Source: Nemertoderma westbladi (taxonomy: Eukaryota; Animalia; Xenacoelomorpha). Taken from it: 64,000 bases of DNA. Made by a program: the position numbers and the translations under genes. Positions 1 to 64,000 of this stretch are shown here, piece after piece. The stretch lies in contig JAUCBJ010001840.1 of the NCBI GenBank assembly GCA_032718475.1, positions 1 through 64,000 on the forward strand. The letters are read 5' to 3'. The notes below the pieces were generated by a model. That model saw nothing but the letters and a program-made list of their open reading frames with translations. It had not been told where the DNA came from and searched no databases. Each line of letters starts with the position of its first letter. Position 1 is the first letter of the stretch.

Positions 1-889
1 TTATGGTACTGTCAGACTGTGGTACCTAAGCTATATACTGTTAGGTATATTGCTGTATTGGGGTGGGGTTAGGAATAATCCATTTGTTTTAGCATTGAAC
101 TGTTGAATCCCCTTATTTATTATAAAACCATTGGAAATATTCGCAAATGCCACTCCATTACTGTCTGAAATGCTCCCGACAGTCCGATGCTGCGATGTAT
201 CTGGACCCGAGCAGCCGAGTTGCTTCAAGAGGTGATTAACGGGGGAATACTACGGAATTGCTTGTTTGTCAGTACGATTCTATTTGGGTATTTACTACAC
301 TCAGACACTGGGAATACGGCGGTTGGTCAGATCGTAATGCGGGCCACTGCCAAGTTCCTCATGCCTCACTCCGGTCACCCACCTTGGAGTGCGGTGGGAA
401 GAGTCCCACTTACTGACTTACGTCGACGACTGGACGAATCGACGAGGATTGCGATCTGGGTTTAGCGGCGGCCCGGATCCTGGGATCGCTGGGGGAAATG
501 GTTGAACGTTGGGCAGACGTTATCGCACTGGATTACGTTCTCTGTGACGCGAAAGTGTGAAGCGAATTCGTTGTCGAATTGGGTCGGAAGCTGCGGGAAT
601 TCTACTGTTCTACGGGAGTAAACCGCAGCGGTCCGGTGACTATGGACGGATACTACTGGGATAAGCAGGTATTTCGATCGAGTTTCTCGTATTCTCGATG
701 CTCGAGGCGGATAGAGAGTTGGTTGTGTTGGACGGTGTTGTTCAATTCTATCAAACATATTAAATAATTGGTAAAATAATAAAAACACACCAGATAAAGA
801 TACTGAGCTTATGGTAAAGAGATAGGCCGAACTTACAATTTCCAAATAGATTGTTCATATAATAAATATATTTTTGGTATTTGATTTCA

Positions 890-1146
890 AGATAGGGGGG
901 GGGGGGGGGGGGGCTGGACGCAATAAAAATTCATCCCTCTCCAGGGGAAATTGGACGCAAATAACAACAGCTGATTTCTCTCAAAAATAAAACTGTAACC
1001 TGTTCTATTGTGTTTACTTTATTGTTTTGGTTAAAATAACGTGCCACTGTAACCTGCTCCTTTCCCAAAATTGAGAAATTAATATTGAGGCGGGATATTA
1101 ATTCGCCAAGATGGGATTTGCGTCCAGTCCCACCCCCTCCTATCTC
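890..1146. mobile_element. Non-autonomous TIR element (MITE; Mutator- or hAT-like)
   Basis: TIRs AGATAG-G(n)-CTGGACGCAA / TTGCGTCCAG..CC..CTATCT; flanking direct repeat TTGATTTCA at 881-889 and 1147-1155 (8-9 bp TSD); second copy at 25244-25470. Confidence 0.8.
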
Positions 1147-1749
1147 TTGATTTCACTAAAAAATAGAATACATTGCATTTTACTGTTATAATTACTGTAT
1201 TGAATAAAATAATTAATTGATTGTTTATTAAACCGTGCTAAGCACGTTGAACTGGAGCTCTAACAATTCCCCACTAGCGGCAGACAGGAACTGTAAAAGT
1301 CTCTGTAGAATTTCTAATTAAGCAATGCTCTTAGGTAACTACTACTAAATTTCAGATGAATCTGATCGTTGGTTCTATAATTACAGCTATTTTTACGTTT
1401 CTGTTAATTCGCCCCCTAGCAGCAGACCGGGGAACTGTAGAAGTCTGTCTGTGTGTAGAATTTCTAAATTTTTTATAGACTACATGTGTACCAAGTTTGG
1501 TTCCATTTCATCCATGATTGACCGACTTATTAGCGTTCAAACATTCCTGCCACAAACATAGCCAGAGGCAGCCACAAACGAATAAAAGCTGCAGGAACTC
1601 GAGCGATAATTAATTTATTAATTATTAAATACTGTTTCAATTAAATTATTTACGAAAATCTAGTCATCTTCTTTTAAATATGGACCCTGCATTCATGGAA
1701 AATATAATATTTGATAATTCATCAGTCAGCCTACGCTAATTTCACAGCA

Positions 1750-2360
1750 AAGTCCTTGTCATGGCCTGTGTGTAGTAGGCCATGGTACCACCCTACTACC
1801 GGCTGACCGCGTGACCGGTGGCAACTAGCACTTCAGCACTTGCACAGCAACAGCACTACCGGCGATACACAGGTTGAAATTTATGTAGAGTTTGCTCAAC
1901 AGTACAGATATAAAATAGTTATCTAAATTATATATATTACTATTGACAAGTATTGAAATATATACCGTTATTCGTGTTATCAGTATTTGCAACATCTGAC
2001 ATTGAAGAGGTGAGAGAAGAAGAATACCGGCACTCAACATAACCAACGCTTATCACAGGTCGGTATGGTTACCTCGAAACCGGCGCGACTGTCCACTCGA
2101 ATACAACTTCAAAACACAAACGCCAACAATAAACTGAAAGCGAATCGAACGTCTTCAGAAGAATCTGTCATTGGGACGAAGAAAAGTAAGCCGAAACCAC
2201 GGGAATGGACCACAGCTAAGATTGAATGCTCCCATTGTCAGAGTTCCTGGACCGAAATTGAAACACCAATTGCCGATGGGCTTGATCTCTCAAACCAAAA
2301 CTTCCTCTGCGGGGTTTGCGCGGCAGTAAAGATTGAAAGTCTGGAAGCTGGCATCCCTAG
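1750..2360 (+). pseudogene. Probable 5' fragment of a CR1/L2-type LINE with truncated ORF1 (Cys-rich zinc finger)
   Basis: ORF 2065-2478 has CSHC...W...FLCGVC followed by a coiled-coil-like start (KIESLE), resembling LINE ORF1 N-termini; reads into AT-rich sequence after ~2360. Confidence 0.45.
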
Positions 2361-2709
2361 GTATTATTATTATAAAGAGCGTCAGCCTGCGTTTAATAAA
2401 TATATTTTAATACAAAACAGGTCGAACGCAATGAGGCATATAATGAAGACGAGTACAGCATTGATTATATTCCTATAAACCACCTGGCTTTGCATATTGA
2501 ACGTGCGTTTGGAAATAAGTTCGTGCTACCCTTCCGTGGGTGGTAGATGTCGCGGTTATGTATTGGTGGGTGGGGGAGGGGGGGGGGGGGTGCAGATTAA
2601 AGGGGGTGAACACGTGCTGTCCCCCTTTCTTTGATTAATTGGTGGTGTGGGTTAATCTCTCATAAACTGATTTTGTGATACAGTCGCACAATTTTAATTT
2701 GTATCTCAT

Positions 2710-3130
2710 AACTGGGCCTCGTGCTGCGCGAAGGCCCCATGAACGTGTTCATATAACGTAGGTGTAGGCTGCAGCTGTGGGTGTTGGAGTGTATTTGCGT
2801 TCTACAACTACAATACAGGATTATCATATATTATATATTAATTTGTAAATCAGTATCAGATTTACTTACTGTAAGAAAATCGTGTCTGTTAGTTTGTCTG
2901 TCTCTCTGTTAGTTAGTTTGTCACACGAAAGGCTACGAAACTATCCGGTCAATTGTGTTGTTTTTAGTACCATCCTGTAGTGTATGGTCTGAATGGGTGT
3001 ATAAAGCAATTTTCAAAAAATTGGATTACAGTCATTAGTTTTTGCCAAAAATGAAAAAAACGAAAAGTGCCATAGACGCAATGGTAAAATAACCCAAATA
3101 ACAGCTGGTGTTCATGAGGAAAAATGGCTT
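2710..3130. mobile_element. Helentron/DINE-like non-autonomous element remnant
   Basis: GC hairpin GGGCCTCG..CGAAGGCCC (~2714-2737) followed by a (TGTC/TTAG)-type microsatellite at ~2883-2925; similar CAGA microsatellites at ~7535 and ~11380. Confidence 0.35.
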
Positions 3131-3999
3131 ATGTAATGGATTTCTACTCAAGGCTTAGTATAAATCGATGAGGTTGCCAAGATTATTGTACTTAGTACAC
3201 CCATACTGTTTGCTTAGGCCCTACTACATTAAACTCCACTCCCTTACAAACTTGAAATTCTTCATTAGTGTGTGTTAAATATTTTATACAGCTGATAGCC
3301 TTATCAGTAAAGGTATGAGCGAATGTGAATTATTACTAATTCCTGGTGAATGAATTTTAGTAATAATGTAGGCCTTCAACTGTAGTACTACAATAAATGG
3401 TGTAATTAGAATCATGAGAGGGAAACGTAGGTTTAGAAAATTTGATCATTGTCAGGCCTAAAGGAACAAAGTACTGTAATTTAACAAGTTAAATATTACT
3501 ATATTAATTAATTAATAGAAGTTTTCTAAAGATTGAAGATTTACATCCCTGCACGCCACTCGTACTTTAAAACTATTAATATATTAATACACCTACACCT
3601 ACCTACACACCTACACACACATACGTTTTGTGAACATACCTTTATCGCATTACCCGGCATTATTGTATCATTATTCTGCCATTTGTAGAAATAAGCCTTC
3701 CAATTAATCATCTCATGATCTTATACAGCTTTTACTTTGGGAATTGCCGGTTATTATTTCCAGAGAAATGACAGCACACCATGATTCTGCAGATTGCCTG
3801 CATTTCCTATATTGCTTCATAATCTTGCTGGTTTATGAATCTGTTTGATTGATAAGAAAACTGCTTTCATAAAGCCTGCCAGCTGCATCCATAATTAATT
3901 TACCCATAAAATAATAATAAAAATAAAATTATAATAAAAATAAAATTATAATAAAATAAAATTAAGTATATTGAATGGGAGAATCTTCTAGTGTCGTTA

Positions 4000-4130
4000 A
4001 GGCAAGCAATGCCTGTTCACCGCCATGGATGATCTTCCACAGTAAACCCTTCCACTTTGTTTCCCAAGTTGCCTTGTTCCCATTTATCGACCACTGAAGG
4101 ATAAAAGCCAGGGTTGGGCTAGGAGGCTGC
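4000..4130 (-). mobile_element. Degenerate SINE core (Nin-domain-like)
   Basis: CATTTATCGACC..GAAGGATAAAAGCCAGGGTTG resembles the reverse complement of the Nin-SINE core, from recall rather than alignment. Confidence 0.35.
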
Positions 4131-4764
4131 AGCATTTAAAGCACTGTGCTTTGTGTTTAAATTAAGTACTTGTATATTATGCTTATTATTATATTATGCT
4201 ATATTATATATTATAATAAAAATTATGCCAAAACAATAAAAACAATACAAATGAGATTTGGATCGATGAACAATTGAATCTCCAGTATTTGGAGATTTTT
4301 ATTTTTTTTTAAATTAATATAAAATAATTAATAAACAACATGATGGAGGATGGTTCCTGGCCACGGTCGAAGTGTCTAGATCGAGTCATAGATCGATACG
4401 AAAATAATTAGATTCGTTCATAATTAGCTATAATTACATTTTTAACCAATTTGTTTCCGATTTTGCAGGGATAACATTCTGAATTTTAGCATAACAATTA
4501 CGTGGATTTTACTTTTATTCCCGGGAAAATAAGGAAATTCAGCTTCTTCTGTTCCTAAAAATCGCAGATATTTACCTAGAAATACTTCTGTGTGTCGGAC
4601 TTTGTTCCTAAAATTGCGGTTGTTCACTTTTATTTATCGTGTGTTAGCATAGCTGGACACTTGCTATCCATCATTATAGTCAGCAATCAGCCTTTGCCAT
4701 TCTCAACTGTTGAAGTTTTATTTGAACTGCAGTTTTAGACCTACTGCTACCAGTACATTTCTAG

Positions 4765-5092
4765 AAGACTTTGCAGGACATTGCCTTAGCCGTAAGGTCC
4801 TGCCTGTGCACAATCTTGTGCTTCGGCAGCCCCAAGGATAAAATAAGAATGGTGGACAGCCCATGACTTTCGTGAGACGCCTCCTAAAGGACACTGGCCT
4901 TTACAATGCCGATAATCTCGCGAAATTCATGGGGATAGAGAGTTGTGGCGGTACAACTTTTTTTGATAAGCCAGCATAGCATTCTTAATGCAGGCTGCAT
5001 TGGGCTTGCCAATTGTGGATTGCATGGTGGTGACAAAATGTTTTTGTTAAGCCATCATAGTTTCAATGCAGCAGGCCGATTATAGTAGTACA
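4765..5092 (+). mobile_element. RTE LINE 3' fragment (long-3'UTR subfamily)
   Basis: Clear nucleotide similarity to 30795-31045 (TTTGCAGGACATTGC..GGTGGACAGCCCATGAC..AAAGGACACTGG..GATAAGCC..GCATTCTTAA); ends in a TAGTAG-like tail. Confidence 0.8.
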
Positions 5093-7649
5093 GTTCTAAG
5101 TATGCTCCACCACAAATCCAATAAAAATCCACCTCAACGGGGTTTTCGTCTACTACTGGTGGATAACAGCGAGCAACTGCAGGTGTAAAGGAAATATTGT
5201 GGAATAAGATTATGTAATACATGAACGAAAGTTGCTAGCATCTAATGGTACGCAGAAGTTCTGGTATTTAAAAAAAAATACATAATAGTGTAGTGATCCC
5301 TAATAATTCGATGATACTAGCTGATTGACAAAACTACTATATATAGTAAATAACTACACGTCGACCTGGCCTTAAATATGCAATATTTTGAATTGAAGAT
5401 GTGGTGTTTCAAATATATCGATATAATTACAATTTCGATTTTACATTCTGCCTCTATCCGCAACACATATCAACAAATCATATTTCTACCGCTTTTTAGT
5501 ACAAAATTTGCTTTAAAAGATCAATGACCAATTGTACTATTGGTGATTAGTCCAAACAGAATCCTGTTTCCTCGTAGTGAGACCAGATTAAATAAACTGG
5601 TGAACCATATTATGGTCAGCCATATTAGGTCACCAGGTATACTCCAATTGAGTCGTTTCCTGTTACCACCACTTCACTATGAAAGTAACGTGTTGCAACC
5701 TGTCACTACAGGTGTGTTGTAGATGTGTAGGCATAATGTTGCAGGGGTCGCAAATAGTAGAAGGTTCAGCATTACCAACTGGGCGAGATACGACAACAAA
5801 GTCCATGGTGGTGGTATAATCAACAATTTACATCTTTCGCACTTCCCTCTCGGAAAAATCTAAAAAATGTACCTAATTCTCTTTAATTTTAAAAATAATC
5901 AGCTCAATATTCTTTTAATGGGGAGTTTGAAAGTTATCGCGTATAAAGTATAATTTTAACTTGTTAATTATGTTTAAATCAATCATCATCAAGTACATTA
6001 TTCTTAAAGTAAATCACTTGAACTAATTAAAAAACTATAATGGAATGGGGTATGGGGATTACAGCTGTATAATTTTTATGTAAATTTAATTTAATAGTAG
6101 ATGATAATGAAATTCCATGAAAGAACACGCTGAAATTTCCACTTTTTAAAGCAATTAACATAATTAATTAATTAAACTGCTTTTATCTTAGCTTCTTGAA
6201 GGCCACACGTCAATTCTATTTGTAAAATTTCTAAACTTTTGACAGACTACTGTACTTGTGTAGAAAGTTTGGTTAAATATCATAGAGGATCTACAGATCG
6301 ACAGAACAACAACAGGTTGATTAATGGAACTCCTACGCTAATGATTACTTCCTTACCTAACTTCGTGGCTCGCCCCACACCAAATAGAACTAACATTCAT
6401 ATATTTGTGAATAATACTGAAAGTTTGAAGATATTTACAGAGAACTGGCCATAGGCAGTCATTAGTAATCAGCAACACGGATATGCTTTCCGCATCCGTT
6501 CCAAGCAGTTCAGTGAGAATATAACGAATTTAATTACACGCCTGAGATCCAATTACTTGATGAGTTCCGCGGGTGGAAGATGGGGTGAGGGACAATTCTA
6601 TATGAGGCGTAGAGAGGTGGGCGGTCAACTTGTAAAAGCCATTGTAAACGTGGTTGCTCATATTAATTCATTAAATCGTTAAAGGGTTTTGGTGTCGAGT
6701 AGAAAATTCGAAGTGAATCACAATAAACACTTAATGTAATTAGAAAACTAAGGTTGATTAGCAGTATTCTTCCTTCCTGGCGAAAAAATCAATAATAACT
6801 TTGGTTAATTCACGTCTGACAAGTTCTGAGAAGTGATAAACACACTTATAACCCATGGGACAGAATGCATAATCAGTGATGTTCAAAATTACAGTTTAAT
6901 AAATTGTTAAGTGTATGATTATTCTAGTAGAATCACACTTTGTCTCAAGGACAGGTTATTACGGTAAATCTAACATAATGTGATGGTGGCTTAAAGGTTT
7001 ACCTGGCCCCTAGATTTATTTTATTTTATTTTATTCTGTATCATTTCGCCACCAATGCTTTAAAAAGGGACCAGCTTATTTATGCTTGCCTTGCATGCTT
7101 AAGACCATGGATATAATTCTTAAATGTTAAGAGTGACGAGGTCATCAGCATAATATATATAGTGGTGTTATCACGCTGACCAATAGCAACACATCCGAAA
7201 CCTGCATTGTTGAAATCGACGGCGTCCTGTTCGTTAGTGTCTAACGTTCCACCAGTATAGTATATATAATGTTCATCGAGGACCTACGTTCCACCGGGAC
7301 CTAATGAATGTCCCACTGGCCCGAAGTTCTGGTCTGTCATGCCTTATGGGCATTCCGTTGGGATTTCGCAGCTAGAGACAGGGAATCCTCTTAATATTTT
7401 TTCAAATTCTGCAAGAAGATCAACAGTTCGATGTACAATAATTGATTATTTACAATAACTGATGAAGCATAGAAGCCGAGGAATACTAAATTATCAATCT
7501 CCCCGATTGCTGGTCTATCCGTCAAAATGTAACACAGACAGACAGACTGACAGACCAGATTAATTTTGATTTAATTCCTTCCAAAGGATCGAACCCACTC
7601 AATACAGCGGGCCACATAATATTAGACTGGTGGCTGGCCAACATGAATT

Positions 7650-8370
7650 CGACCTATCCCCACATGAATTCCCCGACGCCCATGCGATACGCCATGATAT
7701 GGCCGACAACTTATGAGAGCGCCCAACCCCGCGAGGGCTGCGGGGCCCCCATCAACCTCAACCATTGGTTGAATTGTAAATCAGGGGGCTTTTATGCAGC
7801 GGCACATCGAGCTCCAGCACACAGTCGCCGATATAGCTGCCCTCACATTCGGACCGCATTCGGGAATCGGTTGTCCAAAAGCAACACACGGACACCTCTG
7901 GAGAGGCCAATGGACTCCGCTGCGACCTTACAATCCGGGGTGCGTTCAACCCGCAGACTCAGGCATTGATTGACGTTAGGCTAACAAATCTAGACACTGA
8001 GTCATATGGGGGCGCGCCCCAATGACAGTCCTAGAAGGAGCTGAAGACTTTAAGCAGAGCAGCTGTGGAGCTCTGAGCAGCAGTGGAGATGAGACGAGGT
8101 GATTTTTCCCAATTGTGGCATCTTGTCATTGCACTTCACTGCAGCTGCTACTTGTCTTTAGTATTGGCCAAGCCATACAGCGTGGTAATGGGGTGGGTTA
8201 GAAAGCGAATCAATTTCCCTATAATCCGAGGCGTTTATCACTGCCTTCGCGCATCGCGGATCAAGTAGAGCTCTGGACTCGGAATGGACGAAGGAGCTGG
8301 TTTGCCAGGGCTAAAAACCTTAATATTCCCTAAAGTACAAATATGTATTGATTTAGACAAACTATTAAAT
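7650..8370 (+). pseudogene. CRE-clade non-LTR retrotransposon 3' remnant (CCHC + restriction-like endonuclease region)
   Basis: Frame-shifted pieces GCGAP..HWLNCKSGG, GLRCDLTIRG..LIDVRLTN..SY, KPYSVVMGWVRKRINF.IIR....CLRASR match the typical CRE C-terminus. Confidence 0.7.
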
Positions 8371-8450
8371 GTTTACTGATTGGTCACTTTATTCATGTTT
8401 TCTGATTGGTCACTTTATTCATGTTTACTGATTGGTCACTTTATTCAAAT
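8368..8450. repeat. ~26-bp tandem repeat x3
   Basis: CTGATTGGTCACTTTATTCATGTTT repeated three times. Confidence 0.85.
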
Positions 8451-11400
8451 GCATTTCTTCATTATTCAATGCATTTATTCAAATTCATTTTGTTAATTGT
8501 TGAGATTTCTGGCTGTTAAATTAAAAATTAATTAATTTGTAGCAATTAATTTTAATTTTAGCTCGGTTGGGAGCCTCCTTAGTGAACATTATTAACCGAC
8601 GCGACACTCTCAATCACAGACCCCAGACGGATGATGAATGATGAATTGATGGTGAATGTTTAAACTTTAAAGGTAATGGAAAGGAATGTGATTTTTAATT
8701 GTCAACGTACCAAATCACGCCAATCAAACCCGATTCAACTAATTTTTTGTTCATTCGAAAGGGTTGCGGCTATTTTTGTTAAAGTTATTTTGTTGAATTT
8801 GGAAAAATGTTACAATATATATTAATATAACTAATACTGCCAAATTAAAAATTTTGTAAAACACGTTTTGTATTGTTGTCGAAGGCCTTGTTTAATGGCG
8901 GTTACAGTTTTCCATGTCCAATAATAAAGAGGAACAATTGGGTGGGCGCGGGGGGGGGGGGGGGGTTATATTCCCTTAATGAAATACTGACTTATTAACA
9001 TCTCAAATTATTATCTCCTTTCCTAACAGGTCGCCTTTATTATAACCACAATGGAATGTTATTTAGTCTACACTTTTTAAATAATAATAAAAATAAATAA
9101 ATAAGACATTTTACATGTACATGTTACATGTTATATCTACATGTACATTCATATATATATATGTAAATAATTGTAAATTTTATTTACATTGCGGGAGTAT
9201 AATAGAAGAATTAGATCATATACTTATATATGTAAAGTCTGCATCGCCATCTGTAAAGATTAGTAATCTGCCATAATTGCTGGGGTCATACATCAAATAC
9301 CTAATGGTTTGGATGGGGTAATCATCTTATATTACATTCATTTCATTAATCTACCTTCATATCAAATTGTCTCTTACTGCAGTTTACAATAACCTAATAT
9401 TTTTTAGAAATAATGTAAATTCATGTTTATAGTCAATATATTTAAATCCATTTTTTGTGTACCTAAAATATTATATTATAAAAAACGTACACAATGTACA
9501 ATAATAGTTTATTTGTTCACAGAGTAGCGTTACACTATATGAGAGTGCGATGTGTGAACTTAACATAACTGCGATCGTAACGGGTGTGTTCTTCAATTAT
9601 TTGTATCTTTCCGTAATGAGATAACAATAACTAAATAGTCTTTAATTCCTTATACGCCGTTGCAAATAGAGGTGGAATTGTGATTGCGATAAGTTGATAG
9701 AATTACTTAATGAGTGCAGACAACATTTTTAAATTAATTAAAGACGAAAGACAAGCGCGTTTTTGTATTTGACAACTCAAGTCTTACATTCCCGGACAAT
9801 ATTTGTATACAATTAATCGACTGATACAGAGCAAAGTTCAATAGCCAGTGCATAGATAACATTACACCATCACCATACAATTATATTGAATACAAATTAA
9901 TAATTGTTAATAAAGGCTATTCACGTGATTCTCCTTGATAATAATTGTTTTACCTTTGATTATAACACAGACTGTATAGACGGACTGATGTTTGGGATAT
10001 GCGTACATCTTTGCTAGGAATAACAACGTTATACACTAGACTCATATTCTTTGGTATTTCCTTAAAATTTCGATCAGTGTTGCCTAAATTTCACCGACAC
10101 CTAAATCCTCCCTAAAATAAATTGCGTATTTTTTGTCCACTATTTGTCTTGGGAAGTGTAATTATTTACTATTTACAGTAATGTTTAGTATCTTAGCTAT
10201 ATTATATTAGTAAAGCTATATGTTTAGTAACTTACATTATATTTTTAATAAGTTATTATACGCTATATGTTTAGTAACTTAAACGATATGTTTGTGTTGG
10301 AACTTAATCTACATGTAGGGCTATATATAGAATAGCTTACACTATATGTTTAGAGAATATAGAGGATATTTAGATTTAGAGGATATGTTTAGAAGTTTAG
10401 TAACTTACGTTCAAGGCTCTCTCTATATTCAAGAAATACTGGCAGCGGGGCCGATGTAAAAATCAATAAATTTGATTTATTATTACAGGCTGTGTGGTGT
10501 CTCTGACCAGTTTGTATTACTTTCAGTATTAAAGATTACACCTTTCCTTTACCGGTACCAGATGTCGGAATGTACGGTAAAGACTTTAAATTTAATATGG
10601 TCCAACAGCAGTAAATTTAGCTTGAGTATGTGGTCATATTAATCATCTTAATAAATGTAAAGGTTAATTATACCCTCCCTACCAGTCTGTGTAGTCAGGC
10701 TTTAATGGTACGGTAGACAGACATACTCCCTTATCTTTAGGTTTTTAGGTAGGCCTAAATTATTTTTTAATTACCAGTTAGCTAATTAATTTAATTTTAA
10801 AATTGAACGTCAATGTTTATGGAAACACTCTGTAAAAGGATGAAATTGAATGAGCTTCTTGGTTGGCTACGATTCATGAACGTTTTGAATTCTATGTCAT
10901 CCCTGTATGTGTACTTACTGTCTGCTAATATCTGTGCGACTCATTGGGCTGCATATGTCCCTTGTATATATGTCATAAATAGAGAACATCTTTTTGTACA
11001 ATACTTTTGAAAAAAAAAATCTAGCCTTCCAGGCAGGTTCGTTATAAATAAAATTTATTTAATTTTAAATTTAACTTTAATTTTTTTTAATTTAACTTTA
11101 ATTTTTTTTAATTTAACTTTAATTTTTTTAAATGTAACTTTATTTCACTCTTGTAATATTGCAATGTTTATCTAGGCCTATAACTTATATTTCTTCATAA
11201 GGGCCATGTAAGTGTAGATATCTGTATATGGTGAACTGCGGGCGGGATCCCCCACGGGAATTCTATTATAGACTTTCAACAGACAACAAGTTAGTGTAAA
11301 AGGTTTGGTCTAATTTCATCAATGATTAATGATTGATTGGGTTATTAGCCTACAGACGTTTGCCTACAGACCGACAGTGAGACAGACAGACAGACAAAGT

Positions 11401-11569
11401 TTGAAACAGTTGATACGGGTGTATGCTAAACTCGGTTGCTTCATCGCTCGTCCCACAAATCAAATGTGTGACTTTGATTTTACAATAACCAGTGATTCTG
11501 CCAGTCCCTGTAAATTGTTGTCCTTATTTAACATTTGTTTCTATACAATAATTATTTATTGCAAACAAT

Positions 11570-11740
11570 ATGGATTTCAATAAGTTAGTAAATGAGGACC
11601 TTCCCAAGATGTTGGAGTTAGTTGACGACATGAGTATGATGGCGAACTGTATTTGGGAACTCAGAACAATGCTTATTATTGTCACAATTACGGGATATAT
11701 TGGGGGAATTATATTCCTCGTAATGAAATGTAAAGAACAG
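11570..11740 (+). CDS. Possible first coding exon of a small single-pass membrane protein
   Basis: ATG in A-rich context; hydrophobic stretch MLIIVTITGYIGGIIFLVM followed by KCK; CAG|GTTGGT donor-like site at 11740; no downstream exon identified. Confidence 0.2.
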
Positions 11741-11884
11741 GTTGGTATTTTTACCTATTTTACCAAAGTACCGATTGTGTTTGGTTTCTTGTACTGTACT
11801 GTACAATATACCTCCAACATATTTCCTTCTCTCACTCTAGAAAGTAACTAAAGATAAGTGGAGGATAGTGAGAATATTCGACCT

Positions 11885-12109
11885 ACAGTATCTATCTGTA
11901 ATAGGCCTGCTGCATTGAAGCTGCAGATAGAGATGCTAAGCTGGCTTAACAAAAATATTTTGCCACCACCATACCATCCATAATTGGCAAGCCCAATGCA
12001 GCGTGCGTTAAGAATGCTATGCTGGCTTGTAAACCAAGTTGCACCGCCACAACTCCCTATCCCCATAAATTTCGCGAGATTATCCGCATCTTCAAGGCCA
12101 GTCCTTTAA
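11885..12109 (-). mobile_element. RTE LINE 3' fragment (long-3'UTR subfamily), interrupted by piggyBac-like element at TTAA
   Basis: Reverse complement matches 4885-5085 and 30910-31010. Confidence 0.8.
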
Positions 12110-13177
12110 CCCTATTAGTACCGGGCTATAAAATGTTGTACAAATACCGGGGGCACAGCATTCTTAAAAATGCAGCTGCAATGCAGCATGCCGATCCTAG
12201 TAGTAGTAGGGGGGGGGGGGGGGTCATATTGACCCCCCCTCTAAAATCTACAAATATTTACGAAAACGTCTGATTTTTTGTTTGTACGTAGGTATCACTT
12301 GTCTGGATCCGACCGAAAAAAAAAATTTTCGAAAAAATGTACTGGGGTGGTTATATTGAAGCACCAAAATTACAAGTAGTGCACAATTTTCACCAAATTT
12401 GAAAGTTACATTTTCGGCTAATTATTTTTTAATACAGGTTTTCTGGGGTGCAAAATACATTGGAAAATATTAAAAAATGATATGATTACTATAAATGGCT
12501 GTTTAGTCCTCTCTGCGTAGGAAAAAAATGAAAAAAACAAGTAACCAGCACTTTTCAGTTAGAACACAAAATTTTTAATTCACTTATACGATGCTATAAA
12601 TTCACATTTTCAGGTTTTCGAGGGCGCTGATTCTAATGGAATACATTTCTAATATGCCAGATCATTGCTACTTGTATTTTTCGGCGTAATTTGGCAAATT
12701 TTGGTGCTAGCACCAAATTTCGTACCCATCACCAAAAAGTACAAGTTTGCGATGTCCAGTGCTGTTTTTATTGATTCCATCGGATTCAGGACCCTCATAA
12801 ACCCGTATAACGCAAGAAACAAGGTGATACTATCTACTTATCAATTTGCATATTTTCCAAAATTTGGTGCTGGCACAACAATTTTCACCCACCGGCGAAA
12901 AATACAAGTTTGAGAACTCTTATGAAATTTTTACTGATTCCATTGAATTCAGAACCATCACAAACCCGTATAACGCAAGAAACAAGGTGACACAATCAAT
13001 TGATATATTTGATGGTTTTCAAAATTTGGTGCTAGCACCACATTTTGCACCCACATCCGAAAAATACAAGTTTGAGATGTCTAGTTCGATAATTATATTT
13101 TCCATTGAATTCAAAACAGCCATAACCCTCTAAAACGCAAGAAATAAATTGTCACAAGCAATTTTATCTATTGAATG
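12110..13177 (+). mobile_element. piggyBac-type non-autonomous element, left part (truncated by BEL-1 LTR)
   Basis: TTAA (12106-12109) + CCCTATTAGTACCGGG; highly similar to the complete copy at 31601-33160 up to TTGAATG. Confidence 0.9.
12152..12208 (+). mobile_element. Extremely 5'-truncated RTE retrocopy (~57 bp)
   Basis: Identical to the RTE 3' end at ~30998-31047, plus a (TAG)n tail; absent from the second piggyBac-like copy. Confidence 0.85.
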
Positions 13178-14410
13178 TGTACGCGCTTTTGAAGACCTTT
13201 AGCAGTTTAACCTGCCAAAATTTATATGTCTTTTGGTTTATAAATAGACTTTAGAAGTTGACAAATATTTAATACCAATAAACACAACATTAGCAGAAGC
13301 CAGCCTAGTGCGCGTCCATTCACCCGCTGGATATACCCGGGAGACTGGATTCTGAGGGCTTAGATTATTATTGCAGTGTAAGCCTACTGTATTATTCGAT
13401 TGATCGTTAATAAATAATTTCTGACTAATATTATTCACTTTCGGGAAATATTAACAGTTCCTTTTGGACGTGGCGCTCTATCTAGGTAAACAGAGATATG
13501 ACTTATACTAATCACAACGGTAAGTCGGTAAGGCTTATGATTCACGTATGAGACGCATTCTTTAGGAAATGCTTAGTTATCAGTCACAATCAGGCACACT
13601 ACCGGTAACACACAATACTGCTCACTAATTTGCCGACCGTCAATGAATTTTATCATATATAAAGAGAGCAGCAACGGACTCATGTAGTGCTTATCAAATA
13701 GCATTAAATTCACTACAAACCACAACAATATAAGTCGCAATCGCTATATATAACCCGTCTCTCTAACCTGTAGTGTATCAAGAAAATTGGGAAATTTGGG
13801 TTCTTTATAAATGTTCTCCAAATAATAATATTCAACCAAAACACAACAGTAAATAGCATTAAGACGGTAGGTTAAGATGGTAACACTGTTTGACTGGACC
13901 GATAACAGTTATACGCTCTATAATCTTAAGCCTACTAATGTTTCTTCTAAAGTCTGAAACGAATTGACTCTAGAGCCGGTGTTCCTGGCCTAGATAGAAG
14001 GAACACAACAGTAACACAAAAACAGTAAGACTGAACACTCCTAGTATCATCGGCCGAATATCTCCACATCGACAGAAAAAATCGCTCTGATTGGCTTAAG
14101 CTAAACAAAGAACCATGTGTCCAATGGCCGTTTCCATGTCAGCAACCAGCTGTTAGATGTCGCAATCTGAATCATCAAGGCTAAGCTGTGTAAGGGTATT
14201 TGGTGCATTGCGGGTTTTTTGCCTTACCATGTCCTCCAAAGCACGTATATAGAAGAATGACTTTTATGTCCGTTAAAACACCTATAACGGTACCTTGCGG
14301 GCGAGAGGAACATATATATAGTTAGAGAGCCTTTTAGAGTATTCCAGCGCCTGGGGGGAAACTGGATTGCGAAGCAAAAGGGCCAGTTATATCCCACAGA
14401 AGCTTTTACA
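13178..14410 (-). repeat. BEL-1 3' LTR (1233 bp)
   Basis: Direct repeat of 24026-25243; plus strand TGTACGCG...CTTTTACA. Confidence 0.95.
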
Positions 14411-14418
14411 CCGCTCCC
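14411..14418 (-). promoter_or_regulatory. Polypurine tract GGGAGCGG of BEL-1
   Basis: Abuts the 3' LTR; identical 8-mer abuts the BEL-2 3' LTR (47428-47435). Confidence 0.8.
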
Positions 14419-14488
14419 AGAAAATGGGATTTGAGTCTATAAAATATACAAAATCACAGTTTCTAATATACGTAAATACTCTAAACAG

Positions 14489-15490
14489 TTAGTCTTTCTT
14501 GCGCGGACGGCGTTTACTCAGTTTTTTAAAGCTAGCCAGAGTCTTTTTCTCTTTGGGGCGAGCCACTTTACAAGGAGGGCTATAACTCCTGGGTGAAGGG
14601 TGCAATATGATTGCATCAGAGGGTGTAGGATTATGGTCGGTGTATCCGCCAGTCGAAGTACCGGGTTGATTGACATCAACGTCGGGGGAGAGGGGTCTAA
14701 CGGCTTTGAGAGCTCGTTTTAAGACAGCCGCTCTTACGGGTCCTTTACGAGTGGTCTGAACGAGAGCCGTGGGTGGACCATAGGCAGTTAGAAACCTCCG
14801 GGGTTTAATGGTTCTTTCCAACTCGCGTTCGCGGGCTCGGTATTCGTAAGGCCGTCGATATACTTCCTGTAACTCGGGGTGTGAGTTAACAAATAAGTCT
14901 CCATAGTCCGGATCCTGACGGATATAATTGATTAAGTTATAGGAATGAAGGTCGCTAGGATTAACACTCCTGAGAAATTTGCGTACGAATTTGGTTGAAA
15001 TACATTCTCCGACGCGCTTCAGTAGTTCGTAACTCGATATGCGTGATTTCTGTTCGACAGAAGCGAATAGATAAGGATGGAACGCATAAATTCCTTCGTA
15101 AGCGCGTCCAGGATAATAGCGATGGCGCGAATCACAATGTAAATCAGCGTTCGCTTCCCAAGCTCTGATGCAACGTAGTGTGATCATTTCATCTACGCTT
15201 TCCAAATCGCGATTAAAAGGGCAATCGAAACTGGCGTGTCCCTTTAGTTGACAATGGTGACATTGAGTCATAAATTGAGGGCAAACCGCAAAAATGTGCA
15301 AGTTATTGAGTCTGCAATACGCGCAATAAATTTCCATCGCCGGTTGTTCGTGGAAATAGGAACAGCGGACGCGTTTGTGTCCATGGGCGTAACATGGTCT
15401 CTCGATGCGCATAACCGACAACGTTGCCGAGAAACATAGTTGGCATGGCGATAATTGTACGCAGTGAGACACTGTGGACCTTGATACCAT
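14489..15490 (-). CDS. BEL-1 accessory ORF-B, 333 aa, Cys/His-rich with CCHC zinc knuckle and basic C-terminus
   Basis: ATG-initiated 1-kb ORF in element sense orientation; CHHCQLKGHASFDC (CX2CX4HX4C); further C/H clusters CYAHGHKRVRC and CAYCRLNNLHIFAVC; ends KKLSKRRPRKKD. Confidence 0.75.
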   Translation of the reverse strand: MVSRSTVSHCVQLSPCQLCFSATLSVMRIERPCYAHGHKRVRCSYFHEQPAMEIYCAYCRLNNLHIFAVCPQFMTQCHHCQLKGHASFDCPFNRDLESVDEMITLRCIRAWEANADLHCDSRHRYYPGRAYEGIYAFHPYLFASVEQKSRISSYELLKRVGECISTKFVRKFLRSVNPSDLHSYNLINYIRQDPDYGDLFVNSHPELQEVYRRPYEYRARERELERTIKPRRFLTAYGPPTALVQTTRKGPVRAAVLKRALKAVRPLSPDVDVNQPGTSTGGYTDHNPTPSDAIILHPSPRSYSPPCKVARPKEKKTLASFKKLSKRRPRKKD

Positions 15491-15540
15491 TCTAGGATGT
15501 AATCGTTGTCGCTGTTCCGGGCGCGATAGGCTGAATCTCC

Positions 15541-15939
15541 TCAGATTCTAGGCATATTGGTTCGTCTTCCCAGTCTGTTACGAATAGAATTTTCGTGATC
15601 TATTCTCGGTTTATCGTTACGACTCCGCTGGGTATGATATTTAAATAGAACCATTTCCCTTTCGGTGTCTACATCGTCCGTATCATGTAAATCGATAGGA
15701 TGGCCGGTAGTTAGGAAGTCCATATACGCACTATTACGATGCGTATAGCGAGCGGTGAATTTTCGATAGTCCAATTCACGCGTAAGTTGCTCTTGGGACA
15801 TCGGCGGTTCGATATAACGACCATCGTCCTCCGTAATGGTTGGATCGGTTTCACCGCGTATCAAGCTATCCACAAATGCTTGTAAAGGTAGAGTATATCG
15901 CTCCCTGATACCAAGATCATCTTCTATCAACTCCGTCAT
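15541..15939 (-). CDS. BEL-1 accessory ORF-A, 132 aa, unknown function
   Basis: ATG-initiated, acidic soluble composition, same strand and 50 nt upstream of ORF-B. Confidence 0.55.
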   Translation of the reverse strand: MTELIEDDLGIRERYTLPLQAFVDSLIRGETDPTITEDDGRYIEPPMSQEQLTRELDYRKFTARYTHRNSAYMDFLTTGHPIDLHDTDDVDTEREMVLFKYHTQRSRNDKPRIDHENSIRNRLGRRTNMPRI

Positions 15940-15981
15940 ATCTGCTATCTGAGTTTATTAATATTGTAATGAGTTTATGTT

Positions 15982-16124
15982 TAGGCGAGCGGGCGTCGCT
16001 GCCTACCTCTCTTCGCCCCCGGACAGTGGGATTCTCAGCGCCGATGTACCGTCGTCGCGGTGTTTACGCCAACATGTAGCAACAGCACGACAACGATAAC
16101 CGGCACAAGTCACTCCACTGTCCG
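15982..16124 (-). other. Predicted structured RNA element upstream of accessory ORFs
   Basis: 10-bp perfect inverted repeat 16020-16029/16115-16124; inner 12-bp stem 16048-16059/16086-16097 that needs three G-U pairs available only on the minus strand; second hairpin 15982-16005. Confidence 0.6.
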
Positions 16125-16754
16125 TCCCAAAGGCTTGAATCCACTTTAGGTTCTTTCTATAGGAGAGTTGGGCTACTTTCACAATTGCGACTAGCTACTG
16201 TAAACATACTTTAGCAGTAACATTCACCTATAAACGCACAAATTCCACACAACTGTCACCAATTGTACACATACAGGCCATTTGTCCGTTAGTCAGTGCC
16301 TTCCAGAATGTCACGTTATTACTGTGTATCTTTGGATACTAACAGTGTGCTATGTATTCTCTATGCTATGCAATGGGACAAGCTTTCTATTGTTCTTTTA
16401 ACTTGCTTCTAATTCTAGCGTGGGTGTTGCTATGGTGACATTATGGAATGCTAGCGGTAGAATTAGGGTAATTCTCATGCATACAGATCTGGAATGCTAT
16501 TTAATAGTAATTCTTTAATTGTCAATATCCTCTTTATGCATGATTTTATTAATTTTATCGGCTATTGACTATATGTTGGAGATTCTCGCACTCTAATACA
16601 CTCAATAGGATGAATCTCCGCTCCCATGATCTATTAATTAATGGAATTTTGGGAATGTTATAAATTGCACAAAATGACAATTTATGAAATTCATTTAAAA
16701 TATGAATTTAAATTTATTCCCGTGAATTTTATTATTTGATGTTAAAATTGACAC

Positions 16755-17020
16755 AATTTTATTCCAGAGCATGTCTGGGGACATAGGATCCTTAATTCTA
16801 TGAAAATTGTCTTTTAAGAGTATCGGTAAGTGCTGCGATATCTTAATTGACTAGAAATTTTAAAGGATCTGAATTTTACAGATTTTAATAAATATTAAAT
16901 TAATATTTAAGATGGGCACCGATTTATTCCAGAACTTGTCTGGGGACGTTAACCACTGATTCTAGAATTTGTCTTTCAAGTATATCGGTGGGTGCCGCGA
17001 TATCTTAATCGACTAGAATT
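16755..17020. repeat. Diverged tandem duplication (~165-bp period) in BEL-1 3' region
   Basis: TTTATTCCAGA..TGTCTGGGGAC..TTGTCTTT..TATCGGT..GCGATATCTTAAT.GACTAGAA occurs twice. Confidence 0.8.
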
Positions 17021-17569
17021 ACAGATGGTCAAAAGGTTTAACAGATTTATTTGCGTTTTACGCTACTGTTAGAGGGACATCACGCTACTATATGTATTAT
17101 TTAATATAAGGTAGAAGAGCAATATCGCACGAAGCAATGTCAGTGTGAAGAGGCAAGTCGTTTCCAAGGTCTACCCAGAGCTTGGTTTAGCCGAGACACG
17201 AGGATCTGAACTTTGCATTCCTAATACTCTGCCTACCAATAATACTTAAGTATAGTAGGAGCTTTATTGTACTTTAATAAGTACGGACATTTCATCTTAC
17301 TGTAGTCACGTATTTATAATATGATACGGACAGTAAGGAAAGAGAAAAAATAATTATTTCTCGCCGTCGCACTAAATATATTATAAGTAATTACGTACGT
17401 AATAAACACTAATATATTGCACTAATCTACTAAATAATCACTAAAATAACATTCTACTAAATAAAATTAAAGGAAACGATTATAATAAAATTACATAATA
17501 ATACTATACATAAATATAAAATAAAAACAAATATAAAATGATATAGTCACACGCCCACTCCATATGTTA

Positions 17570-20500
17570 TTACGTTATGGAGTCCCTAGATATTTGTCGG
17601 ATTAGGGAAGTGGTCGTAGGAAGAGTATCTTGCCTTCCATAGTTTCCGGACAGTTTTCGGTCTCTTTCCAGTAAACATAAACGACCAGCTGGGCGATTGA
17701 GTTGTTGTGTTACTTTCTCCGCTCCCTTGGCCTGTCTAACCTCCGCCGTGGTAAGATGAGGAGGCCATTCTTCTTCTTCTTTACTTAAGAAGTCGGATCC
17801 ACCTAACCAGCCTGGAGTATCTATCAGTTCTTGAGGAGTTGCTCCTCTGGAAGCGATGTCGGCTGGATTAATCGTCCCAAGGCAATGTCTCCATTGATCT
17901 ACATTGGAGTTAATATCGTCATTATCTGAGGAGTATGGTGTTCCCTCAGCTAGTTCGTCCACCTCACTGCTCTCCATTTCCCATTCCTTTACTTGGTATA
18001 CCTGTTGTTGAGGTAATCTCTCTTTGAGAGTTCTACGGGAAGGGCCAGTGAAGTACCAACCTACTCTAGTTCTTACCGCATAGGTTTGTAGTGGCTGTGG
18101 TTGAGCAGGCCGTTTCTCCAATGTCTCGAGCGCCTCATGCGCGTTTTGGCCGATGAGTATTTGCACTCCAGGATAATCTGTCTGGAATCGAGGTATCTTA
18201 AGATGTTGGATGCTCTCATCCTCGTCCCAATTATAAAGGTCTGCTTGAGTAGTAGCGAAGTTCTTTATAGCCACCATTTTTACCGACCTTATACCTTGTG
18301 CTCCTAATTTATCCTGGGGGGTGGACAACACACCTACATAGTAATCTGCCGTTAGGGTAGATTTCCAAACCTGCATAATTCCTGACATATTCAATTTAGT
18401 CCGGAATTTGGGTTGTCCAGCAAAGATATCTTCGGCTAGTTCTTGATCGATGAATGTTCCTGTGCTGCCGGAGTCAAGGAGGGCGTTCACTATGTAACTT
18501 TTGTTAGGACCGTGAACTCTTACCTGCACTACAGGAAATTCTCTGATTCCTACGTTGGAAGTTGGAGCTTTCCAAGATGGTTGTCTGTCAAAGGTAGTTG
18601 GGGGGAACTCATTGTCGGTGTCCTTTTCATGCGTAAGTGCTCGATACACTGCGGTATTTATTAGGTAACAGGATTCGTTGGCGTCGGAGAATTCGTCCGT
18701 ATAGAATCCTTCCATCTCAGATTCTTGATCAGTGTCATTTACATCACTGAATTGGACATGTAGTTCGGGCTCACTTACCTGACTCGGGTTGTCTCGTTCG
18801 AACTCACTGTGTAACAAGATGTGATGTTTCGCGCCACACTTTGCACACTTTACGTCGGAGTAACAGGTTCGCCGTTGGTGTCCTGATCTGAGGCAATTAT
18901 AGCATAACCGCTTATTCCACAGGACTGTACGTCTGTCTACAAGGGATTTCTTTAGAAATTCAGCACACGCACTCAAACGGTGGGGCCCGTCGCACAGCGC
19001 ACATTTTGGTTTGATGTTACTCACCTTACCTTGGGTAACGTTATGCACTCTCGTTCTTTCTTCGGGCTTTCTTCCGTGAATTCTCTTAGGAGACGTAGGA
19101 GGAGTTGTTGTTACCTGTTCTCTCCTGTCACTGGTTCGAGACTTGTATTTACTTACGTCTTTATAGGTCTTGTTGTCATAGTAAGATTTTGCTGTGTCTT
19201 TCCCGCTGTCCTCTTCTTGAGAAGCTTGGCTTTCGCCGTCGTCAGTATAACACACTGGTATTATCCTTCTCCTAGAAACGGGTTTCTCACTTACCTTATT
19301 TTCCGATGTTTTCTCTCTGGACTGCTTTATGAGTTGTAATTTTACTTCACTATCTAAGAAGGACATGAGATCAGCCATGGTAGGGCTTCGTCGTTGCTGC
19401 TCATTCATATACAACACTTTCTTGTCCCAACGTGTACATACTCCACCCTTAGGTAAAGTAGAGACTACGGCTCCAATAACCATGGAACTCTGATATTCAT
19501 GAGACTTACCTAACCAGTCCAATTGTCTACAGATCTCCTGAATCTCATCGGAAAACTCTATAATCCCGCTACTAAGGAAGTTTCTGGGGGCTACTAATTT
19601 TGCATACAAATACTTAGCTATGTTATCCTTGTTACCATACCTGATGTTTAATGTATCCCAAACTTGTCTTAATCCCTCTGGATGTCCAATAAACTTTAAC
19701 GCCATTAACTTGGGAGGTCCTTCCAAGCACTTGATGAGGAACCTAAGTTTCTCTCCGTTAGATAGTACAGAGTTCTGTATGCTATCTTTGTAATATTCAT
19801 TGAAAGGTAACCATTTCATCTCATCTCCATTGAATTTGACGATCTCTCCCACTTTGACCGCTTGGCGGGCTTCTGTTCTAGCCATCTGACGCGTAAAGCT
19901 TTCTTGGGCCATCGTGTTATTTAATATCGAATTATCGGTATATAAATTTCTCGGATCATTATCAGGTCTATAGGGAATATCATTAACAACAGGTTTATAA
20001 TCACCCTTAATAGGGTTTGCTATAGGAGTTTCTACTTCACTAGCAGTATAGATGCGTGTAGGCTCCACACCTTGCGCATGTAATACTTCAGACCTAACAG
20101 GTTGACACAATGTTACAGGGGGTATTGGTATCGCTTTTTGTATATTGACTAATTTGTCGCGTTCTAGAGCGATACTTTGCTGCACTTCTTGCAATTCGGC
20201 CCTACCTTCCCTTACTGTTCCCTTAAGTTGGTGGACAGTCTCCTGCATCTGTCCGAGCAGGAGATTCATCCCCCGCCGTCCCTCCTCTACCCACTCGACC
20301 GCCGAAGCGGGAGTCGCCAACATTGTAGCGGGCTGACGCGGGACGACGGGAGACAAATCTTTGATTTCTCTCTCAGCTTCCAGGACAGGGATATTCTCAT
20401 GGACTGTTCTACCGGGTACAGGCAGTGTAGTACTGTGTAGAGGGAATTTAGAGTTAAGCTCTGGAAGTACAGGGGTCTCTAGCACAGGAGTGGCTTTGGG

Positions 20501-21763
20501 AACGACAGGCCTAATTATTTCAGGCTCATCAACTATGGTAGGGAGTCTTTTGACCTTAATAATTTGGTCTGTGGGTTCTGTACTACCTAAGTCTGTGCTA
20601 GCTAGTTGTCTTCTGACAGCTGGGGGCAAATCAGGCAGTTTATGACGGTGAGATGTTTTTCTACGCCTGCTTAGACGAGATCTATTTCCTCCGCCTTCCG
20701 GATCGGTGGTCTCGCCTTCTTCCGATGATGTGTATTCTTGGCGTTTGGGAGTAGATCGACTCATCATCTGCATTTGACTAGCAGTTAACTGTTTATTTAT
20801 GTTGTCTTGCGTCTCTTGCAGATTTTCCAACTCCAGTTGGGTAGTCAGCTCAGACGCTCTCCGTTCTGCTTCTGCCACTGCCTTTGCCGCCTTTCTTTCC
20901 GCTTCTGCTTCTGCCGCCGCTGCCTTTCTTTCTGCTTCTGCTTCTGCCGCCGCTGCCTTTCTTTCTGCTTCTGCTTCTGCCGCCGCTGCCTTTCTTTCTG
21001 CTTCTGCTTCTGCCGCCGCTGCCTTTCTTTCTACTTCTGCTTCTGCCATGGTCGCCGCCTTTTGTTCCTCTATCCGTCTTTTCTTTACTTCTTCTTCCTG
21101 GACTCTAGCGAGGCGAAGTTTTTCATCAAATTTAGCTTGGTTTGCAGCTAACATTTCCGCATCGATTGCGTCCAACACAAGCTTGGTTCCTTCACTATTA
21201 GGGCGAAGTCCAGACAGTCGTCTCCTCAACTCTTCGTCTCCTATGAATCGCTGATAGTCTGACAGATAGATGTCAATGGCGTCTCTAGTTCGCGGCTTCT
21301 CTGCTGCTGTTAATTCGCTTTCCACTTCGCTTTCCACCTCGCTTTCCACTTGAGAAGAAGTGGCATCAGTTGATTCTTCATAGGTTGGCCGCTCATCATA
21401 AACCGTATCCACCATCTTCGCTCCGCGTTCGGGCGTCCGCTCAACAGTATCTGAACTACTGGAGCTATCGGGCCGCTGAGAACTAGGTTCTTGGCTAGGA
21501 GGTTGCTGCTGTTTTATAGCTTCTTCTTGATCCCGCTTGACTTGGGCCCGAGTACCTATGGCAGACCAACGGCGCTTCACTAACTTCGCAAATTGCGAAA
21601 TCTTTTCTACCAACCTAGGTTCTGACACAACCACTGCAGGGGTTGCCCTTCTTACAGTATGAGGGGTTTCAGACCTCGGTCTGGGATTCTCTACACTTTG
21701 ATCTGAGAAACAGGCTGTTGTTTCTAGGAGACTATCTGACAGAGTTTGCCTGGTGTCAGCCAT
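17570..21763 (-). CDS. gag-pro: BEL-1 Gag-protease polyprotein with in-frame pol remnants (no RT, RNase H core or integrase core)
   Basis: KFNGDEMKWLPF capsid motif; knuckles CALCDGPHRLSAC, CYNCLRSGHQRRTC, CAKCGAKHHILLH; protease ALLDSGS; AVRTRVGW; tail QWRHCLGTINPADIASRG and RPAGRLCLLE. Confidence 0.92.
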   Translation of the reverse strand: MADTRQTLSDSLLETTACFSDQSVENPRPRSETPHTVRRATPAVVVSEPRLVEKISQFAKLVKRRWSAIGTRAQVKRDQEEAIKQQQPPSQEPSSQRPDSSSSSDTVERTPERGAKMVDTVYDERPTYEESTDATSSQVESEVESEVESELTAAEKPRTRDAIDIYLSDYQRFIGDEELRRRLSGLRPNSEGTKLVLDAIDAEMLAANQAKFDEKLRLARVQEEEVKKRRIEEQKAATMAEAEVERKAAAAEAEAERKAAAAEAEAERKAAAAEAEAERKAAAAEAEAERKAAKAVAEAERRASELTTQLELENLQETQDNINKQLTASQMQMMSRSTPKRQEYTSSEEGETTDPEGGGNRSRLSRRRKTSHRHKLPDLPPAVRRQLASTDLGSTEPTDQIIKVKRLPTIVDEPEIIRPVVPKATPVLETPVLPELNSKFPLHSTTLPVPGRTVHENIPVLEAEREIKDLSPVVPRQPATMLATPASAVEWVEEGRRGMNLLLGQMQETVHQLKGTVREGRAELQEVQQSIALERDKLVNIQKAIPIPPVTLCQPVRSEVLHAQGVEPTRIYTASEVETPIANPIKGDYKPVVNDIPYRPDNDPRNLYTDNSILNNTMAQESFTRQMARTEARQAVKVGEIVKFNGDEMKWLPFNEYYKDSIQNSVLSNGEKLRFLIKCLEGPPKLMALKFIGHPEGLRQVWDTLNIRYGNKDNIAKYLYAKLVAPRNFLSSGIIEFSDEIQEICRQLDWLGKSHEYQSSMVIGAVVSTLPKGGVCTRWDKKVLYMNEQQRRSPTMADLMSFLDSEVKLQLIKQSREKTSENKVSEKPVSRRRIIPVCYTDDGESQASQEEDSGKDTAKSYYDNKTYKDVSKYKSRTSDRREQVTTTPPTSPKRIHGRKPEERTRVHNVTQGKVSNIKPKCALCDGPHRLSACAEFLKKSLVDRRTVLWNKRLCYNCLRSGHQRRTCYSDVKCAKCGAKHHILLHSEFERDNPSQVSEPELHVQFSDVNDTDQESEMEGFYTDEFSDANESCYLINTAVYRALTHEKDTDNEFPPTTFDRQPSWKAPTSNVGIREFPVVQVRVHGPNKSYIVNALLDSGSTGTFIDQELAEDIFAGQPKFRTKLNMSGIMQVWKSTLTADYYVGVLSTPQDKLGAQGIRSVKMVAIKNFATTQADLYNWDEDESIQHLKIPRFQTDYPGVQILIGQNAHEALETLEKRPAQPQPLQTYAVRTRVGWYFTGPSRRTLKERLPQQQVYQVKEWEMESSEVDELAEGTPYSSDNDDINSNVDQWRHCLGTINPADIASRGATPQELIDTPGWLGGSDFLSKEEEEWPPHLTTAEVRQAKGAEKVTQQLNRPAGRLCLLERDRKLSGNYGRQDTLPTTTSLIRQISRDSIT
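20870..21047 (-). repeat. 33-bp coding tandem repeat (AEAERKAAAAE)~5 in Gag
   Basis: Visible in both DNA and translation. Confidence 0.9.
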
Positions 21764-23134
21764 GTTTGATTGTACAGTTGAATGCCTACTGCTATATTAC
21801 AGTTAAAGCAAGTCTAGTAATTCAGTATCACTGTTAGCCTAATAATTAATTACCGATACTGCTACTCAGTGTAGCGTGATATATATATAATATATTAGAA
21901 TACCGGTATGCTTATAGTATATATAAGTATTGTACAGACTAGTTTTGTCACAGAATACAGGTATATAATTTTGGCACAAATATATATAAATATATAATAG
22001 GCCTATCGTGAATACCGGTATGCAGCTTACACTTATAGTATATAAGTATAATTCTGGACTAGAATTAATTACAGAATACCGGTATGATTTCAGCTCAAAT
22101 TTATAGAAATAAATATAATAAGCCTATGATAAATACCGGTATGTCAATTATTTTAGAATAATTGAATTTCTGAATATTTTAGGGTTACTTGGTTACTTTA
22201 ACTTACTTTGTTACCGTTATTTAAGCAGCAGTCCAACTGATATTTAGACCTAGTTGTTGTATGGCAGGCCTACTATTTATAAATCGTTTGAGTTGATTTA
22301 TAATAGATATATACCCGTTTAAAAAGGGGTTTTGTCAATATTTGAAATAAATGTTATTATTTCTGGGGAAGTCACTACACAGAAGCTGTGCGCTCTCAGT
22401 GAAGTGCTACCTATGGGACACTAAAACAGATAATTCTAATTTACCTAAGTTACTTAATACTACAATTACTTACGATATGGGTGAGATTAAATCTCTAATT
22501 AAACACAACAAAAATATTACGTACGAAATTTTAGGGTAATTTTACAGGAAGTCTACAAACCAGCCTAACAAAGGGTTAGAATTCTGGTTATTACAACGAA
22601 CAGGGTACTACGGTATTTGAAAATAATAAGTAGTAGTAAATACACTGCGTTGTCCAGATAGGAAAATACCACCGCCTGACGACCTATAACCGTATCGCTA
22701 TAGGTACTACGTTATGTATCACGGAGTGTTCCTACCTAGAAGTTAATTACCGCGGACTACCAGATCCAGCGTGCCTATTAACCACTTTACAACACAAATA
22801 TACTGCCTACGCACTAATTACCTCGGAAAGCACTGTACACTAAACCCTAAATTAGGTACAAGTACTGGTACAACAAATAATCAGTAGTTAAATATACTTG
22901 AACAGTTAAAAGAACCACGGCATCTGCTGGAGTGACCGAAGCACAAAGTCACCAGTCTTTTCCTACGCCAAGCAGCCCGTGTAGTACCGGGGTTAATTTA
23001 ACTATAACGGTATGTGTAACAAGCTCAATTACTGTAGGAATAAACTTGGGGACATGAATGTTGCGAATAATCGCATAAACTCTGAATAATAAATATTACG
23101 CTACCCGTACAGAATACTCAAACAAAAATACAAA

Positions 23135-23640
23135 CCAAACGCTGGCAGACTACCACCAAGCCTAAATAAACTACCGTACGTGTAGATTCCAAAATGGTTA
23201 GTTAGTATGCGTTCTAACACGGTAGTACGACTTATTCTTTAAGAGGGGATTGACCTTACAGCTATGGCTGCCCCAACTTACTAACTGGCACTTTATCAGA
23301 CAAACTCACCACACGCAGCAATCTCTTCAGACCTAATAATAGCTAGACAACAATCCAGCCTACAAAATATCTGAGTAATAACTATTACGGTACCTGAACA
23401 GACTACACAAACAAACACAGGCCAAAACGTTGGCAGAATACTGTCAAGCCTAAATAAACTACAGTATGTGCAGATTCCAAAATGGTTAGTTAGTATGCGT
23501 TCTAACACGGTAGTACGACTTATTCTTTAAGAGGGGATTGACCTTACAGCTATGGCTGCCCCAACTTACTAACTGGCACTCTATCGGACAAACTCTACAC
23601 ACGCCGCAATCTCTCCAAACCCAACAACAATCCGACAACA
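23135..23640. repeat. ~288-bp tandem duplication in BEL-1 5' leader
   Basis: CCTAAATAAAC..GATTCCAAAATGG..CTAACTGGCACT at 23161 and 23449. Confidence 0.85.
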
Positions 23641-23834
23641 GTACGGCCTACAATTATCTGAACAATCTGAGCAGACTTACACGTCTTCAGCTCAATGTTA
23701 ACTTACATGTAAATAAAACCGACAGAAATAAGTAAAATCTCAATAAAAAACCAGGGCTGCAGTCCCTGATTAAATACTAAGACCTACCGGTATACAATAA
23801 TCAAAATCGAATAATACTAATGTACTTATACTGG

Positions 23835-23965
23835 AAGTACCGGTTAGGACAGTTGGGCCTACGGACCTACAGAAGTACCGGTTCTGGCAGTTGGACCTAC
23901 GGACCTACAGCAGTACCGGTTCTGGCAGTTGGGCCTACTCACCTACAGAAGTACTGGTTCAGGTT
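23835..23965. repeat. ~38-bp tandem repeat in BEL-1 leader
   Basis: AGTACCGGTT..CAGTTGG.CCTAC..ACCTACAG about 3.5 times. Confidence 0.8.
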
Positions 23966-24014
23966 TACCGGTCGACCGGTACTTTCAACTTTATTGCTTA
24001 CTGCAATAAAGACA

Positions 24015-24025
24015 ATAACTGTTAT
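24015..24025 (-). promoter_or_regulatory. Candidate self-priming PBS of BEL-1 (sense ATAACAGTTAT)
   Basis: Directly follows the 5' LTR; no TGG; exact complement within LTR at 24734-24744 (and 13902-13912). Confidence 0.7.
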
Positions 24026-25243
24026 TGTACGCGCTTTTGAAGACCTTTAGCAGTTTAACCTGCCAAAATTTATATGTCTTTTGGTTTATAAATAGACTTT
24101 AGAAGTTGACAAATATTTAATACCAATAAACACAACATTAGCAGAAGCCAGCCTAGTGCGCGTCCATTCACCCGCTGGATATACCCGGGAGACTGGATTC
24201 TGAGGGCTTAGATTATTATTGCAGTGTAAGCTTACTGTATTATTCGATTGATCGTTAATAAATAATTTCTGACTAATATTATTCACTTTCGGGAAATATT
24301 AACAGTTCCTTTAGGACGTGGCGCTCTATCTAGGTAAACAGAGATATGACTTATACTAATCACAACGGTAAGTCGGTAAGGCTTATGATTCACGTATGAG
24401 GCGCATTCTTTAGGAAATGCTTAGTTATCAGTCACAATCAGGCACACTACCGGTAACACACAATACTGCTCACTAATTTGCCGACCGTCAATGAATTTTA
24501 TCATATATAAAGAGAACAGCAACGGACTCATGTAGTGCTTATCAAATAGCATTAAACTCACTACAAACCACGATAATATAAGTCGCAATCGCTATATATA
24601 ACCCGTCTCTCTAACCTGTAGTGTATCAAGAAAATTGGGAAATTTGGGTTCTTTATATATGTTCTCCAAATAATATTCAACCAAAACACAACAGTAAACA
24701 TTAAGACGGTATGTTAAGTTATGATATGAACTGATAACAGTTATACGCTCTATAATCTTAAGCCTACTAATGTTTCTTCTAAAGTCTGAAACGAATTGAC
24801 TCTAGAGCCGGTGTTCCTGGCCTAGATAGAAACAACACAACAGTATCACAAAAAACAGTAAGACTGAACACTCCTAGTATGATCGGCCGAATATCTCCAC
24901 ATCGACAGAAAAAATCGCTCTGATTGGCTTAAGCTAAACAAAGAACCATGCGTCCAATGGCTGTTTCCATGCCAGCAACCAGCTGCTAGATGTCGTAATC
25001 TGAATCATCAAGGCCAAGCCGTGTAAAGGTATTTGGTGCATTGCGGGTTTTTTGCCTTACCATGTCCGCCAAAGCACGTATATAGAAGAATGACTTTTAT
25101 GTCCGTTAAAACACCTATAACGGTACCTTGCGGGCGAGGGGAATATATATACAGTTAGAGAGCCTTTTAGAGTATTCCAGCGCCTGGGGGGAAACTGGAT
25201 TGCGAAGCAAAGGGGCCAGTTATATCCCACAGAAGCTTTTACA
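24026..25243 (-). repeat. BEL-1 5' LTR (1218 bp)
   Basis: Direct repeat of 13178-14410 with scattered SNPs and one diverged block (~24695-24732). Confidence 0.95.
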
Positions 25244-25470
25244 GGGGGGGGGGGGACTGGATGCAATAAAAATGCATCCCTATCCAGGGGAAATGCTGCT
25301 TACGAGCAAAAATCAAACTGTAACCTGTTCTATTGTGTTTAGTTTATTGTTTTGGTTAAAATAACGTCCCACTGTAACCTGCTCCTTTCCCTAAATTGAG
25401 AATTTCACATTGAGGCGGGATATTAATTCGCCAAGGCGGGCTTTGCATCCAGTCCCCCCCCCCCTGTCTC
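25244..25470. mobile_element. MITE, second copy of the 890-1146 family, left tip missing
   Basis: G-run+ACTGGATGCAA / TTGCATCCAGT+C-run+TGTCTC; internal similarity to 990-1140. Confidence 0.8.
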
Positions 25471-25479
25471 AAATCATAA

Positions 25480-25640
25480 GATCTTATGGAATCCCATAAG
25501 TAATTGTCGCTGGCATTGGATTGTTATATTGTGACACAGAAGCTCAGGTACTACTCCCACCAAATGATGAAACTGAGTTCTTCACAATCCTAACTGTGGT
25601 AGTGCAAGGTGACACTTTGGCGCCAGTACTATTCCTAATT
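25480..25640 (+). pseudogene. RTE reverse-transcriptase fragment
   Basis: Translates YGIP*..DETEFFTILTVVVQGDTLAPVLFLI, homologous to the RT at ~29935-30090. Confidence 0.75.
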
Positions 25641-25694
25641 AAATATACAATGTAAATACGACAATATGATAATGCTCTCCATAGCGAAAAATAT

Positions 25695-25790
25695 CAACCG
25701 GCCCTATTGGGGCTCGAACCAGGTACCTAGGTTTCAAACTTGTGGTTATCATCAGCCGGGTGAGTGTACTGAGCTACCAGACCGGATGAA
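25695..25790 (-). mobile_element. tRNA-derived SINE head (degenerate)
   Basis: Minus strand has A-box-like GGTAGCTCAGT and B-box GGTTCGAGCCC; no full cloverleaf. Confidence 0.5.
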
Positions 25791-27267
25791 TATTTCGCTG
25801 TGGAGTGGGAGATCATATTTAGGCCAACTAATCACTCAAAGGAAAGTACAAGTTCGTTCCAACGAACTTGTAAACTCAAAGGAAAGTGAGTTAAGTCTGG
25901 CGCATCTTTTGACACTATAATTAATTAAATTCATGTTGAAGAACATTGATAAAAATGCTGTTCACAATTGTAAGCCTTGATTCAAATGTTTCTAGCCCAA
26001 CAATTATTTCGTGCACCAACCCAACCCTACAGTATTATTGTAATAAAATTTGCATTAAGATCGCATTATAATGTTAACTTACATATGACCAACAGCCATC
26101 GGAGAGGATAAATTCCAGGTAATTTTGTTGGGTTGTACGTGGGACCAATCGAATGCATGTATGTTTAGCGAACCAATTTCTGGCTAACTTAACGGCGAAC
26201 ATAAGATCTGCGTCGTGGGATCCGTAGGTAAATGGTACAACCCAATTCTGGAATAATGTATTAAATAAATGAGGAACAATTCTAGAAAGAATCTTAAATT
26301 TACTACAAAAATTAATCTACGTAATTAACCGCTCAGTCCATGAAAATTAATGTTTTGTTAATTAAATATACAGCACATATTAATTTCCAGCCTTTTAAAT
26401 AAAATAACATTTAATTTACCGCTGCTGGCTGTAACATTGAGTATTCATTCACATGAATTATTTATCAATATCAGAAATGGTTTTTATACATCACTCGAAA
26501 TCTACAACAGTAGGCCTAGTTGGAATTTTAGCATTTTATATTTATTTAGTAGATTCAGTATTATTTGTACTATTCAATTTGGTCGGATGTTCACAAAAGT
26601 GTGAGCTTGACAATATTACTTATACTATTATAGGCCTACGTTTAAAACCTATAATAAGATTGTTCATATCGGCGTTGGTTCTATTTCAATGCACTGTTAT
26701 CCTACAGTACAGTGTGCTGGACAGTATTAAAATGTTGTTTTGGTTTATCAGGTTTTGTCAGGTCAGGTATTCTAGGTCATTGATCAAGAAAACTTGCCAC
26801 CTCCATGCAGCATAAAGGAGGTGCCACCTATAGCTGCATAGACCCTCTTACTAGGGCAAATCTTGTCCTGTAACTAGGACCCCCTTCGTTCTGGGATAAG
26901 GACGCCCTTGGTCCTGGATTAAGGACCCATTTAATTGGCTGCAGGGGTATATGGCCTGGCCAGGCAGATTGTGATCTACCAATGGCTGGTCAGGAGTAAA
27001 GTGTTCTCATGTTCACTCTGAGTGCACTTCACTGCGACCTGCACCTGGCAGCAGGGGTACAGGGCATGACCCAGCAGATGAGCTGCACAGCCAATGGTGG
27101 GTCATGTGCGCCAGGGTAGATATGGGTGATGGGCCTCATATCTGACTCCACTGCGACACCCACCCTGTGGAATGGCAAACCAGGGTGTGGTATTTGCCCC
27201 GAGAGCTGACTCGGCGAAAAAGCACCACCCAACCCCCACTATGGATTACATTAGTAATGCGGAGGTC

Positions 27268-28020
27268 CAGCCACTAGAGGCCAGTGGAATGACTGGACAC
27301 AATTGACCTCACAGGGTCAGTTATCTCCTGACCGGCTGCCTGTCTCACCCCCTACTGGAGAGAGAGCGGCCAACGATTCTTTGAGTCCCTTTCCTGATGA
27401 CCTTTCTGGCCCAAACCCTGGGTCATCAGGGAGGGATTGTGAGGGGGAGAGGGATTCTGGAGTTGGAGGCTACTCTCATGTTCCACCCCTGAAACTTGGA
27501 AACTTTTTCATTCGCTTTTGGTAAGAATAAAATATTAGAGACGGGCCTAGCGGCCCGTGAAGCAAGTCGTAGGAGATAGTAAGAGTCTAGTAAAAGCTTT
27601 TTGTTCTGTCTGATAATAAATTAGTGTGAGGGTAGTCCTGGGGGTGTACGATAAATTTTCTAGACAACTTCAAACTATAATTATTATGTTGTAATCATCT
27701 AATGAATTAAAAAAGCTGTTGTGATTATAGAAGAGAGAGAGCGGTTAGCGGAATTATTATTTTGTTCTATCGGATAGAGTAGTCAGTCAGTCAGGCCATT
27801 AGAGGCCAGTGGAATTACCGGACACAATTGGCCTCACAGGCATCTGTTATATCCTGAATGGCTGCCTGTCTCACCCCCTACTGGAGTGAGAGCAGTCAAC
27901 ATTTATGTGAGTCCCTTTCCTGATGACCTTTCTGGCCCAAACCCTGGGTCACCATGAAGGCCAGATTGTGAGGGGAAGAGGGAATCCGGAGTTGGAGGCT
28001 ACTGTCATGTTCCACCCCGA
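27268..28020 (+). repeat. ~225-bp duplication in the RTE 5' region flanking a ~300-bp AT-rich insert
   Basis: GCCA.TAGAGGCCAGTGGAAT..CATGTTCCACCCC at ~27270-27490 and ~27795-28018; insert carries hairpin ACGGGCCTAGCGGCCCGT and (AGTC)n. Confidence 0.8.
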
Positions 28021-28150
28021 CCAACTACTGTAAGCCATTGGTGAATCTGAAGCAAGTCACTAGATTAGTCTCAGTTAAAACCCTAACACTCGGGTGCCCA
28101 ATGCGACAAGGTGAGCTGACTGCCTTGGTAGATAAGCTTTCTCTTAGCGC

Positions 28151-31013
28151 ATGGGTATTCAAGAGCACCGAATGCAGACAGGACAGACTGGTGAGGTTCT
28201 GATTAAGGAAATGGTGGGCGGTTGGCGACTCGCCCTCGCATCAGCAGATGATAGTGGCAATGGTGGTATTGGTCTATTGATGAATCCAACTGCACATGGA
28301 GCATTGGACAAAATAGACCAAATCTATAACCGCATCATCCGTTGCCACTTCTCATTCTGGAAGACTGGCTAAGAAGTTTCCTAAGGTGGTTCTGATTGTG
28401 TGCTACTCTCCAACTAGTGTTGCCCTTGTAGAGGAGGTTGAAAATTTCTACCACAATCTACAAGCAGCTACTGATGGAGTGGATGAGCATGCACTCTTAA
28501 CATTCCTGGGAGACTTTAATGCAAGTCTGCATCAATCACCTACATCGCCCTGGGTTTATAGCGTTAGTGTTAACCGAAATTCCGTCCATCTTCAGAATTG
28601 TATCTCTGGAAATGGATTGTTTTCGGCTGGAACCCAGTTCAAGAAGGGAACAGGAAAGCAATGGACTCATAGTGGACCCAGTGGTCACAAGTCCCAGATA
28701 GACCATATTCTGTTTTGTAGGAAATACAGGAGCTCCATACAAGACTGTATTGCATTTACACTTCGACCCTTCTCCAGTGATGACCGCCTTATTGTGGCCA
28801 AGGTAAGACTTAGTCTGCGTGCTAGCAGAACAACGAAATCTGCCTTGCCGCGGCATGACTGGTCCTCTCTGTTGCAACAGCCAAGTGTGAGATCCAGCTT
28901 CACACTACAGCTGAGCAACAGGTATGAGGTTCTTGCCTCTGAGGCGGCAGATCACTGTGAGGGCTATACTGCCTTCACAGAGGCAGTTAAGTTAGCAGAA
29001 ACAGTTCCTGTATACCCTCGAAACAGGAAACGGGCCCCCTGGACTGACGACAAAATTCAGAAGTGCCGAAATGACGTCTACAAGGCGCAGAAAGAGTCCC
29101 GACTCAAACAGACTACAGCGGCCAAGAATGCAGTTAAGGCTGCATCTAGGTACCTGAACAGGCAGTACTCTGTTAATTTACAGGAGCTATTAAACCAACA
29201 GGTTGATGCCATCAATAATGCTGACGAAAGCAGGCAATCATCCCAGGCATGGAGATCGATCAACTTGCTTGCTGGTCGAAAAAGCCAACCAACCACCAAG
29301 GTTAAGGCTGAATCACCAGCCGATCGCCTCAATGGTTGGAAAGCCCACTTTGAAAAGCTCCTCAATAATGACAGGGTATTGCCTGATAACTTTATAGAAG
29401 TAAAAGTGTCTGAGTCAGTACTCCCAGATATTCCCATTGGTGATATCTCCTTTGCAGAAGTGAAGGCTGCTGCAAAGAGCATTAAGACCAATCGTGCCAG
29501 TGGAGTAGATGGTCTTCCCCCTGAGGTCTTTAAAATACCTGAGTGTTTAAAGCTCATCTATCCCATCATAGTAGACATGTACCGAACAACAAGAGTCCCA
29601 CAAGAAATGAAAACAAATAAGTTGGTGCCAGTTCCCAAGAAGGGCAACCTAACACTCTATGGTTCTTTTCGGGGAATCCAATTGATCTCGATTGCTGCAA
29701 AGCTATACAATAGAATTCTATTAAATCGCATCAGGGATCCCATTGAGAGACTGCTCCGTAGAAATCAGAATGGGTTCCGTAAAGGTCGTGGGACCATGGA
29801 GCCCATTTTGGCACTTAGAAGGATAATTGAAGAGTTATCAAAAAAGAAAGACAGGCATCTGGCTGTTATCTTAGTTGACTTCTTCAAGGCCTTTGATTCA
29901 GTCTCTCGCTCACGTATGTTCAGCATACTTTCATTATATGGGATTCCTGATGAAATTATTGCAGCAATCAGATCAGTATACGATGGTTCGACAACATTTG
30001 TGTCTACTGTTGACGGTGACACAGAACCATTTGAAGTGTTATGGGGCGTCCTCCAGGGAGACACACTTGCACCATTCTTGTTCATAATTGTTGTTGACTA
30101 TGTTCTACGCATGTCCTTAGATCATCATAATGATGATGGGGTGATGATAACTCCACCTACTGACTCCAGAAGTCGAGGAAATCCTGCCAAGTACCTAACT
30201 GATCTAGACTTTGCTGATAACTTAGGAGTACTCTCAGAATCACTAGAGGGAGCCCAACGGCTCCTCAGCTCATTAGAACATGCTGCTTCTAGTGTTGGTC
30301 TTTTTATTAACTCCAGAAAGTCCAAAATTTTGACAGTTAACTTTGAAAGTCCTCAGCAAGTCTCTGATCAGAGAAGCATAAGCTCAAAAGATGGTATGCT
30401 TGAGCATGTGGATGACTTCTGTTACCTGGGATAATGGATCCGGAAGTCAGGTGAGGACCTTCGAATACGTAAGGGAAAGGCATGGGCAGCCTTGAATAGG
30501 CTTTCCAGGATTTGGAAGTCACCGAAGTCACATAGAAATAATAGGAAACGATTATTAAGGTAAGGTAAGGTCCGATTATTTAGAGCAGCAGTAGTTCCAG
30601 TACTCCTCTATGGGAGTCCATGCTGGGCTCTAACTGCTGAGGACACCAAATCTCTGGATGGCACATTCACAAGAATGCTACGCCGGGTTCATTTTGTCAA
30701 GTACAATGCACACATCTCCAACCAGACACTATATAACATTGGAGGTGTCTCATTGGTTCCCCCAAGTTTGACACTGGAACAAAATCGCCTCCGCTTTGCA
30801 GGACATTGCTTTCGCCGCGAGGACCAGCCAGTGCATAATCTTGTACTTTGGCAGCCTCATGGAGTGAATAAGCATGGTGGACAGCCCATGACTTTCTTGA
30901 GACGCATCTTAAAGGACACTGGTCTTGAAGATGCAGATGATCAAGCAAATGTCATGGGTGATAGGGAGTTGTGCCGGTGCAATTTTGTCGATAAGCCGGC
31001 ACAGCATTCTTAA
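28151..31013 (+). pseudogene. RTE APE-RT ORF, broken (main piece 28386-30434)
   Basis: Stops/frameshifts at ~28372 and ~30434; catalytic FADD changed to FADN; SDH changed to SDD. Confidence 0.88.
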
Positions 31014-31600
31014 AAATGCAGCTGCAATGCAGCATGCCGATCCTAGTTGGTTTATTAGTGGCGGATCAGAACCTAAGCCTGTGCGTTTCGTCGAATTATC
31101 AACGTTCGTTTCGTTGATAACAATAACAACAAATTTGTAAATTATAATTATATTTACACGAAATTGTAAAAAAAACTGACCCCACTTTCATCTTTGTAAA
31201 CCATCCAACGACCATTCAAGTAGCTGCTGGTCCCTCGATTATTAATGAGCTCGGTAATAATTTTTTTGGTTTCTGGTGTCAGTTTTATATCGCCCTATAA
31301 TATAAGAGATAATATTATCAGTGCTTACCTGTTTGGCTACCAACTATACAGGAAATGTTGAATTATTGTTGAATATTATAGTCGAATTAATTCTGTACGT
31401 ACTACTTGCATGCAGGGCACACTTTACATTTACCATGTATACTGTAGGAATTGTTCAATATATCTTAATCTTATCTTATCTTATCAAATATCAATCATTT
31501 GCTACGAACTTTGGTATGATGATAGTTAGACAACTTGTCATACTGCTGACAGAGCCGGATTTTTTAATTTCTGATCTATTTCGATATAAAAAGACCTTAA

Positions 31601-33160
31601 CCCTATTAGTACCGGGCTATAAAATGTTGTACAAATACCGGGGGGGGTCATATTGACCCCCCCCCCCCCTCTAAAATCTACAAATATTTACGAAAACGTC
31701 TGATTTTTTGTTTGTACGTAGGTATCACTAGTCTGGCTCCGACCGAAAAAAAAATTTTCGAAAAAATGTACTGGGGTGGTTATATTGCAGCACCAAAATT
31801 ACAAGTAGTGCTCAATTTTCACAAAATTTGAAAGTTACATTTTCGGCTAATTATTTTTCAATACAGGTTTTCTGGGGTGCAAAATACATTGGAAAATATT
31901 TAAAAATGATATAATTACTATAAATGGCAGTTTAATCATCTCTGCGTAGGAAAAAAATGAAAAAAACAAGTAACCAGCACTTTTCAGTTAGAACACAAAA
32001 TTTTTAATTCACTTATACGATGCTATAAATTCACATTTTCAGGTTTTCGAGGGCGCTGATTCTAATGGAATACATTTCTAATATACCAGATCATTGCGTC
32101 TTGCGATTTTTTAGCGTAATTTGGCAAATTTTGGTGCTAGCACCAAATTTCGTACCCATCACCAAAAAGTACAAGTTTGCGATGTCCAGTGCTGTTTTTA
32201 TTGATTACATCGGATTCAGGACCCTCATAAACCCGTATAACGCAAGAAACAAGGTGATACTATCTACTTATCAATTTGCATATTTTCCAAAATTTGGTCC
32301 TGGCACAACAATTTTCACCCACCGGCGAAAAATACAAGTTTGAGAACTCTTATGAAATTTTTACTGATTCCATTGAATTCAGAACCATCACAAACCCGTA
32401 TAACGCAAGAAACAAGGTGACACAATCAATTGATATGTTTGATGGTTTTCAAAATTTGGTGCTATCACCACATTTTGCACCCACATCCGAAAAATACAAG
32501 TTTGAGATGTCTAGTTCGATAATTATATTTTCCATTGAATTCAGAACAGCCATAAACCTCTAAAACGCAAGAAATAAATTGTCACAAGCAATTTTATCTA
32601 TTGAATGGATTTTCAAAATTTCGTGCTAGCACCAAAATTTGCACACAGCAACGAAAAATACAAGTTTGATACGCTTGGTGCAACTCGTATATATTTCATC
32701 GTATCCAGAACCCCAAAAAACTCCAATTGCGTAAAAACAAGTTTCAAACAATTAATTTACTAAATTTACTTATTTCAAAATTTGGTGCTGGCACCAAAAT
32801 TTGGCACCCACCGAAAAAAACAAGTTTGAAATTTCTAAATCAATTTATATGAATTCCATCCAATTTCTAACACCAAAAAACCGGTGTAAATCAAAAATAG
32901 AGATGTTACAATTCATATTTAATGAAATGTAATTTTCAAAAAACGACTCAAAAAAAGTGCCAAAAGTAGGGTTAAAAAATGGTGCTATAACTCGAAAAGT
33001 ACCCAATATTTTTGAAAACGGTTTTCACTACTAGGACGACAATAGAGTTTTAGGAAAAGTCATAAAATTTCAGATTCCCAACTACTTTTGTTTCAGAATT
33101 ATAATAAAAAAACCACGGGGGGGGGGGTCATATTGCCCCCCCCCCCCGGGTTTAATAGGG
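31601..33160 (+). mobile_element. Complete piggyBac-type non-autonomous element (1560 bp)
   Basis: TTAA TSD at 31597-31600 and 33161-33164; TIR CCCTATTA..CCGGG; subterminal G(n)TCATATTG(A)C(n) palindromes; internal ~133-bp tandem units; no transposase. Confidence 0.92.
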
Positions 33161-33169
33161 TTAAAAATC

Positions 33170-34040
33170 TGAATAATAATAATAATAATTAAGCAGATAT
33201 TATTAGAGCGCCCTAACTCCAGGAAATCAGTTTCGAAGGCGCTGGGTGAGGGAGAAGAGAGAAGAATATAGCTGAGTGTTACTGATAGGCCCTGTTTAAT
33301 GTTTTTAGACCACACCGGAAATTATTGAGATCGCGCGGTTGCATGGGATGCAATAAATACGTATAATAAGGTTCAGGGTGGATGTGAAGTGAAATAAAAT
33401 ATGTATTAATTAATAAAGCAGTATACAATATAAGTCGTTATCTATGGGTATAAATCATCGAGATGAGAGTTATTGTTTCTACAGTTCATCAAGACGCAGC
33501 TGCAGCACACTGACCAGCTACAGGGAATATCACTTGAGTAGTGTTTATGAAATATCTCCAAAATATGTCGATCAGACGAGATTTAAGACCTACATTGTTT
33601 TTAAAATTCGCTTTGGAAATGCATTTGCAATGTAAGGTACTCGGAACCAAAAATCTTGTTCTGACTTGCATTTTTTCGGCCGCGCAACATTAAATAAAAT
33701 CCGATCACTTGAACGAGTAAAGTGGTTTGATGGTTTGTTTAGTTTAAGGTGTTCTTCCCAGTTGATGTCGCATTTCCCACTACCCAGAAATAATCTTCGA
33801 CAGCGTCATCAAATCTAGGAGTTGTAGGTAGAGAGAAAGGGGGAGTATGTTAAGTGATTTGAGCCGATCTGTGTAGGTCGATTCATTATCTCGTAGTATC
33901 CAGATAGTAACACGTCGTTGTAGACTCTCTAAACGTGATAGGTCATGTTAGACCAACTTGGTGATGCATAGGTCGGTAGAATCATATACATTTTTTAATA
34001 TTTGTACACATTTAATTTCGATAGAGTGGTAAGATTTGAT
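33170..34040 (-). pseudogene. Degenerate L2/CR1 LINE 3' remnants
   Basis: (AAT)n next to GAGCGCC..GGCGCT stem; minus-strand LNILPLSLYLQLLDLMTLSKI resembles CR1 ORF2 C-terminus. Confidence 0.45.
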
Positions 34041-34052
34041 TATTATTATTAT

Positions 34053-35219
34053 TGTAAAAGCTTTTGCGTAATTAGCCGGTTATTTTCCCGTAAAGTACTC
34101 TGTAGTTGGTTTACCAGGCATAAAAAGGCCGTGTTCTTACTGTACTGGTGTTTTAGAGGACATAAAAGTCATTTCTTCTGTATGTGTACTTTAAAGGACA
34201 TAATCCGTAATTTCGTGACGCAATAGCTGGATACTCTTGAAAACAGTGGCGCTACCATGACGACGGCTAGCAGCTGATATTGCCACGTCGACAGTTCTTT
34301 GTTTCTTTGTTCTCTCGTTGTTCGGTTGACCAATCAGAGCGTTTGTTGTCTCTGTGTTGGAGGTGTATACAGAGGCTCAGTAGTTCAGTGTTATGTTTTG
34401 CCCAGAGCCTAAGAACCGGCTTTTGGCACCTCCGTGTTTTCAGTTTTTATCTTACACTAGTAGGCTTAATTATAAGGACATATATCCGTTATCTCAACAT
34501 AACATAACATACCATACCTAATCAAACAACCTGTGCATACTTTTATATTGTTATACTGCTATTTACTGTCAGTTCTTCATAATATGGTTGATGAATTATT
34601 ATATTTGGAATAACGATAAATAACCCCGAAAACCCAATATTCTTGATATACCGAAGGTAAGAGAGAAAGGTTACATATAACGATTGTGACTTATGTTAAA
34701 GTGGTTTGAAGTGAATCTAATGTTATTTGATAGACCCTACATGATTCGGTCTGTGTTCCTTTTATATGTGACTAAAATCAGTGAAGATCGGCAGATTAGT
34801 GTGCAGTATTGTGCAGCATTGTGTATTAGTGAGACTGATAACGAAGCATTTCCTAAAGAATGCGCCATATATGTGAATTATAACTAAGCCATATCGTTGT
34901 GAGTAGTTTAAGTCATAACTCTGTTTATATAGGTAGAGCGCCACGTCCTAAAGGAACTGTTAATATTTCCCGAAGATGAATAATATTGTCAGAAATTATA
35001 TAATACTGTCAGTCGAATAATACATTAGGCCTACATAGCAATACGATTAAGCCGTCGAACCCAATCTCCCGGGTATATCCAGCGGGTGAATGATCGCGCA
35101 CAGATTGGTTTCGACTAGTGTAGTGAATCAAATACTTGTCATAGGCTAAAAGCGAATTATTATCTAGAAGACATCCTAATTTGGCGGGTTAAACTGCCAA
35201 AGGTCTGAAAGCGCGAACA
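34053..35219 (+). mobile_element. Solo LTR of a BEL-1-related subfamily
   Basis: TGTAAAAGCTT...GCGCGAACA; ATTAT TSD (34048-34052, 35220-35224); blocks match the reverse complement of the BEL-1 LTR (e.g. TAGAGCGCCACGTCCTAAAGGAACTGTTAATATTTCCCGAA; TCTCCCGGGTATATCCAGCGGGTGAATG). Confidence 0.9.
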
Positions 35220-35540
35220 ATTATTATTTATTAACTATTTATATAGCGCTCTTCTGAGCCAGATTCAGAGCGCTTAAAAAATAAATATAAAAATTATAAT
35301 CATGAAAATTAAAAAAACACAATCAGTTGAGATATAAAATAATTTAAAAGTGTCAACATTATAAGTCACCAGTAAAGTAAAATAATTGATGGTCCTACAA
35401 GTTTATTCACCATATTCTGCTCTGAATAGGAACGTCTTTAGCCTATTTATTTTTAAACGTGTCCAATGAGGGTGGCTCTCTAACTGACTGGGGGATAGAG
35501 TTCCAAACAGTAGGTGCCGCAACGGAAAATGCTCGTCTAC
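35220..35540 (-). pseudogene. L2 LINE 3' end
   Basis: Minus strand RRAFSVAAPTVWNSIPQSVREPPSLDTFK..LKTFLFR; L2-type terminal stem AAGCGCTC..GAGCGCTATATAAA and (AAT)n tail. Confidence 0.75.
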
Positions 35541-38325
35541 TATGGCGTCTCTAAAGGGTCAAAATATAAATGAATAAAAACCTCTATGAAACAAGAAAAA
35601 TGCCTCCATATTTGTTACTGCAGTAATAAATAATTGTTACTGCAGTAGAAATTATTAATTACTGCAGTAATAAATAAAAATTATTTTTTACTGCAGTATG
35701 AATTATTTGTTACTGCAGTAAAAATTTTTTTTTATTTATTACTGCAGTAATAAATAATTGTTACTGCAGAAATAAATATTTGTTACTGCAGTAACAATTA
35801 TTTATTACTGCAGTAACAATTGTTTCTTACCGCAGTAACAATTATTCATTACTGTAGTGACAATTATTTAATTCTGCAGTAACAATTATTTATTACTGCG
35901 AACACAGTAACAATTATTTATTACTGCAGTAACAATTATTTAATACTGCAGTAACAATTATTTATTACTGCAGTAACAATTATTTAATACTGCAGTAACA
36001 ATTATTTATTACTGCAGTAACAATTATTTGCTACTGCAGTAGCAAATATTTATTACTGCAGTAGCAAATATTTATTACTGCAGTAACAAATAATTATTAC
36101 TGCAGTAATAATTATTTGTTACTGCAGTAATAATTATTTGTTACTGCAGTACTAAACTGTCATTTCATTGGCCGATATAATTCAATTAATCTCCAATCAG
36201 AATCCGCAGTTATAAGGGACACCCAAAACCGGGTTTAATTGGTTGTTATGCAGCATATAATTCCACCAATGGGATCTTATGAAGCGTTTACGAAGCAATC
36301 ATATGGATTTGTCATTGCCAGATTACACTGTTTATGTTCTCTACCATAACGTAGGATGAAAAACGGGTATTCTTCACACTGTCACAGTCACATGGGCGAT
36401 AGTTTGGCCTACAATATGTAGCGGTATAATACGTGAACTGGTTAAGTGATATCTCCGGGCGGTTCAGCCTTTCATTTTAGATAGGACTACAGTAATGTAC
36501 TGGAAAACTGTAGGCCCAGTGTAAGTACAGAAGTACCGTATATCCAAATCAACTCACTGCAATGCAATTAGTATAGATTTACGTGGTACTCGCTATCTGG
36601 CAGCCAGGTTACTAGTTAAGTTGAGCCTGATTCGCATTGGAATTTAAGTGATAGGATATACGTATTGTATGCGATAATTAATTATTAACTTTTTAATATT
36701 ATGTTGAATTTGAACCACATGAACTAACAACTAAGTAGGCCTAATACTTTATCAATTTAATAATGCGTGTTATACAGTCTGACAGTAGGCCTACACAGTA
36801 CACACACTTATACAGTAGGGTTATCTTTATCTATCTATTCTATTCCATTATTCTATCTATTATCTTTAAAAAAATGATAAAATTAATAAATATCCGGATA
36901 ATATGTGAACTCTGCGTAGGGTTACGTGAATACCTTGGAATTTCAGAATACCTCGCACTAATCGACATCCAGCGTGAACATACTTCCTATGAATGGCTTC
37001 AATCTTTGATTTTAAATCGATGTCGGATATAATAGTGAATGTGTTTCTCCGTTGAATTTGAAATTGTCTCACCCGCCGAGTAATTGTGGACTTACTCACT
37101 CCAAACATTTTACTTATTTGTTTCCATGAAAATCCGGTGTCCCTAAAAAATTCAAGGCTTTCCTTATCGAAGACATATGTAGGTCGCCCTGATAACCCTG
37201 TATACATAAGGGTCGGGCGTAGCCGAGTAGGGTTGGAACAACAAGTGCTTATACCCATATCGATGGGTTGAATTGTATTTAACCAACGCAGCCATTGTTT
37301 GGTTTCATTAAACAGTTGTCCAACAATAATAGTTGGGCGGATAATTTGATGACTTTCAATTTGCCCCAATATCGCTACAAAATGTTCAAGATTTCGATGT
37401 ATATAGTTGTAATCATGTCCACGTACCCCAATGACAGAAATTGCCTCACATCTTTCTATAATGCTTGACAAATCGTCTAAAAAAGCGGAACCAAGGTCAT
37501 CCATGGGCTCGTCGAACACTCCGTACCTATTATGTATTGTTTAGTAGGCCTACTGGCTACTGCTAGAGAACATAAACAGTGTAATCTATGGCAATGACAA
37601 ATCCATTATGATTGCATCGTTAACGCTTCATAAGATCTCATTGGTGGAATTGTATGCTGCATAACAACCAATTAAACCCGGTTTTGGGTGGCCCTTATAA
37701 CTGCGGATTCTGATTGGGGATTAATTGAATTATATCGGCCAATGAAATGATAGTTTAGTACTGTAGTAATAAATATTCGCTACTGCAGTAAGAAATAATT
37801 ATTACTGCAGTAACAAATAATTATTACTGCAGTAATAAATATTTGCTACTGCAGTAATAAATATTTGCTACTGCAGTAGCAAATAATTGTTACTGCAGTA
37901 GCAAATAATTGTTACTGCAGTAATAAATAATTGTTACTGCAGTATTAAATAATTGTTACTGCAGTAATAAATAATTGTTACTGTGTTTGCAGTAATAAAT
38001 AATTGTTACTGCAGAATTAAATAATTGTTACTACAGTAATAAATAATTGTTACTGCAGTAATAAATAATTGTTACTGCGGTAAGAAACAATTGTTACTGC
38101 AGCAATAATTATTTATTACTGCAGTAATAAATAAAATTTTTTTTTACTGCAGTAACAAATAATTCATACTGCAGTAAAAAAGAAATTTTTATTCATTACT
38201 GCAGTAATTAATAATTTCTACTGCAGTAGCAATTATTTATTACTGCAGTAACAAATATGGAGGCATTTTTCTTGTTTCATAGAGGTTTTTATTCATTTAT
38301 ATTTTGACCCCATAGAGACGCCATA
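35541..38325 (-). mobile_element. IS3EU-like DNA transposon deletion derivative with ~800-bp foldback TIRs
   Basis: Ends TATGG...CCATA; inverted arms ~35541-36344 and ~37563-38325 with arrays of TTACTGCAGTAA; truncated HTH transposase in the middle; no TSD seen. Confidence 0.8.
36866..37519 (-). pseudogene. Truncated transposase N-terminus (HTH; DDE core missing)
   Basis: GRPTYVFDKESLEFFRDTGFSWKQISKMFGVSKSTITRR..ISDIDL..G.RLVRGILKFQGIHV is typical of IS3EU/integrase-core family N-termini. Confidence 0.7.
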
Positions 38326-38660
38326 GATAGGGGTCTGTTTGTGTGCAGATGTTCGGTAGGTCATTCGATTCTACTAAGAATAACAATGTTGCTAGAATAC
38401 TGTCAACGCTGTCAACGTCTTTAGTTTTTGACACTGCATGCCCAACTTTCACTGATTGAGTTCTATCTGATAGATAGCTACGTATCATTTCCCATAGTTT
38501 TCCCCGAATTGCTAATTTTCATAATTTTAGTAGCACCGAACTATGAGATATAGAATCAAAAGCCTTTTGAAAGTCTAGATAAATTATTTCTACTGTTGAA
38601 TCACATTATTTTCTATAGCGTGATATATTTTATCTAAAACCACAAGCAGTTGAAGAACGG
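38326..38660 (-). pseudogene. CR1-type RT fragment
   Basis: Minus strand IYLDFQKAFDSISH...IRSYLSDRTQSVKVG...LFLV..NDLP. Confidence 0.75.
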
Positions 38661-39119
38661 GTGGCTGCTGTTTTTATTGCTGGCTTTTTGTAAACTGAGC
38701 GGAAGAATTCGGAAAAAAAGGTCAGCTTGTTCTGCCGGTGTACATGCATGCGGTATACCCATTATAAGTTACAAGAGGTGGTATTGCATTGATGTTACGT
38801 AAAGATTTGAAGTATTTATAGAGTTGTTGCATAGAGCGACTACTGGCTAGTTTTCATTCATGTTGAGCCTGGTCAGTTTCTAGATCCGTATTTATTTCGT
38901 GTGGGGCGTGTTCCGGGAATGTACCCGGACCGCAGAAGGAAATCGGGAACTGGAATGTAGTTTTTAACACTCGGTCCTTTTATTCCAAACAAACGTAAAC
39001 ACATTTCCTGATAACCGGTATGAAATATCAACAAAGCGAGTACCGTAGACAACAGGCTAATGGGTGGTACTGCATGGAAAACACAGTATATTATCATAAG
39101 ACAGGTACAGTATGACAAC

Positions 39120-39875
39120 TAGGGTGGTGCGTTTTTACTTTTTTTCGATTTCGTTGTTCTACCGGTGTGCAAAAGTTGCCAAATGGTAAAAAATTAAGGC
39201 AAAAAAAATTTCTCTAAATTTCATCTATATCTTGACGGATTGAAATTTTGAGCCTTCGCGATGCACCACAATTAAAATTATAACAATATAACACATTAAT
39301 GAAAGATTAATGACTCAAGAAAGAACTTCCAGCATGCATCAAATGTCATCAAATGGGTCCAAACTTAGTTAGATACCAAAATTATAATTTTTGGATCAAG
39401 GGAACTAGTGCTACATTTGGCGCAAGTGGTGATAATTCTTAATTTTCGCGATAGCCAACGTTGAGTTCTCCTACTGCATTAATATTATGCTCATTAGAAC
39501 CGCAATGTCCGATTTAGTGGAGGTAGACAACTTCAAAACAAACGAAGAGCGAATAGTTCTTGAGATATTGCAGAAAATGTGAAGTCCGGCACAAGTCTAC
39601 TTTACCACCTTGGTGCGATATTGACAAATCCTTTGTAAAAATTTAATTTTGAATTATCTCAAGGAATCAATAATAGACACATCACAGAAATGATCGATGT
39701 ATTGGGTGTCGACACCTTTAAAATAAGAGTAGAGTCATTAGTTCTTAAGTTATTTCACAAAATGTCAAGACTATATCCACCAATTAATACTTGATATTGA
39801 GTTGACCCATTCCACAAAATTTGTACAAAAACTATAGTGAATTAATCAGTACTCTTTAATTTTGAAGGTGTCTGT
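39120..39875. mobile_element. Unclassified DNA-transposon terminal fragment
   Basis: Starts TAGGGTGGTGCG with AT-rich subterminal sequence; no partner TIR found. Confidence 0.3.
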
Positions 39876-42800
39876 GTACACAATTATACTGTGTTATACT
39901 GTAAGCACTACAACTGATACTGCATGTAGGTAAAACACACTCCCTGCTCGGCCTTGGCCGAAAATTTACACAAAGGCATGGATATTGATCCATGAAATAA
40001 GTTCTAGAATAATGTTATATCATGTGAAAGACGGTGAGCACAATAGTTCAAAACATTCCATAAAATGGTATATAACCTAAATTATCCTAACAATATACAA
40101 ACACTTGTACAAATAATGCATATAAAGATAATGTATGATTCCTAAAACATTTCTTAATTAAAAGATCCCATGAGTTATGATTACTTCAATCCCTATCTTA
40201 ACCCTATCTAACCTATGACGATTAAACTATTATACTAAGTCAATTCCAAGTACTGTTCAAATAGATGAGTTTCAAGTTACTTAGTTATATTATTTATGGT
40301 GCCACAGCAGAACTAGCTCAGAGATTGGCTGGGGAAATATGGCTTGGGAGTCTTGTCCTTTCCAAGTCGGACCAGACGAATGGTTACTGAGCCCACTATG
40401 TTATCTCCACTGATCTTTACTGCGTTGACAATGCCTGTGGGCCAATTATTATGATGCAGGTTTTTCTCTCTTATAAGGACGAGGTCTCCAACTTCTAATG
40501 AGGTCTTTGGGTTCTTCCACTTACGCCGTGCCTGTAACGTTAACATATAATTATCTTTCCATCGAAACCAGAATTGATCCGCGAGATATTGCACTCATCG
40601 CCATCTACGTGACCCATATATGAGGATGTCAGACTTATGAAAGCTATCCATTTGTGGTGGTGGGTGTCCATCTTCCTTTAAGGTCAAGATCATGGATGGG
40701 TTAAGAGGTTGGGGATCAACAGGGTTTGTTGATACATCCCAGAGTGGTGTTGAATTGATAATTGCAGATGCTTCAACCAAGGCTGTATGTAACTTATCCC
40801 TAGCCAGCCTCTGGGGTCCCATGAGCATCAGAGTCAATCTAAAATCCTCCTTATGGATCCTATCTTCCTTTCCCAGCTGCCTCCAAAATGAGAAGCATGG
40901 GGAGGATTAAATTCCCACTTTACACCTCGATCTTTCAAATCATGTTCTATCGCTTCAAAATCGTTTTTTGCTTCATCCCATGTGCCTCTATAAAGTTTGA
41001 ACTTCTATCATTATGCAGGGTTCTGCATAAACCACGTATTCCTATAAATCGCCGAAGGGCATTCCTGAAGCTAGGTGTGTCCAACGAGAGCAATAATTCG
41101 ATATGCACTGCCCTACATACGAGGCAAGTTAGAAGGAGTGCCCATGTTTTCTGATTGCCTGTATTTTGTCATGTTGTTCTTCCCTCTGAAATCGTCCAGG
41201 GTCCAAATACATCAAGTCCGGTATTTGTGAATGGTGGGACTTGCTCAAGCCTATCTTTGGGCAGATCAGCCATTTGGTGGGATCCAAGTTCACCTCTCAT
41301 CATTTGGCAGAGGATACAGTTCTTAATGTAATCCTTGATGAGTGTTTGTCCCTTCAAGAGATGAAACCATGCACTACGGATGGCTCCATGAGTAAAACTT
41401 CTGCTAGGGGCTGTTTCTCTGGTATCAGACGGGGGTGTTGAGCATCAAAAGGGATATCTGCCCTTCTAATTCGACCACCAACCAGAGGTGTACCATTTGC
41501 GTTCAAGAAAGGTGCCAACTCTGCGATTGGATGTGATTCTGGAATGTGCCTTCCAGCTCTAAGCTCTCGCAGGATGTCAGGATAGCAATCCTTCTGAGCA
41601 TCCTGTACTAAAAATTCCTCTGCATCAGAGATAAATATAGGTGAGTTCATACATGTTGAACTGATAGTTTTAGATGGGTCCTTTTTGATTCGGATTCTCC
41701 TGAGGAGCATTCTACAAAACTTTAGGACCAGTTGTACAGCGGAAACGATTCTGGTCCACTACCCATTTTCTTGTAGATATGATAGAATACACATGTAGCC
41801 CTATGGCTTTGAAACTTACAAGTCATCAGGGCAGTTTTACCTCGATCTATGACAACTTCAGGTAGATCTTTCAAATCCAAAACACTATTCTCTGAACCAG
41901 TTTTGACCAAATGTATGGGAGAGTATTCTGCTCTAAGAAAATCACGGCCTTGGAGCCACTTAGAAGAACTCAAAGGAATAGGATCAGCTGGTCTTGATGC
42001 AATATCTGCCGGGTTCAAACTAGATGGTATATAATTCCACTGAATTGGCATTCTAATCTGACAAATTATGTGGATTCGCCGTGAGATATATCTGCTAAAA
42101 CGAGCCTTTGAATTTGTTACATAGCCTAATATTACCATACTATCAGAGTAGTAGTAGATATTATGTGGTTTTTGATGTAGAGCATAATCAACTTCTCTAC
42201 TGGCCACTGTAGCTTCTAGTGCAGCGCTAAGTTCCAACCTAGGTATGGATGTCCCACTATGTGGTGTTACCTTTGAGTTACCAGTCACAAAACCCACATA
42301 TACTTCTCCACTTTTGTTGACTGATTTCATATAAATCACGTATCCAATACCTTTATCGGAGGCATCATAAAAAACATAAAGATCTTGCTATGTACAGACT
42401 CCAAAATATAGTGGACGGAATAGGGAGTTGATCCAGTGCCACTAAAGATAGTAGCCAGTCATCCCACTCCTTCCGGAAACGCATGGGAAGTTCCTTATCC
42501 CATCCACAACTCTCTAGCTCTTCACACGAATCTGCTTTCCTTGGTAAGATAGAACGTTGTATTATCCGTCCAGCTAGGACAACAGGACTTGCTACACCTA
42601 TTGGATTAAATATTGAATTTATAGTTGAGAGTACCCCTCTCCTAGTAAGAGGTTTTTGTGGGATCTCAATTTTGAGAATAAAGCAGTCCAATCTTGTATC
42701 CAATGTAACCCCAAGTGTCCGTTGTAGATTGGACTCACTTATCTCAACACTCGTGGGATCACTTCCACATTCTGAAGGTGGAAATGCTGTTAACACATCC

Positions 42801-44240
42801 ACATGGCTTGATGCAATCTTATGTAGTCGGATATGGAATTGTGAAAGAGTTTGGATAGATCCTTGTAAGACTGATACTGCACCTTGGATACTAGTGGTTT
42901 CGTTGCATCATTTCCATCAAACCAATAAAACCGTAAGAAATCGCGGTGGTCTGGATCCACATGGAAACAATAGAACATTGCTTCCACATCTGCCTTGAAT
43001 CCCACAGCTCCTTCTCGAAATCTTATCAATACATCTCTCAGAGGATTATTCTCATTGGGACCTTGTATCAGTTGCTCATTAAGACTAGTTCCATAATACT
43101 TTGTGGAACTATCAATATCAATAGAAAGGAAGAGGGACTTGGATCCAGCCATCACCATTTATCTTAATATTTGGTATTATCCTTTTCTCAAATAGAAGAT
43201 CATCCTGTGAGTGATTTCCCAGTTAATTCATCATCAGGGAGGTTTAAGAAAGGTTGTTTTTAATCATGCTCACTGACTCAGGAAGAGAATGGTAACTACA
43301 CTTGCTAAAGGTTGGCACACTCTCCAGGTGGTTATCTGAACATATATGCAGTGTGGTAGATGTGGATGATTTGCGGGTAGAATGGGGACATGTTTGGCCA
43401 GCAATTTCCCACCCTAAAGGTGTCTTATGAAGAATTGGTGGTATACTACCATAGGTTTTTGTGGGAAGTAATTCACTACAATCACGACCAAGGAGAATGA
43501 GTGTTTCAGCTAAATCATCTCTTACTGGAAACCTATTTGCAGAGTTTTGGATATGTGGGAGACTTTTTATTATTTCAGGAGTAGCAATATCATTTCTTGC
43601 TTCAGGAATCCCCGCATTTGTATACAGTGGTGGAAGATAGAAGCTCCTAGATTCGGTAACCCCTTTAATTTCTACATACCTGAAACCTGGAACTGTGACT
43701 GTGTTAAAGTTGAAATCGTGTAATCATATGTTGGAGCTTTGATACCTAAGAATTCGGTAACTTTGGATCTATGTAAGACGAGTTAGATTGTTTGTATATA
43801 CTCTCAATTTCGTGTCTGAATGGTCTGGAGCTTTGAGATCCACCAAAAAGATTTTGCTGAAACTCTGATTTTCGATTCCACATTGCGCAATACAGTGAGT
43901 TTGTTTGTCATTTGTCTTATTAACATTTGGTGGTCTTGGCTGTTTGTTCTGAGCCTGAGATATGTGTATGTGTATAAAATGTGCATAAATGTGTATGACT
44001 GACACATGGTCTGACTTTTTACAGATTGATCAGAATGTTTCTTCTCTGCATCTACTCTTGAAATGTTCACCGAGACATTTGTAACAAAGACGGTTTTGAC
44101 GAATAAACTGTTGTTTCTCTTCTATCTTTAGGGTGCCAAAGTCATGACATTCTTGGAGTGGATGACCTCTTCGATTGTGGAATATACACATAGGTTTTTC
44201 TGTTTCCTTCTGTTTTCTGTTCTGTTTTCCTTTTCGGAGT
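39876..44240 (-). mobile_element. Decayed BEL/Pao element BEL-3 (gag end, PR, partial RT, RNase H, IN; stub of 3' LTR)
   Basis: Fragments CIFHNRRGHPLQEC/CYKCLGEH, SLNEQLIQGP..ADVEAMFY, SIPRLELSAA..NPADIASR, PPFTNTGLDVFGP, QYLADQFWFRW; PPT CAGGGAGTG (39938-39946) then TGT at 39937; many frameshifts. Confidence 0.88.
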
Positions 44241-44310
44241 CTTATCAATCTCAGTTTTTAAAGTTGTATAGCTGGCTCCTTGAGCGTAGCCAGTCGCCTA
44301 CATAGGTAGT
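44240..44310 (-). pseudogene. Unique LINE ORF2 C-terminal stub continuing from the satellite
   Basis: Minus strand reads SLP...then (with a shift) TFK.TEIDK directly after the last satellite monomer. Confidence 0.5.
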
Positions 44311-46825
44311 GAGTAAGAGAAGGACCGAGCGCCAAAGGATACTAGGTTGTAACGGGGTATTCTTATTAAAAACGACAGGTGCTGAGTAAGAGAAGGAGCG
44401 AACGCCAACTGATACTAGGTTGTAATGGGGTATTTCTATTAAAAACGACAGGTGCTGCTTATGAGAAGGAGCGAGCGCCAAAGAATACTAGGTTGTAACG
44501 GGGTATTTCTATTAAAAACAACAGGTGCTGAGTATGAGAAGGAGCTAGTGCCAAAGGGTACTAGGTTATAACAGGGTATTTCTATTAAAAACGACAGGTG
44601 CTGAGTAAGAGAAGGAGCGAGCACCAAAGGATACTAGGTTAAAAACGACAGTTGCTGAGTAAGAGGATGAGTGAGCGCCAAAGTATACTAGATTGTAACA
44701 GGGTATTTCTAATAAAAACGACAGGTGCTGAGTACGAGAAGGAGCAAGCACCAAAGGATACTAGGTTAAAAACGACAGTTGCTGAGTAAGAGGAGGAGTG
44801 AGCGCCAAAGGATACTAGGTTGTAACAGGGTATTTCTAATAAAAACGACAGGTGCTGAATACGAGAAGGAGTGAGTGCCAAAGGGTTACTAGGTTGTAAC
44901 AGGGTATTTCTATTAAAAACGACAGGTGCTGAGTAAGAGAAGGAGCGAGCACCAAAGGATACTAGGTTAAAAACGACAGTTGCTGAGTAAGAGGAGGAGT
45001 GAGCGCCAAAGGATACTAGGTTGTAATTGTAATGGGGTATTTTTATTAAAAACGACAGGTGCTGAGTAAGAGAAGGAGCGAGCGCCAACTGATACTAGGT
45101 TGTAACGGGGTATTTCTATTAAAAACGACAGGTGCTGCTTATGAGAAGGAGCGAGCGCCAAAGAATACTAGGTTGTAACGGGGTATTTCTATTAAAAACA
45201 ACAGGTGCTGAGTACGAGAAGGTGCGAGCGCCAAAGGGTACTAGGTTATAACAGGGTATTTCTATTAAAAACGACAGGTGCTGAGTAAGAGAAGGAGCGA
45301 GCACCAAAGGATACTAGGTTAAAAACGACAGTTGCTGAGTAAGAGGAGGAGTGAGCGCCAAAGGATACTAGGTTGTAACGGGGTATTTCTAATAAAAACG
45401 ACAGGTGCTGAGTAAGAGAAGGAGCGAGCACCAAAGGATACTAGGTTAAAAACGACAGTTGCTGAGTAAGAGGAGGAGTGAGCGCCAAAGGATACTAGGT
45501 TGTAACGGGGTATTTTTATTAAAAACGATGGGTGCTGAGTAAGAGGAGGAGTGAGCGCCAAAGGATACTAGGTTGTAACGGGGTATTTCTAATAAAAACG
45601 ACAGGTGCTGAATACGAGAAGGAGTGAGTGCCAAAGGGTTACTAGGTTGTAACAGGGTATTTCTATTAAAAACGACAGGTGCTGAGTAAGTGAAGGAGCG
45701 AGCACCAAAGGATACTAGGTTAAAAACGACAGTTGCTGAGTAAGAGGAGGAGTGAGCGCCAAAGGATACTAGGTTGTAACGGGGTATTTCTAATAAAAAC
45801 GACAGGTGCTGAGTACGAGAAGGAGCGAGCACCAAAGGATACTAGGTTGTAATGGGGTATTTTTATTAAAAACGATAGGTGCTGAGTAACAGAAGGAGCG
45901 AGTGCCAAAGGATACAAGGTTGTAACGGGGTATTTCTATTAAAAACAACAGGTGCTGAGTACGAGAAGGGTACTAGGTTATAACAGGGTATTTCTATTAA
46001 AAACGACAGGTGCTGAGTAAGAGAAAGAGCGAGCACCAAAGGATACTAGGTTAAAAACGACAGTTGCTGAGTAAGAGGAGGAGTGAGCGCCAAAGGATAC
46101 TAGGTTGTAACAGGGTATTTCTAATAAAAACGACAGGTGCTGAGTACGAGAAGGAGCGAGCACCAAAGGATACTATGTTAAAAACGACAGTTGCTGAGTA
46201 AGAGGATGAGTGAGCGCCAAAGGATACTAGATTGTAACAGGGTATTTCTAATAAAAACGACAGGTGCTGAGTTAAAAACGACAGTTGCTGAGTAAGAGGA
46301 GTGAGCGCCAAAGGATACTAGGTTGTAACGGGGTATTTTTATTAAAAACGATAGGTGCTGAGTAACAGAAGGAGCGAGTGCCAAAGGATACAAGGTTGTA
46401 ACGGGGTATTTCTATTAAAAACAACAGGTGCTGAGTACGAGAAGGAGCGAGCACCAAAGGATACTAGGTTAAAAACGACAGTTGCTGAGTAAGAGGAGGA
46501 GTGAGCGCCAAAGGATACTAGGTTGTAACAGGGTATTTCTAATAAAAACGACAGGTGCTGAGTACGAGAAGGAGCGAGCACCAAAGGATACTATGTTAAA
46601 AACGACAGTTGCTGAGTAAGAGGATGAGTGAGCGCCAAAGGATACTAGATTGTAACAGGGTATTTCTAATAAAAACGACAGGTGCTGAGTTAAAAACGAC
46701 AGTTGCTGAGTAAGAGGAGTGAGCGCCAAAGGATACTAGGTTGTAACGGGGTATTTCTAATAAAAACGACAGGTGCTGAATACGAGAAGGAGTGAGTGCC
46801 AAAGGGTTACTAGGTTGTAACAGGG
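44310..46825. repeat. 73-bp satellite array, left arm (with 54-bp deletion variants)
   Basis: Consensus AAAAACGACAGGTGCTGAGTAAGAGAAGGAGCGAGCGCCAAAGGATACTAGGTTGTAACGGGGTATTTCTATT. Confidence 0.97.
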
Positions 46826-47427
46826 TATCACGTTGGCTAAAAGAATCCTTTGTGAAGATTCTATAGCCGGGAAGGAAATAAGGAGGGCCGGTTGCGGTAC
46901 TCCAAGTATTTCTTCCCCTGGGCCACGTGTAAGCCTTGACTGGGCTGATAATTCTAGAGCTACTTTTATAAGGATGTCCAAACCTCCCAAACAGACTCCA
47001 GGCTCTCCCTGCACCTTAATATAAATACCCAAACTGCCAAACCCAATAGAGTTACCTGATTGCCAAAGTTACCTTGCTCGCTTGACCGCGAGTGAAGCCC
47101 CTCCCCACGGCGGAATAGAGTGACGGAAATATAAGTTGTAACCAACGATATAATAGAGAACGGACGACGGACCCGGTGACCTGGTGGATTGTTCTAGGCG
47201 CTGGTGAGTAATGTTGTTTGTTATTGTAGGATTGGGAACAAATCCCATAAGAACTTTATGAATTCTCCCAGTCAGTAGTTAGCAGTACTGCAGTATGCCT
47301 ACATCGGTAGGCTACTCTCTGTGTTGCAGGAGTAGTGCAGTCGTGTCCTGTCACTTCTGCTGTCTGCTATCTGATGGATACCGGAAGTGTCATTTTGTCA
47401 TTTCACAGGCCACCAGGTGACGTCATA
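46826..47427 (-). repeat. BEL-2 3' LTR (TA..TA termini)
   Basis: Plus strand TATCACG...CGTCATA; direct repeat of 58335-58936. Confidence 0.95.
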
Positions 47428-47435
47428 CCGCTCCC
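47428..47435 (-). promoter_or_regulatory. Polypurine tract GGGAGCGG of BEL-2
   Basis: Abuts the 3' LTR; identical to the BEL-1 PPT. Confidence 0.8.
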
Positions 47436-48855
47436 TAAAAAATTTATTTATAAATTATTTATAAACAAAAAGGAAACTGGTGGTACAATATGGTGTATAT
47501 ATTTTGAGTTGGAACTCAAATTAATTAACTATCAATAAGGGAATATAAACTAAGAAAGGCATTTAATTTACTTATTGCACCGTTATTACAACAACAACAA
47601 AAATTTCTAAAAATTTACGATTGAGTATGATTAACTCGAAATGAAATACTTAGTACTTGCTGGCTCCCATTTAGGCAAGGTTTCTCTAGGTAATGTTTGC
47701 TGAATATGCTGATCCAGTAAACACTATTGCACTATATGTATAACTTAATATATATTCTTAGAATAATAACATGATTAATATAATGGACTTTCTGAATAAA
47801 ACTATATTACCGGCAAGTAAAGTTATCATATCAAAGAAATTATCAACAAACCAAGTATTAACAATATAAACATTTCAACGCCAAATTAATCAAACTTCTG
47901 AAATTCTAATAGACTCCGTTTTCGGGGACTGACTCCTGAAGGTCATTCACCCGGTGTTTTTCCCGTCTGCAGGCAATTTCCAAGGAAAGGTTGAGATAAT
48001 TATTTGGTTCACCAGTAAGATAGATAACGAGTCACCCATCACGTCACGCAGATCCGATCCGTCTAGGTATATATAGGTCTAGCATCGGTCCAACGAAACA
48101 TCTTTGTCCCAGGACGTCTGTGGTTCCGTAGCCTAGGTAAATAGCCGTTGCCGTGGGGGGGGGGGGGGGGGGGGGGGGTCAAATGGAGTATTCCAAAGTT
48201 GGCGATAAGGCAATTAGTCCCTCACCCACCGTTCGATTCCCCCCAATAATAATAAACCCATAGAGATAGCCTGGGTTTTTCTATATTATTATTATGTTAT
48301 ATAGTATCACACTGTTTCATAATCAAAATCAATCCAATCAGGCGATTACCTCTTAAAATGTAAAAGTAATCAAATTGGTGATAACTTAAATTCACCAAAC
48401 TGAAACCAAGAGGAAGAATAACTTCAGAGATTAATTATTTTTTAATTAATCAAACAGTTTTAGTTATAATAAATGTTATTTTTATTTTTTAAACACTCCG
48501 ACCCTCCTTCGGTCTAAAATGTATTTTATTAAGTCATTAAATTTTTCTCGAATTACTTTTGAAGGTTGATCATTAATTAAAAATTTTATCGTTAACTATA
48601 AATTCAACAAATCTCAATAAATTTAAATAAATTTAAATTTATTACCGGAATTATGTTTATATGTCTCTATGGATGTCATATTTTGTTCTAATTCATGCGC
48701 TAGTTTCTTAGATCAGATAAATATGAACATCATACGATCTATTCATACTAAACATACAACGCATTATAATACACACATTCTTTGCTATATTAAATCGGTT
48801 ATCTGTATACAGTTTCAGTTAATAAGTAGAATCATTAAAGTTATTAACACGGCAT

Positions 48856-50586
48856 TTACGGTTTATGTTTGTCAACAGATTTCCGTTGGGTATTTGTTGT
48901 AATATTACTAAGGATCCACGGCTGATTATGTTGAAGAGGCTGAAATTGACCATATATACCTGTCTTCTCTGAGTCTTGTTCAAGGAGGCATAATTTCTGT
49001 ATCAGTCTTTCGAGAATACTCCCATTCTGCGTCTTCAATTTAGCGCTTCTGACTAAGCCATCGCCACTGTAGTTAGGTTCTAAGACAGTAGCTGTAAGCC
49101 AATCCCGCCGTGGCCGTACAGGGTCATGAATTAAGACGATATCACCAATATTTAGATTTGGTCGTTGGCAAAACCACTTCGATCTTAGGCGTTGAGAAGG
49201 TAAATAGTCAATCAACCAATTGTTCCAGAATCGTTGAGTCAGGAGTTGAAGAACTTTCCAGGTGCGTCGGGAATGAAGATCATTATCCTCCATTTCGGAT
49301 ATTGGTATCGTAATGGCTGGTTTAGAGAAGAGGAAATGTGCTGGAGTGAGAGCTTCAGCTGATTCAGAAGATTGCGAAATACGTGTTAATGGTCGGTTGT
49401 TCAAAACTAATTCGATCTGAGCCAACAATGTGCGCAACGCCTCATCATCCAAATACGTGTAAGTCTCATCCTCGGGCAACAGTTTGTAGAAAGCTTGTTT
49501 GACACTTTGTACCAGCCTTTCATAAGTTCCCCCATACCAAGGAGCGTGGGGTGGAGTAAAGTACCAGTCTATGAGGTTTATTTGATGATTATCAAGAAGC
49601 TCGTGTAGCGATTGCGTATTCCACTCATTGATATTATTACGAAGCTCTTTCTCGGCTGCTACGAAGTTTCCTCCATTATCAGAGGTGATATGATGTGGTT
49701 GTCCGCGCCGTGCGATCAATCTGGACAATGCGGACAAAAACGAACCCATGTTAGCTTGATACAAAACGTCCAGATGGATCGCCCTTGTAGTCATACATAC
49801 CGCCAATAAGCCCCATCGTTTGACAGTAGTTCTGGCGCGCTTAACTAATATCGGGCCAAACATATCCACTCCACAATTGGTAAATGCTGGCTCATATGCC
49901 GCCATCCGAACGTTGGGTAGATCTCCCATCTGTTGCTTCATCAGTGGTGAGTTGTATCTCCGGCAGTGAAGACAATTGCGCATAACATTCCGTAGATACT
50001 TCCAGGGTGAAACTAGAAAATAGTGTTGTCTCAAATGACTCAAGATATGGTCTCTTCCTGAGTGATTAAGTTCAAGGTGAGTGTCATGAAATAATTGTTC
50101 CAAGAGGAGTGGTTCGCGCAACATGATAGGATGTATAGTGTCATAGGACACTGGAGCCATTGTTAGGCGTGTTTGAACTCGAATAATCCCATTTGACATG
50201 ATTGTGGCAACATGCTGAGGGGGGATAGGGTTATTATGTTGATGTTTCAAAAAAAGTTCTGGATCTGCTATTCTTTGTGAGAGGCGAAGTCTCATTTGTA
50301 AACTGGTCCTTAGTTCTTCTAGTGTTAATGGACCAAAAAATCTAAGAGGTTTCTCGGTCGTATTGGGATTCTTTTGTCGCCAACAATACCAATGTGCCAT
50401 GCGGCGAATGTAGCAAATATCCCGAATCGAGGCACGAAGACTTTGCTGACTGCTCAGAAGTCTTTTCAACCAAGGATGCAATCCTTTGTCTAAGTTTGGA
50501 AATTTAATCTCTTTACTTGAACCTCTGGGAATTGGGGTAGGATCATCTTCAACATTTATTATTGTATTGGTTTCTCCTGAAATCAA
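48856..50586 (-). CDS. pol: BEL-2 integrase region (separated from upstream ORF by a 1-nt shift)
   Basis: HHCC (H..H...CLHC), GVDMFGP, SDNGGNF, GGTYERLVQSVK, C-terminal IQKLCLLE. Confidence 0.92.
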   Translation of the reverse strand: MISGETNTIINVEDDPTPIPRGSSKEIKFPNLDKGLHPWLKRLLSSQQSLRASIRDICYIRRMAHWYCWRQKNPNTTEKPLRFFGPLTLEELRTSLQMRLRLSQRIADPELFLKHQHNNPIPPQHVATIMSNGIIRVQTRLTMAPVSYDTIHPIMLREPLLLEQLFHDTHLELNHSGRDHILSHLRQHYFLVSPWKYLRNVMRNCLHCRRYNSPLMKQQMGDLPNVRMAAYEPAFTNCGVDMFGPILVKRARTTVKRWGLLAVCMTTRAIHLDVLYQANMGSFLSALSRLIARRGQPHHITSDNGGNFVAAEKELRNNINEWNTQSLHELLDNHQINLIDWYFTPPHAPWYGGTYERLVQSVKQAFYKLLPEDETYTYLDDEALRTLLAQIELVLNNRPLTRISQSSESAEALTPAHFLFSKPAITIPISEMEDNDLHSRRTWKVLQLLTQRFWNNWLIDYLPSQRLRSKWFCQRPNLNIGDIVLIHDPVRPRRDWLTATVLEPNYSGDGLVRSAKLKTQNGSILERLIQKLCLLEQDSEKTGIYGQFQPLQHNQPWILSNITTNTQRKSVDKHKP

Positions 50587-50587
50587 C

Positions 50588-53500
50588 CTAGATTTGGGGG
50601 GGGTATACTCTATTGAGAACTATCTCCGCTCCCTTGGGGAGATTTAGATCTCGCAGTACATGAGGCCACTCATCTTCTGTCTCCCACAAGAAATCTGGAC
50701 CTTTCCACCATATGGAAGAATTGACTAATTCTTCTGCTGTTGAGCCACAACAGGCCAGATCAGCTGGATTAATGGTACCAGCTATATGACGCCATTGATA
50801 TAGGAGTGATTGTTTTAATATTCGAGTCACCCGGTTTGTTATAAACACAGAGAGTTTATGTTTACGGTTATGCAGGTATTGTAATACTATGGTAGCATCA
50901 GTCCAATAATATTGTTCTACCTTAAGAGTAAGTTCAGCTGTGATGATCTCAGCAAGTTCAGTTCCCAGCACAGCAGCTTGTAATTCTGCCTTAGGGGTTG
51001 ATAGTTCTTGTTTAGGCATAATACGAGATTTTGAAGCAACAAAGGTTACTGAAAATATACCCTTCAACTCTCGTCTAAAATAGGCCGTTGCACCCATCCC
51101 ATTATCACAAGCGTCAACAAAGACATGAAGTTGAAGTTGTTCGGTTGTTTGCAAGTGAGGAAAGTATGTTCTGGGAATAGTTAATTGTTCTATATTTTTA
51201 AGGTCCTTTTCCCACTTACTCCAGGCCTCAAACAGAAGTTGGGGAATAGTATCATCCCAATCTAAATCTAAAAGCCAAGTTTTCTTAAGCAAGAACTTAG
51301 CCCTCATAATTACTGGCGCAACATATCCAAATGGGTCGAAGACCTTGTGCATTTTCGAAAGGCATTGGCGTCGTGTTTTTGCTGGCACATTATCGATAAA
51401 GGCAACTGTGAAGTAGAACTCATCTTCTTGCATTCGCCAACGTAGTCCCAATGTTTTCATTACTGGGAGCTGCTCTACATCTAAGTCTAGGGTAGGGGAG
51501 GCCCGTTCTTCTGGTGGAAATGTCTGTAGTAGTTCCTTGCTGTTGCTAGCGAATTTCACCAGTCGAAAGCCACCCCGGAGCAGGCAATCTTGAACACCAT
51601 GAGCAATATCAATTAAGTTTCCACTGATTGGATGTGACTTAAGAACATCATCCATATATAAACTATTCTTTATTGTTTCAATTATAACCTTTTTGAAATC
51701 ATTGGCATTGTCATCAGCTGTTGCATACACAATACTCTCAGCATTGCTAGGTGAGGATATTACTCCAAAGGGTTGGCACTTCATCCAATATTGGCTTGGC
51801 TCACCTTCGAGCTCAGTTGTCGGCCACCAATAATATCGGAGGCTGTCTTGGTCCACTGGGAGGGCACGTACCTGTAGAAACATTGCTTCTATATCTGCTA
51901 CGAAAGCTACATTAAACTCACGAAATCTAATAAGAATTCCTACCAAAGATTGTAATAAGTTTGGTCCAGGAAGTATCTCTGTATTGAGTGATTTACCTTT
52001 ATATGTGGCATGACAGTCGAAAACAACTCGTACAGTGTTGGGTTTGTTTTCATGGGTTACAAAATGATGCGGCATAAAATATGACCTGGGACCAAATTGT
52101 TGTTGGTCAGATGGAACCAATTCTGCGCAATCAATTTTGAGGTATTTATCCATTTGATGTTGATACATATCTAAATATTTAGGGTTCTTCTTCAGCCTTT
52201 TTCTCATGTTCAGAGCTCTATTATATGCTAGGCTAGAATTGTTAATAAGCTGTGGAGGATCATCCCGCCACAGCAGGCCAGTCTGATAATGTCCATCAGG
52301 CAGAAGTTTGCGCGTCCGATGCTGGATCTCCACAGCATGGAGGTCGTCTGGAGACATTGCTAATTTATCCTCATTCACGTTAGTGCTGTCATTCTCAAGC
52401 CATCGTTGCATGGCCAAATCAAGAGTCATATTATCCAAGGCTGAACATTCTTCATTATTATGATAATCGTCGTTGGTTCTAGATGATTCACTATGAGTCA
52501 CCAAGTGCATTAAGGTATCGTAAGTATCCTGAGTGGGCAGTTCAGTCATGTCTCTACCTAAGGCTGCCAATTCCTGTTCTATGAATGTATCTTGTAGTCG
52601 ACATACTGATTCATGAGTGAGTATTTCAATGTAATTTATACTCTCAGATTCTCTCTCTTTTAATGTTCTCTCTGATGGTCCCGAACAATACCATCCAAGA
52701 GGTGTTCGTGCCGCAAATGGCGAACTGTATTTGGATGACCCCACTCCCAAGAAAGCTGCCGGGATTGTTTCTAAAACGCGAAAGGCTTCAGGGCAGTTCT
52801 GCCCTATGAGCATGACAACCTTAGGATCTTCAGCCGTTGCTAGAGGAATCTGGTATTGTTTGGAAAAATCATCACTCAACCAGTCATGGGGAGTCCCAAG
52901 TGCGTTTTTTAAACCATTCATACGTATAATTTTGATGTTCTCTGCCATTTCCCCTTCCACGTCATCCCTGGCTGGACTAAGTTTACCCTTTGCCACTACC
53001 GTAGGCATCTCTTGGTACCAGGCTACGGCCGTTAAGTGCAGGTTAGTTTCTTTGGTTACTCCAAACAACCGGTCGAAAATATCCCCATCTAGAAAGGTAG
53101 TCGAGCTACCCGTATCTACAAGAGCATTAACAATTGTTGAACCCTTATCGCCATTTAGTCTCAAGGTCAAAACCGGAAATTCACGCACTGGACCACCTCT
53201 ACGATTGAGTCTACAGGAAATTATGGCAGCATTATCGATAAAATTTGACTCATGTTCTGCAAACTCAGTAACTCCATATTCATCACCAGCAGCATCTGAA
53301 TCTGTCTCAGATTCTACTATTCTCATTGCAGCCTCTTCTCGTTTAGTTTCACGTGAGGTAAGTTCTTCTTTATGAAGGATAGTGTGGTGGGCTTCACCAC
53401 AAATTTTACAACGATTTTTATTCTTACAATGGGACCGGAGGTGGAGGCTTGATAAACAGTTGTAGCAAAGTTTTTCACGTTGACAAAAGGATCTTCTTTT

Positions 53501-56260
53501 CTCTAGATTCATCTTATTAAAGTCTTCACATTTAAACAAGTTATGGGTATCTCCACATTTAATACATTTCAACTCACCTGTCCCTCTGGATACAGTTGGT
53601 TTGGGTGGGATATTTTGTTTAGAAGGTCGAGTGATAGCATTAAGAGCCTTGGATTGTTGATGTCTTCCTTTTGCTGGCTTATGCAATTTCGCCACTATCC
53701 GATTTAAGAACTCATCATCATCACTTGAGTCATCTGTTCTTACTGCATTTACCCTCGAAATTCTTTTAATATCTTTATTAAGAATTGTGGTATTATTGGG
53801 CTTTGCAACAGGCATTAAAACCAGAATATCCACCTCTTCTTCCAAAAACTGGACAAAATGTTCGGCTTTGGCAATATTAGGATCATTCAATCGACGCTGG
53901 TGACGTAATTGTGCCTTTACCCATCGTCGACGAGTGGGTTCTGTTAACTTAGCTGCGAGATCGTTCAATATCTTAGTGTTATCTAGCTGAGGTCCAGCCC
54001 CGAGTTGATGCAGCTGTTGGAAAGTCCATTTTACCTCATCTGCGAATTCAATTACCTTTTCAGGTTGGCTTACAGGTTCCATTTTCAAAAGTTTCTCCAA
54101 TAATGATGCAATTATGGATTGCTCTCGACCATAACGTTTGTTCAAACCTTCCCAGGCCTTTATGAATCCATCCTGAAGACCAACACAACTTTCTACCATC
54201 CTTAAAGGTGCATCTTCCACCATAGCCATCAAATAGTTCAAGTTTTCTTGATCCGTCAAGTGGAATCCCAAAACTGCTGTCTCAAAGTGATGTCTGAAGG
54301 TTACCCAATCATCTGCAGCACCAGAAAATTTCTTTAACTTTATTTTTGGAAGATTTCTCTCAGCCGTAAGTCTATTCATAGCATGTGCTATGGTTGGTTC
54401 CATTGATGAAGTATTAATTCTACTGGACTGAAGCATCCCTATGTCCCTCGATACCAAAGGAGGTGGACACCCTTCACCCAGTGGAGCAGAAGTTGAATTT
54501 GATCTATCAATATTATCCTGGTATGTATTATTTACTAGTTGAATTCTAGAAAGGTTATTGTGAGTTTGACCTCCTGGAGCATTCATACTACCATTGGAAG
54601 TTAGAGTTTCATGAGGGGGCAGTTGGGCCGTATCTGCATTGAGCGCAACTTCTGCTTGGATCCTATCCACATGATCAAAGCAACTCTTCCGAAGGTCCTT
54701 TAACCGTATGTCCATGTTCTTGGCTAGCTGACTTATGTGCTGTCCCCAGTGCCCATGGGGTGGTTGTAAACCCTGTATTTCATTAATCTTCTGGGATAAA
54801 CCCTGCAGACTCTGCTCCATTTCATATCTCCAATTCGAATATTGGTCTATTGGTGACCATCCCATTTTATTATCGTATATAGCATGTGTGTGTTTAGGAA
54901 TGGTTCCGCCTATACTTGTAGAGTATTGCATGGATATTGGAGGTGGTACAGGTATTGATTGTATCCTTGGATGTAAGATAACCTTTGGTTCTCTCGAGGT
55001 TTGATACCTCGGTGAAGATAATTGTGGTCTATTTCCACTTCCAGGATTCTTCTGGAAATAGTGGGAGGATGGTGCCATCTCAGTGTCCTGCCGCTCATAT
55101 CTAATCTCTGAGGTTACATGTCTTGGCTCAATTCTACCAGGTTTAGGAGTTCCTTTTGCCTCTTTCAAAGCCTCTGATTCTAGGAGAATTCTATGTTTTT
55201 CCGGTGGAATTTCGTAAGCTCGCCTCTTGTTAGATACTGGTGGGCAAAACTCAACATGACGTGACAAGTCGGGTTGGGTGGTTACAACGTTGACCTTCAT
55301 TCCCTTTCTATCTTCTAGGTTTTTGTCTATGAAGTGATCCTCTTGATTTTCTTCCATAACCAACCGATTCAAATCAGGTACCAGGGGTTGCTGTAAATAT
55401 CGCTGCAAAGTCTCGGAACTGGGATTAATTGGAGATGAGCTGATAGGTCCTCTTGCAGCTGGTAGCAAAGACTGCCCTTCTTGTCCAATTGAAACAAAAG
55501 GGGCATCATCCAGAATGGTGTCATTTACTTCCTGCAGCTGGGACTGTAGACGGATAAATTTCTGTTGTTGATCTAGGGCATCATTCTGCAATTGAAACTC
55601 CATATCTTTCAGTTTCTTCTGTTCCGCTAACTCCTCAAATATATTATCTTGATGATGTTGTTCCGCAGCAACTCTTTCTTCAACCTCTCGTTTCTTAGAT
55701 TGGGCTATCCTTTCTTCCACAGCTTGTTGGTTGGCTCTCTTCTGGGAGCTCAGTATTATGTTATCTCTCAGTTGTTGTGCTTTTGTTTGCTTTCGTTGAG
55801 TGATCAATTCTTCCTGTTGTTGATATTCCTTAAGGCGACGATCCCTATGTTTCTTTGCTATTTCAAAGCGTTGCATCCGGTCCTCCCTTTTTGAAGAGGC
55901 AACACTGCTTTCACTTAATGTGCAGGTCGGGGATGAAAATAGAGGCATCATTACTCCTGCTGCTCCACACCATTTTTGGTATAGACTAGATATTTTTTGG
56001 TATCTGCCATCGTGCTCACGTGCGCGCATCTGTAATCTATGATCAAGAGTGTCCAATTGTCGGGCCTTGGCAACGAGACGTATCCACTCCAAATGAGACA
56101 TAAGGCGTTGTCGTTTTGCTTCTAATTCAACATTCCATGTGTATACTTCGTCTGGACGGTGAGCCTGGAAATACTCGTGGGTGAGTTTTGCTTCCAATCG
56201 TTTAGATACCGTGTCGACGCTGATAAATATCCGGAGCTTATGTGGTCTAAACGTCCACAA
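50588..56260 (-). CDS. gag-pol: BEL-2 Gag-protease-RT-RNase H polyprotein
   Basis: KFSGAADDWVTF; three knuckles; ALVDTGS; ADIEAMFLQV; YMDD; HVFVDAC; PKAELQAA; WTDATIVL; NPADL. Confidence 0.95.
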   Translation of the reverse strand: MWTFRPHKLRIFISVDTVSKRLEAKLTHEYFQAHRPDEVYTWNVELEAKRQRLMSHLEWIRLVAKARQLDTLDHRLQMRAREHDGRYQKISSLYQKWCGAAGVMMPLFSSPTCTLSESSVASSKREDRMQRFEIAKKHRDRRLKEYQQQEELITQRKQTKAQQLRDNIILSSQKRANQQAVEERIAQSKKREVEERVAAEQHHQDNIFEELAEQKKLKDMEFQLQNDALDQQQKFIRLQSQLQEVNDTILDDAPFVSIGQEGQSLLPAARGPISSSPINPSSETLQRYLQQPLVPDLNRLVMEENQEDHFIDKNLEDRKGMKVNVVTTQPDLSRHVEFCPPVSNKRRAYEIPPEKHRILLESEALKEAKGTPKPGRIEPRHVTSEIRYERQDTEMAPSSHYFQKNPGSGNRPQLSSPRYQTSREPKVILHPRIQSIPVPPPISMQYSTSIGGTIPKHTHAIYDNKMGWSPIDQYSNWRYEMEQSLQGLSQKINEIQGLQPPHGHWGQHISQLAKNMDIRLKDLRKSCFDHVDRIQAEVALNADTAQLPPHETLTSNGSMNAPGGQTHNNLSRIQLVNNTYQDNIDRSNSTSAPLGEGCPPPLVSRDIGMLQSSRINTSSMEPTIAHAMNRLTAERNLPKIKLKKFSGAADDWVTFRHHFETAVLGFHLTDQENLNYLMAMVEDAPLRMVESCVGLQDGFIKAWEGLNKRYGREQSIIASLLEKLLKMEPVSQPEKVIEFADEVKWTFQQLHQLGAGPQLDNTKILNDLAAKLTEPTRRRWVKAQLRHQRRLNDPNIAKAEHFVQFLEEEVDILVLMPVAKPNNTTILNKDIKRISRVNAVRTDDSSDDDEFLNRIVAKLHKPAKGRHQQSKALNAITRPSKQNIPPKPTVSRGTGELKCIKCGDTHNLFKCEDFNKMNLEKRRSFCQREKLCYNCLSSLHLRSHCKNKNRCKICGEAHHTILHKEELTSRETKREEAAMRIVESETDSDAAGDEYGVTEFAEHESNFIDNAAIISCRLNRRGGPVREFPVLTLRLNGDKGSTIVNALVDTGSSTTFLDGDIFDRLFGVTKETNLHLTAVAWYQEMPTVVAKGKLSPARDDVEGEMAENIKIIRMNGLKNALGTPHDWLSDDFSKQYQIPLATAEDPKVVMLIGQNCPEAFRVLETIPAAFLGVGSSKYSSPFAARTPLGWYCSGPSERTLKERESESINYIEILTHESVCRLQDTFIEQELAALGRDMTELPTQDTYDTLMHLVTHSESSRTNDDYHNNEECSALDNMTLDLAMQRWLENDSTNVNEDKLAMSPDDLHAVEIQHRTRKLLPDGHYQTGLLWRDDPPQLINNSSLAYNRALNMRKRLKKNPKYLDMYQHQMDKYLKIDCAELVPSDQQQFGPRSYFMPHHFVTHENKPNTVRVVFDCHATYKGKSLNTEILPGPNLLQSLVGILIRFREFNVAFVADIEAMFLQVRALPVDQDSLRYYWWPTTELEGEPSQYWMKCQPFGVISSPSNAESIVYATADDNANDFKKVIIETIKNSLYMDDVLKSHPISGNLIDIAHGVQDCLLRGGFRLVKFASNSKELLQTFPPEERASPTLDLDVEQLPVMKTLGLRWRMQEDEFYFTVAFIDNVPAKTRRQCLSKMHKVFDPFGYVAPVIMRAKFLLKKTWLLDLDWDDTIPQLLFEAWSKWEKDLKNIEQLTIPRTYFPHLQTTEQLQLHVFVDACDNGMGATAYFRRELKGIFSVTFVASKSRIMPKQELSTPKAELQAAVLGTELAEIITAELTLKVEQYYWTDATIVLQYLHNRKHKLSVFITNRVTRILKQSLLYQWRHIAGTINPADLACCGSTAEELVNSSIWWKGPDFLWETEDEWPHVLRDLNLPKGAEIVLNRVYPPQI

Positions 56261-56487
56261 GAGACAGTGGGGTCAATACCCTCCAATTTCAACTGCATAC
56301 AAGCTGATAAGTAGGAGTCTGTGGCTCTCTCACTAAGAGGTCTCGTTGTTACAGCTAATAGCTGGTGTTCTTCTGATTTGGTTTCATCACTTTCTTGCTG
56401 TGGGGGAACTACTGTTAAGTCAGAAGCTGATGGCGAATTAGTCGGATTTTCCCCATCTGTGGTATACTGTCCATTATCATTAGACAT
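56122..56487 (-). CDS. Probable true Gag N-terminus of BEL-2 (frameshifted) or overlapping upstream ORF
   Basis: ATG-initiated 121 aa at the end of the AT-rich leader; overlaps the long ORF, which lies in the -1 frame and lacks an early ATG. Confidence 0.55.
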   Translation of the reverse strand: MSNDNGQYTTDGENPTNSPSASDLTVVPPQQESDETKSEEHQLLAVTTRPLSERATDSYLSACMQLKLEGIDPTVSCGRLDHISSGYLSASTRYLNDWKQNSPTSISRLTVQTKYTHGMLN

Positions 56488-58323
56488 GTTTAAAATTGAT
56501 ATATGAAATATTCAACAAAGGCCTAATAAAGCCAAATGGTCTGAATGTCTTAAAAAGAAGTAGGCTTACTACTACTTTTACTGAACCGAATATAAATGTT
56601 GGGTACTCTATCTGTACCTATTGGGAGCAGTAGGGAAGCGTAATATGATATCACTTTTTCACAAAAGATTGTATTCAATCGTGGCCAGTGGATAGCCTAA
56701 AAGATTAAAATTGGCTGAAACAGACAGGTAGGTACCGATACTGTGTTTATATTTTAAGCTTAACTGCAGAACTGCAATCAAAAACTAGTAACTTACATTT
56801 AGGCAAACACAAATATATTTACAGAATTAATAGGATTTACTGCTAGACTGAAGCAGTTAATTACTCATAAGACGAGGGTGAATAATGTCTATATTGTAAA
56901 TATTGAAGTAGGACCTACCTAGATACACAATTAAATAGGCCTATGCACTATGGCAGCTTGGGCTGTTGGGCAGTGTATTAAATACTAAATACATATAGGC
57001 TAGCTATATACTGATATTTATATAGATATGAACCATATATTGGTAGATACTAGACAATCTGTCAGTGCCTATACTCAGATATCGGTACTTTATATATATA
57101 ATAACGAAATAACGTCTGAGTTGAGTATATGTAGGACGCTATTACCTTTAATATTATTATGTAATAATATTAATATACACACTTTAATATACAATAATAG
57201 CCTATCAAATACTGGTACTGAAATTGGTTAACTCGGTCTATCAACCAGTTATGAGTTCTGGAGTTAACTAGGTTATATACCGTACAGATATATAGATATA
57301 TATATATATATATACCGGTATATATAGCAGTATAGGCTGATAGGCAAAACTCCTGATACCGGTATACCACTAAATCTGAACAGAAGCAGAAGGTATATAT
57401 TTATTTAATTTATGCAAAATATTACCAGTACCGGTATCAGAATTTAAATTTGATATTTCTTGGAATTAAAATTTGAATTAATCTGAATGTGGGAATGTGA
57501 AAATGCACAACTTCACAGATCATCAGATTATAATCATGAATAACTAAAATATTAGGCCTACCTGTGTTCAGATTAGATATTTAAGACCGGTAGGCCTAGG
57601 CTACTCGCAAATGTACGGTAGCAGGGACACAGACTGCAGGACTGACAGAAAACAGGTTCAAGACTGTATTGGCCTAGGTAGGCCTATATCTGTATATAAA
57701 ACAAACACACACACAAAAGTGCAAAAACATAAACAACTCAAATACACCTGAAAGTTTAGGTCTACTCATTCACAAAACTACCGCTGATTGAGCTTAGTTC
57801 CCTAATGTATGAATAGGGTTGTATTTAGAGTATAGGTACCAGTATAAAATTTATTACAGGTACCGCACCGGTAATTATATATATTGCAAATCTATACGGT
57901 AAACTACCGACAGACCGGTACGTTCCCAGCAGAAATGTCGCAATATAAAAGGATGTTTGCAGGTTTGGCCAATTAAATGTCAGAACGCGGTTTGACATTG
58001 ACAGTTTAATTCAGCCGGTAAACATATAGGTTTGTGCCAAAAACTAAATTAAATTTGGCGGAAAAACAATAATAATGACTTGGATTGATTATAATTTTTC
58101 CAGGGCAAATGTTCGACCGGTTGCGGAAGCGAACGTCTGTCCTACCCAGCGCATATACACAGGTTGATGACCAACTGACAAAAGACACTCGATATGCGAG
58201 GTAATCTAAAGTAAATTGATCGCAGACTACAGAGTCTTTGGTGAAGAGCTGCCGTAGTCCACTAATCACCAAGGCTGCTGAGCCGAGGAAATTGTGAAGA
58301 ACTGCGATTTTATTTTAAATTCA

Positions 58324-58334
58324 AAAGTTCTTAT
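58324..58334 (-). promoter_or_regulatory. Candidate self-priming PBS of BEL-2 (sense ATAAGAACTTT)
   Basis: Directly follows the 5' LTR; no TGG; exact complement within LTR at 58756-58766. Confidence 0.72.
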
Positions 58335-58936
58335 TATCACGTTGGCTAAAAGAATCCTTTGTGAAGATTCTATAGCCGGGAAGGAAATAAGGAGGGCCGG
58401 TTGCGGTACTCCAAGTATTTCTTACCCTGGGCCACGTGTAAGCCTTGACTGGGCTGATAATTCTAGAGCTCCTTTTATAAGGATGTCCAAACCTCCCAAA
58501 CAGACTCCAGGCTCTCCCTGCACCTTAATATAAATACCCAAACTGCCAAACCCAATAGAGTTACCTGATTGCCAAAGTTACCTTGCTCGCTTGACCGCGA
58601 GTGAAGCCCCTCCCCACGGCGGAATAGAGTGACGGAAATATAAGTTGTAACCCACGATATAATAGAGAACGGACGACGGACCCGGTGACCTGGTGGATTG
58701 TTCTAGGCGCTGGTGAGTAATGTTGTTTGTTATTGTAGGATTGGGAACAAATCCCATAAGAACTTTATGAATTCTCCCAGTCAGTAGTTAGCAGTACTGC
58801 AGTATGCCTACATCGGTAGGCTACTCTCTGTGTTGCAGGAGTAGTGCAGTCGTGTCCTGTCACTTCTGCTGTCTGCTATCTGATGGATACCGGAAGTGTC
58901 ATTTTGTCATTTTACAGGCCACCAGGTGACGTCATA
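58335..58936 (-). repeat. BEL-2 5' LTR
   Basis: Direct repeat of 46826-47427. Confidence 0.95.
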
Positions 58937-61900
58937 CAGGGTATTTCTATTAAAAACGACAGGTGCTGAGTAAGAGAAGGAGCGAGCACCAAAGGATACT
59001 AGGTTAAAAACGACAGTTGCTGAGTAAGAGGAGGAGTGAGCGCCAAAGGATACTAGGTTGTAACGGGGTATTTCTAATAAAAACGACAGGTGCTGAGTAC
59101 GAGAAGGGCGAGCACCAAAGGATACTAGGTTGTAATGGGGTATTTTTATTAAAAACGATAGGTGCTGAGTAACAGAAAGAGCGAGTGCCAAAGGATACAA
59201 GGTTGTAACGGGGTATTTCTATTAAAAACAACAGGTGCTGAGTACGAGAAGGAGCGAGCGCCAAAGGGTACTAGGTTATAACAGGGTATTTATATTAAAA
59301 ACGACAGGTGCTGAGTAAGAGAAAGAGCGAGCACCAAAGGATACTAGGTTAAAAACGACAGTTGCTGAGTAAGAGGAGGAGTGAGCGCCAAAGGATACTA
59401 GGTTGTAACAGGGTATTTCTAATAAAAACGACAGGTGCTGAGTACGAGAAGGAGCGAGCACCAAAGGATACTACGTTAAAAACGACAGTTGCTGAGTAAG
59501 AGGAGGAGTGAGTGCCAAAGGATACTAGGTTGTAACGGGGTATTTCTAATAAAAACGACAGGTGCTGAGTAAGAGAAGGAGCGAGCGCCAACTGATACTA
59601 GGTTGTAACGGGGTATTTCTATTAAAAACGACAGGTGCTGCTTATGAGAAGGAGCGAGCGCCAAAGAATACTAGGTTGTAATGGGGTATTTCTATTAAAA
59701 ACAACAGGTGCTGAGTACGAGAAGGTGCGAGCGCCAAAGGGTACTAGGTTATAACAGGGTATTTCTATTAAAAACGACAGGTGCTGAGTAAGAGAAGGAG
59801 CGAGCACCAAAGGATACTAGGTTAAAAACGACAGTTGCTGAGTAAGAGGATGAGTGAGCGCCAAAGGATACTAGATTGTAACAGGGTATTTCTAATAAAA
59901 ACGACAGGTGCTGAGTAAGAGAAGGAGCGAGTGCCAAAGGATACTAGGTTGTAACGGGGTATTTTTATTAAAAACGACAGGTGCTGAGTAAGAGAAGGAG
60001 CGAGCGCCAAAGGATACTAGATTGTAACGAGGTATTTCTAATAAAAACGACAGGTGCTGAATACGAGAAGGAGCGAGCGCTGAAGGATACTAGGTTGTAA
60101 CGGGGTATTTTTATTAAAAACGACAGGTGCTGAGTAAGAGGAGGAGTGAGCGCCAAAGGATACTAAGTTGTAACGGGGTATTTCTAATAAAAACGACAGG
60201 TGCTGAATACGAGAAAGAGTGAGTGCCAAATGGTTACTAGGTTGTAACAGGGTATTTCTATTAAAAACGACAGGTGCTGAGTAAGAGAAGGAGCGAGCAC
60301 CAAAGGATACTAGGTTAAAAACGACAGTTGCTGAGTAAGAGGAGGAGTGAGCGCCAAAGGATACTAGGTTGTAACGGGGTATTTCTAATAAAAACGACAG
60401 GTGCTGAGTACGAGAAGGAGCGAGCACCAAAGGATACTAGGTTGTAATGGGGTATTTTTATTAAAACGAAAGGTGCTGAGTAAGAGAAGGAGCGAGCGCC
60501 AAAGGATACTAGGTTGTAACGTGGTATTTCTATTAAAAACGATAGGTGCTGGTGCTGAGTAACAGAAGGAGCGAGTGCCAAAGGATACTAGGTTGTAATG
60601 GGAGGATTTTTATTAAAAACGACAGGTGCTGAGTAAGAGAAGGAGCGAGTGCCAAAGGATACTAGGTTGTAATGGGGTATTTTAATTAAAAACGATAAGT
60701 GTTGAGTAAGAGAAGGAGCGAGTGCCAAAGGATACTAGGTTGTAATGGGGTATTTTTATTAAAAACGACAGGTGCTGAGTAAGAGAAGGAGCGAGTGCCA
60801 AATGATACTAGGTTGTAACAGGGTATTTTTATTAAAAACGACAGGTGCTGAGTACGAGAAGGAGCGAGTGCCAAAGGATACTAGGTTGTAATGGGGTATT
60901 TTTTATTAAAACGACAGGTGCTGAGTAAGAGAAGGAGTGAGTGCCAAAGGATACTAGGTTATAACAGGGTTTTCCTATTAAAAACGACAGGTGCTGCTTA
61001 TGAGAAGGAGCGAGTGCCAAAGAATACTAGGTTGTAACGGGGTATTTCTATTAAAAACGACAGGTGCTGAGTAAGAGAAGGAGCGAGTGCCAAAGGATAC
61101 TAGGTTGTAACGGGGTATTTCTATTAAAAACGACAGGTGCTGAGTAAGAGAAGGAGCGATTGCCAAAGGATACTAGGTTGTAACGGGGTATTTCTATTAA
61201 AAACGACAGGTGCTGCTTATGAGAAGGAGCGAGCGTCAAAGAATACTAGGTTGTAACAGGGTATTTCTATTAAAAATGACAGGTGCTGGGTAAGAGAAGG
61301 AGCGAGCACCAAAGGATACTAGGTTGTAACAGGGTATTTCTATTAAAAACGATGGGTGCTGAGTAAGAGATGGAGCGAGCGCCAAAGGATACCAGGTTGT
61401 AACGGGGTATTTTTATTAAAAACGACAGGTGCTGAGTAAGAGAAGGAGTGAGCGCCAAAGGTTAATAGGTTGTAATGGGGTATTTCTATTAAAAACGATG
61501 GGTGCTGAGTAAGAGAAGGACCGAGCGCCAAAGGATACTAGGTTGTAATGGGGTATTTCTATTAAAAACGATGGGTGTTGAGTAAGAGAAGGAGCGAGCG
61601 CCAAAGGATACTAGGTTGTAATGGGGTATTTCTATTAAAAACAATGGGTGTTGAGTAAGAGAAGGAGCGAGTGCCAAAGGATACTAGGTTGTAACGGGGT
61701 ATTTCTGTTAAAAACGATGGGTGCTGAGTAAGAGAAGGACCGAGCGCCAAAGGATACTAGGTTGTAATGGGGTATTTCTATTAAAAACGATGGGTGTTGA
61801 GTAAGAAAAGGAGCGAGCGCCAAAGGATACTAGGTTGTAACGGGGTATTTCTGTTAAAAACGATGGGTGCTGAGTAAGAGAAGGACCGAGCGCCAAAGGA

Positions 61901-64000
61901 TACTAGGTTGTAATGGGGTATTTCTATTAAAAACGATGGGTGTTGAGTAAGAGAAGGAGCGAGCGCCAAAGGATACTAGGTTGTAATGGGGTATTTCTGT
62001 TAAAAACGATGGGTGCTGAGTAAGAGAAGGAGCGAGCGCCAAAGGATACTAGGTTGTAATGGGGTATTTCTATTAAAAACAATGGGTGTTGAGTAAGAGA
62101 AGGAGCGAGCGCCAAAGGATACTAGGTTGTAACGGGGTATTTCTGTTAAAAACGATGGGTGCTGAGTAAGAGAAGGACCGAGCGCCAAAGGATACTAGGT
62201 TGTAATGGGGTATTACTATTAAAAACGATGGGTGTTGAGTAAGAGAAGGAGCGAGCGCCAAAGGATACTAGGTTGTAACGGGGTATTTCTGTTAAAAACG
62301 ATGGGTGTTGAGTAAGAGAAGGAGCGAGCGCCAAAGGATACTAGGTTGTAATGGGGTATTTCTATTAAAAACGATGGGTGTTGAGTAAGAGAAGGAGCGA
62401 GCGCCTAAGGATACTAGGTTGTAATGGGGTATTTCTATTAAAAACGATGGGTGTTGAATAAGAGAAGGAGCGAGCGCCAAAGGATGCTAGGTTGTAACGG
62501 GGTATTTCTATTGAAAACGACAGGTGCTGAGTAAGAGATGGAGCGAGCGCCAAAGGATACTAGGTTGTAATGGGGTATTTTTATTAAAAACGATAGGTGC
62601 TGAGTAAGAGAAGGAGCGAGTGCCAAAGGATACTAGGTTGTAATGGGGTATTTTTATTAAAAACGATAGGTGCTGAGTAAGAGAAGGAGCGAGCGCCAAA
62701 GGATACTAGGTTGTAACGGGGTATTTCTATTAAAAACGATAGGTGCTGAGTAAGAGAAGGAGCGAGCACCAAAGGATACTAGGTTGTAACGGGGTATTTC
62801 TATTGAAAACGACAGGTGCTGAGTAAGAGATGGAGCGAGCGCCAAAGGATACTAGGTTGTAATGGGGTATTTTTATTAAAAACGATAGGTGCTGAGTAAG
62901 AGAAGGAGCGAGTGCCAAAGGATACTAGGTTGTAATGGGGTATTTTTATTAAAAACGATAGGTGCTGAGTAAGAGAAGGAGCGAGTGCCAAAGGATACTA
63001 GGTTGTAACAGGGTATTTCTATTAAAAACGATGGGTGCTGAGTAAGAGATGGAGCGAGCACCAAAGCATACTAGGTTGTAACGGGGTATTTCTATTGAAA
63101 ACGACAGGTGCTGAGTAAGAGATTGAGCGAGCGCCAAAGGATACTAGGTTGTAATGGGGTATTTTTATTAAAAACGATAGGTGCTGAGTAAGAGAAGGAG
63201 CGAGCGCCAAAGGATACTAGGTTGTAACGGGGTATTTCTATTAAAAACGATAGGTGCTGAGTAAGAGAAGGAGCGAGCACCAAAGGATACTAGGTTGTAA
63301 CGGGGTATTTTTTATTAAAAACGATAGGTGCTGAGTAACAGAAGGAGCGAGTGCCAAAGGATACAAGGTTGTAACGGGGTATTTCTATTAAAAACAACAG
63401 GTGCTGAGTACGAGAAGGAGCGAGCGCCAAAGGGTACTAGGTTATAACAGGGTATTTCTATTAAAAACGACAGGTGCTGAGTAAGAGAAGGAGCGAGCAC
63501 CAAAGGATACTAGGTTGTAATGGGGTATTTCTATTAAAAACGATGGGTGTTGAGTAAGAGAAGGAGCGAGCGCCTAAGGATACTAGGTTGTAATGGGGTA
63601 TTTCTATTAAAAACGATGGGTGTTGAGTAAGAGAAGGAGCGAGCGCCAAAGGGTACTAGGTTATAACAGGGTATTTCTATTAAAAACGACAGGTGTTGAG
63701 TAAGAGAAGGAGTGAGTGCCAACGGATACTAGGTTGTAATGGGGTATTTCTATTAAAAACGATGGGTGTTGAGTAAGAGAAGGAGCGAGCGCCTAAGGAT
63801 ACTAGGTTGTAATGGGGTAATTCTATTAAAAACGATGGGTGTTGAGTAAGAGAAGGAGCGAGCGCCAAAGGATGCTAGGTTGTAACGGGGTATTTCTATT
63901 GAAAACGACAGGTGCTGAGTAAGAGATGGAGCGAGCGCCAAAGGATACTAGGTTGTAATGGGGTATTTTTATTAAAAACGATAGGTGCTGAGTAAGAGAA
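58937..64000. repeat. 73-bp satellite array, right arm (runs off the window)
   Basis: Same consensus as 44310-46825; regular 73-bp period after ~60600. Confidence 0.97.

Follow-up and report, generated by a model that had tools for sequence, protein, structure and literature searches.

A gene under purifying selection with zinc-knuckle motifs in the env slot of a BEL/Pao retrotransposon family of Nemertoderma westbladi

What occupies the env position of a BEL/Pao retrotransposon that has lost most of its pol region, and does it belong to the element family? The question is raised by an element of Nemertoderma westbladi that lies in a window of 64,000 nt of contig JAUCBJ010001840.1 (the whole stretch of DNA that was analysed) and is read on the minus strand, which is its sense strand. 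A sequence-only reading of this locus had described two intact accessory ORFs at the env position, and had proposed that they supply an undescribed nuclear factor that binds nucleic acids and serves export, transactivation or anti-silencing.

The element and its env position

The element is bounded by a pair of LTRs with TG...CA ends, as expected for a BEL/Pao LTR retrotransposon. From 5′ to 3′ in the sense direction it is laid out as follows.

24026–25243, minus strand: 5′ LTR of 1218 nt, TG...CA, 96.3% identical to the 3′ LTR
24015–24025, minus strand: 11-nt site adjoining the 5′ LTR and able to pair with LTR positions 24734–24744 (also present in the 3′ LTR)
21764–24014, minus strand: long leader that contains internal direct repeats and no sense ORF of any length
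near 23943 and near 23310, minus strand: two splice-donor-like sites in the leader
17570–21763, minus strand: gag-protease ORF of 1397 aa, with a BEL RNase H piece and an integrase end at its C-terminus
15940–17569, minus strand: spacer of 1630 nt, 35% GC, without a sense ORF of more than 63 codons from stop to stop
in the spacer, just upstream of the ORF-A ATG, minus strand: CAG acceptor-like sites
15541–15939, minus strand: ORF-A, 132 aa, which probably forms the N-terminal portion of the accessory gene, with selection at 15714–15877
14489–15490, minus strand: ORF-B, 333 aa, with its stop 78 nt from the 3′ LTR
14411–14418, minus strand: short purine-rich tract resembling a polypurine tract and adjoining the 3′ LTR, from reading of the sequence
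13178–14410, minus strand: 3′ LTR of 1233 nt, TG...CA

The two ORFs of 132 and 333 aa on the sense strand, the spacer of about 1.6 kb and the 78 nt to the 3′ LTR are thus as originally described. Within the gag-protease ORF, a BEL-type Gag (DUF1759, E = 2.9e-12, with three Cys/His motifs) is followed by an aspartyl protease that is weak in Pfam (E = 0.018). The Cys/His columns of Gag are invariant across eight aligned proteins, and the seven homologs of this ORF, at 21–29% identity, carry BEL/Pao Pfam domains, with Peptidase_A17 and DUF5641 present.

The tail of the same ORF marks the end of pol. In tblastn against the complete BEL element of the window, ∼17896–17690 matches the C-terminal RNase H piece (E = 1e-14) and ∼17740–17633 the last integrase residues (E = 0.008). 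The RNase H end lies upstream of the integrase end in the same frame. The copy lacks the reverse transcriptase (RT), the integrase core and the greater part of RNase H, in line with the earlier statement that pol is deleted. To judge from these remnants, the RT and the integrase core were deleted in frame and the natural pol end was retained. The frame 17570–21763 is open to the integrase C-terminus despite two separate deletions, one of the RT and most of RNase H and the other of the integrase core. Because the RNase H and integrase remnants end the gag-protease ORF, the accessory ORFs lie 3′ of the pol end and occupy the env position that had been assigned to them.

No target-site duplication, which is usual for LTR insertions, is present: the flanks at 13173–13177 and 25244–25248 differ. 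Both flanks lie inside other repeats, the left one occurring also at 31640–32607 and the right one matching 901–951. This fits an origin of the element as a recombinant of two insertions, which may have taken place. The missing duplication bears on the history of this copy more than on BEL/Pao membership, and given a possible recombinant origin the 96% LTR identity need not date the insertion. Rfam gave no match over 13000–25500 at E up to 1.

A TGG, the usual start of a tRNA primer site, is absent after the 5′ LTR. Complementarity of the post-LTR sequence to the element's own RNA, as in the 11-nt site, is known from Tf1-type self-priming, and 24015–24025 is a possible self-priming site. A match of 11 nt is reached at 8 of 9595 internal positions, and the site is paired in the lowest-energy fold of a stretch whose start was set by us, with a pair probability of about 0.36. 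The complementary site lies 500 nt into the LTR. Given that the 11-mer is near-palindromic, a repeated binding site is an alternative to self-priming. Among the titles and abstract openings of the literature searched, none concerns a self-priming BEL element.

Other repeats surround the element. A second, different BEL/Pao element (∼47000–58937) has gag-pol and integrase in two frames (50591–56272 and 48859–50619) and repeats of at least 429 nt that are 99.5% identical. No minus-strand ORF of 70 codons is found between its integrase and its repeat, so that this element lacks the accessory gene described here. It is flanked by two arrays of 73-nt tandem repeats with strong G and A skew (44200–47000 and 59000–64000). 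At 34592–35222 there is a partial LTR-like copy, ∼78% identical to the LTR of our element and in opposite orientation, and at 41725–43723 there are pieces of yet another BEL-like pol, the third in the window, which is degraded. The plus-strand ORF at 28317–30431 (705 codons) reads by eye like a LINE endonuclease-RT. Long imperfect inverted repeats of short units (35540–38330) surround a minus-strand ORF of 224 codons (36869–37540), possibly a DNA transposon.

Copies, selection and reading frame

The accessory region was found in six of the nine public runs listed. Contigs of four runs (X1, X3, X4 and X5), one of which is possibly the source of the window, were compared over 14300–16400. X4 may be an RNA run, and it was not taken as a sign of expression. 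The four runs gave 18417, 5112, 102 and 359 contigs at 80–100% identity, and all 30 bins have depth in every run; this depth is no measure of copy number. Copies were read through short contigs, which cover this 3′ region of the element without a break, from the LTR across ORF-B and ORF-A to the spacer. At no site within 14300–16400 do many molecules begin or end, and one diverged contig bridges the end of the 3′ LTR and the end of ORF-B. Since the contigs cover the region and enter the 3′ LTR, it belongs to the family and is not a nested insert: the accessory region is a regular part of a many-copy BEL/Pao family. A separate nested element, which the sequence-only reading had named as a possible source of the ORFs, was rejected, as there are no termini of its own, no breakpoint across 14300–16400 in the contigs of the four runs and, when the window is compared with itself, no pair of repeats on either side of the ORFs.

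Selection was assessed from the best-supported 40 of 548 variant rows over 14300–16400, of which 34 lie within 14489–15939; being a selected and non-independent subset, in which long contigs favour diverged lineages, they give indicative figures. In the ORF-B frame below 15370, 15 of the 23 listed variants are synonymous (expected fraction 0.29, P = 3e-4), as are 6 of 10 in ORF-A (expected 0.28, P = 0.03). At 15714–15877 in ORF-A, the six listed variants with a share of less than 90% are all synonymous. For a split by share, 33 of the 34 rows were used, 15552 being left out as the frame is uncertain there; rows whose share is at least 90% in each of the two deep runs were classed as specific to the copy lineage and the remaining 26 as polymorphic. 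All seven listed lineage-specific changes are non-synonymous, whereas 21 of the 26 listed polymorphic variants are synonymous (expected 0.285, P = 5e-8, rough pN/pS 0.09), and the two classes differ with a Fisher P of 2e-4. No listed variant alters a ligand codon of the knuckle motifs. As far as such indicative figures go, the gene of the family is under purifying selection and the copy in the window is decaying. A dN/dS near 1, which had been named beforehand as evidence against an accessory gene, is thus not what the family shows. Sense ORFs of at least 282 aa occurred in none of 1000 composition-matched random sequences, and those of at least 132 aa in 15 of 1000. We are highly confident that the region contains a real accessory gene of the BEL/Pao family.

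The frame in which this gene is read differs from the ORFs of the window copy. Apart from ORF-A, three stretches have to be distinguished.

15526–15560, minus strand: short stretch whose listed variants point to the third reading frame, with a frameshifting indel near 15520 that differs between lineages
15373–15520, minus strand: selected stretch in the ORF-A frame, beyond the ORF-A stop, with CX2CX4H at 15420–15394
14489–15369, minus strand: selected part of ORF-B, ∼292 aa, ending in a Pro-rich and Lys/Arg-rich tail

Over 15373–15520, 20 of the 27 listed variants are synonymous in the ORF-A frame (P = 1e-6), against 3 of 27 in the ORF-B frame, in which 3 of the listed variants create stops. 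As selection above ∼15370 is found in the ORF-A frame and not in that of ORF-B, the start of ORF-B is wrong, and its residues 1 to ∼40 with the ATG are not part of the family protein. In the four runs, this ATG, at 15490, is altered in 5–25% of the contig depth. The selected segments are three: the ORF-A frame at 15714–15877, the ORF-A frame at 15373–15520 and the ORF-B frame below 15370. The view that the family has two distinct ORFs that begin where they were first placed is not supported. The CX2CX4H in the selected frame gives the family protein three knuckle-like motifs in a row.

Over 15300–15585, the comparison drew on the best 40 of the 57 variant rows and on 32 of 1343 contig records. 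All eight listed contigs that bridge the position near 15370 by at least 31 nt to the left and right have the same frameshifting gap there relative to the window, and by depth the gap is present in all of X5 and X4, in 48% of X1 and in 33% of X3; the remaining X1 and X3 depth may stem from short contigs that were aligned without a gap or from a sub-lineage that shares the state of the window. This frameshift, together with the seven non-synonymous lineage-specific changes, contradicts the view that the ORFs have been kept intact. Near 15520, eight of the eleven listed bridging contigs are gapped and three are ungapped; the deepest X5 bridging contig (2918 of 3734) is ungapped. At 15531–15552 none of the three listed variants changes the protein if the third frame is read (P = 0.02), and two diverged contigs each have a single gap within 15609–15871. 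At 15560–15670 the third frame may be the coding one. The stop at 15541 does not appear among the best 40 of the 57 variant rows over 15300–15585. The ungapped deepest X5 contig and the absence of this stop from the listed rows imply that a large sub-lineage shares the split of the window copy.

These data bear on whether A and B are one gene or two, and none of the listed contigs spans ORF-A to ORF-B. We favour one gene of ∼480 codons, from the ORF-A ATG to the ORF-B stop, as the probable arrangement. The frame change near 15520 in eight of the eleven bridging contigs and the single gaps of the two diverged contigs speak for it. Such a gene would have several breaks in the window copy, and some of the family would share this broken state. 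Two separate accessory genes, with ORF-A encoding 132 aa and the knuckle protein made by splicing or from an internal ATG (15384 or 15337), would agree with the apparent retention of the 15541 stop in a major sub-lineage, with the three of eleven listed contigs that are ungapped near 15520 and with the good context of the ATG at 15337; the ORF3s of rotifer elements also typically come from spliced messages, according to the available text of their description (PMC5408684). Yet selection reaches at least to 15520, upstream of both internal ATGs, and starts there would leave this stretch untranslated. Its first in-frame ATG is at 15384, and without an earlier one translation has to enter the stretch from upstream. 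On reading of the sequence, no strong pyrimidine tracts accompany the acceptor-like sites that lie between A and B. Two genes are for these reasons rather unlikely. ORF calls from a single deleted copy can misplace the start of a gene and split it, a pitfall that this locus illustrates.

Protein features and the search for relatives

The part of the protein encoded by ORF-B has three features, the second of which is predicted at low confidence.

15221–15325, minus strand: knuckle pair, ORF-B residues 56–90, with CX2CX5HX4C (56–70) and CX2CX4HX4C (77–90)
14786–15214, minus strand: helical segment of ∼140 aa, predicted helical at low confidence, without a family or structure match
14492–14581, minus strand: Lys/Arg-rich and Pro-rich tail, with 13 Lys/Arg among the last 30 residues of ORF-B

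The canonical CX2CX4HX4C and the basic C-terminus are thus present, as the sequence-only reading had it. The third Cys/His cluster that it had counted falls within residues 1 to ∼40, in the unselected frame. ORF-A is acidic (26 Asp/Glu among 132 residues). The judgement of the sequence-only reading that neither product is env-like agrees with our results: the highest hydropathy over 19 residues, by which a signal peptide was also judged, is 1.03 for ORF-B and 0.46 for ORF-A, neither ORF has an N-x-S/T site, and no fusogen family or structure was matched in Pfam or the PDB.

The best PDB sequence match of the knuckle pair is yeast Air2 (PDB entry 2lli, E = 0.0024 over 39 residues, with a hand-picked query of 59 aa), and the whole 292-aa piece of ORF-B has no match there. 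In Pfam the knuckle piece reaches zf-CCHC_3 at E = 0.018, below the cut-off; the full-length ORFs match no family, and pieces scanned at E up to 1–10 match no exonuclease or esterase (DEDDy/GDSL), gag or ORF1 family. None of 457 candidate homologs of ORF-B at near lengths reaches E = 0.001, and none of 60 candidates for ORF-A at longer lengths reaches E = 1. HMMER over 1.84 billion representatives gave two matches, both of which were dropped, one being summed over repeats and the other a generic multi-knuckle protein. Scans of viral and metagenome contigs with ORF-B, gag-pro and an alignment gave no relative and no complete member of the family, and the best PHROGs matches have E = 0.18 and 0.32. 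ESM Atlas neighbours of the 292-aa piece are mostly zinc-knuckle clusters with scores of 0.75–0.82 (below 0.9 and thus at the level of leads), and residues 93–240 of ORF-B gave nothing there. The proposed check by AlphaFold and Foldseek yielded no confident fold: two single-sequence models have pLDDT values of 38 and 39, and the second has no Foldseek match at E = 0.001. A similarity of ORF-A to the UFD1 N-terminal domain (E = 0.5) was rejected as chance level; it gives E = 0.36 over the same residues when the third-frame stretch is added, and this stretch alone does not find UFD1. By these searches the accessory protein is an orphan, without a relative in the databases searched and without a confident fold.

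In base composition the accessory region is set apart from its surroundings. CpG observed/expected is 1.36–1.51 over 14678–16177, compared with 0.77 in the window, 0.62 in the second BEL element and 0.42 in the LINE ORF; the accessory ORFs have 1.3–1.6 against 0.77 in gag (P = 0.003 for CG versus GC counts). The difference from gag fits a separate origin or an escape from methylation.

A separate origin could mean that a host gene fragment of the ZCCHC/Air type is passively carried, or that the region is a nested element. The CpG content and the Air2-like knuckle spacing would agree with such a capture. Selection across diverged lineages of the family, unbroken contig cover from the LTR over both ORFs to the spacer, the missing flanking repeat pair and the failure to find a host homolog among the 1.84 billion representatives make it highly improbable.

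It could also mean a gag or ORF1 captured from another retroelement or, with the same kind of activity, a second nucleocapsid-like RNA chaperone that acts in the particle or the cytoplasm. CCHC knuckles are typical of Gag and of LINE ORF1, copia and retroviral nucleocapsid chains appear in the PDB search at E = 0.29–0.71, and the CpG difference suits a different origin. We nevertheless consider this unlikely. Similarity to the element's own Gag is lacking (best E = 0.26, at which a duplication of this Gag was also discarded), no gag or ORF1 family is matched in Pfam, the element already has a Gag with three motifs, and the basic C-terminal tail follows a segment that is not capsid-like.

Proposed role and known counterparts

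With no homolog and no confident model, the function of the protein has to be read from its motifs. CCHC knuckles mostly bind single-stranded nucleic acid. The knuckle spacing that matches Air2 and the zinc-knuckle neighbours in the ESM Atlas (leads) were counted toward RNA binding, and the protein is probably a nuclear RNA binder. A factor acting on the LTR at the level of DNA or chromatin, as a transactivator or against silencing, would suit the acidic N-terminal part (ORF-A) and the basic tail, and additional ORFs of plant LTR elements are nuclear as far as the accessible portions of the reports tell (PMC7264820, PMC11728184). No DNA-binding fold was found with Pfam, the PDB or Foldseek, however, and the type of knuckle argues for a single-stranded ligand, which renders this role improbable.

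Returning to a nuclear RNA binder, we propose the following sequence of events. The protein would be expressed from a spliced or internally started RNA, for which the acceptor-like sites before ORF-A and the donor-like sites in the leader are candidates. The basic tail would direct it into the nucleus, and the knuckles would bind single-stranded RNA. It may then coat the unspliced RNA of the element and help it through nuclear quality control and export, in the manner of Rev or of CERV from Cer1. Acting in trans, it would not have to be encoded by a working gene in deleted copies, which would explain the decay of the gene in copies without pol. That the protein specifically exports or stabilizes element RNA is suggested by analogy and must be called doubtful. 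The complete picture, of a selected gene at the env position that is frameshifted here and probably encodes one likely nuclear protein of ∼480 residues binding the element's own RNA, is tentative, with chances a little short of even.

The closest counterpart in function may be CERV of the C. elegans element Cer1, a nuclear Cys-rich protein made from spliced RNA and needed for export of Cer1 RNA (PMC10309623). In the available text of that source, CERV is likewise lineage-restricted, has ∼500 aa and combines a Cys-rich finger with a basic candidate NLS. It differs, compared by description, in being spliced with exons shared with gag and in its candidate C4 finger, whereas our gene is placed 3′ of pol and its knuckles are of the CCHC type. 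Close counterparts in position are the ORF3s of the bdelloid rotifer LTR elements Juno, Vesta and TelKA, which are of GDSL esterase, DEDDy exonuclease, coiled-coil and TM types (PMC5408684). As far as the consulted portion of that paper goes, these are also family-specific non-envelope third genes between pol and the 3′ LTR; they have enzyme or membrane domains, unlike the gene described here, which has tandem CCHC knuckles and no enzyme family match and resides in a BEL/Pao element. The orphan 3′-ORF F58H7.5 of a C. elegans LTR element (bioRxiv 10.1101/073510) and the additional ORFs of plant LTR elements, some of them predicted to be nuclear (PMC7264820, PMC11728184), similarly lie downstream of integrase and before the 3′ LTR, and they show no homology to env. 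Tandem knuckles are not reported for them in the accessible parts of these sources, and they belong to other superfamilies or hosts. Upstream small ORFs are described for the Drosophila MDG1 group in the available text of a further report (10.1101/2025.03.14.642691).

The similarity to Air2 consists of a CX2CX5HX4C closely followed by QCX2CX4HX4CP; nothing outside the knuckles matches, and the family protein has at most three motifs. Air2 serves in TRAMP RNA surveillance, and Air1, Air2 and ZCCHC7 have four to five knuckles and an IWRxY linker. Two complete knuckles and one partial motif are present here, and the linker is absent from the translations.

Within BEL/Pao, Tas and Cer7 are among the elements with env-like genes. 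Others are roo, with an F-type protein, and mosquito BEL elements, with chuvirus-like glycoproteins, in the available text of the source (PMC13524379). Our gene shares the position and the superfamily with these and differs in having no signal or membrane segment by hydropathy, no N-glycosylation sites and no glycoprotein match. The accessible parts of surveys of marine BEL/Pao elements and of a network study (PMC8220671, PMC6238403, PMC8556966, PMC2774666) contain no zinc-knuckle third gene. Nor was a zinc-knuckle third ORF in BEL/Pao found in the rest of the literature searched, a largely open-access set of main texts and abstracts, and an earlier annotation, in Repbase for example, may exist. 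Non-env third ORFs are thus already known in other LTR lineages, and none of the zinc-knuckle type was found for BEL/Pao.

A bolder idea is that this lineage is a 'complex' retroelement without an envelope, whose nuclear multi-knuckle protein mimics host RNA-surveillance adaptors of the Air2/ZCCHC7 type to shield or export its own RNA, and which possibly also primes its own reverse transcription instead of using a tRNA; this we regard as a long shot. The weight of the finding is limited by the non-env third ORFs known elsewhere and by a function proposed from analogy. In the available portions of the literature examined, the third genes of BEL/Pao elements resemble envelope genes. If the env slot here holds a multi-knuckle protein that is selected and not membrane-bound, BEL/Pao elements, like Cer1 and the complex retroviruses, would also recruit regulators that act inside the cell. 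The protein is a candidate for how they may get their unspliced RNA past nuclear quality control.

What the first reader, a model, noticed from the sequence alone, without database searches (positions are those of the whole stretch)
24015..24744. Independent second family (BEL-1) shows the same 11-nt PBS-LTR complementarity with a different sequence
Seen: sense PBS AUAACAGUUAU (24025-24015) abuts the 5' LTR and pairs exactly with sense AUAACUGUUAU in the LTR (24744-24734; also 13912-13902). I see no extended similarity between the BEL-1 and BEL-2 LTRs. Both still give exactly 11 bp, zero spacer and a PBS starting ATAA, so the pairing covaries between families. The 11-mer is conserved in both BEL-1 LTRs while the adjacent ~25-40 nt have diverged. 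Inference: a shared, conserved self-priming mechanism. Caveat: this 11-mer is AT-rich and near-palindromic.
Basis: partly seen in the sequence, partly recalled or inferred. Interest (0 to 1): 0.88.

Follow-up and report, generated by a model that had tools for sequence, protein, structure and literature searches.

The report
Self-primed BEL/Pao retrotransposons, often splice-built
Two unrelated BEL/Pao jumping-gene families in this window lack the usual tRNA-binding site and instead carry, inside their terminal repeat, 11 letters that exactly complement the spot where DNA copying must start, so they likely prime copying with their own RNA, and in most relatives examined that complement is split by a predicted intron that splicing would have to remove first.

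Summary
Observation confirmed. BEL-1 (LTRs 25243-24026 and 14410-13178) and BEL-2 have no TGG-type PBS. In each, the 11 nt abutting the 5' LTR perfectly complement an LTR segment (shuffles: 31 and 4 of 20,000). BEL-1 alone is weak evidence: near-palindromic, no RT, no target-site duplication. Relatives carry the case. Of 20 elements with assignable LTR ends, 18 have a perfect complement of 10 nt or more starting 0-4 nt from the LTR end, against 13 of 380 cross-pairs. Five are contiguous, like the window's; most others form only across a GT-AG junction inside the LTR. "Exactly 11 bp, zero spacer, ATAA" is therefore not general (9-15 bp, spacer 0-5). The predicted TSS at 24744 is untested; motif evidence is mixed. 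Best reading: Tf1-like self-priming in BEL/Pao, which ICTV describes as tRNA-primed, often with a splice-built primer; the window's two families are contiguous versions. There is no RNA or biochemical evidence. I found no paper reporting it (10 searches). The scan noted the same earlier in other genomes (e1-7811049, e1-7809694).

The parts
24026..25243 (-). BEL-1 5' LTR (1218 nt, TG...CA)
24734..24744 (-). 11-nt segment of the BEL-1 5' LTR complementary to the PBS (candidate self-primer), LTR position 500
   Evidence: chance
24015..24025 (-). BEL-1 primer-binding position, abutting the LTR end, no TGG
23989..24011 (-). predicted 9-bp hairpin just downstream of the PBS
   Evidence: in the minimum-free-energy fold, not in the centroid
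17570..21763 (-). BEL-1 ORF: gag (DUF1759) and protease, then only the RNase H tail; RT and integrase not found in this copy
14489..15547 (-). extra 352-codon frame before the 3' LTR, with a CCHC-like motif; function unassigned
14411..14418 (-). short purine-rich tract (candidate PPT) before the BEL-1 3' LTR
13178..14410 (-). BEL-1 3' LTR; its copy of the 11-mer is at 13912-13902; no TSD with the 5' flank
34053..35219 (+). solo LTR of a BEL-1-related family (ATTAT flanks); the homologous motif at 34482-34492 differs at 2 of 11 positions
58335..58936 (-). BEL-2 5' LTR (602 nt, TA...TA ends, TSD CCCTG)
58756..58766 (-). 11-nt segment of the BEL-2 5' LTR complementary to its PBS, with a bulged extension upstream
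58324..58334 (-). BEL-2 primer-binding position, abutting the LTR end, no TGG
48856..56272 (-). BEL-2 gag-PR-RT-RNase H frame (50588-56272) and integrase frame (48856-50619), in two reading frames
46826..47427 (-). BEL-2 3' LTR (4 differences from the 5' LTR)

Best explanation
BEL-1 and BEL-2 are BEL/Pao LTR retrotransposons with no tRNA-type primer-binding site, and they likely prime minus-strand DNA synthesis with their own RNA: an 11-nt LTR segment is complementary to the 11 nt right after the 5' LTR and would pair with them, and a cut at the 3' end of that segment, likely by the element's RNase H as in Tf1, would free the priming 3'-OH. Shown: the element anatomy, the complementarity, its register at the LTR boundary, and its recurrence with different sequences in about 20 elements. 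Inferred: pairing in vivo, the cleavage, the nuclease and the RNA start. In most relatives the complement exists only when a GT-AG segment of the LTR is removed, so splicing of the 5' LTR copy would build the primer. The intron would survive because, after first-strand transfer, it is copied from an unspliced 3' LTR copy (inferred). The window's two families have the contiguous form, which sits at several places among split forms on the tree, consistent with repeated intron loss. This BEL-1 copy lacks RT and would need it in trans.
For: Complement at offset 0 in both window families, chance 0.02-0.16% each. No TGG in the first 8 nt after the LTR in 20 of 20 elements; perfect complement of 10 nt or more in 18 of 20 against 13 of 380 cross-pairs, and in 8 of 10 relatives whose LTR end was fixed independently by repeat divergence. 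The unconstrained GT..AG search landed on a GTRAG donor in 9 of 14 split best hits, against a background of 32 of 677 GTs. A blind scan of 26 further loci gave 6 hits of 11 nt or more, all split, against 0 of 26 on the reverse strand; 2 of the 6 are new families. Predicted pairing probability: median 0.75 spliced, 0.005 unspliced, higher in 15 of 16 (partly by construction). BEL-1's duplex is predicted only when the RNA starts within about 10 nt of the 11-mer. Precedent: Tf1's first 11 bases pair with the PBS and RNase H cuts between bases 11 and 12 (PMC7175516, passage).
Against: No RNA or biochemical data. BEL-1's 11-mer is near-palindromic and AT-rich (-10.5 kcal/mol); its duplex probability is 0 when the RNA starts 30 nt or more upstream and at most 0.68 otherwise. 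The distance from the complement to the LTR end is 708 and 421 nt in the window against 73-216 nt in 19 relatives. BEL-2's only TATA-like box (LTR position 458) lies downstream of its 11-mer (position 171), which would leave the segment off the RNA's 5' end. L032 and L034 miss the strict threshold. 5 of 16 split elements fold poorly even when spliced (0.13 or less). 20 of 26 loci gave no hit in the blind scan (several lack the LTR or fall just under the cut-off), and a looser scan hit the reverse strand at least as often. LTR ends of the 8 circular-contig elements were set after the pairing had been seen. Splicing is predicted from motifs only.
Confidence: 0.75

Rival explanations
1. The pairing is a regulatory or packaging structure that masks the site, and the real primer is a host tRNA, tRNA fragment or other small RNA.
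For: ICTV describes Belpaoviridae as tRNA-primed (PMC8742986, whole text). Half-tRNA primers without TGG exist in Copia lineages (PMC6317226, passages). BEL-2's PBS has a competing local pairing in one fold.
Against: No TGG at the boundary in 20 of 20 elements, and the PBS differs between nearly all families while tracking its own LTR. The pairing ends 0-5 nt from the LTR end, where a primer's 3' end must lie. I had no host tRNA set, so internal tRNA matches were not tested.
Confidence: 0.1
2. The primer has LTR sequence but is supplied from the 3' LTR copy or in trans (short LTR transcripts or processed small RNAs), not by fold-back and cutting near the RNA's 5' end.
For: BEL-2's TATA-like box is downstream of its 11-mer; the window's two segments lie 421-708 nt from the LTR end; solo LTRs could make such RNAs.
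Against: Cutting the 3' copy would remove template needed for strand transfer (inference). In split elements the 3' copy must stay unspliced for the intron to persist, so it would lack the complement (inference).
Confidence: 0.08
3. For BEL-1 specifically, the match is chance or a short direct duplication of an AT-rich palindrome.
For: The PBS and LTR 11-mer are a 10-of-11 direct repeat; 0.75% of window pseudo-sites have such a match; this copy is defective and lacks a TSD.
Against: Exact register at the LTR boundary; same arrangement in non-palindromic BEL-2 and in 16 of 18 relatives; an abundant variant in one run keeps the PBS but differs right after it (table 5c).
Confidence: 0.07

Closest known systems
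Tf1/Tf2 of Schizosaccharomyces pombe and the Tf1/sushi group (Ty3/gypsy chromoviruses)
   Same: No tRNA PBS; an LTR segment complementary to the site just after the 5' LTR; 11 nt in Tf1, as in both window families (PMC7175516 and PMC10085805, passages).
   Different: Different superfamily (BEL/Pao domains DUF1759, Peptidase_A17, DUF5641). Tf1's primer is the first 11 nt of the RNA, which is untested here. A three-duplex 'pretzel' was not evident in the BEL-1 or BEL-2 folds. A primer split by an intron is not mentioned in the passages read.
Tcn1 (Ty3/gypsy) and TAR/Houba/Osr-1 (Ty1/copia) plant lineages
   Same: Self-priming predicted from a complement of 10 bp or more starting 0-5 bp after the 5' LTR (PMC6317226, passages), essentially the criterion met here.
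   Different: Plant Gypsy and Copia, contiguous complements; not BEL/Pao.
Belpaoviridae / BEL-Pao (Semotivirus) as profiled by ICTV
   Same: LTRs of 0.2-1.2 kb, gag-PR-RT-RH-IN order, PPT, metazoan homologues.
   Different: ICTV gives an 18-nt PBS for tRNA-Arg or tRNA-Gly; no such site in 20 of 20 elements examined.

Membership tests
BEL/Pao LTR retrotransposon | Gag-PR-RT-RH-IN order with BEL-type domains between direct LTRs | tested here: met
   BEL-2: DUF1759, Peptidase_A17, Integrase_H2C2, DUF5641; the 120 listed homologues all carry PF05380. BEL-1 has DUF1759, protease and RH tail only.
BEL/Pao LTR retrotransposon | LTR termini, PPT and target-site duplication | tested here: inconclusive
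   BEL-2: 5-bp TSD, TA...TA ends; BEL-1: TG...CA ends and PPT, but no TSD.
BEL/Pao (ICTV profile) | 18-nt PBS complementary to a tRNA 3' end | tested here: not met
   No TGG in the first 8 nt after the LTR in 20 of 20 elements.
Tf1-type self-priming mechanism | LTR segment complementary to the PBS at the LTR boundary | tested here: met
Tf1-type self-priming mechanism | Self-primer is the 5' end of the transcript | tested here: inconclusive
   No RNA holder listed; motifs mixed; BEL-1 folding favours a start nearby; in split relatives part of it lies in the second exon.
Tf1-type self-priming mechanism | RNase H cleavage 3' of the primer, then extension | not testable with these tools
   Needs biochemistry or end-mapping.
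Tf1-type self-priming mechanism | Three-duplex 'pretzel' structure | tested here: inconclusive
   Global folds show no clear flanking duplexes; no dedicated search was run.
Tf1/sushi group (membership) | Ty3/gypsy chromovirus lineage | tested here: not met
   BEL-type Pfam domains, no chromodomain hit.
A named BEL/Pao clade (Pao, BEL, Tas, Suzu, Sinbad, Sailor and others) | Placement with named reference elements | not tested
   No named reference elements in the tree; BEL-2 is a long, unresolved branch.

The most novel reading that the evidence does not exclude
A widespread animal BEL/Pao lineage makes its reverse-transcription primer by host splicing. An intron in the 5' LTR is removed to create a 10-15 nt exon junction that pairs with the PBS, and the intron is inherited through the unspliced 3' LTR. 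The two families in this window are intron-less derivatives that carry the primer ready-made. Replication would then be gated by the spliceosome rather than by a tRNA.
Probability: 0.58. Interest if true: 0.88.

Novelty: new variant of a known kind. Interest (0 to 1): 0.74.

Why it matters
BEL/Pao replication is described as poorly understood and tRNA-primed (PMC8742986). Self-priming here would extend the Tf1 mechanism to a third LTR superfamily. It would also explain BEL elements with no recognisable PBS and give annotators a rule for finding their LTR ends. The split form would be a priming step that depends on pre-mRNA splicing, with one LTR copy spliced and the other not, which long-read RNA sequencing can test directly.

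Tried and rejected
No whole genome is held, so genomic copies could not be collected. No RNA holder listed; this is no evidence on expression. Contigs of 4 runs laid on 23700-25300 show a many-copy, variable family; none of the 40 listed differences falls in the PBS or the 11-mer, but 191 were not shown, so this is not counted as conservation. The PBS of the solo-LTR family remains unread; its predicted partner does not occur elsewhere in the window. Viral contigs gave nothing. A second helix upstream of the core is individually significant in 2 of 21 elements, not in BEL-1 (combined p 0.004, elements not independent). Mutation enrichment just after the core is seen in BEL-1 only (other LTR pairs: 14 in 360 nt against 181 in 3802 nt), so it is rejected as a general signature. 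Short repeats after the core: 8 of 21 at p<0.1, post hoc, weak. No canonical splice junction improves the BEL-1 or BEL-2 match. The loosened blind scan was as noisy as its control and is not used as evidence. The 120-row tree did not finish; a 44-row FastTree was used (BEL-2, 20 loci and 23 of the 120 homologues; BEL-1 left out for lack of RT). Rfam: one marginal mir-16 hit inside an inverted repeat, unrelated. Atlas hits for the extra ORF are all under 0.9, a lead only.

Full report
Observation. On the minus strand, 24025-24015 (ATAACAGTTAT) directly follows the end of a 1218-nt LTR (25243-24026). Its exact reverse complement lies at LTR position 500 (24744-24734) and in the second LTR (13912-13902). 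BEL-2 (LTRs 58936-58335 and 47427-46826) shows the same arrangement with a different, non-palindromic 11-mer at LTR position 171. The LTR families are unrelated (best E 0.31) and the gag-protease regions are 27% identical. Dinucleotide shuffles give the match at offset 0 in 31 and 4 of 20,000; window pseudo-sites give about 0.7%. Three refinements follow. BEL-2's duplex continues about 7 bp after a bulge. The 97 nt upstream of BEL-1's 11-mer are also identical in both LTRs, and divergence lies only downstream. BEL-1's two 11-mers are also a 10-of-11 direct repeat.

The elements. BEL-2 has BEL/Pao gag, protease, RT, RNase H and integrase in two frames, 602-nt LTRs with 4 differences, TA...TA ends and a 5-bp TSD. 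BEL-1 has gag and protease followed by the RNase H tail; no RT or integrase was found between its LTRs. It has no TSD, and its flanks suggest that the two LTRs come from different insertions. A related solo LTR at 34053-35219 differs at 2 of 11 positions of the motif; that predicts a compensating PBS, which remains untested. Contigs of four public runs show many variable copies. One abundant variant keeps the PBS but differs right after it, and another has an insertion right after the LTR 11-mer (table 5c). No genome is held and no RNA holder was listed.

Relatives. Direct repeats fixed the 5' LTR end independently in 10 loci used for the test (set A); in 8 circular contigs (set B) I set the end from the PPT and terminal inverted bases after seeing the pairing. 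Same-family duplicates (L010, L017, L026, L036, L039, L041) and loci with unclear ends (L016, L030, L031, L053, L069) were left out of this test. None of these 18, nor the two window elements, has TGG in the first 8 nt after the LTR. Contiguous complements were mostly short. Allowing removal of any GT..AG segment of 30-500 nt, 18 of 20 elements have a perfect complement of 10 nt or more starting 0-4 nt from the LTR end (8 of 10 in set A, 8 of 8 in set B, both window elements). Pairing each PBS with other elements' LTRs gave 13 of 380. Five are contiguous (BEL-1, BEL-2, L009, L040, L068) and 13 are split. The misses are L032 (9 nt at offset 5) and L034 (one G-U pair; its sister copy L035 is perfect). 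Of 14 split best hits, 9 fell on a GTRAG donor, against 32 of 677 GTs in those LTRs. With L014 added and four junctions set by eye, 13 of 16 donors and 13 of 16 acceptors are canonical, which is partly circular. A blind scan of 26 of the remaining 60 loci (those with enough upstream sequence) gave 6 hits of 11 nt or more, all split, against 0 of 26 on the reverse strand; 4 repeat known families, 2 are new, and 20 gave nothing. A looser scan was as noisy as its control. Predicted pairing probability is higher for the spliced RNA in 15 of 16 (medians 0.75 and 0.005), though 5 stay at 0.13 or less. On a 44-row FastTree the three contiguous relatives fall at separate places among split ones (L040 with L042 and L058, support 100; L068 with L054, support 81); BEL-2 is a long unresolved branch. 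This fits repeated intron loss, but I did not test direction.

Mechanism. The right end of an LTR is set by where the minus-strand primer ends (established knowledge), and these complements end 0-5 nt from that point with family-specific sequence. The most likely reading is self-priming: pairing, a cut at the 3' end of the paired segment (RNase H by analogy with Tf1), extension through the rest of the LTR, then strand transfer. In split elements the 5' LTR copy would be spliced and the intron re-copied from the unspliced 3' copy. All of these steps are inferred. Points against the reading for the window's elements: the segments lie 708 and 421 nt from the LTR end against 73-216 nt in 19 relatives; BEL-2's only TATA-like box is downstream of its segment; neither LTR has AATAAA; and BEL-1's duplex is predicted (0.44-0.68) only when the RNA starts within about 10 nt of the segment and 40-65 nt of leader are included.

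Comparison with what is known. Tf1 self-priming (11 nt, RNase H cut): PMC7175516 passages. Pretzel structure: PMC10085805 passages. Tf2 start-site control: PMC5341516 passages. Predicted self-priming in Tcn1 and TAR: PMC6317226 passages. ICTV Belpaoviridae, tRNA-Arg/Gly PBS: PMC8742986, whole text. Three BEL/Pao surveys (PMC3118150, PMC6238403, PMC8556966) have no occurrence of the PBS, primer, tRNA, intron or self-priming terms searched in their main text. Passages of PMC3601003, PMC6934838, PMC9873768 and PMC5443660 do not link BEL to self-priming. Ten searches (listings only for papers not named) showed no report of self-primed or splice-primed BEL/Pao. Repbase reports, subscription papers and supplements were not seen and could hold prior notice. 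The element works like Tf1 in the one feature I could test; it is not a member of the Tf1/sushi group. Two earlier notes of this scan describe the same pattern in other genomes. I reached the splice-junction reading, before that look-up, and do not count the notes as evidence.

Verdict. The feature is real. Self-priming is likely (0.75); the exact TSS claim is open; the splice-built form in relatives is the more surprising part (0.58). New variant of a known kind; interest 0.74.

Noticed in passing
window 13178 / 25244 and 31640-32607: BEL-1 has no TSD. Its 3' flank matches a repeat copy at 31640-32607 up to the exact LTR end, but the 5' flank belongs to another repeat (like 901-1146). The two LTRs probably come from different insertions, or the flank was deleted, so their 4% divergence is not an age.
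   Followed up: partly
window 14489-15547 (-): Extra 352-codon frame before the BEL-1 3' LTR with a CX2CX4HX4C motif; no Pfam hit; atlas neighbours are mostly zf-CCHC proteins at 0.85 or less.
   Followed up: partly
window 46826-58936 (-): BEL-2 has TA...TA LTR termini rather than TG...CA and sits inside a 73-bp satellite array with a 5-bp TSD. L009 and L054 LTRs also end in TA.
   Followed up: partly
window about 39940-44200 (-): A further, decayed BEL/Pao element (RT, RH, IN remnants and a PPT-like tract); its 5' LTR was not found.
   Followed up: no
window 28317-30434 (+): Frame with an RVT_1 domain, probably a non-LTR element.
   Followed up: no
window 35540-38326: Long inverted repeats built of 22-bp units flank an HTH-domain frame (36866-37540), resembling a foldback or DNA transposon.
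   Followed up: no
window 21764-24014 (-) and about 56300-58323 (-): Both families have leaders of about 2 kb; BEL-1's holds 38-bp and about 290-bp tandem duplications.
   Followed up: no
L027, L040, L016, L022; window 34493-34525: Short tandem repeats begin right after the primer-complement in several LTRs, possibly slippage at a template end; weak overall.
   Followed up: partly
L031 3467-4020; L053 1209-1640: Read by eye: split complements of 10 and 11 nt at GTAAG donors; not included in the counts.
   Followed up: partly

Follow-up and report, generated by a model that had tools for sequence, protein, structure and literature searches.

Two BEL/Pao retrotransposons in the window

The window, meaning the whole 64,000-nucleotide stretch that was analysed, carries two LTR retrotransposons on its minus strand that are referred to as BEL-1 and BEL-2. 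Self-comparison of the window located the LTRs of BEL-2, and Pfam domains identified the coding frames between them. The features of the element are as follows.

58335..58936, minus strand, BEL-2 5′ LTR (602 bp, termini TAT...ATA)
56122-56487, minus strand, separate 121-codon ATG frame overlapping the start of the gag-PR-RT-RNase H frame
50588..56272, minus strand, BEL-2 gag-PR-RT-RNase H frame (1894 codons stop to stop; DUF1759, Peptidase_A17)
48856..50619, minus strand, BEL-2 integrase frame (Integrase_H2C2, DUF5641), in a frame other than that of RNase H
47428..47436, minus strand, BEL-2 polypurine tract, adjoining the 3′ LTR
46826..47427, minus strand, BEL-2 3′ LTR (602 bp)

The two LTRs have four internal differences over 602 bp, and BEL-2 is surrounded by a 5-bp target duplication (CCCTG) that lies within a 73-bp satellite. 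The last 8 nt of the polypurine tract are identical in BEL-2 and BEL-1. The CCCTG duplication, the polypurine tract common to BEL-1 and the near-identity of the LTRs fix the BEL-2 ends as TAT...ATA.

The presence of DUF1759, Peptidase_A17, Integrase_H2C2 and DUF5641 on minus-strand frames between the LTRs identifies BEL-2 as a BEL/Pao element. These BEL-specific domains occur in the order PR-RT-RNase H-IN between two flanking LTRs, with a polypurine tract before the 3′ LTR and a target-site duplication, and the homologs listed (best 120 of 250) carry PF05380. BEL-2 shares its LTRs, DUF1759 gag, PR-RT-RNase H-IN order, Peptidase_A17, DUF5641, polypurine tract and 5-bp duplication with canonical BEL/Pao elements (Semotivirus). 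The RT DD pair and the four RNase H acidic residues are present. The best matches among those listed are 36-41% identical and come mostly from aquatic animals; over RT-RNase H the closest listed proteins have 36-40% identity, and the hosts named for them are corals, barnacles, molluscs, echinoderms and fish. Pfam shows BEL domains in BEL-2 without a chromodomain, which places the element outside the phylogenetic Tf1/sushi group.

The site adjoining the BEL-2 5′ LTR is complementary to the LTR itself

The ICTV description of the Belpaoviridae gives them host tRNA as the primer and an 18-nt binding site that complements the 3′ end of tRNA-Arg or tRNA-Gly (PMC8742986). A tRNA-type site is absent from both elements in the window: the first TGG is at +64 from the 5′ LTR end in BEL-2, and none occurs in the first 200 nt past the 5′ LTR of BEL-1. 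The two differ from canonical BEL/Pao elements in this respect, as BEL-2 does in its TAT...ATA termini. The primer-binding site of the ICTV description is a descriptive trait, and the BEL/Pao membership of BEL-2 rests on its proteins. An Rfam search over 56200-59000 returned only three sub-threshold miRNA matches, which fall on an AT repeat. Two segments of BEL-2 concern the primer.

58324..58334, minus strand, BEL-2 primer-binding position (0 nt after the 5′ LTR, without TGG; exact complement of the LTR 11-mer)
58756..58766, minus strand, BEL-2 LTR 11-mer, candidate self-primer (LTR nt 171-181)

Read from 58334 to 58324, this sequence matches LTR nt 171-181 (58766-58756) as an exact reverse complement, and exactness ends at 11 nt. 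The 11-mer is kept in both LTRs, with the second copy at 47247-47257, and its 3′ end would face the first base beyond the LTR. The lack of a TGG site and the 11-nt match had both been described in an earlier sequence-only reading of this DNA, and both were confirmed. That reading put the probability of a chance match at about 1.4e-4, which comes close to the Markov expectation of 2.2e-4 at offset 0 (1.3e-3 for offsets 0-5). A match of at least 11 nt appeared in 4 of 2000 dinucleotide shuffles when offsets 0-5 and spliced matches were allowed. The self-complementarity of BEL-2 is real and beyond chance for a single look. An exact LTR complement of about 11 nt at a site that abuts the 5′ LTR and has no TGG is the sequence arrangement of the Tf1 type.

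BEL-1 has the same arrangement with different letters

BEL-1 lies in the same window and has canonical termini.

24026..25243, minus strand, BEL-1 5′ LTR (1218 bp, TG...CA, ~96% identical to the 3′ LTR)
24015..24025, minus strand, BEL-1 primer-binding position (0 nt after the LTR, exact complement of its own LTR 11-mer)
24734..24744, minus strand, BEL-1 LTR 11-mer, candidate self-primer (LTR nt 500-510; unchanged in both LTRs)
17570..21796, minus strand, BEL-1 coding frame (gag-PR and an RNase H end fragment; RT region unmatched)
13178..14410, minus strand, BEL-1 3′ LTR
34053..35219, plus strand, solo LTR from a family related to BEL-1, with a 5-bp target duplication

BEL-1 is predicted to be a non-autonomous element and has no visible target duplication. 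Its self-complement was equalled in 26 of 2000 shuffles. Between the primer-binding sites of BEL-1 and BEL-2, 4 of the 11 letters are different, and in each element the site pairs with its own LTR. The LTRs of the two elements have no BLAST similarity, so the comparison is one of positional equivalence and not of covariation in an alignment. The solo LTR has an aligned 11-mer (34482-34492) with two changes relative to that of BEL-1 and has no adjoining partner site.

Three further features of the BEL-1 family were observed. A substitution cluster with a 10-nt indel between the BEL-1 LTRs starts directly after the candidate primer (~24700-24733), the 11-mer itself being unchanged, and this cluster could mark a strand-transfer boundary. 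BEL-1 (~24930-24860) shares with the solo LTR a CCAAT-containing 12-mer that is followed ~60 nt on by TCAGT; this conserved block lies ~120 nt upstream of the 11-mer and is a possible TATA-less promoter. A repeat of ~960 bp that contains 163-bp units lies at 12216-13177 and 31640-32607 (97% identity) and adjoins the end of the BEL-1 3′ LTR.

These data bear on the possibility that the BEL-2 LTR end is misplaced, or that the real primer site has been deleted from this copy, and that the match has no function. The non-canonical termini of BEL-2 and the frame changes in its coding region speak for such an error. The target duplication, common polypurine tract and near-identical LTRs that fix the ends speak against it, as do the TATA 3′ ends that also occur in the relatives L011, L034 and apparently L026/L028. 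BEL-1, with canonical TG...CA ends, shows the same feature, and we regard a misplaced end or a deleted site as scarcely credible.

Self-pairing in relatives is confined to families without a TGG site

Relatives of BEL-2 were collected from metagenomes (best 80 of 538 confirmed loci), and the LTR junctions of 20 loci were inspected. They gave thirteen relative families, with near-identical loci merged, and in each family a second copy fixes the LTR end. L049 was left out because its contig begins inside the LTR, and the LTR end of L028 was placed by hand, with an uncertainty of about 1 nt or more since the copies diverge there. A scan of viral contigs gave 38 pattern matches and no relatives.

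A self-complement of 10-15 nt at offsets 0-4 was found in 9 of the 10 families that have no TGG site (0-27 of 2000 shuffles as good in each family). The tenth, L067, has a 9-nt self-complement (27/2000). None of the three TGG families has a self-complement of at least 10 nt; their matches are only 4-5 nt long and were equalled in 1138-1919 of 2000 shuffles. The cross-family matrix gave the same picture, with matches of at least 10 nt in 11 of 15 cognate leader/LTR pairs versus 2 of 210 non-cognate pairs. In all 11 positive families the distance between the LTR end and the end of the paired segment is 0-4 nt.

The pairing is contiguous in only one of the nine self-pairing relatives (11 nt, 20/2000). 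In the other eight it runs across a predicted LTR intron and exists only if a 71-186-nt GT-AG intron inside the LTR is removed; only 4-9 nt of pairing precede this intron. The intron search asked only for a GT[AG] donor and a [CT]AG acceptor, yet the donor is GTAAG in seven of the eight families, and most acceptors follow a pyrimidine-rich stretch. Six further loci with inferred LTR ends have spliced matches of 10-13 nt (0, 0, 1, 4, 5 and 10 of 100 null runs as good), a post hoc set that is weaker than the 13 families. A spliced primer was rejected for the elements of the window. Their best spliced matches are poor (4 nt in BEL-2 and 9 nt in BEL-1, 77/1000), so both are taken as contiguous. 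The distance from the pairing segment to the LTR end is 421 nt in BEL-2 and 708 nt in BEL-1 versus 66-216 nt in the relatives. Since most relatives are spliced, their support goes more directly to the general mechanism than to its contiguous form.

Two other observations were made on the surveyed loci. The TGG-type locus L036 has a self-complement of only 4-6 nt and an apparent donor and acceptor inside its LTR (L036:6700-7270); LTR introns may extend beyond the self-pairing families. The contig of L040 and L041 contains the same element in exact repeats ~6.1 kb apart, which is either a tandem array or the assembly of a circle.

An explanation in which the primer of BEL-2 is half of a host tRNA or some other small RNA, with the LTR complement a coincidence or the relic of an inverted duplication, has to be weighed against this survey. 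Priming by half-tRNAs without a TGG is known in Copia lineages (PMC6317226), and both 11-mers in the window are AT-rich. A single common tRNA primer predicts similar sites, but the sites differ between families. BEL-2 (4/2000), BEL-1 (26/2000) and nine of the ten relatives each pair, by different letters, with the LTR of their own family and rarely with that of another (2/210). The window contains no tRNA genes. We consider priming by a host RNA very improbable.

The alternative that the pairing is selected but serves a structural or regulatory purpose, such as 5′-3′ circularisation with the 3′-LTR copy, dimerisation, or a translation/packaging switch, while a tRNA fragment, a protein or something else is the primer, gains from the BEL-1 site. 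This site is close to a palindrome, and its local fold is a hairpin that resembles the hairpin site described for fungal GalEa Copia elements (PMC5445492). The absence of Tf1-type flanking helices and the promoter-like motifs downstream of the BEL-2 11-mer, which could place the 11-mer in U3, point in the same direction (see below). The BEL-2 site is not palindromic, however, and the paired segment ends in all 11 positive families where the 3′ end of a primer must sit. Self-pairing is also found only where the TGG site is absent, and a purely structural helix would not require such a register. A structural or regulatory role with a different primer is in our judgement quite unlikely.

Taken with the different letters by which BEL-2, BEL-1 and most testable relatives pair with themselves, these results make it likely that this branch self-primes with a piece of its own RNA.

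The self-pairing families fall on one side of the RT-RNase H tree

A tree of 25 RT-RNase H rows was calculated under LG+G4 with no mixture model; BEL-1 was left out because it has no RT. The tree separates BEL-2, 14 self-pairing rows and L067 from four TGG rows and five unlabelled rows, and the branch between the two sides has support of 100/98. Placement of BEL-2 on the tRNA side was not rejected by the AU test (p 0.21), and a quick mixture tree of 61 rows shows it as a long branch without a resolved place. The trees are compatible with a single origin of the self-pairing side.

The RNA start and the fold of the leader

The sequence-only reading had predicted a BEL-2 transcription start within ~2 nt of 58766, which would make the 11-mer the first 11 nt of the RNA as it is in Tf1. 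Motifs in the BEL-2 LTR lie on both sides of the 11-mer. The upstream ones are a CRE (nt 3) and an ETS motif (41), and those downstream are a GC box (323), a CCAAT box as ATTGG (381) and a possible TATA box as TATAAAAG (458).

58472..58479, minus strand, TATAAAAG in the BEL-2 5′ LTR (LTR nt 458, downstream of the 11-mer)

The earlier caveat that TATAAAAG at 58479-58472 would put the start downstream of the 11-mer stands. The BEL-2 LTR contains neither AATAAA nor ATTAAA, which leaves two readings of the TATAAA, as a TATA box or as a variant poly(A) signal. If transcription began at the downstream motifs, the 11-mer would remain in the 3′ LTR alone. The TTCAT before the 11-mer, which had been read as initiator-like, is present and gives no indication of a start-site role.

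Motifs in the relatives suggest starts that lie ~100 nt upstream of their pairing segments. Seven of the eight spliced families have an A[AT]TAAA 3′ of the segment, which places the segment in R. Four of the eight have a TATA box 5′ of the segment, and the start it implies is 102, 104 and 136 nt upstream in three of them and at the segment in one.

Folding was calculated for BEL-2 RNAs with different 5′ ends. The 11-bp helix is weak (-9.7 kcal/mol). An RNA that starts exactly at the 11-mer forms it with a probability of ≤0.01, and forcing the helix costs 4.3 kcal/mol. The pairing probability is 0.5-0.8 for starts 7-8 nt upstream, through a bulged extension of the helix, ≤0.12 for starts at -30 and -60, and 0.5-0.76 at -120. 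Because the helix probability swings with the assumed 5′ end, folding counts as weak evidence. The extension used by the 7-8-nt starts is the following segment.

58767..58774, minus strand, possible 5′ helix extension of BEL-2 (one bulged nt, then six Watson-Crick pairs and a G-U)

The extension was equalled in 19 of 1000 shuffles, a value for one of 11 families tested and uncorrected. A bulged U with a 5′ extension was dropped as a general feature, with 564 of 1000 shuffles as good for BEL-1 and 53-803 of 1000 for the other nine families. Tf1-type flanking duplexes were not found in BEL-2, where 71 and 197 of 200 shuffles were as good as the two candidates, and across the 11 families there were none on the 5′ side and three weak ones on the 3′ side (5-11 of 200).

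The exact start-site prediction is left unsupported by the TATA positions of the relatives, the downstream motifs of BEL-2, the folding and the missing flanking duplexes, as well as by the 4-9 nt that precede the predicted intron in eight relatives. A Tf1-like start exactly at the 11-mer is unlikely in our estimate, and use of the 3′-LTR copy of the 11-mer as the primer is less likely still. A start somewhat upstream, which would give the primer a longer 5′ tail, seems likelier than either and is a plausible though tentative reading. Tf2 has alternative starts and shows that a productive upstream start is compatible with a second one downstream (PMC5341516). By analogy, a downstream start in BEL-2 would not on its own overturn self-priming.

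A model for self-priming and its relation to known systems

We propose that BEL-2 minus-strand synthesis is probably primed by a segment encoded in its own LTR, in some form of self-priming, and not by a host tRNA. The core of the proposal made in the sequence-only reading, that this BEL family is independent of tRNA and primes itself, gains support from BEL-1 with 11 nt of other letters and from the contrast between 9 of 10 non-TGG and 0 of 3 TGG relatives; the exact Tf1 start that came with it does not.

A BEL-2 transcript that starts at or upstream of LTR nt 171 would fold and thereby bring the 11-mer into pairing with the site just past the LTR. A nuclease, probably the RNase H of BEL-2 itself, would cut 3′ of the 11-mer, and RT would extend the resulting 3′-OH through the 421 nt of LTR downstream. 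The strong-stop DNA would then transfer to the 3′ LTR. Cleavage and priming in BEL-2 are proposed by analogy. The model predicts that the RNA joined to BEL-2 strong-stop DNA ends at LTR nt 181.

A broader version of the model is an evenly balanced proposal. It holds that a BEL/Pao branch of aquatic animals swapped tRNA priming for a self-primer, which in most families is joined by the host spliceosome across an LTR intron. Only the spliced 5′ copy could then pair with the primer site, and the unspliced 3′ copy would hand the intron on. The origin would be separate from that of Tf1/sushi, the primer internal and not 5′-terminal, and the contiguous elements BEL-1, BEL-2 and L011 would have lost the intron or predate it.

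In Tf1 the primer is the RNA's first 11 bases, and RNase H cuts between bases 11 and 12 (PMC7175516, PMC4600332). Tf1 and Tf2 (Schizosaccharomyces pombe), Tj1 and the Tf1/sushi Ty3/gypsy chromoviruses have the arrangement seen in BEL-2, with no tRNA site and an 11-nt LTR segment that exactly complements the site past the 5′ LTR. BEL-2 belongs to another superfamily, however, and a primer at the RNA 5′ end, as in Tf1, is unlikely for its spliced relatives. A pairing segment that spans a predicted intron, as in most BEL relatives, was not found described for Tf1/sushi elements in the literature searched. Tf1 RNA is described as forming a three-duplex 'pretzel' (bioRxiv 2022.12.06.519325), whereas its flanking duplexes were not found in BEL-2. 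The tie to Tf1 would be at the level of the central duplex, in an element that is itself BEL/Pao by its domains and lacks the pretzel.

Self-priming has been predicted for plant TAR Ty1/copia elements (Houba, Osr-1) and Tcn1 from an LTR complement of at least 10 nt that starts 0-5 nt after the LTR (PMC6317226). BEL-1 and BEL-2 both have such a complement, and in both cases, as in those plant Copia and Gypsy elements, self-priming is a prediction only. Fungal GalEa Copia elements have a conserved palindromic hairpin in place of the PBS, with a role left open, and the authors of that report found no LTR complement in them (PMC5445492). BEL-1 resembles GalEa in having no tRNA site and a palindromic sequence directly past the LTR. 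Unlike GalEa, BEL-1 and BEL-2 have an exact LTR complement, and the BEL-2 site is not palindromic.

Term searches for PBS, tRNA and priming had no match in four BEL surveys (PMC554778, PMC3118150, PMC6238403, PMC2774666), and the available portions of PMC8220671, PMC3601003, PMC5443660 and PMC12451622 are silent on BEL self-priming. No report of self-priming in BEL/Pao was found in the literature searched, which excluded Repbase, GyDB, subscription journals and supplements. Probable self-priming in a superfamily held to be tRNA-primed is a reading that is well supported by sequence comparison.

BEL/Pao replication has been described as poorly understood (PMC8742986). A self-priming BEL branch, if true, would bring a third LTR superfamily, and invertebrate hosts with it, under the Tf1 mechanism and would account for the 'no PBS' annotations of BEL elements. 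The spliced form in the relatives, if true, would couple the initiation of reverse transcription to host splicing. Self-primed elements would evade host control that acts through tRNA supply or through tRNA fragments at the primer site.

Other elements in the window

The region 44214-64000 has a nested structure. A third, decayed BEL element (40376-44164) is split by an array of the 73-bp satellite, and this array in turn carries the BEL-2 insertion with its 5-bp duplication. The 5′ junction of the third BEL fragment is missing from the window. At 35540-38326, large inverted repeats that contain 22-bp units surround a helix-turn-helix frame (36866-37540), and this segment is probably a foldback or DNA transposon. 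A separate reverse transcriptase frame (RVT_1) at 28317-30434 probably belongs to a non-LTR element.
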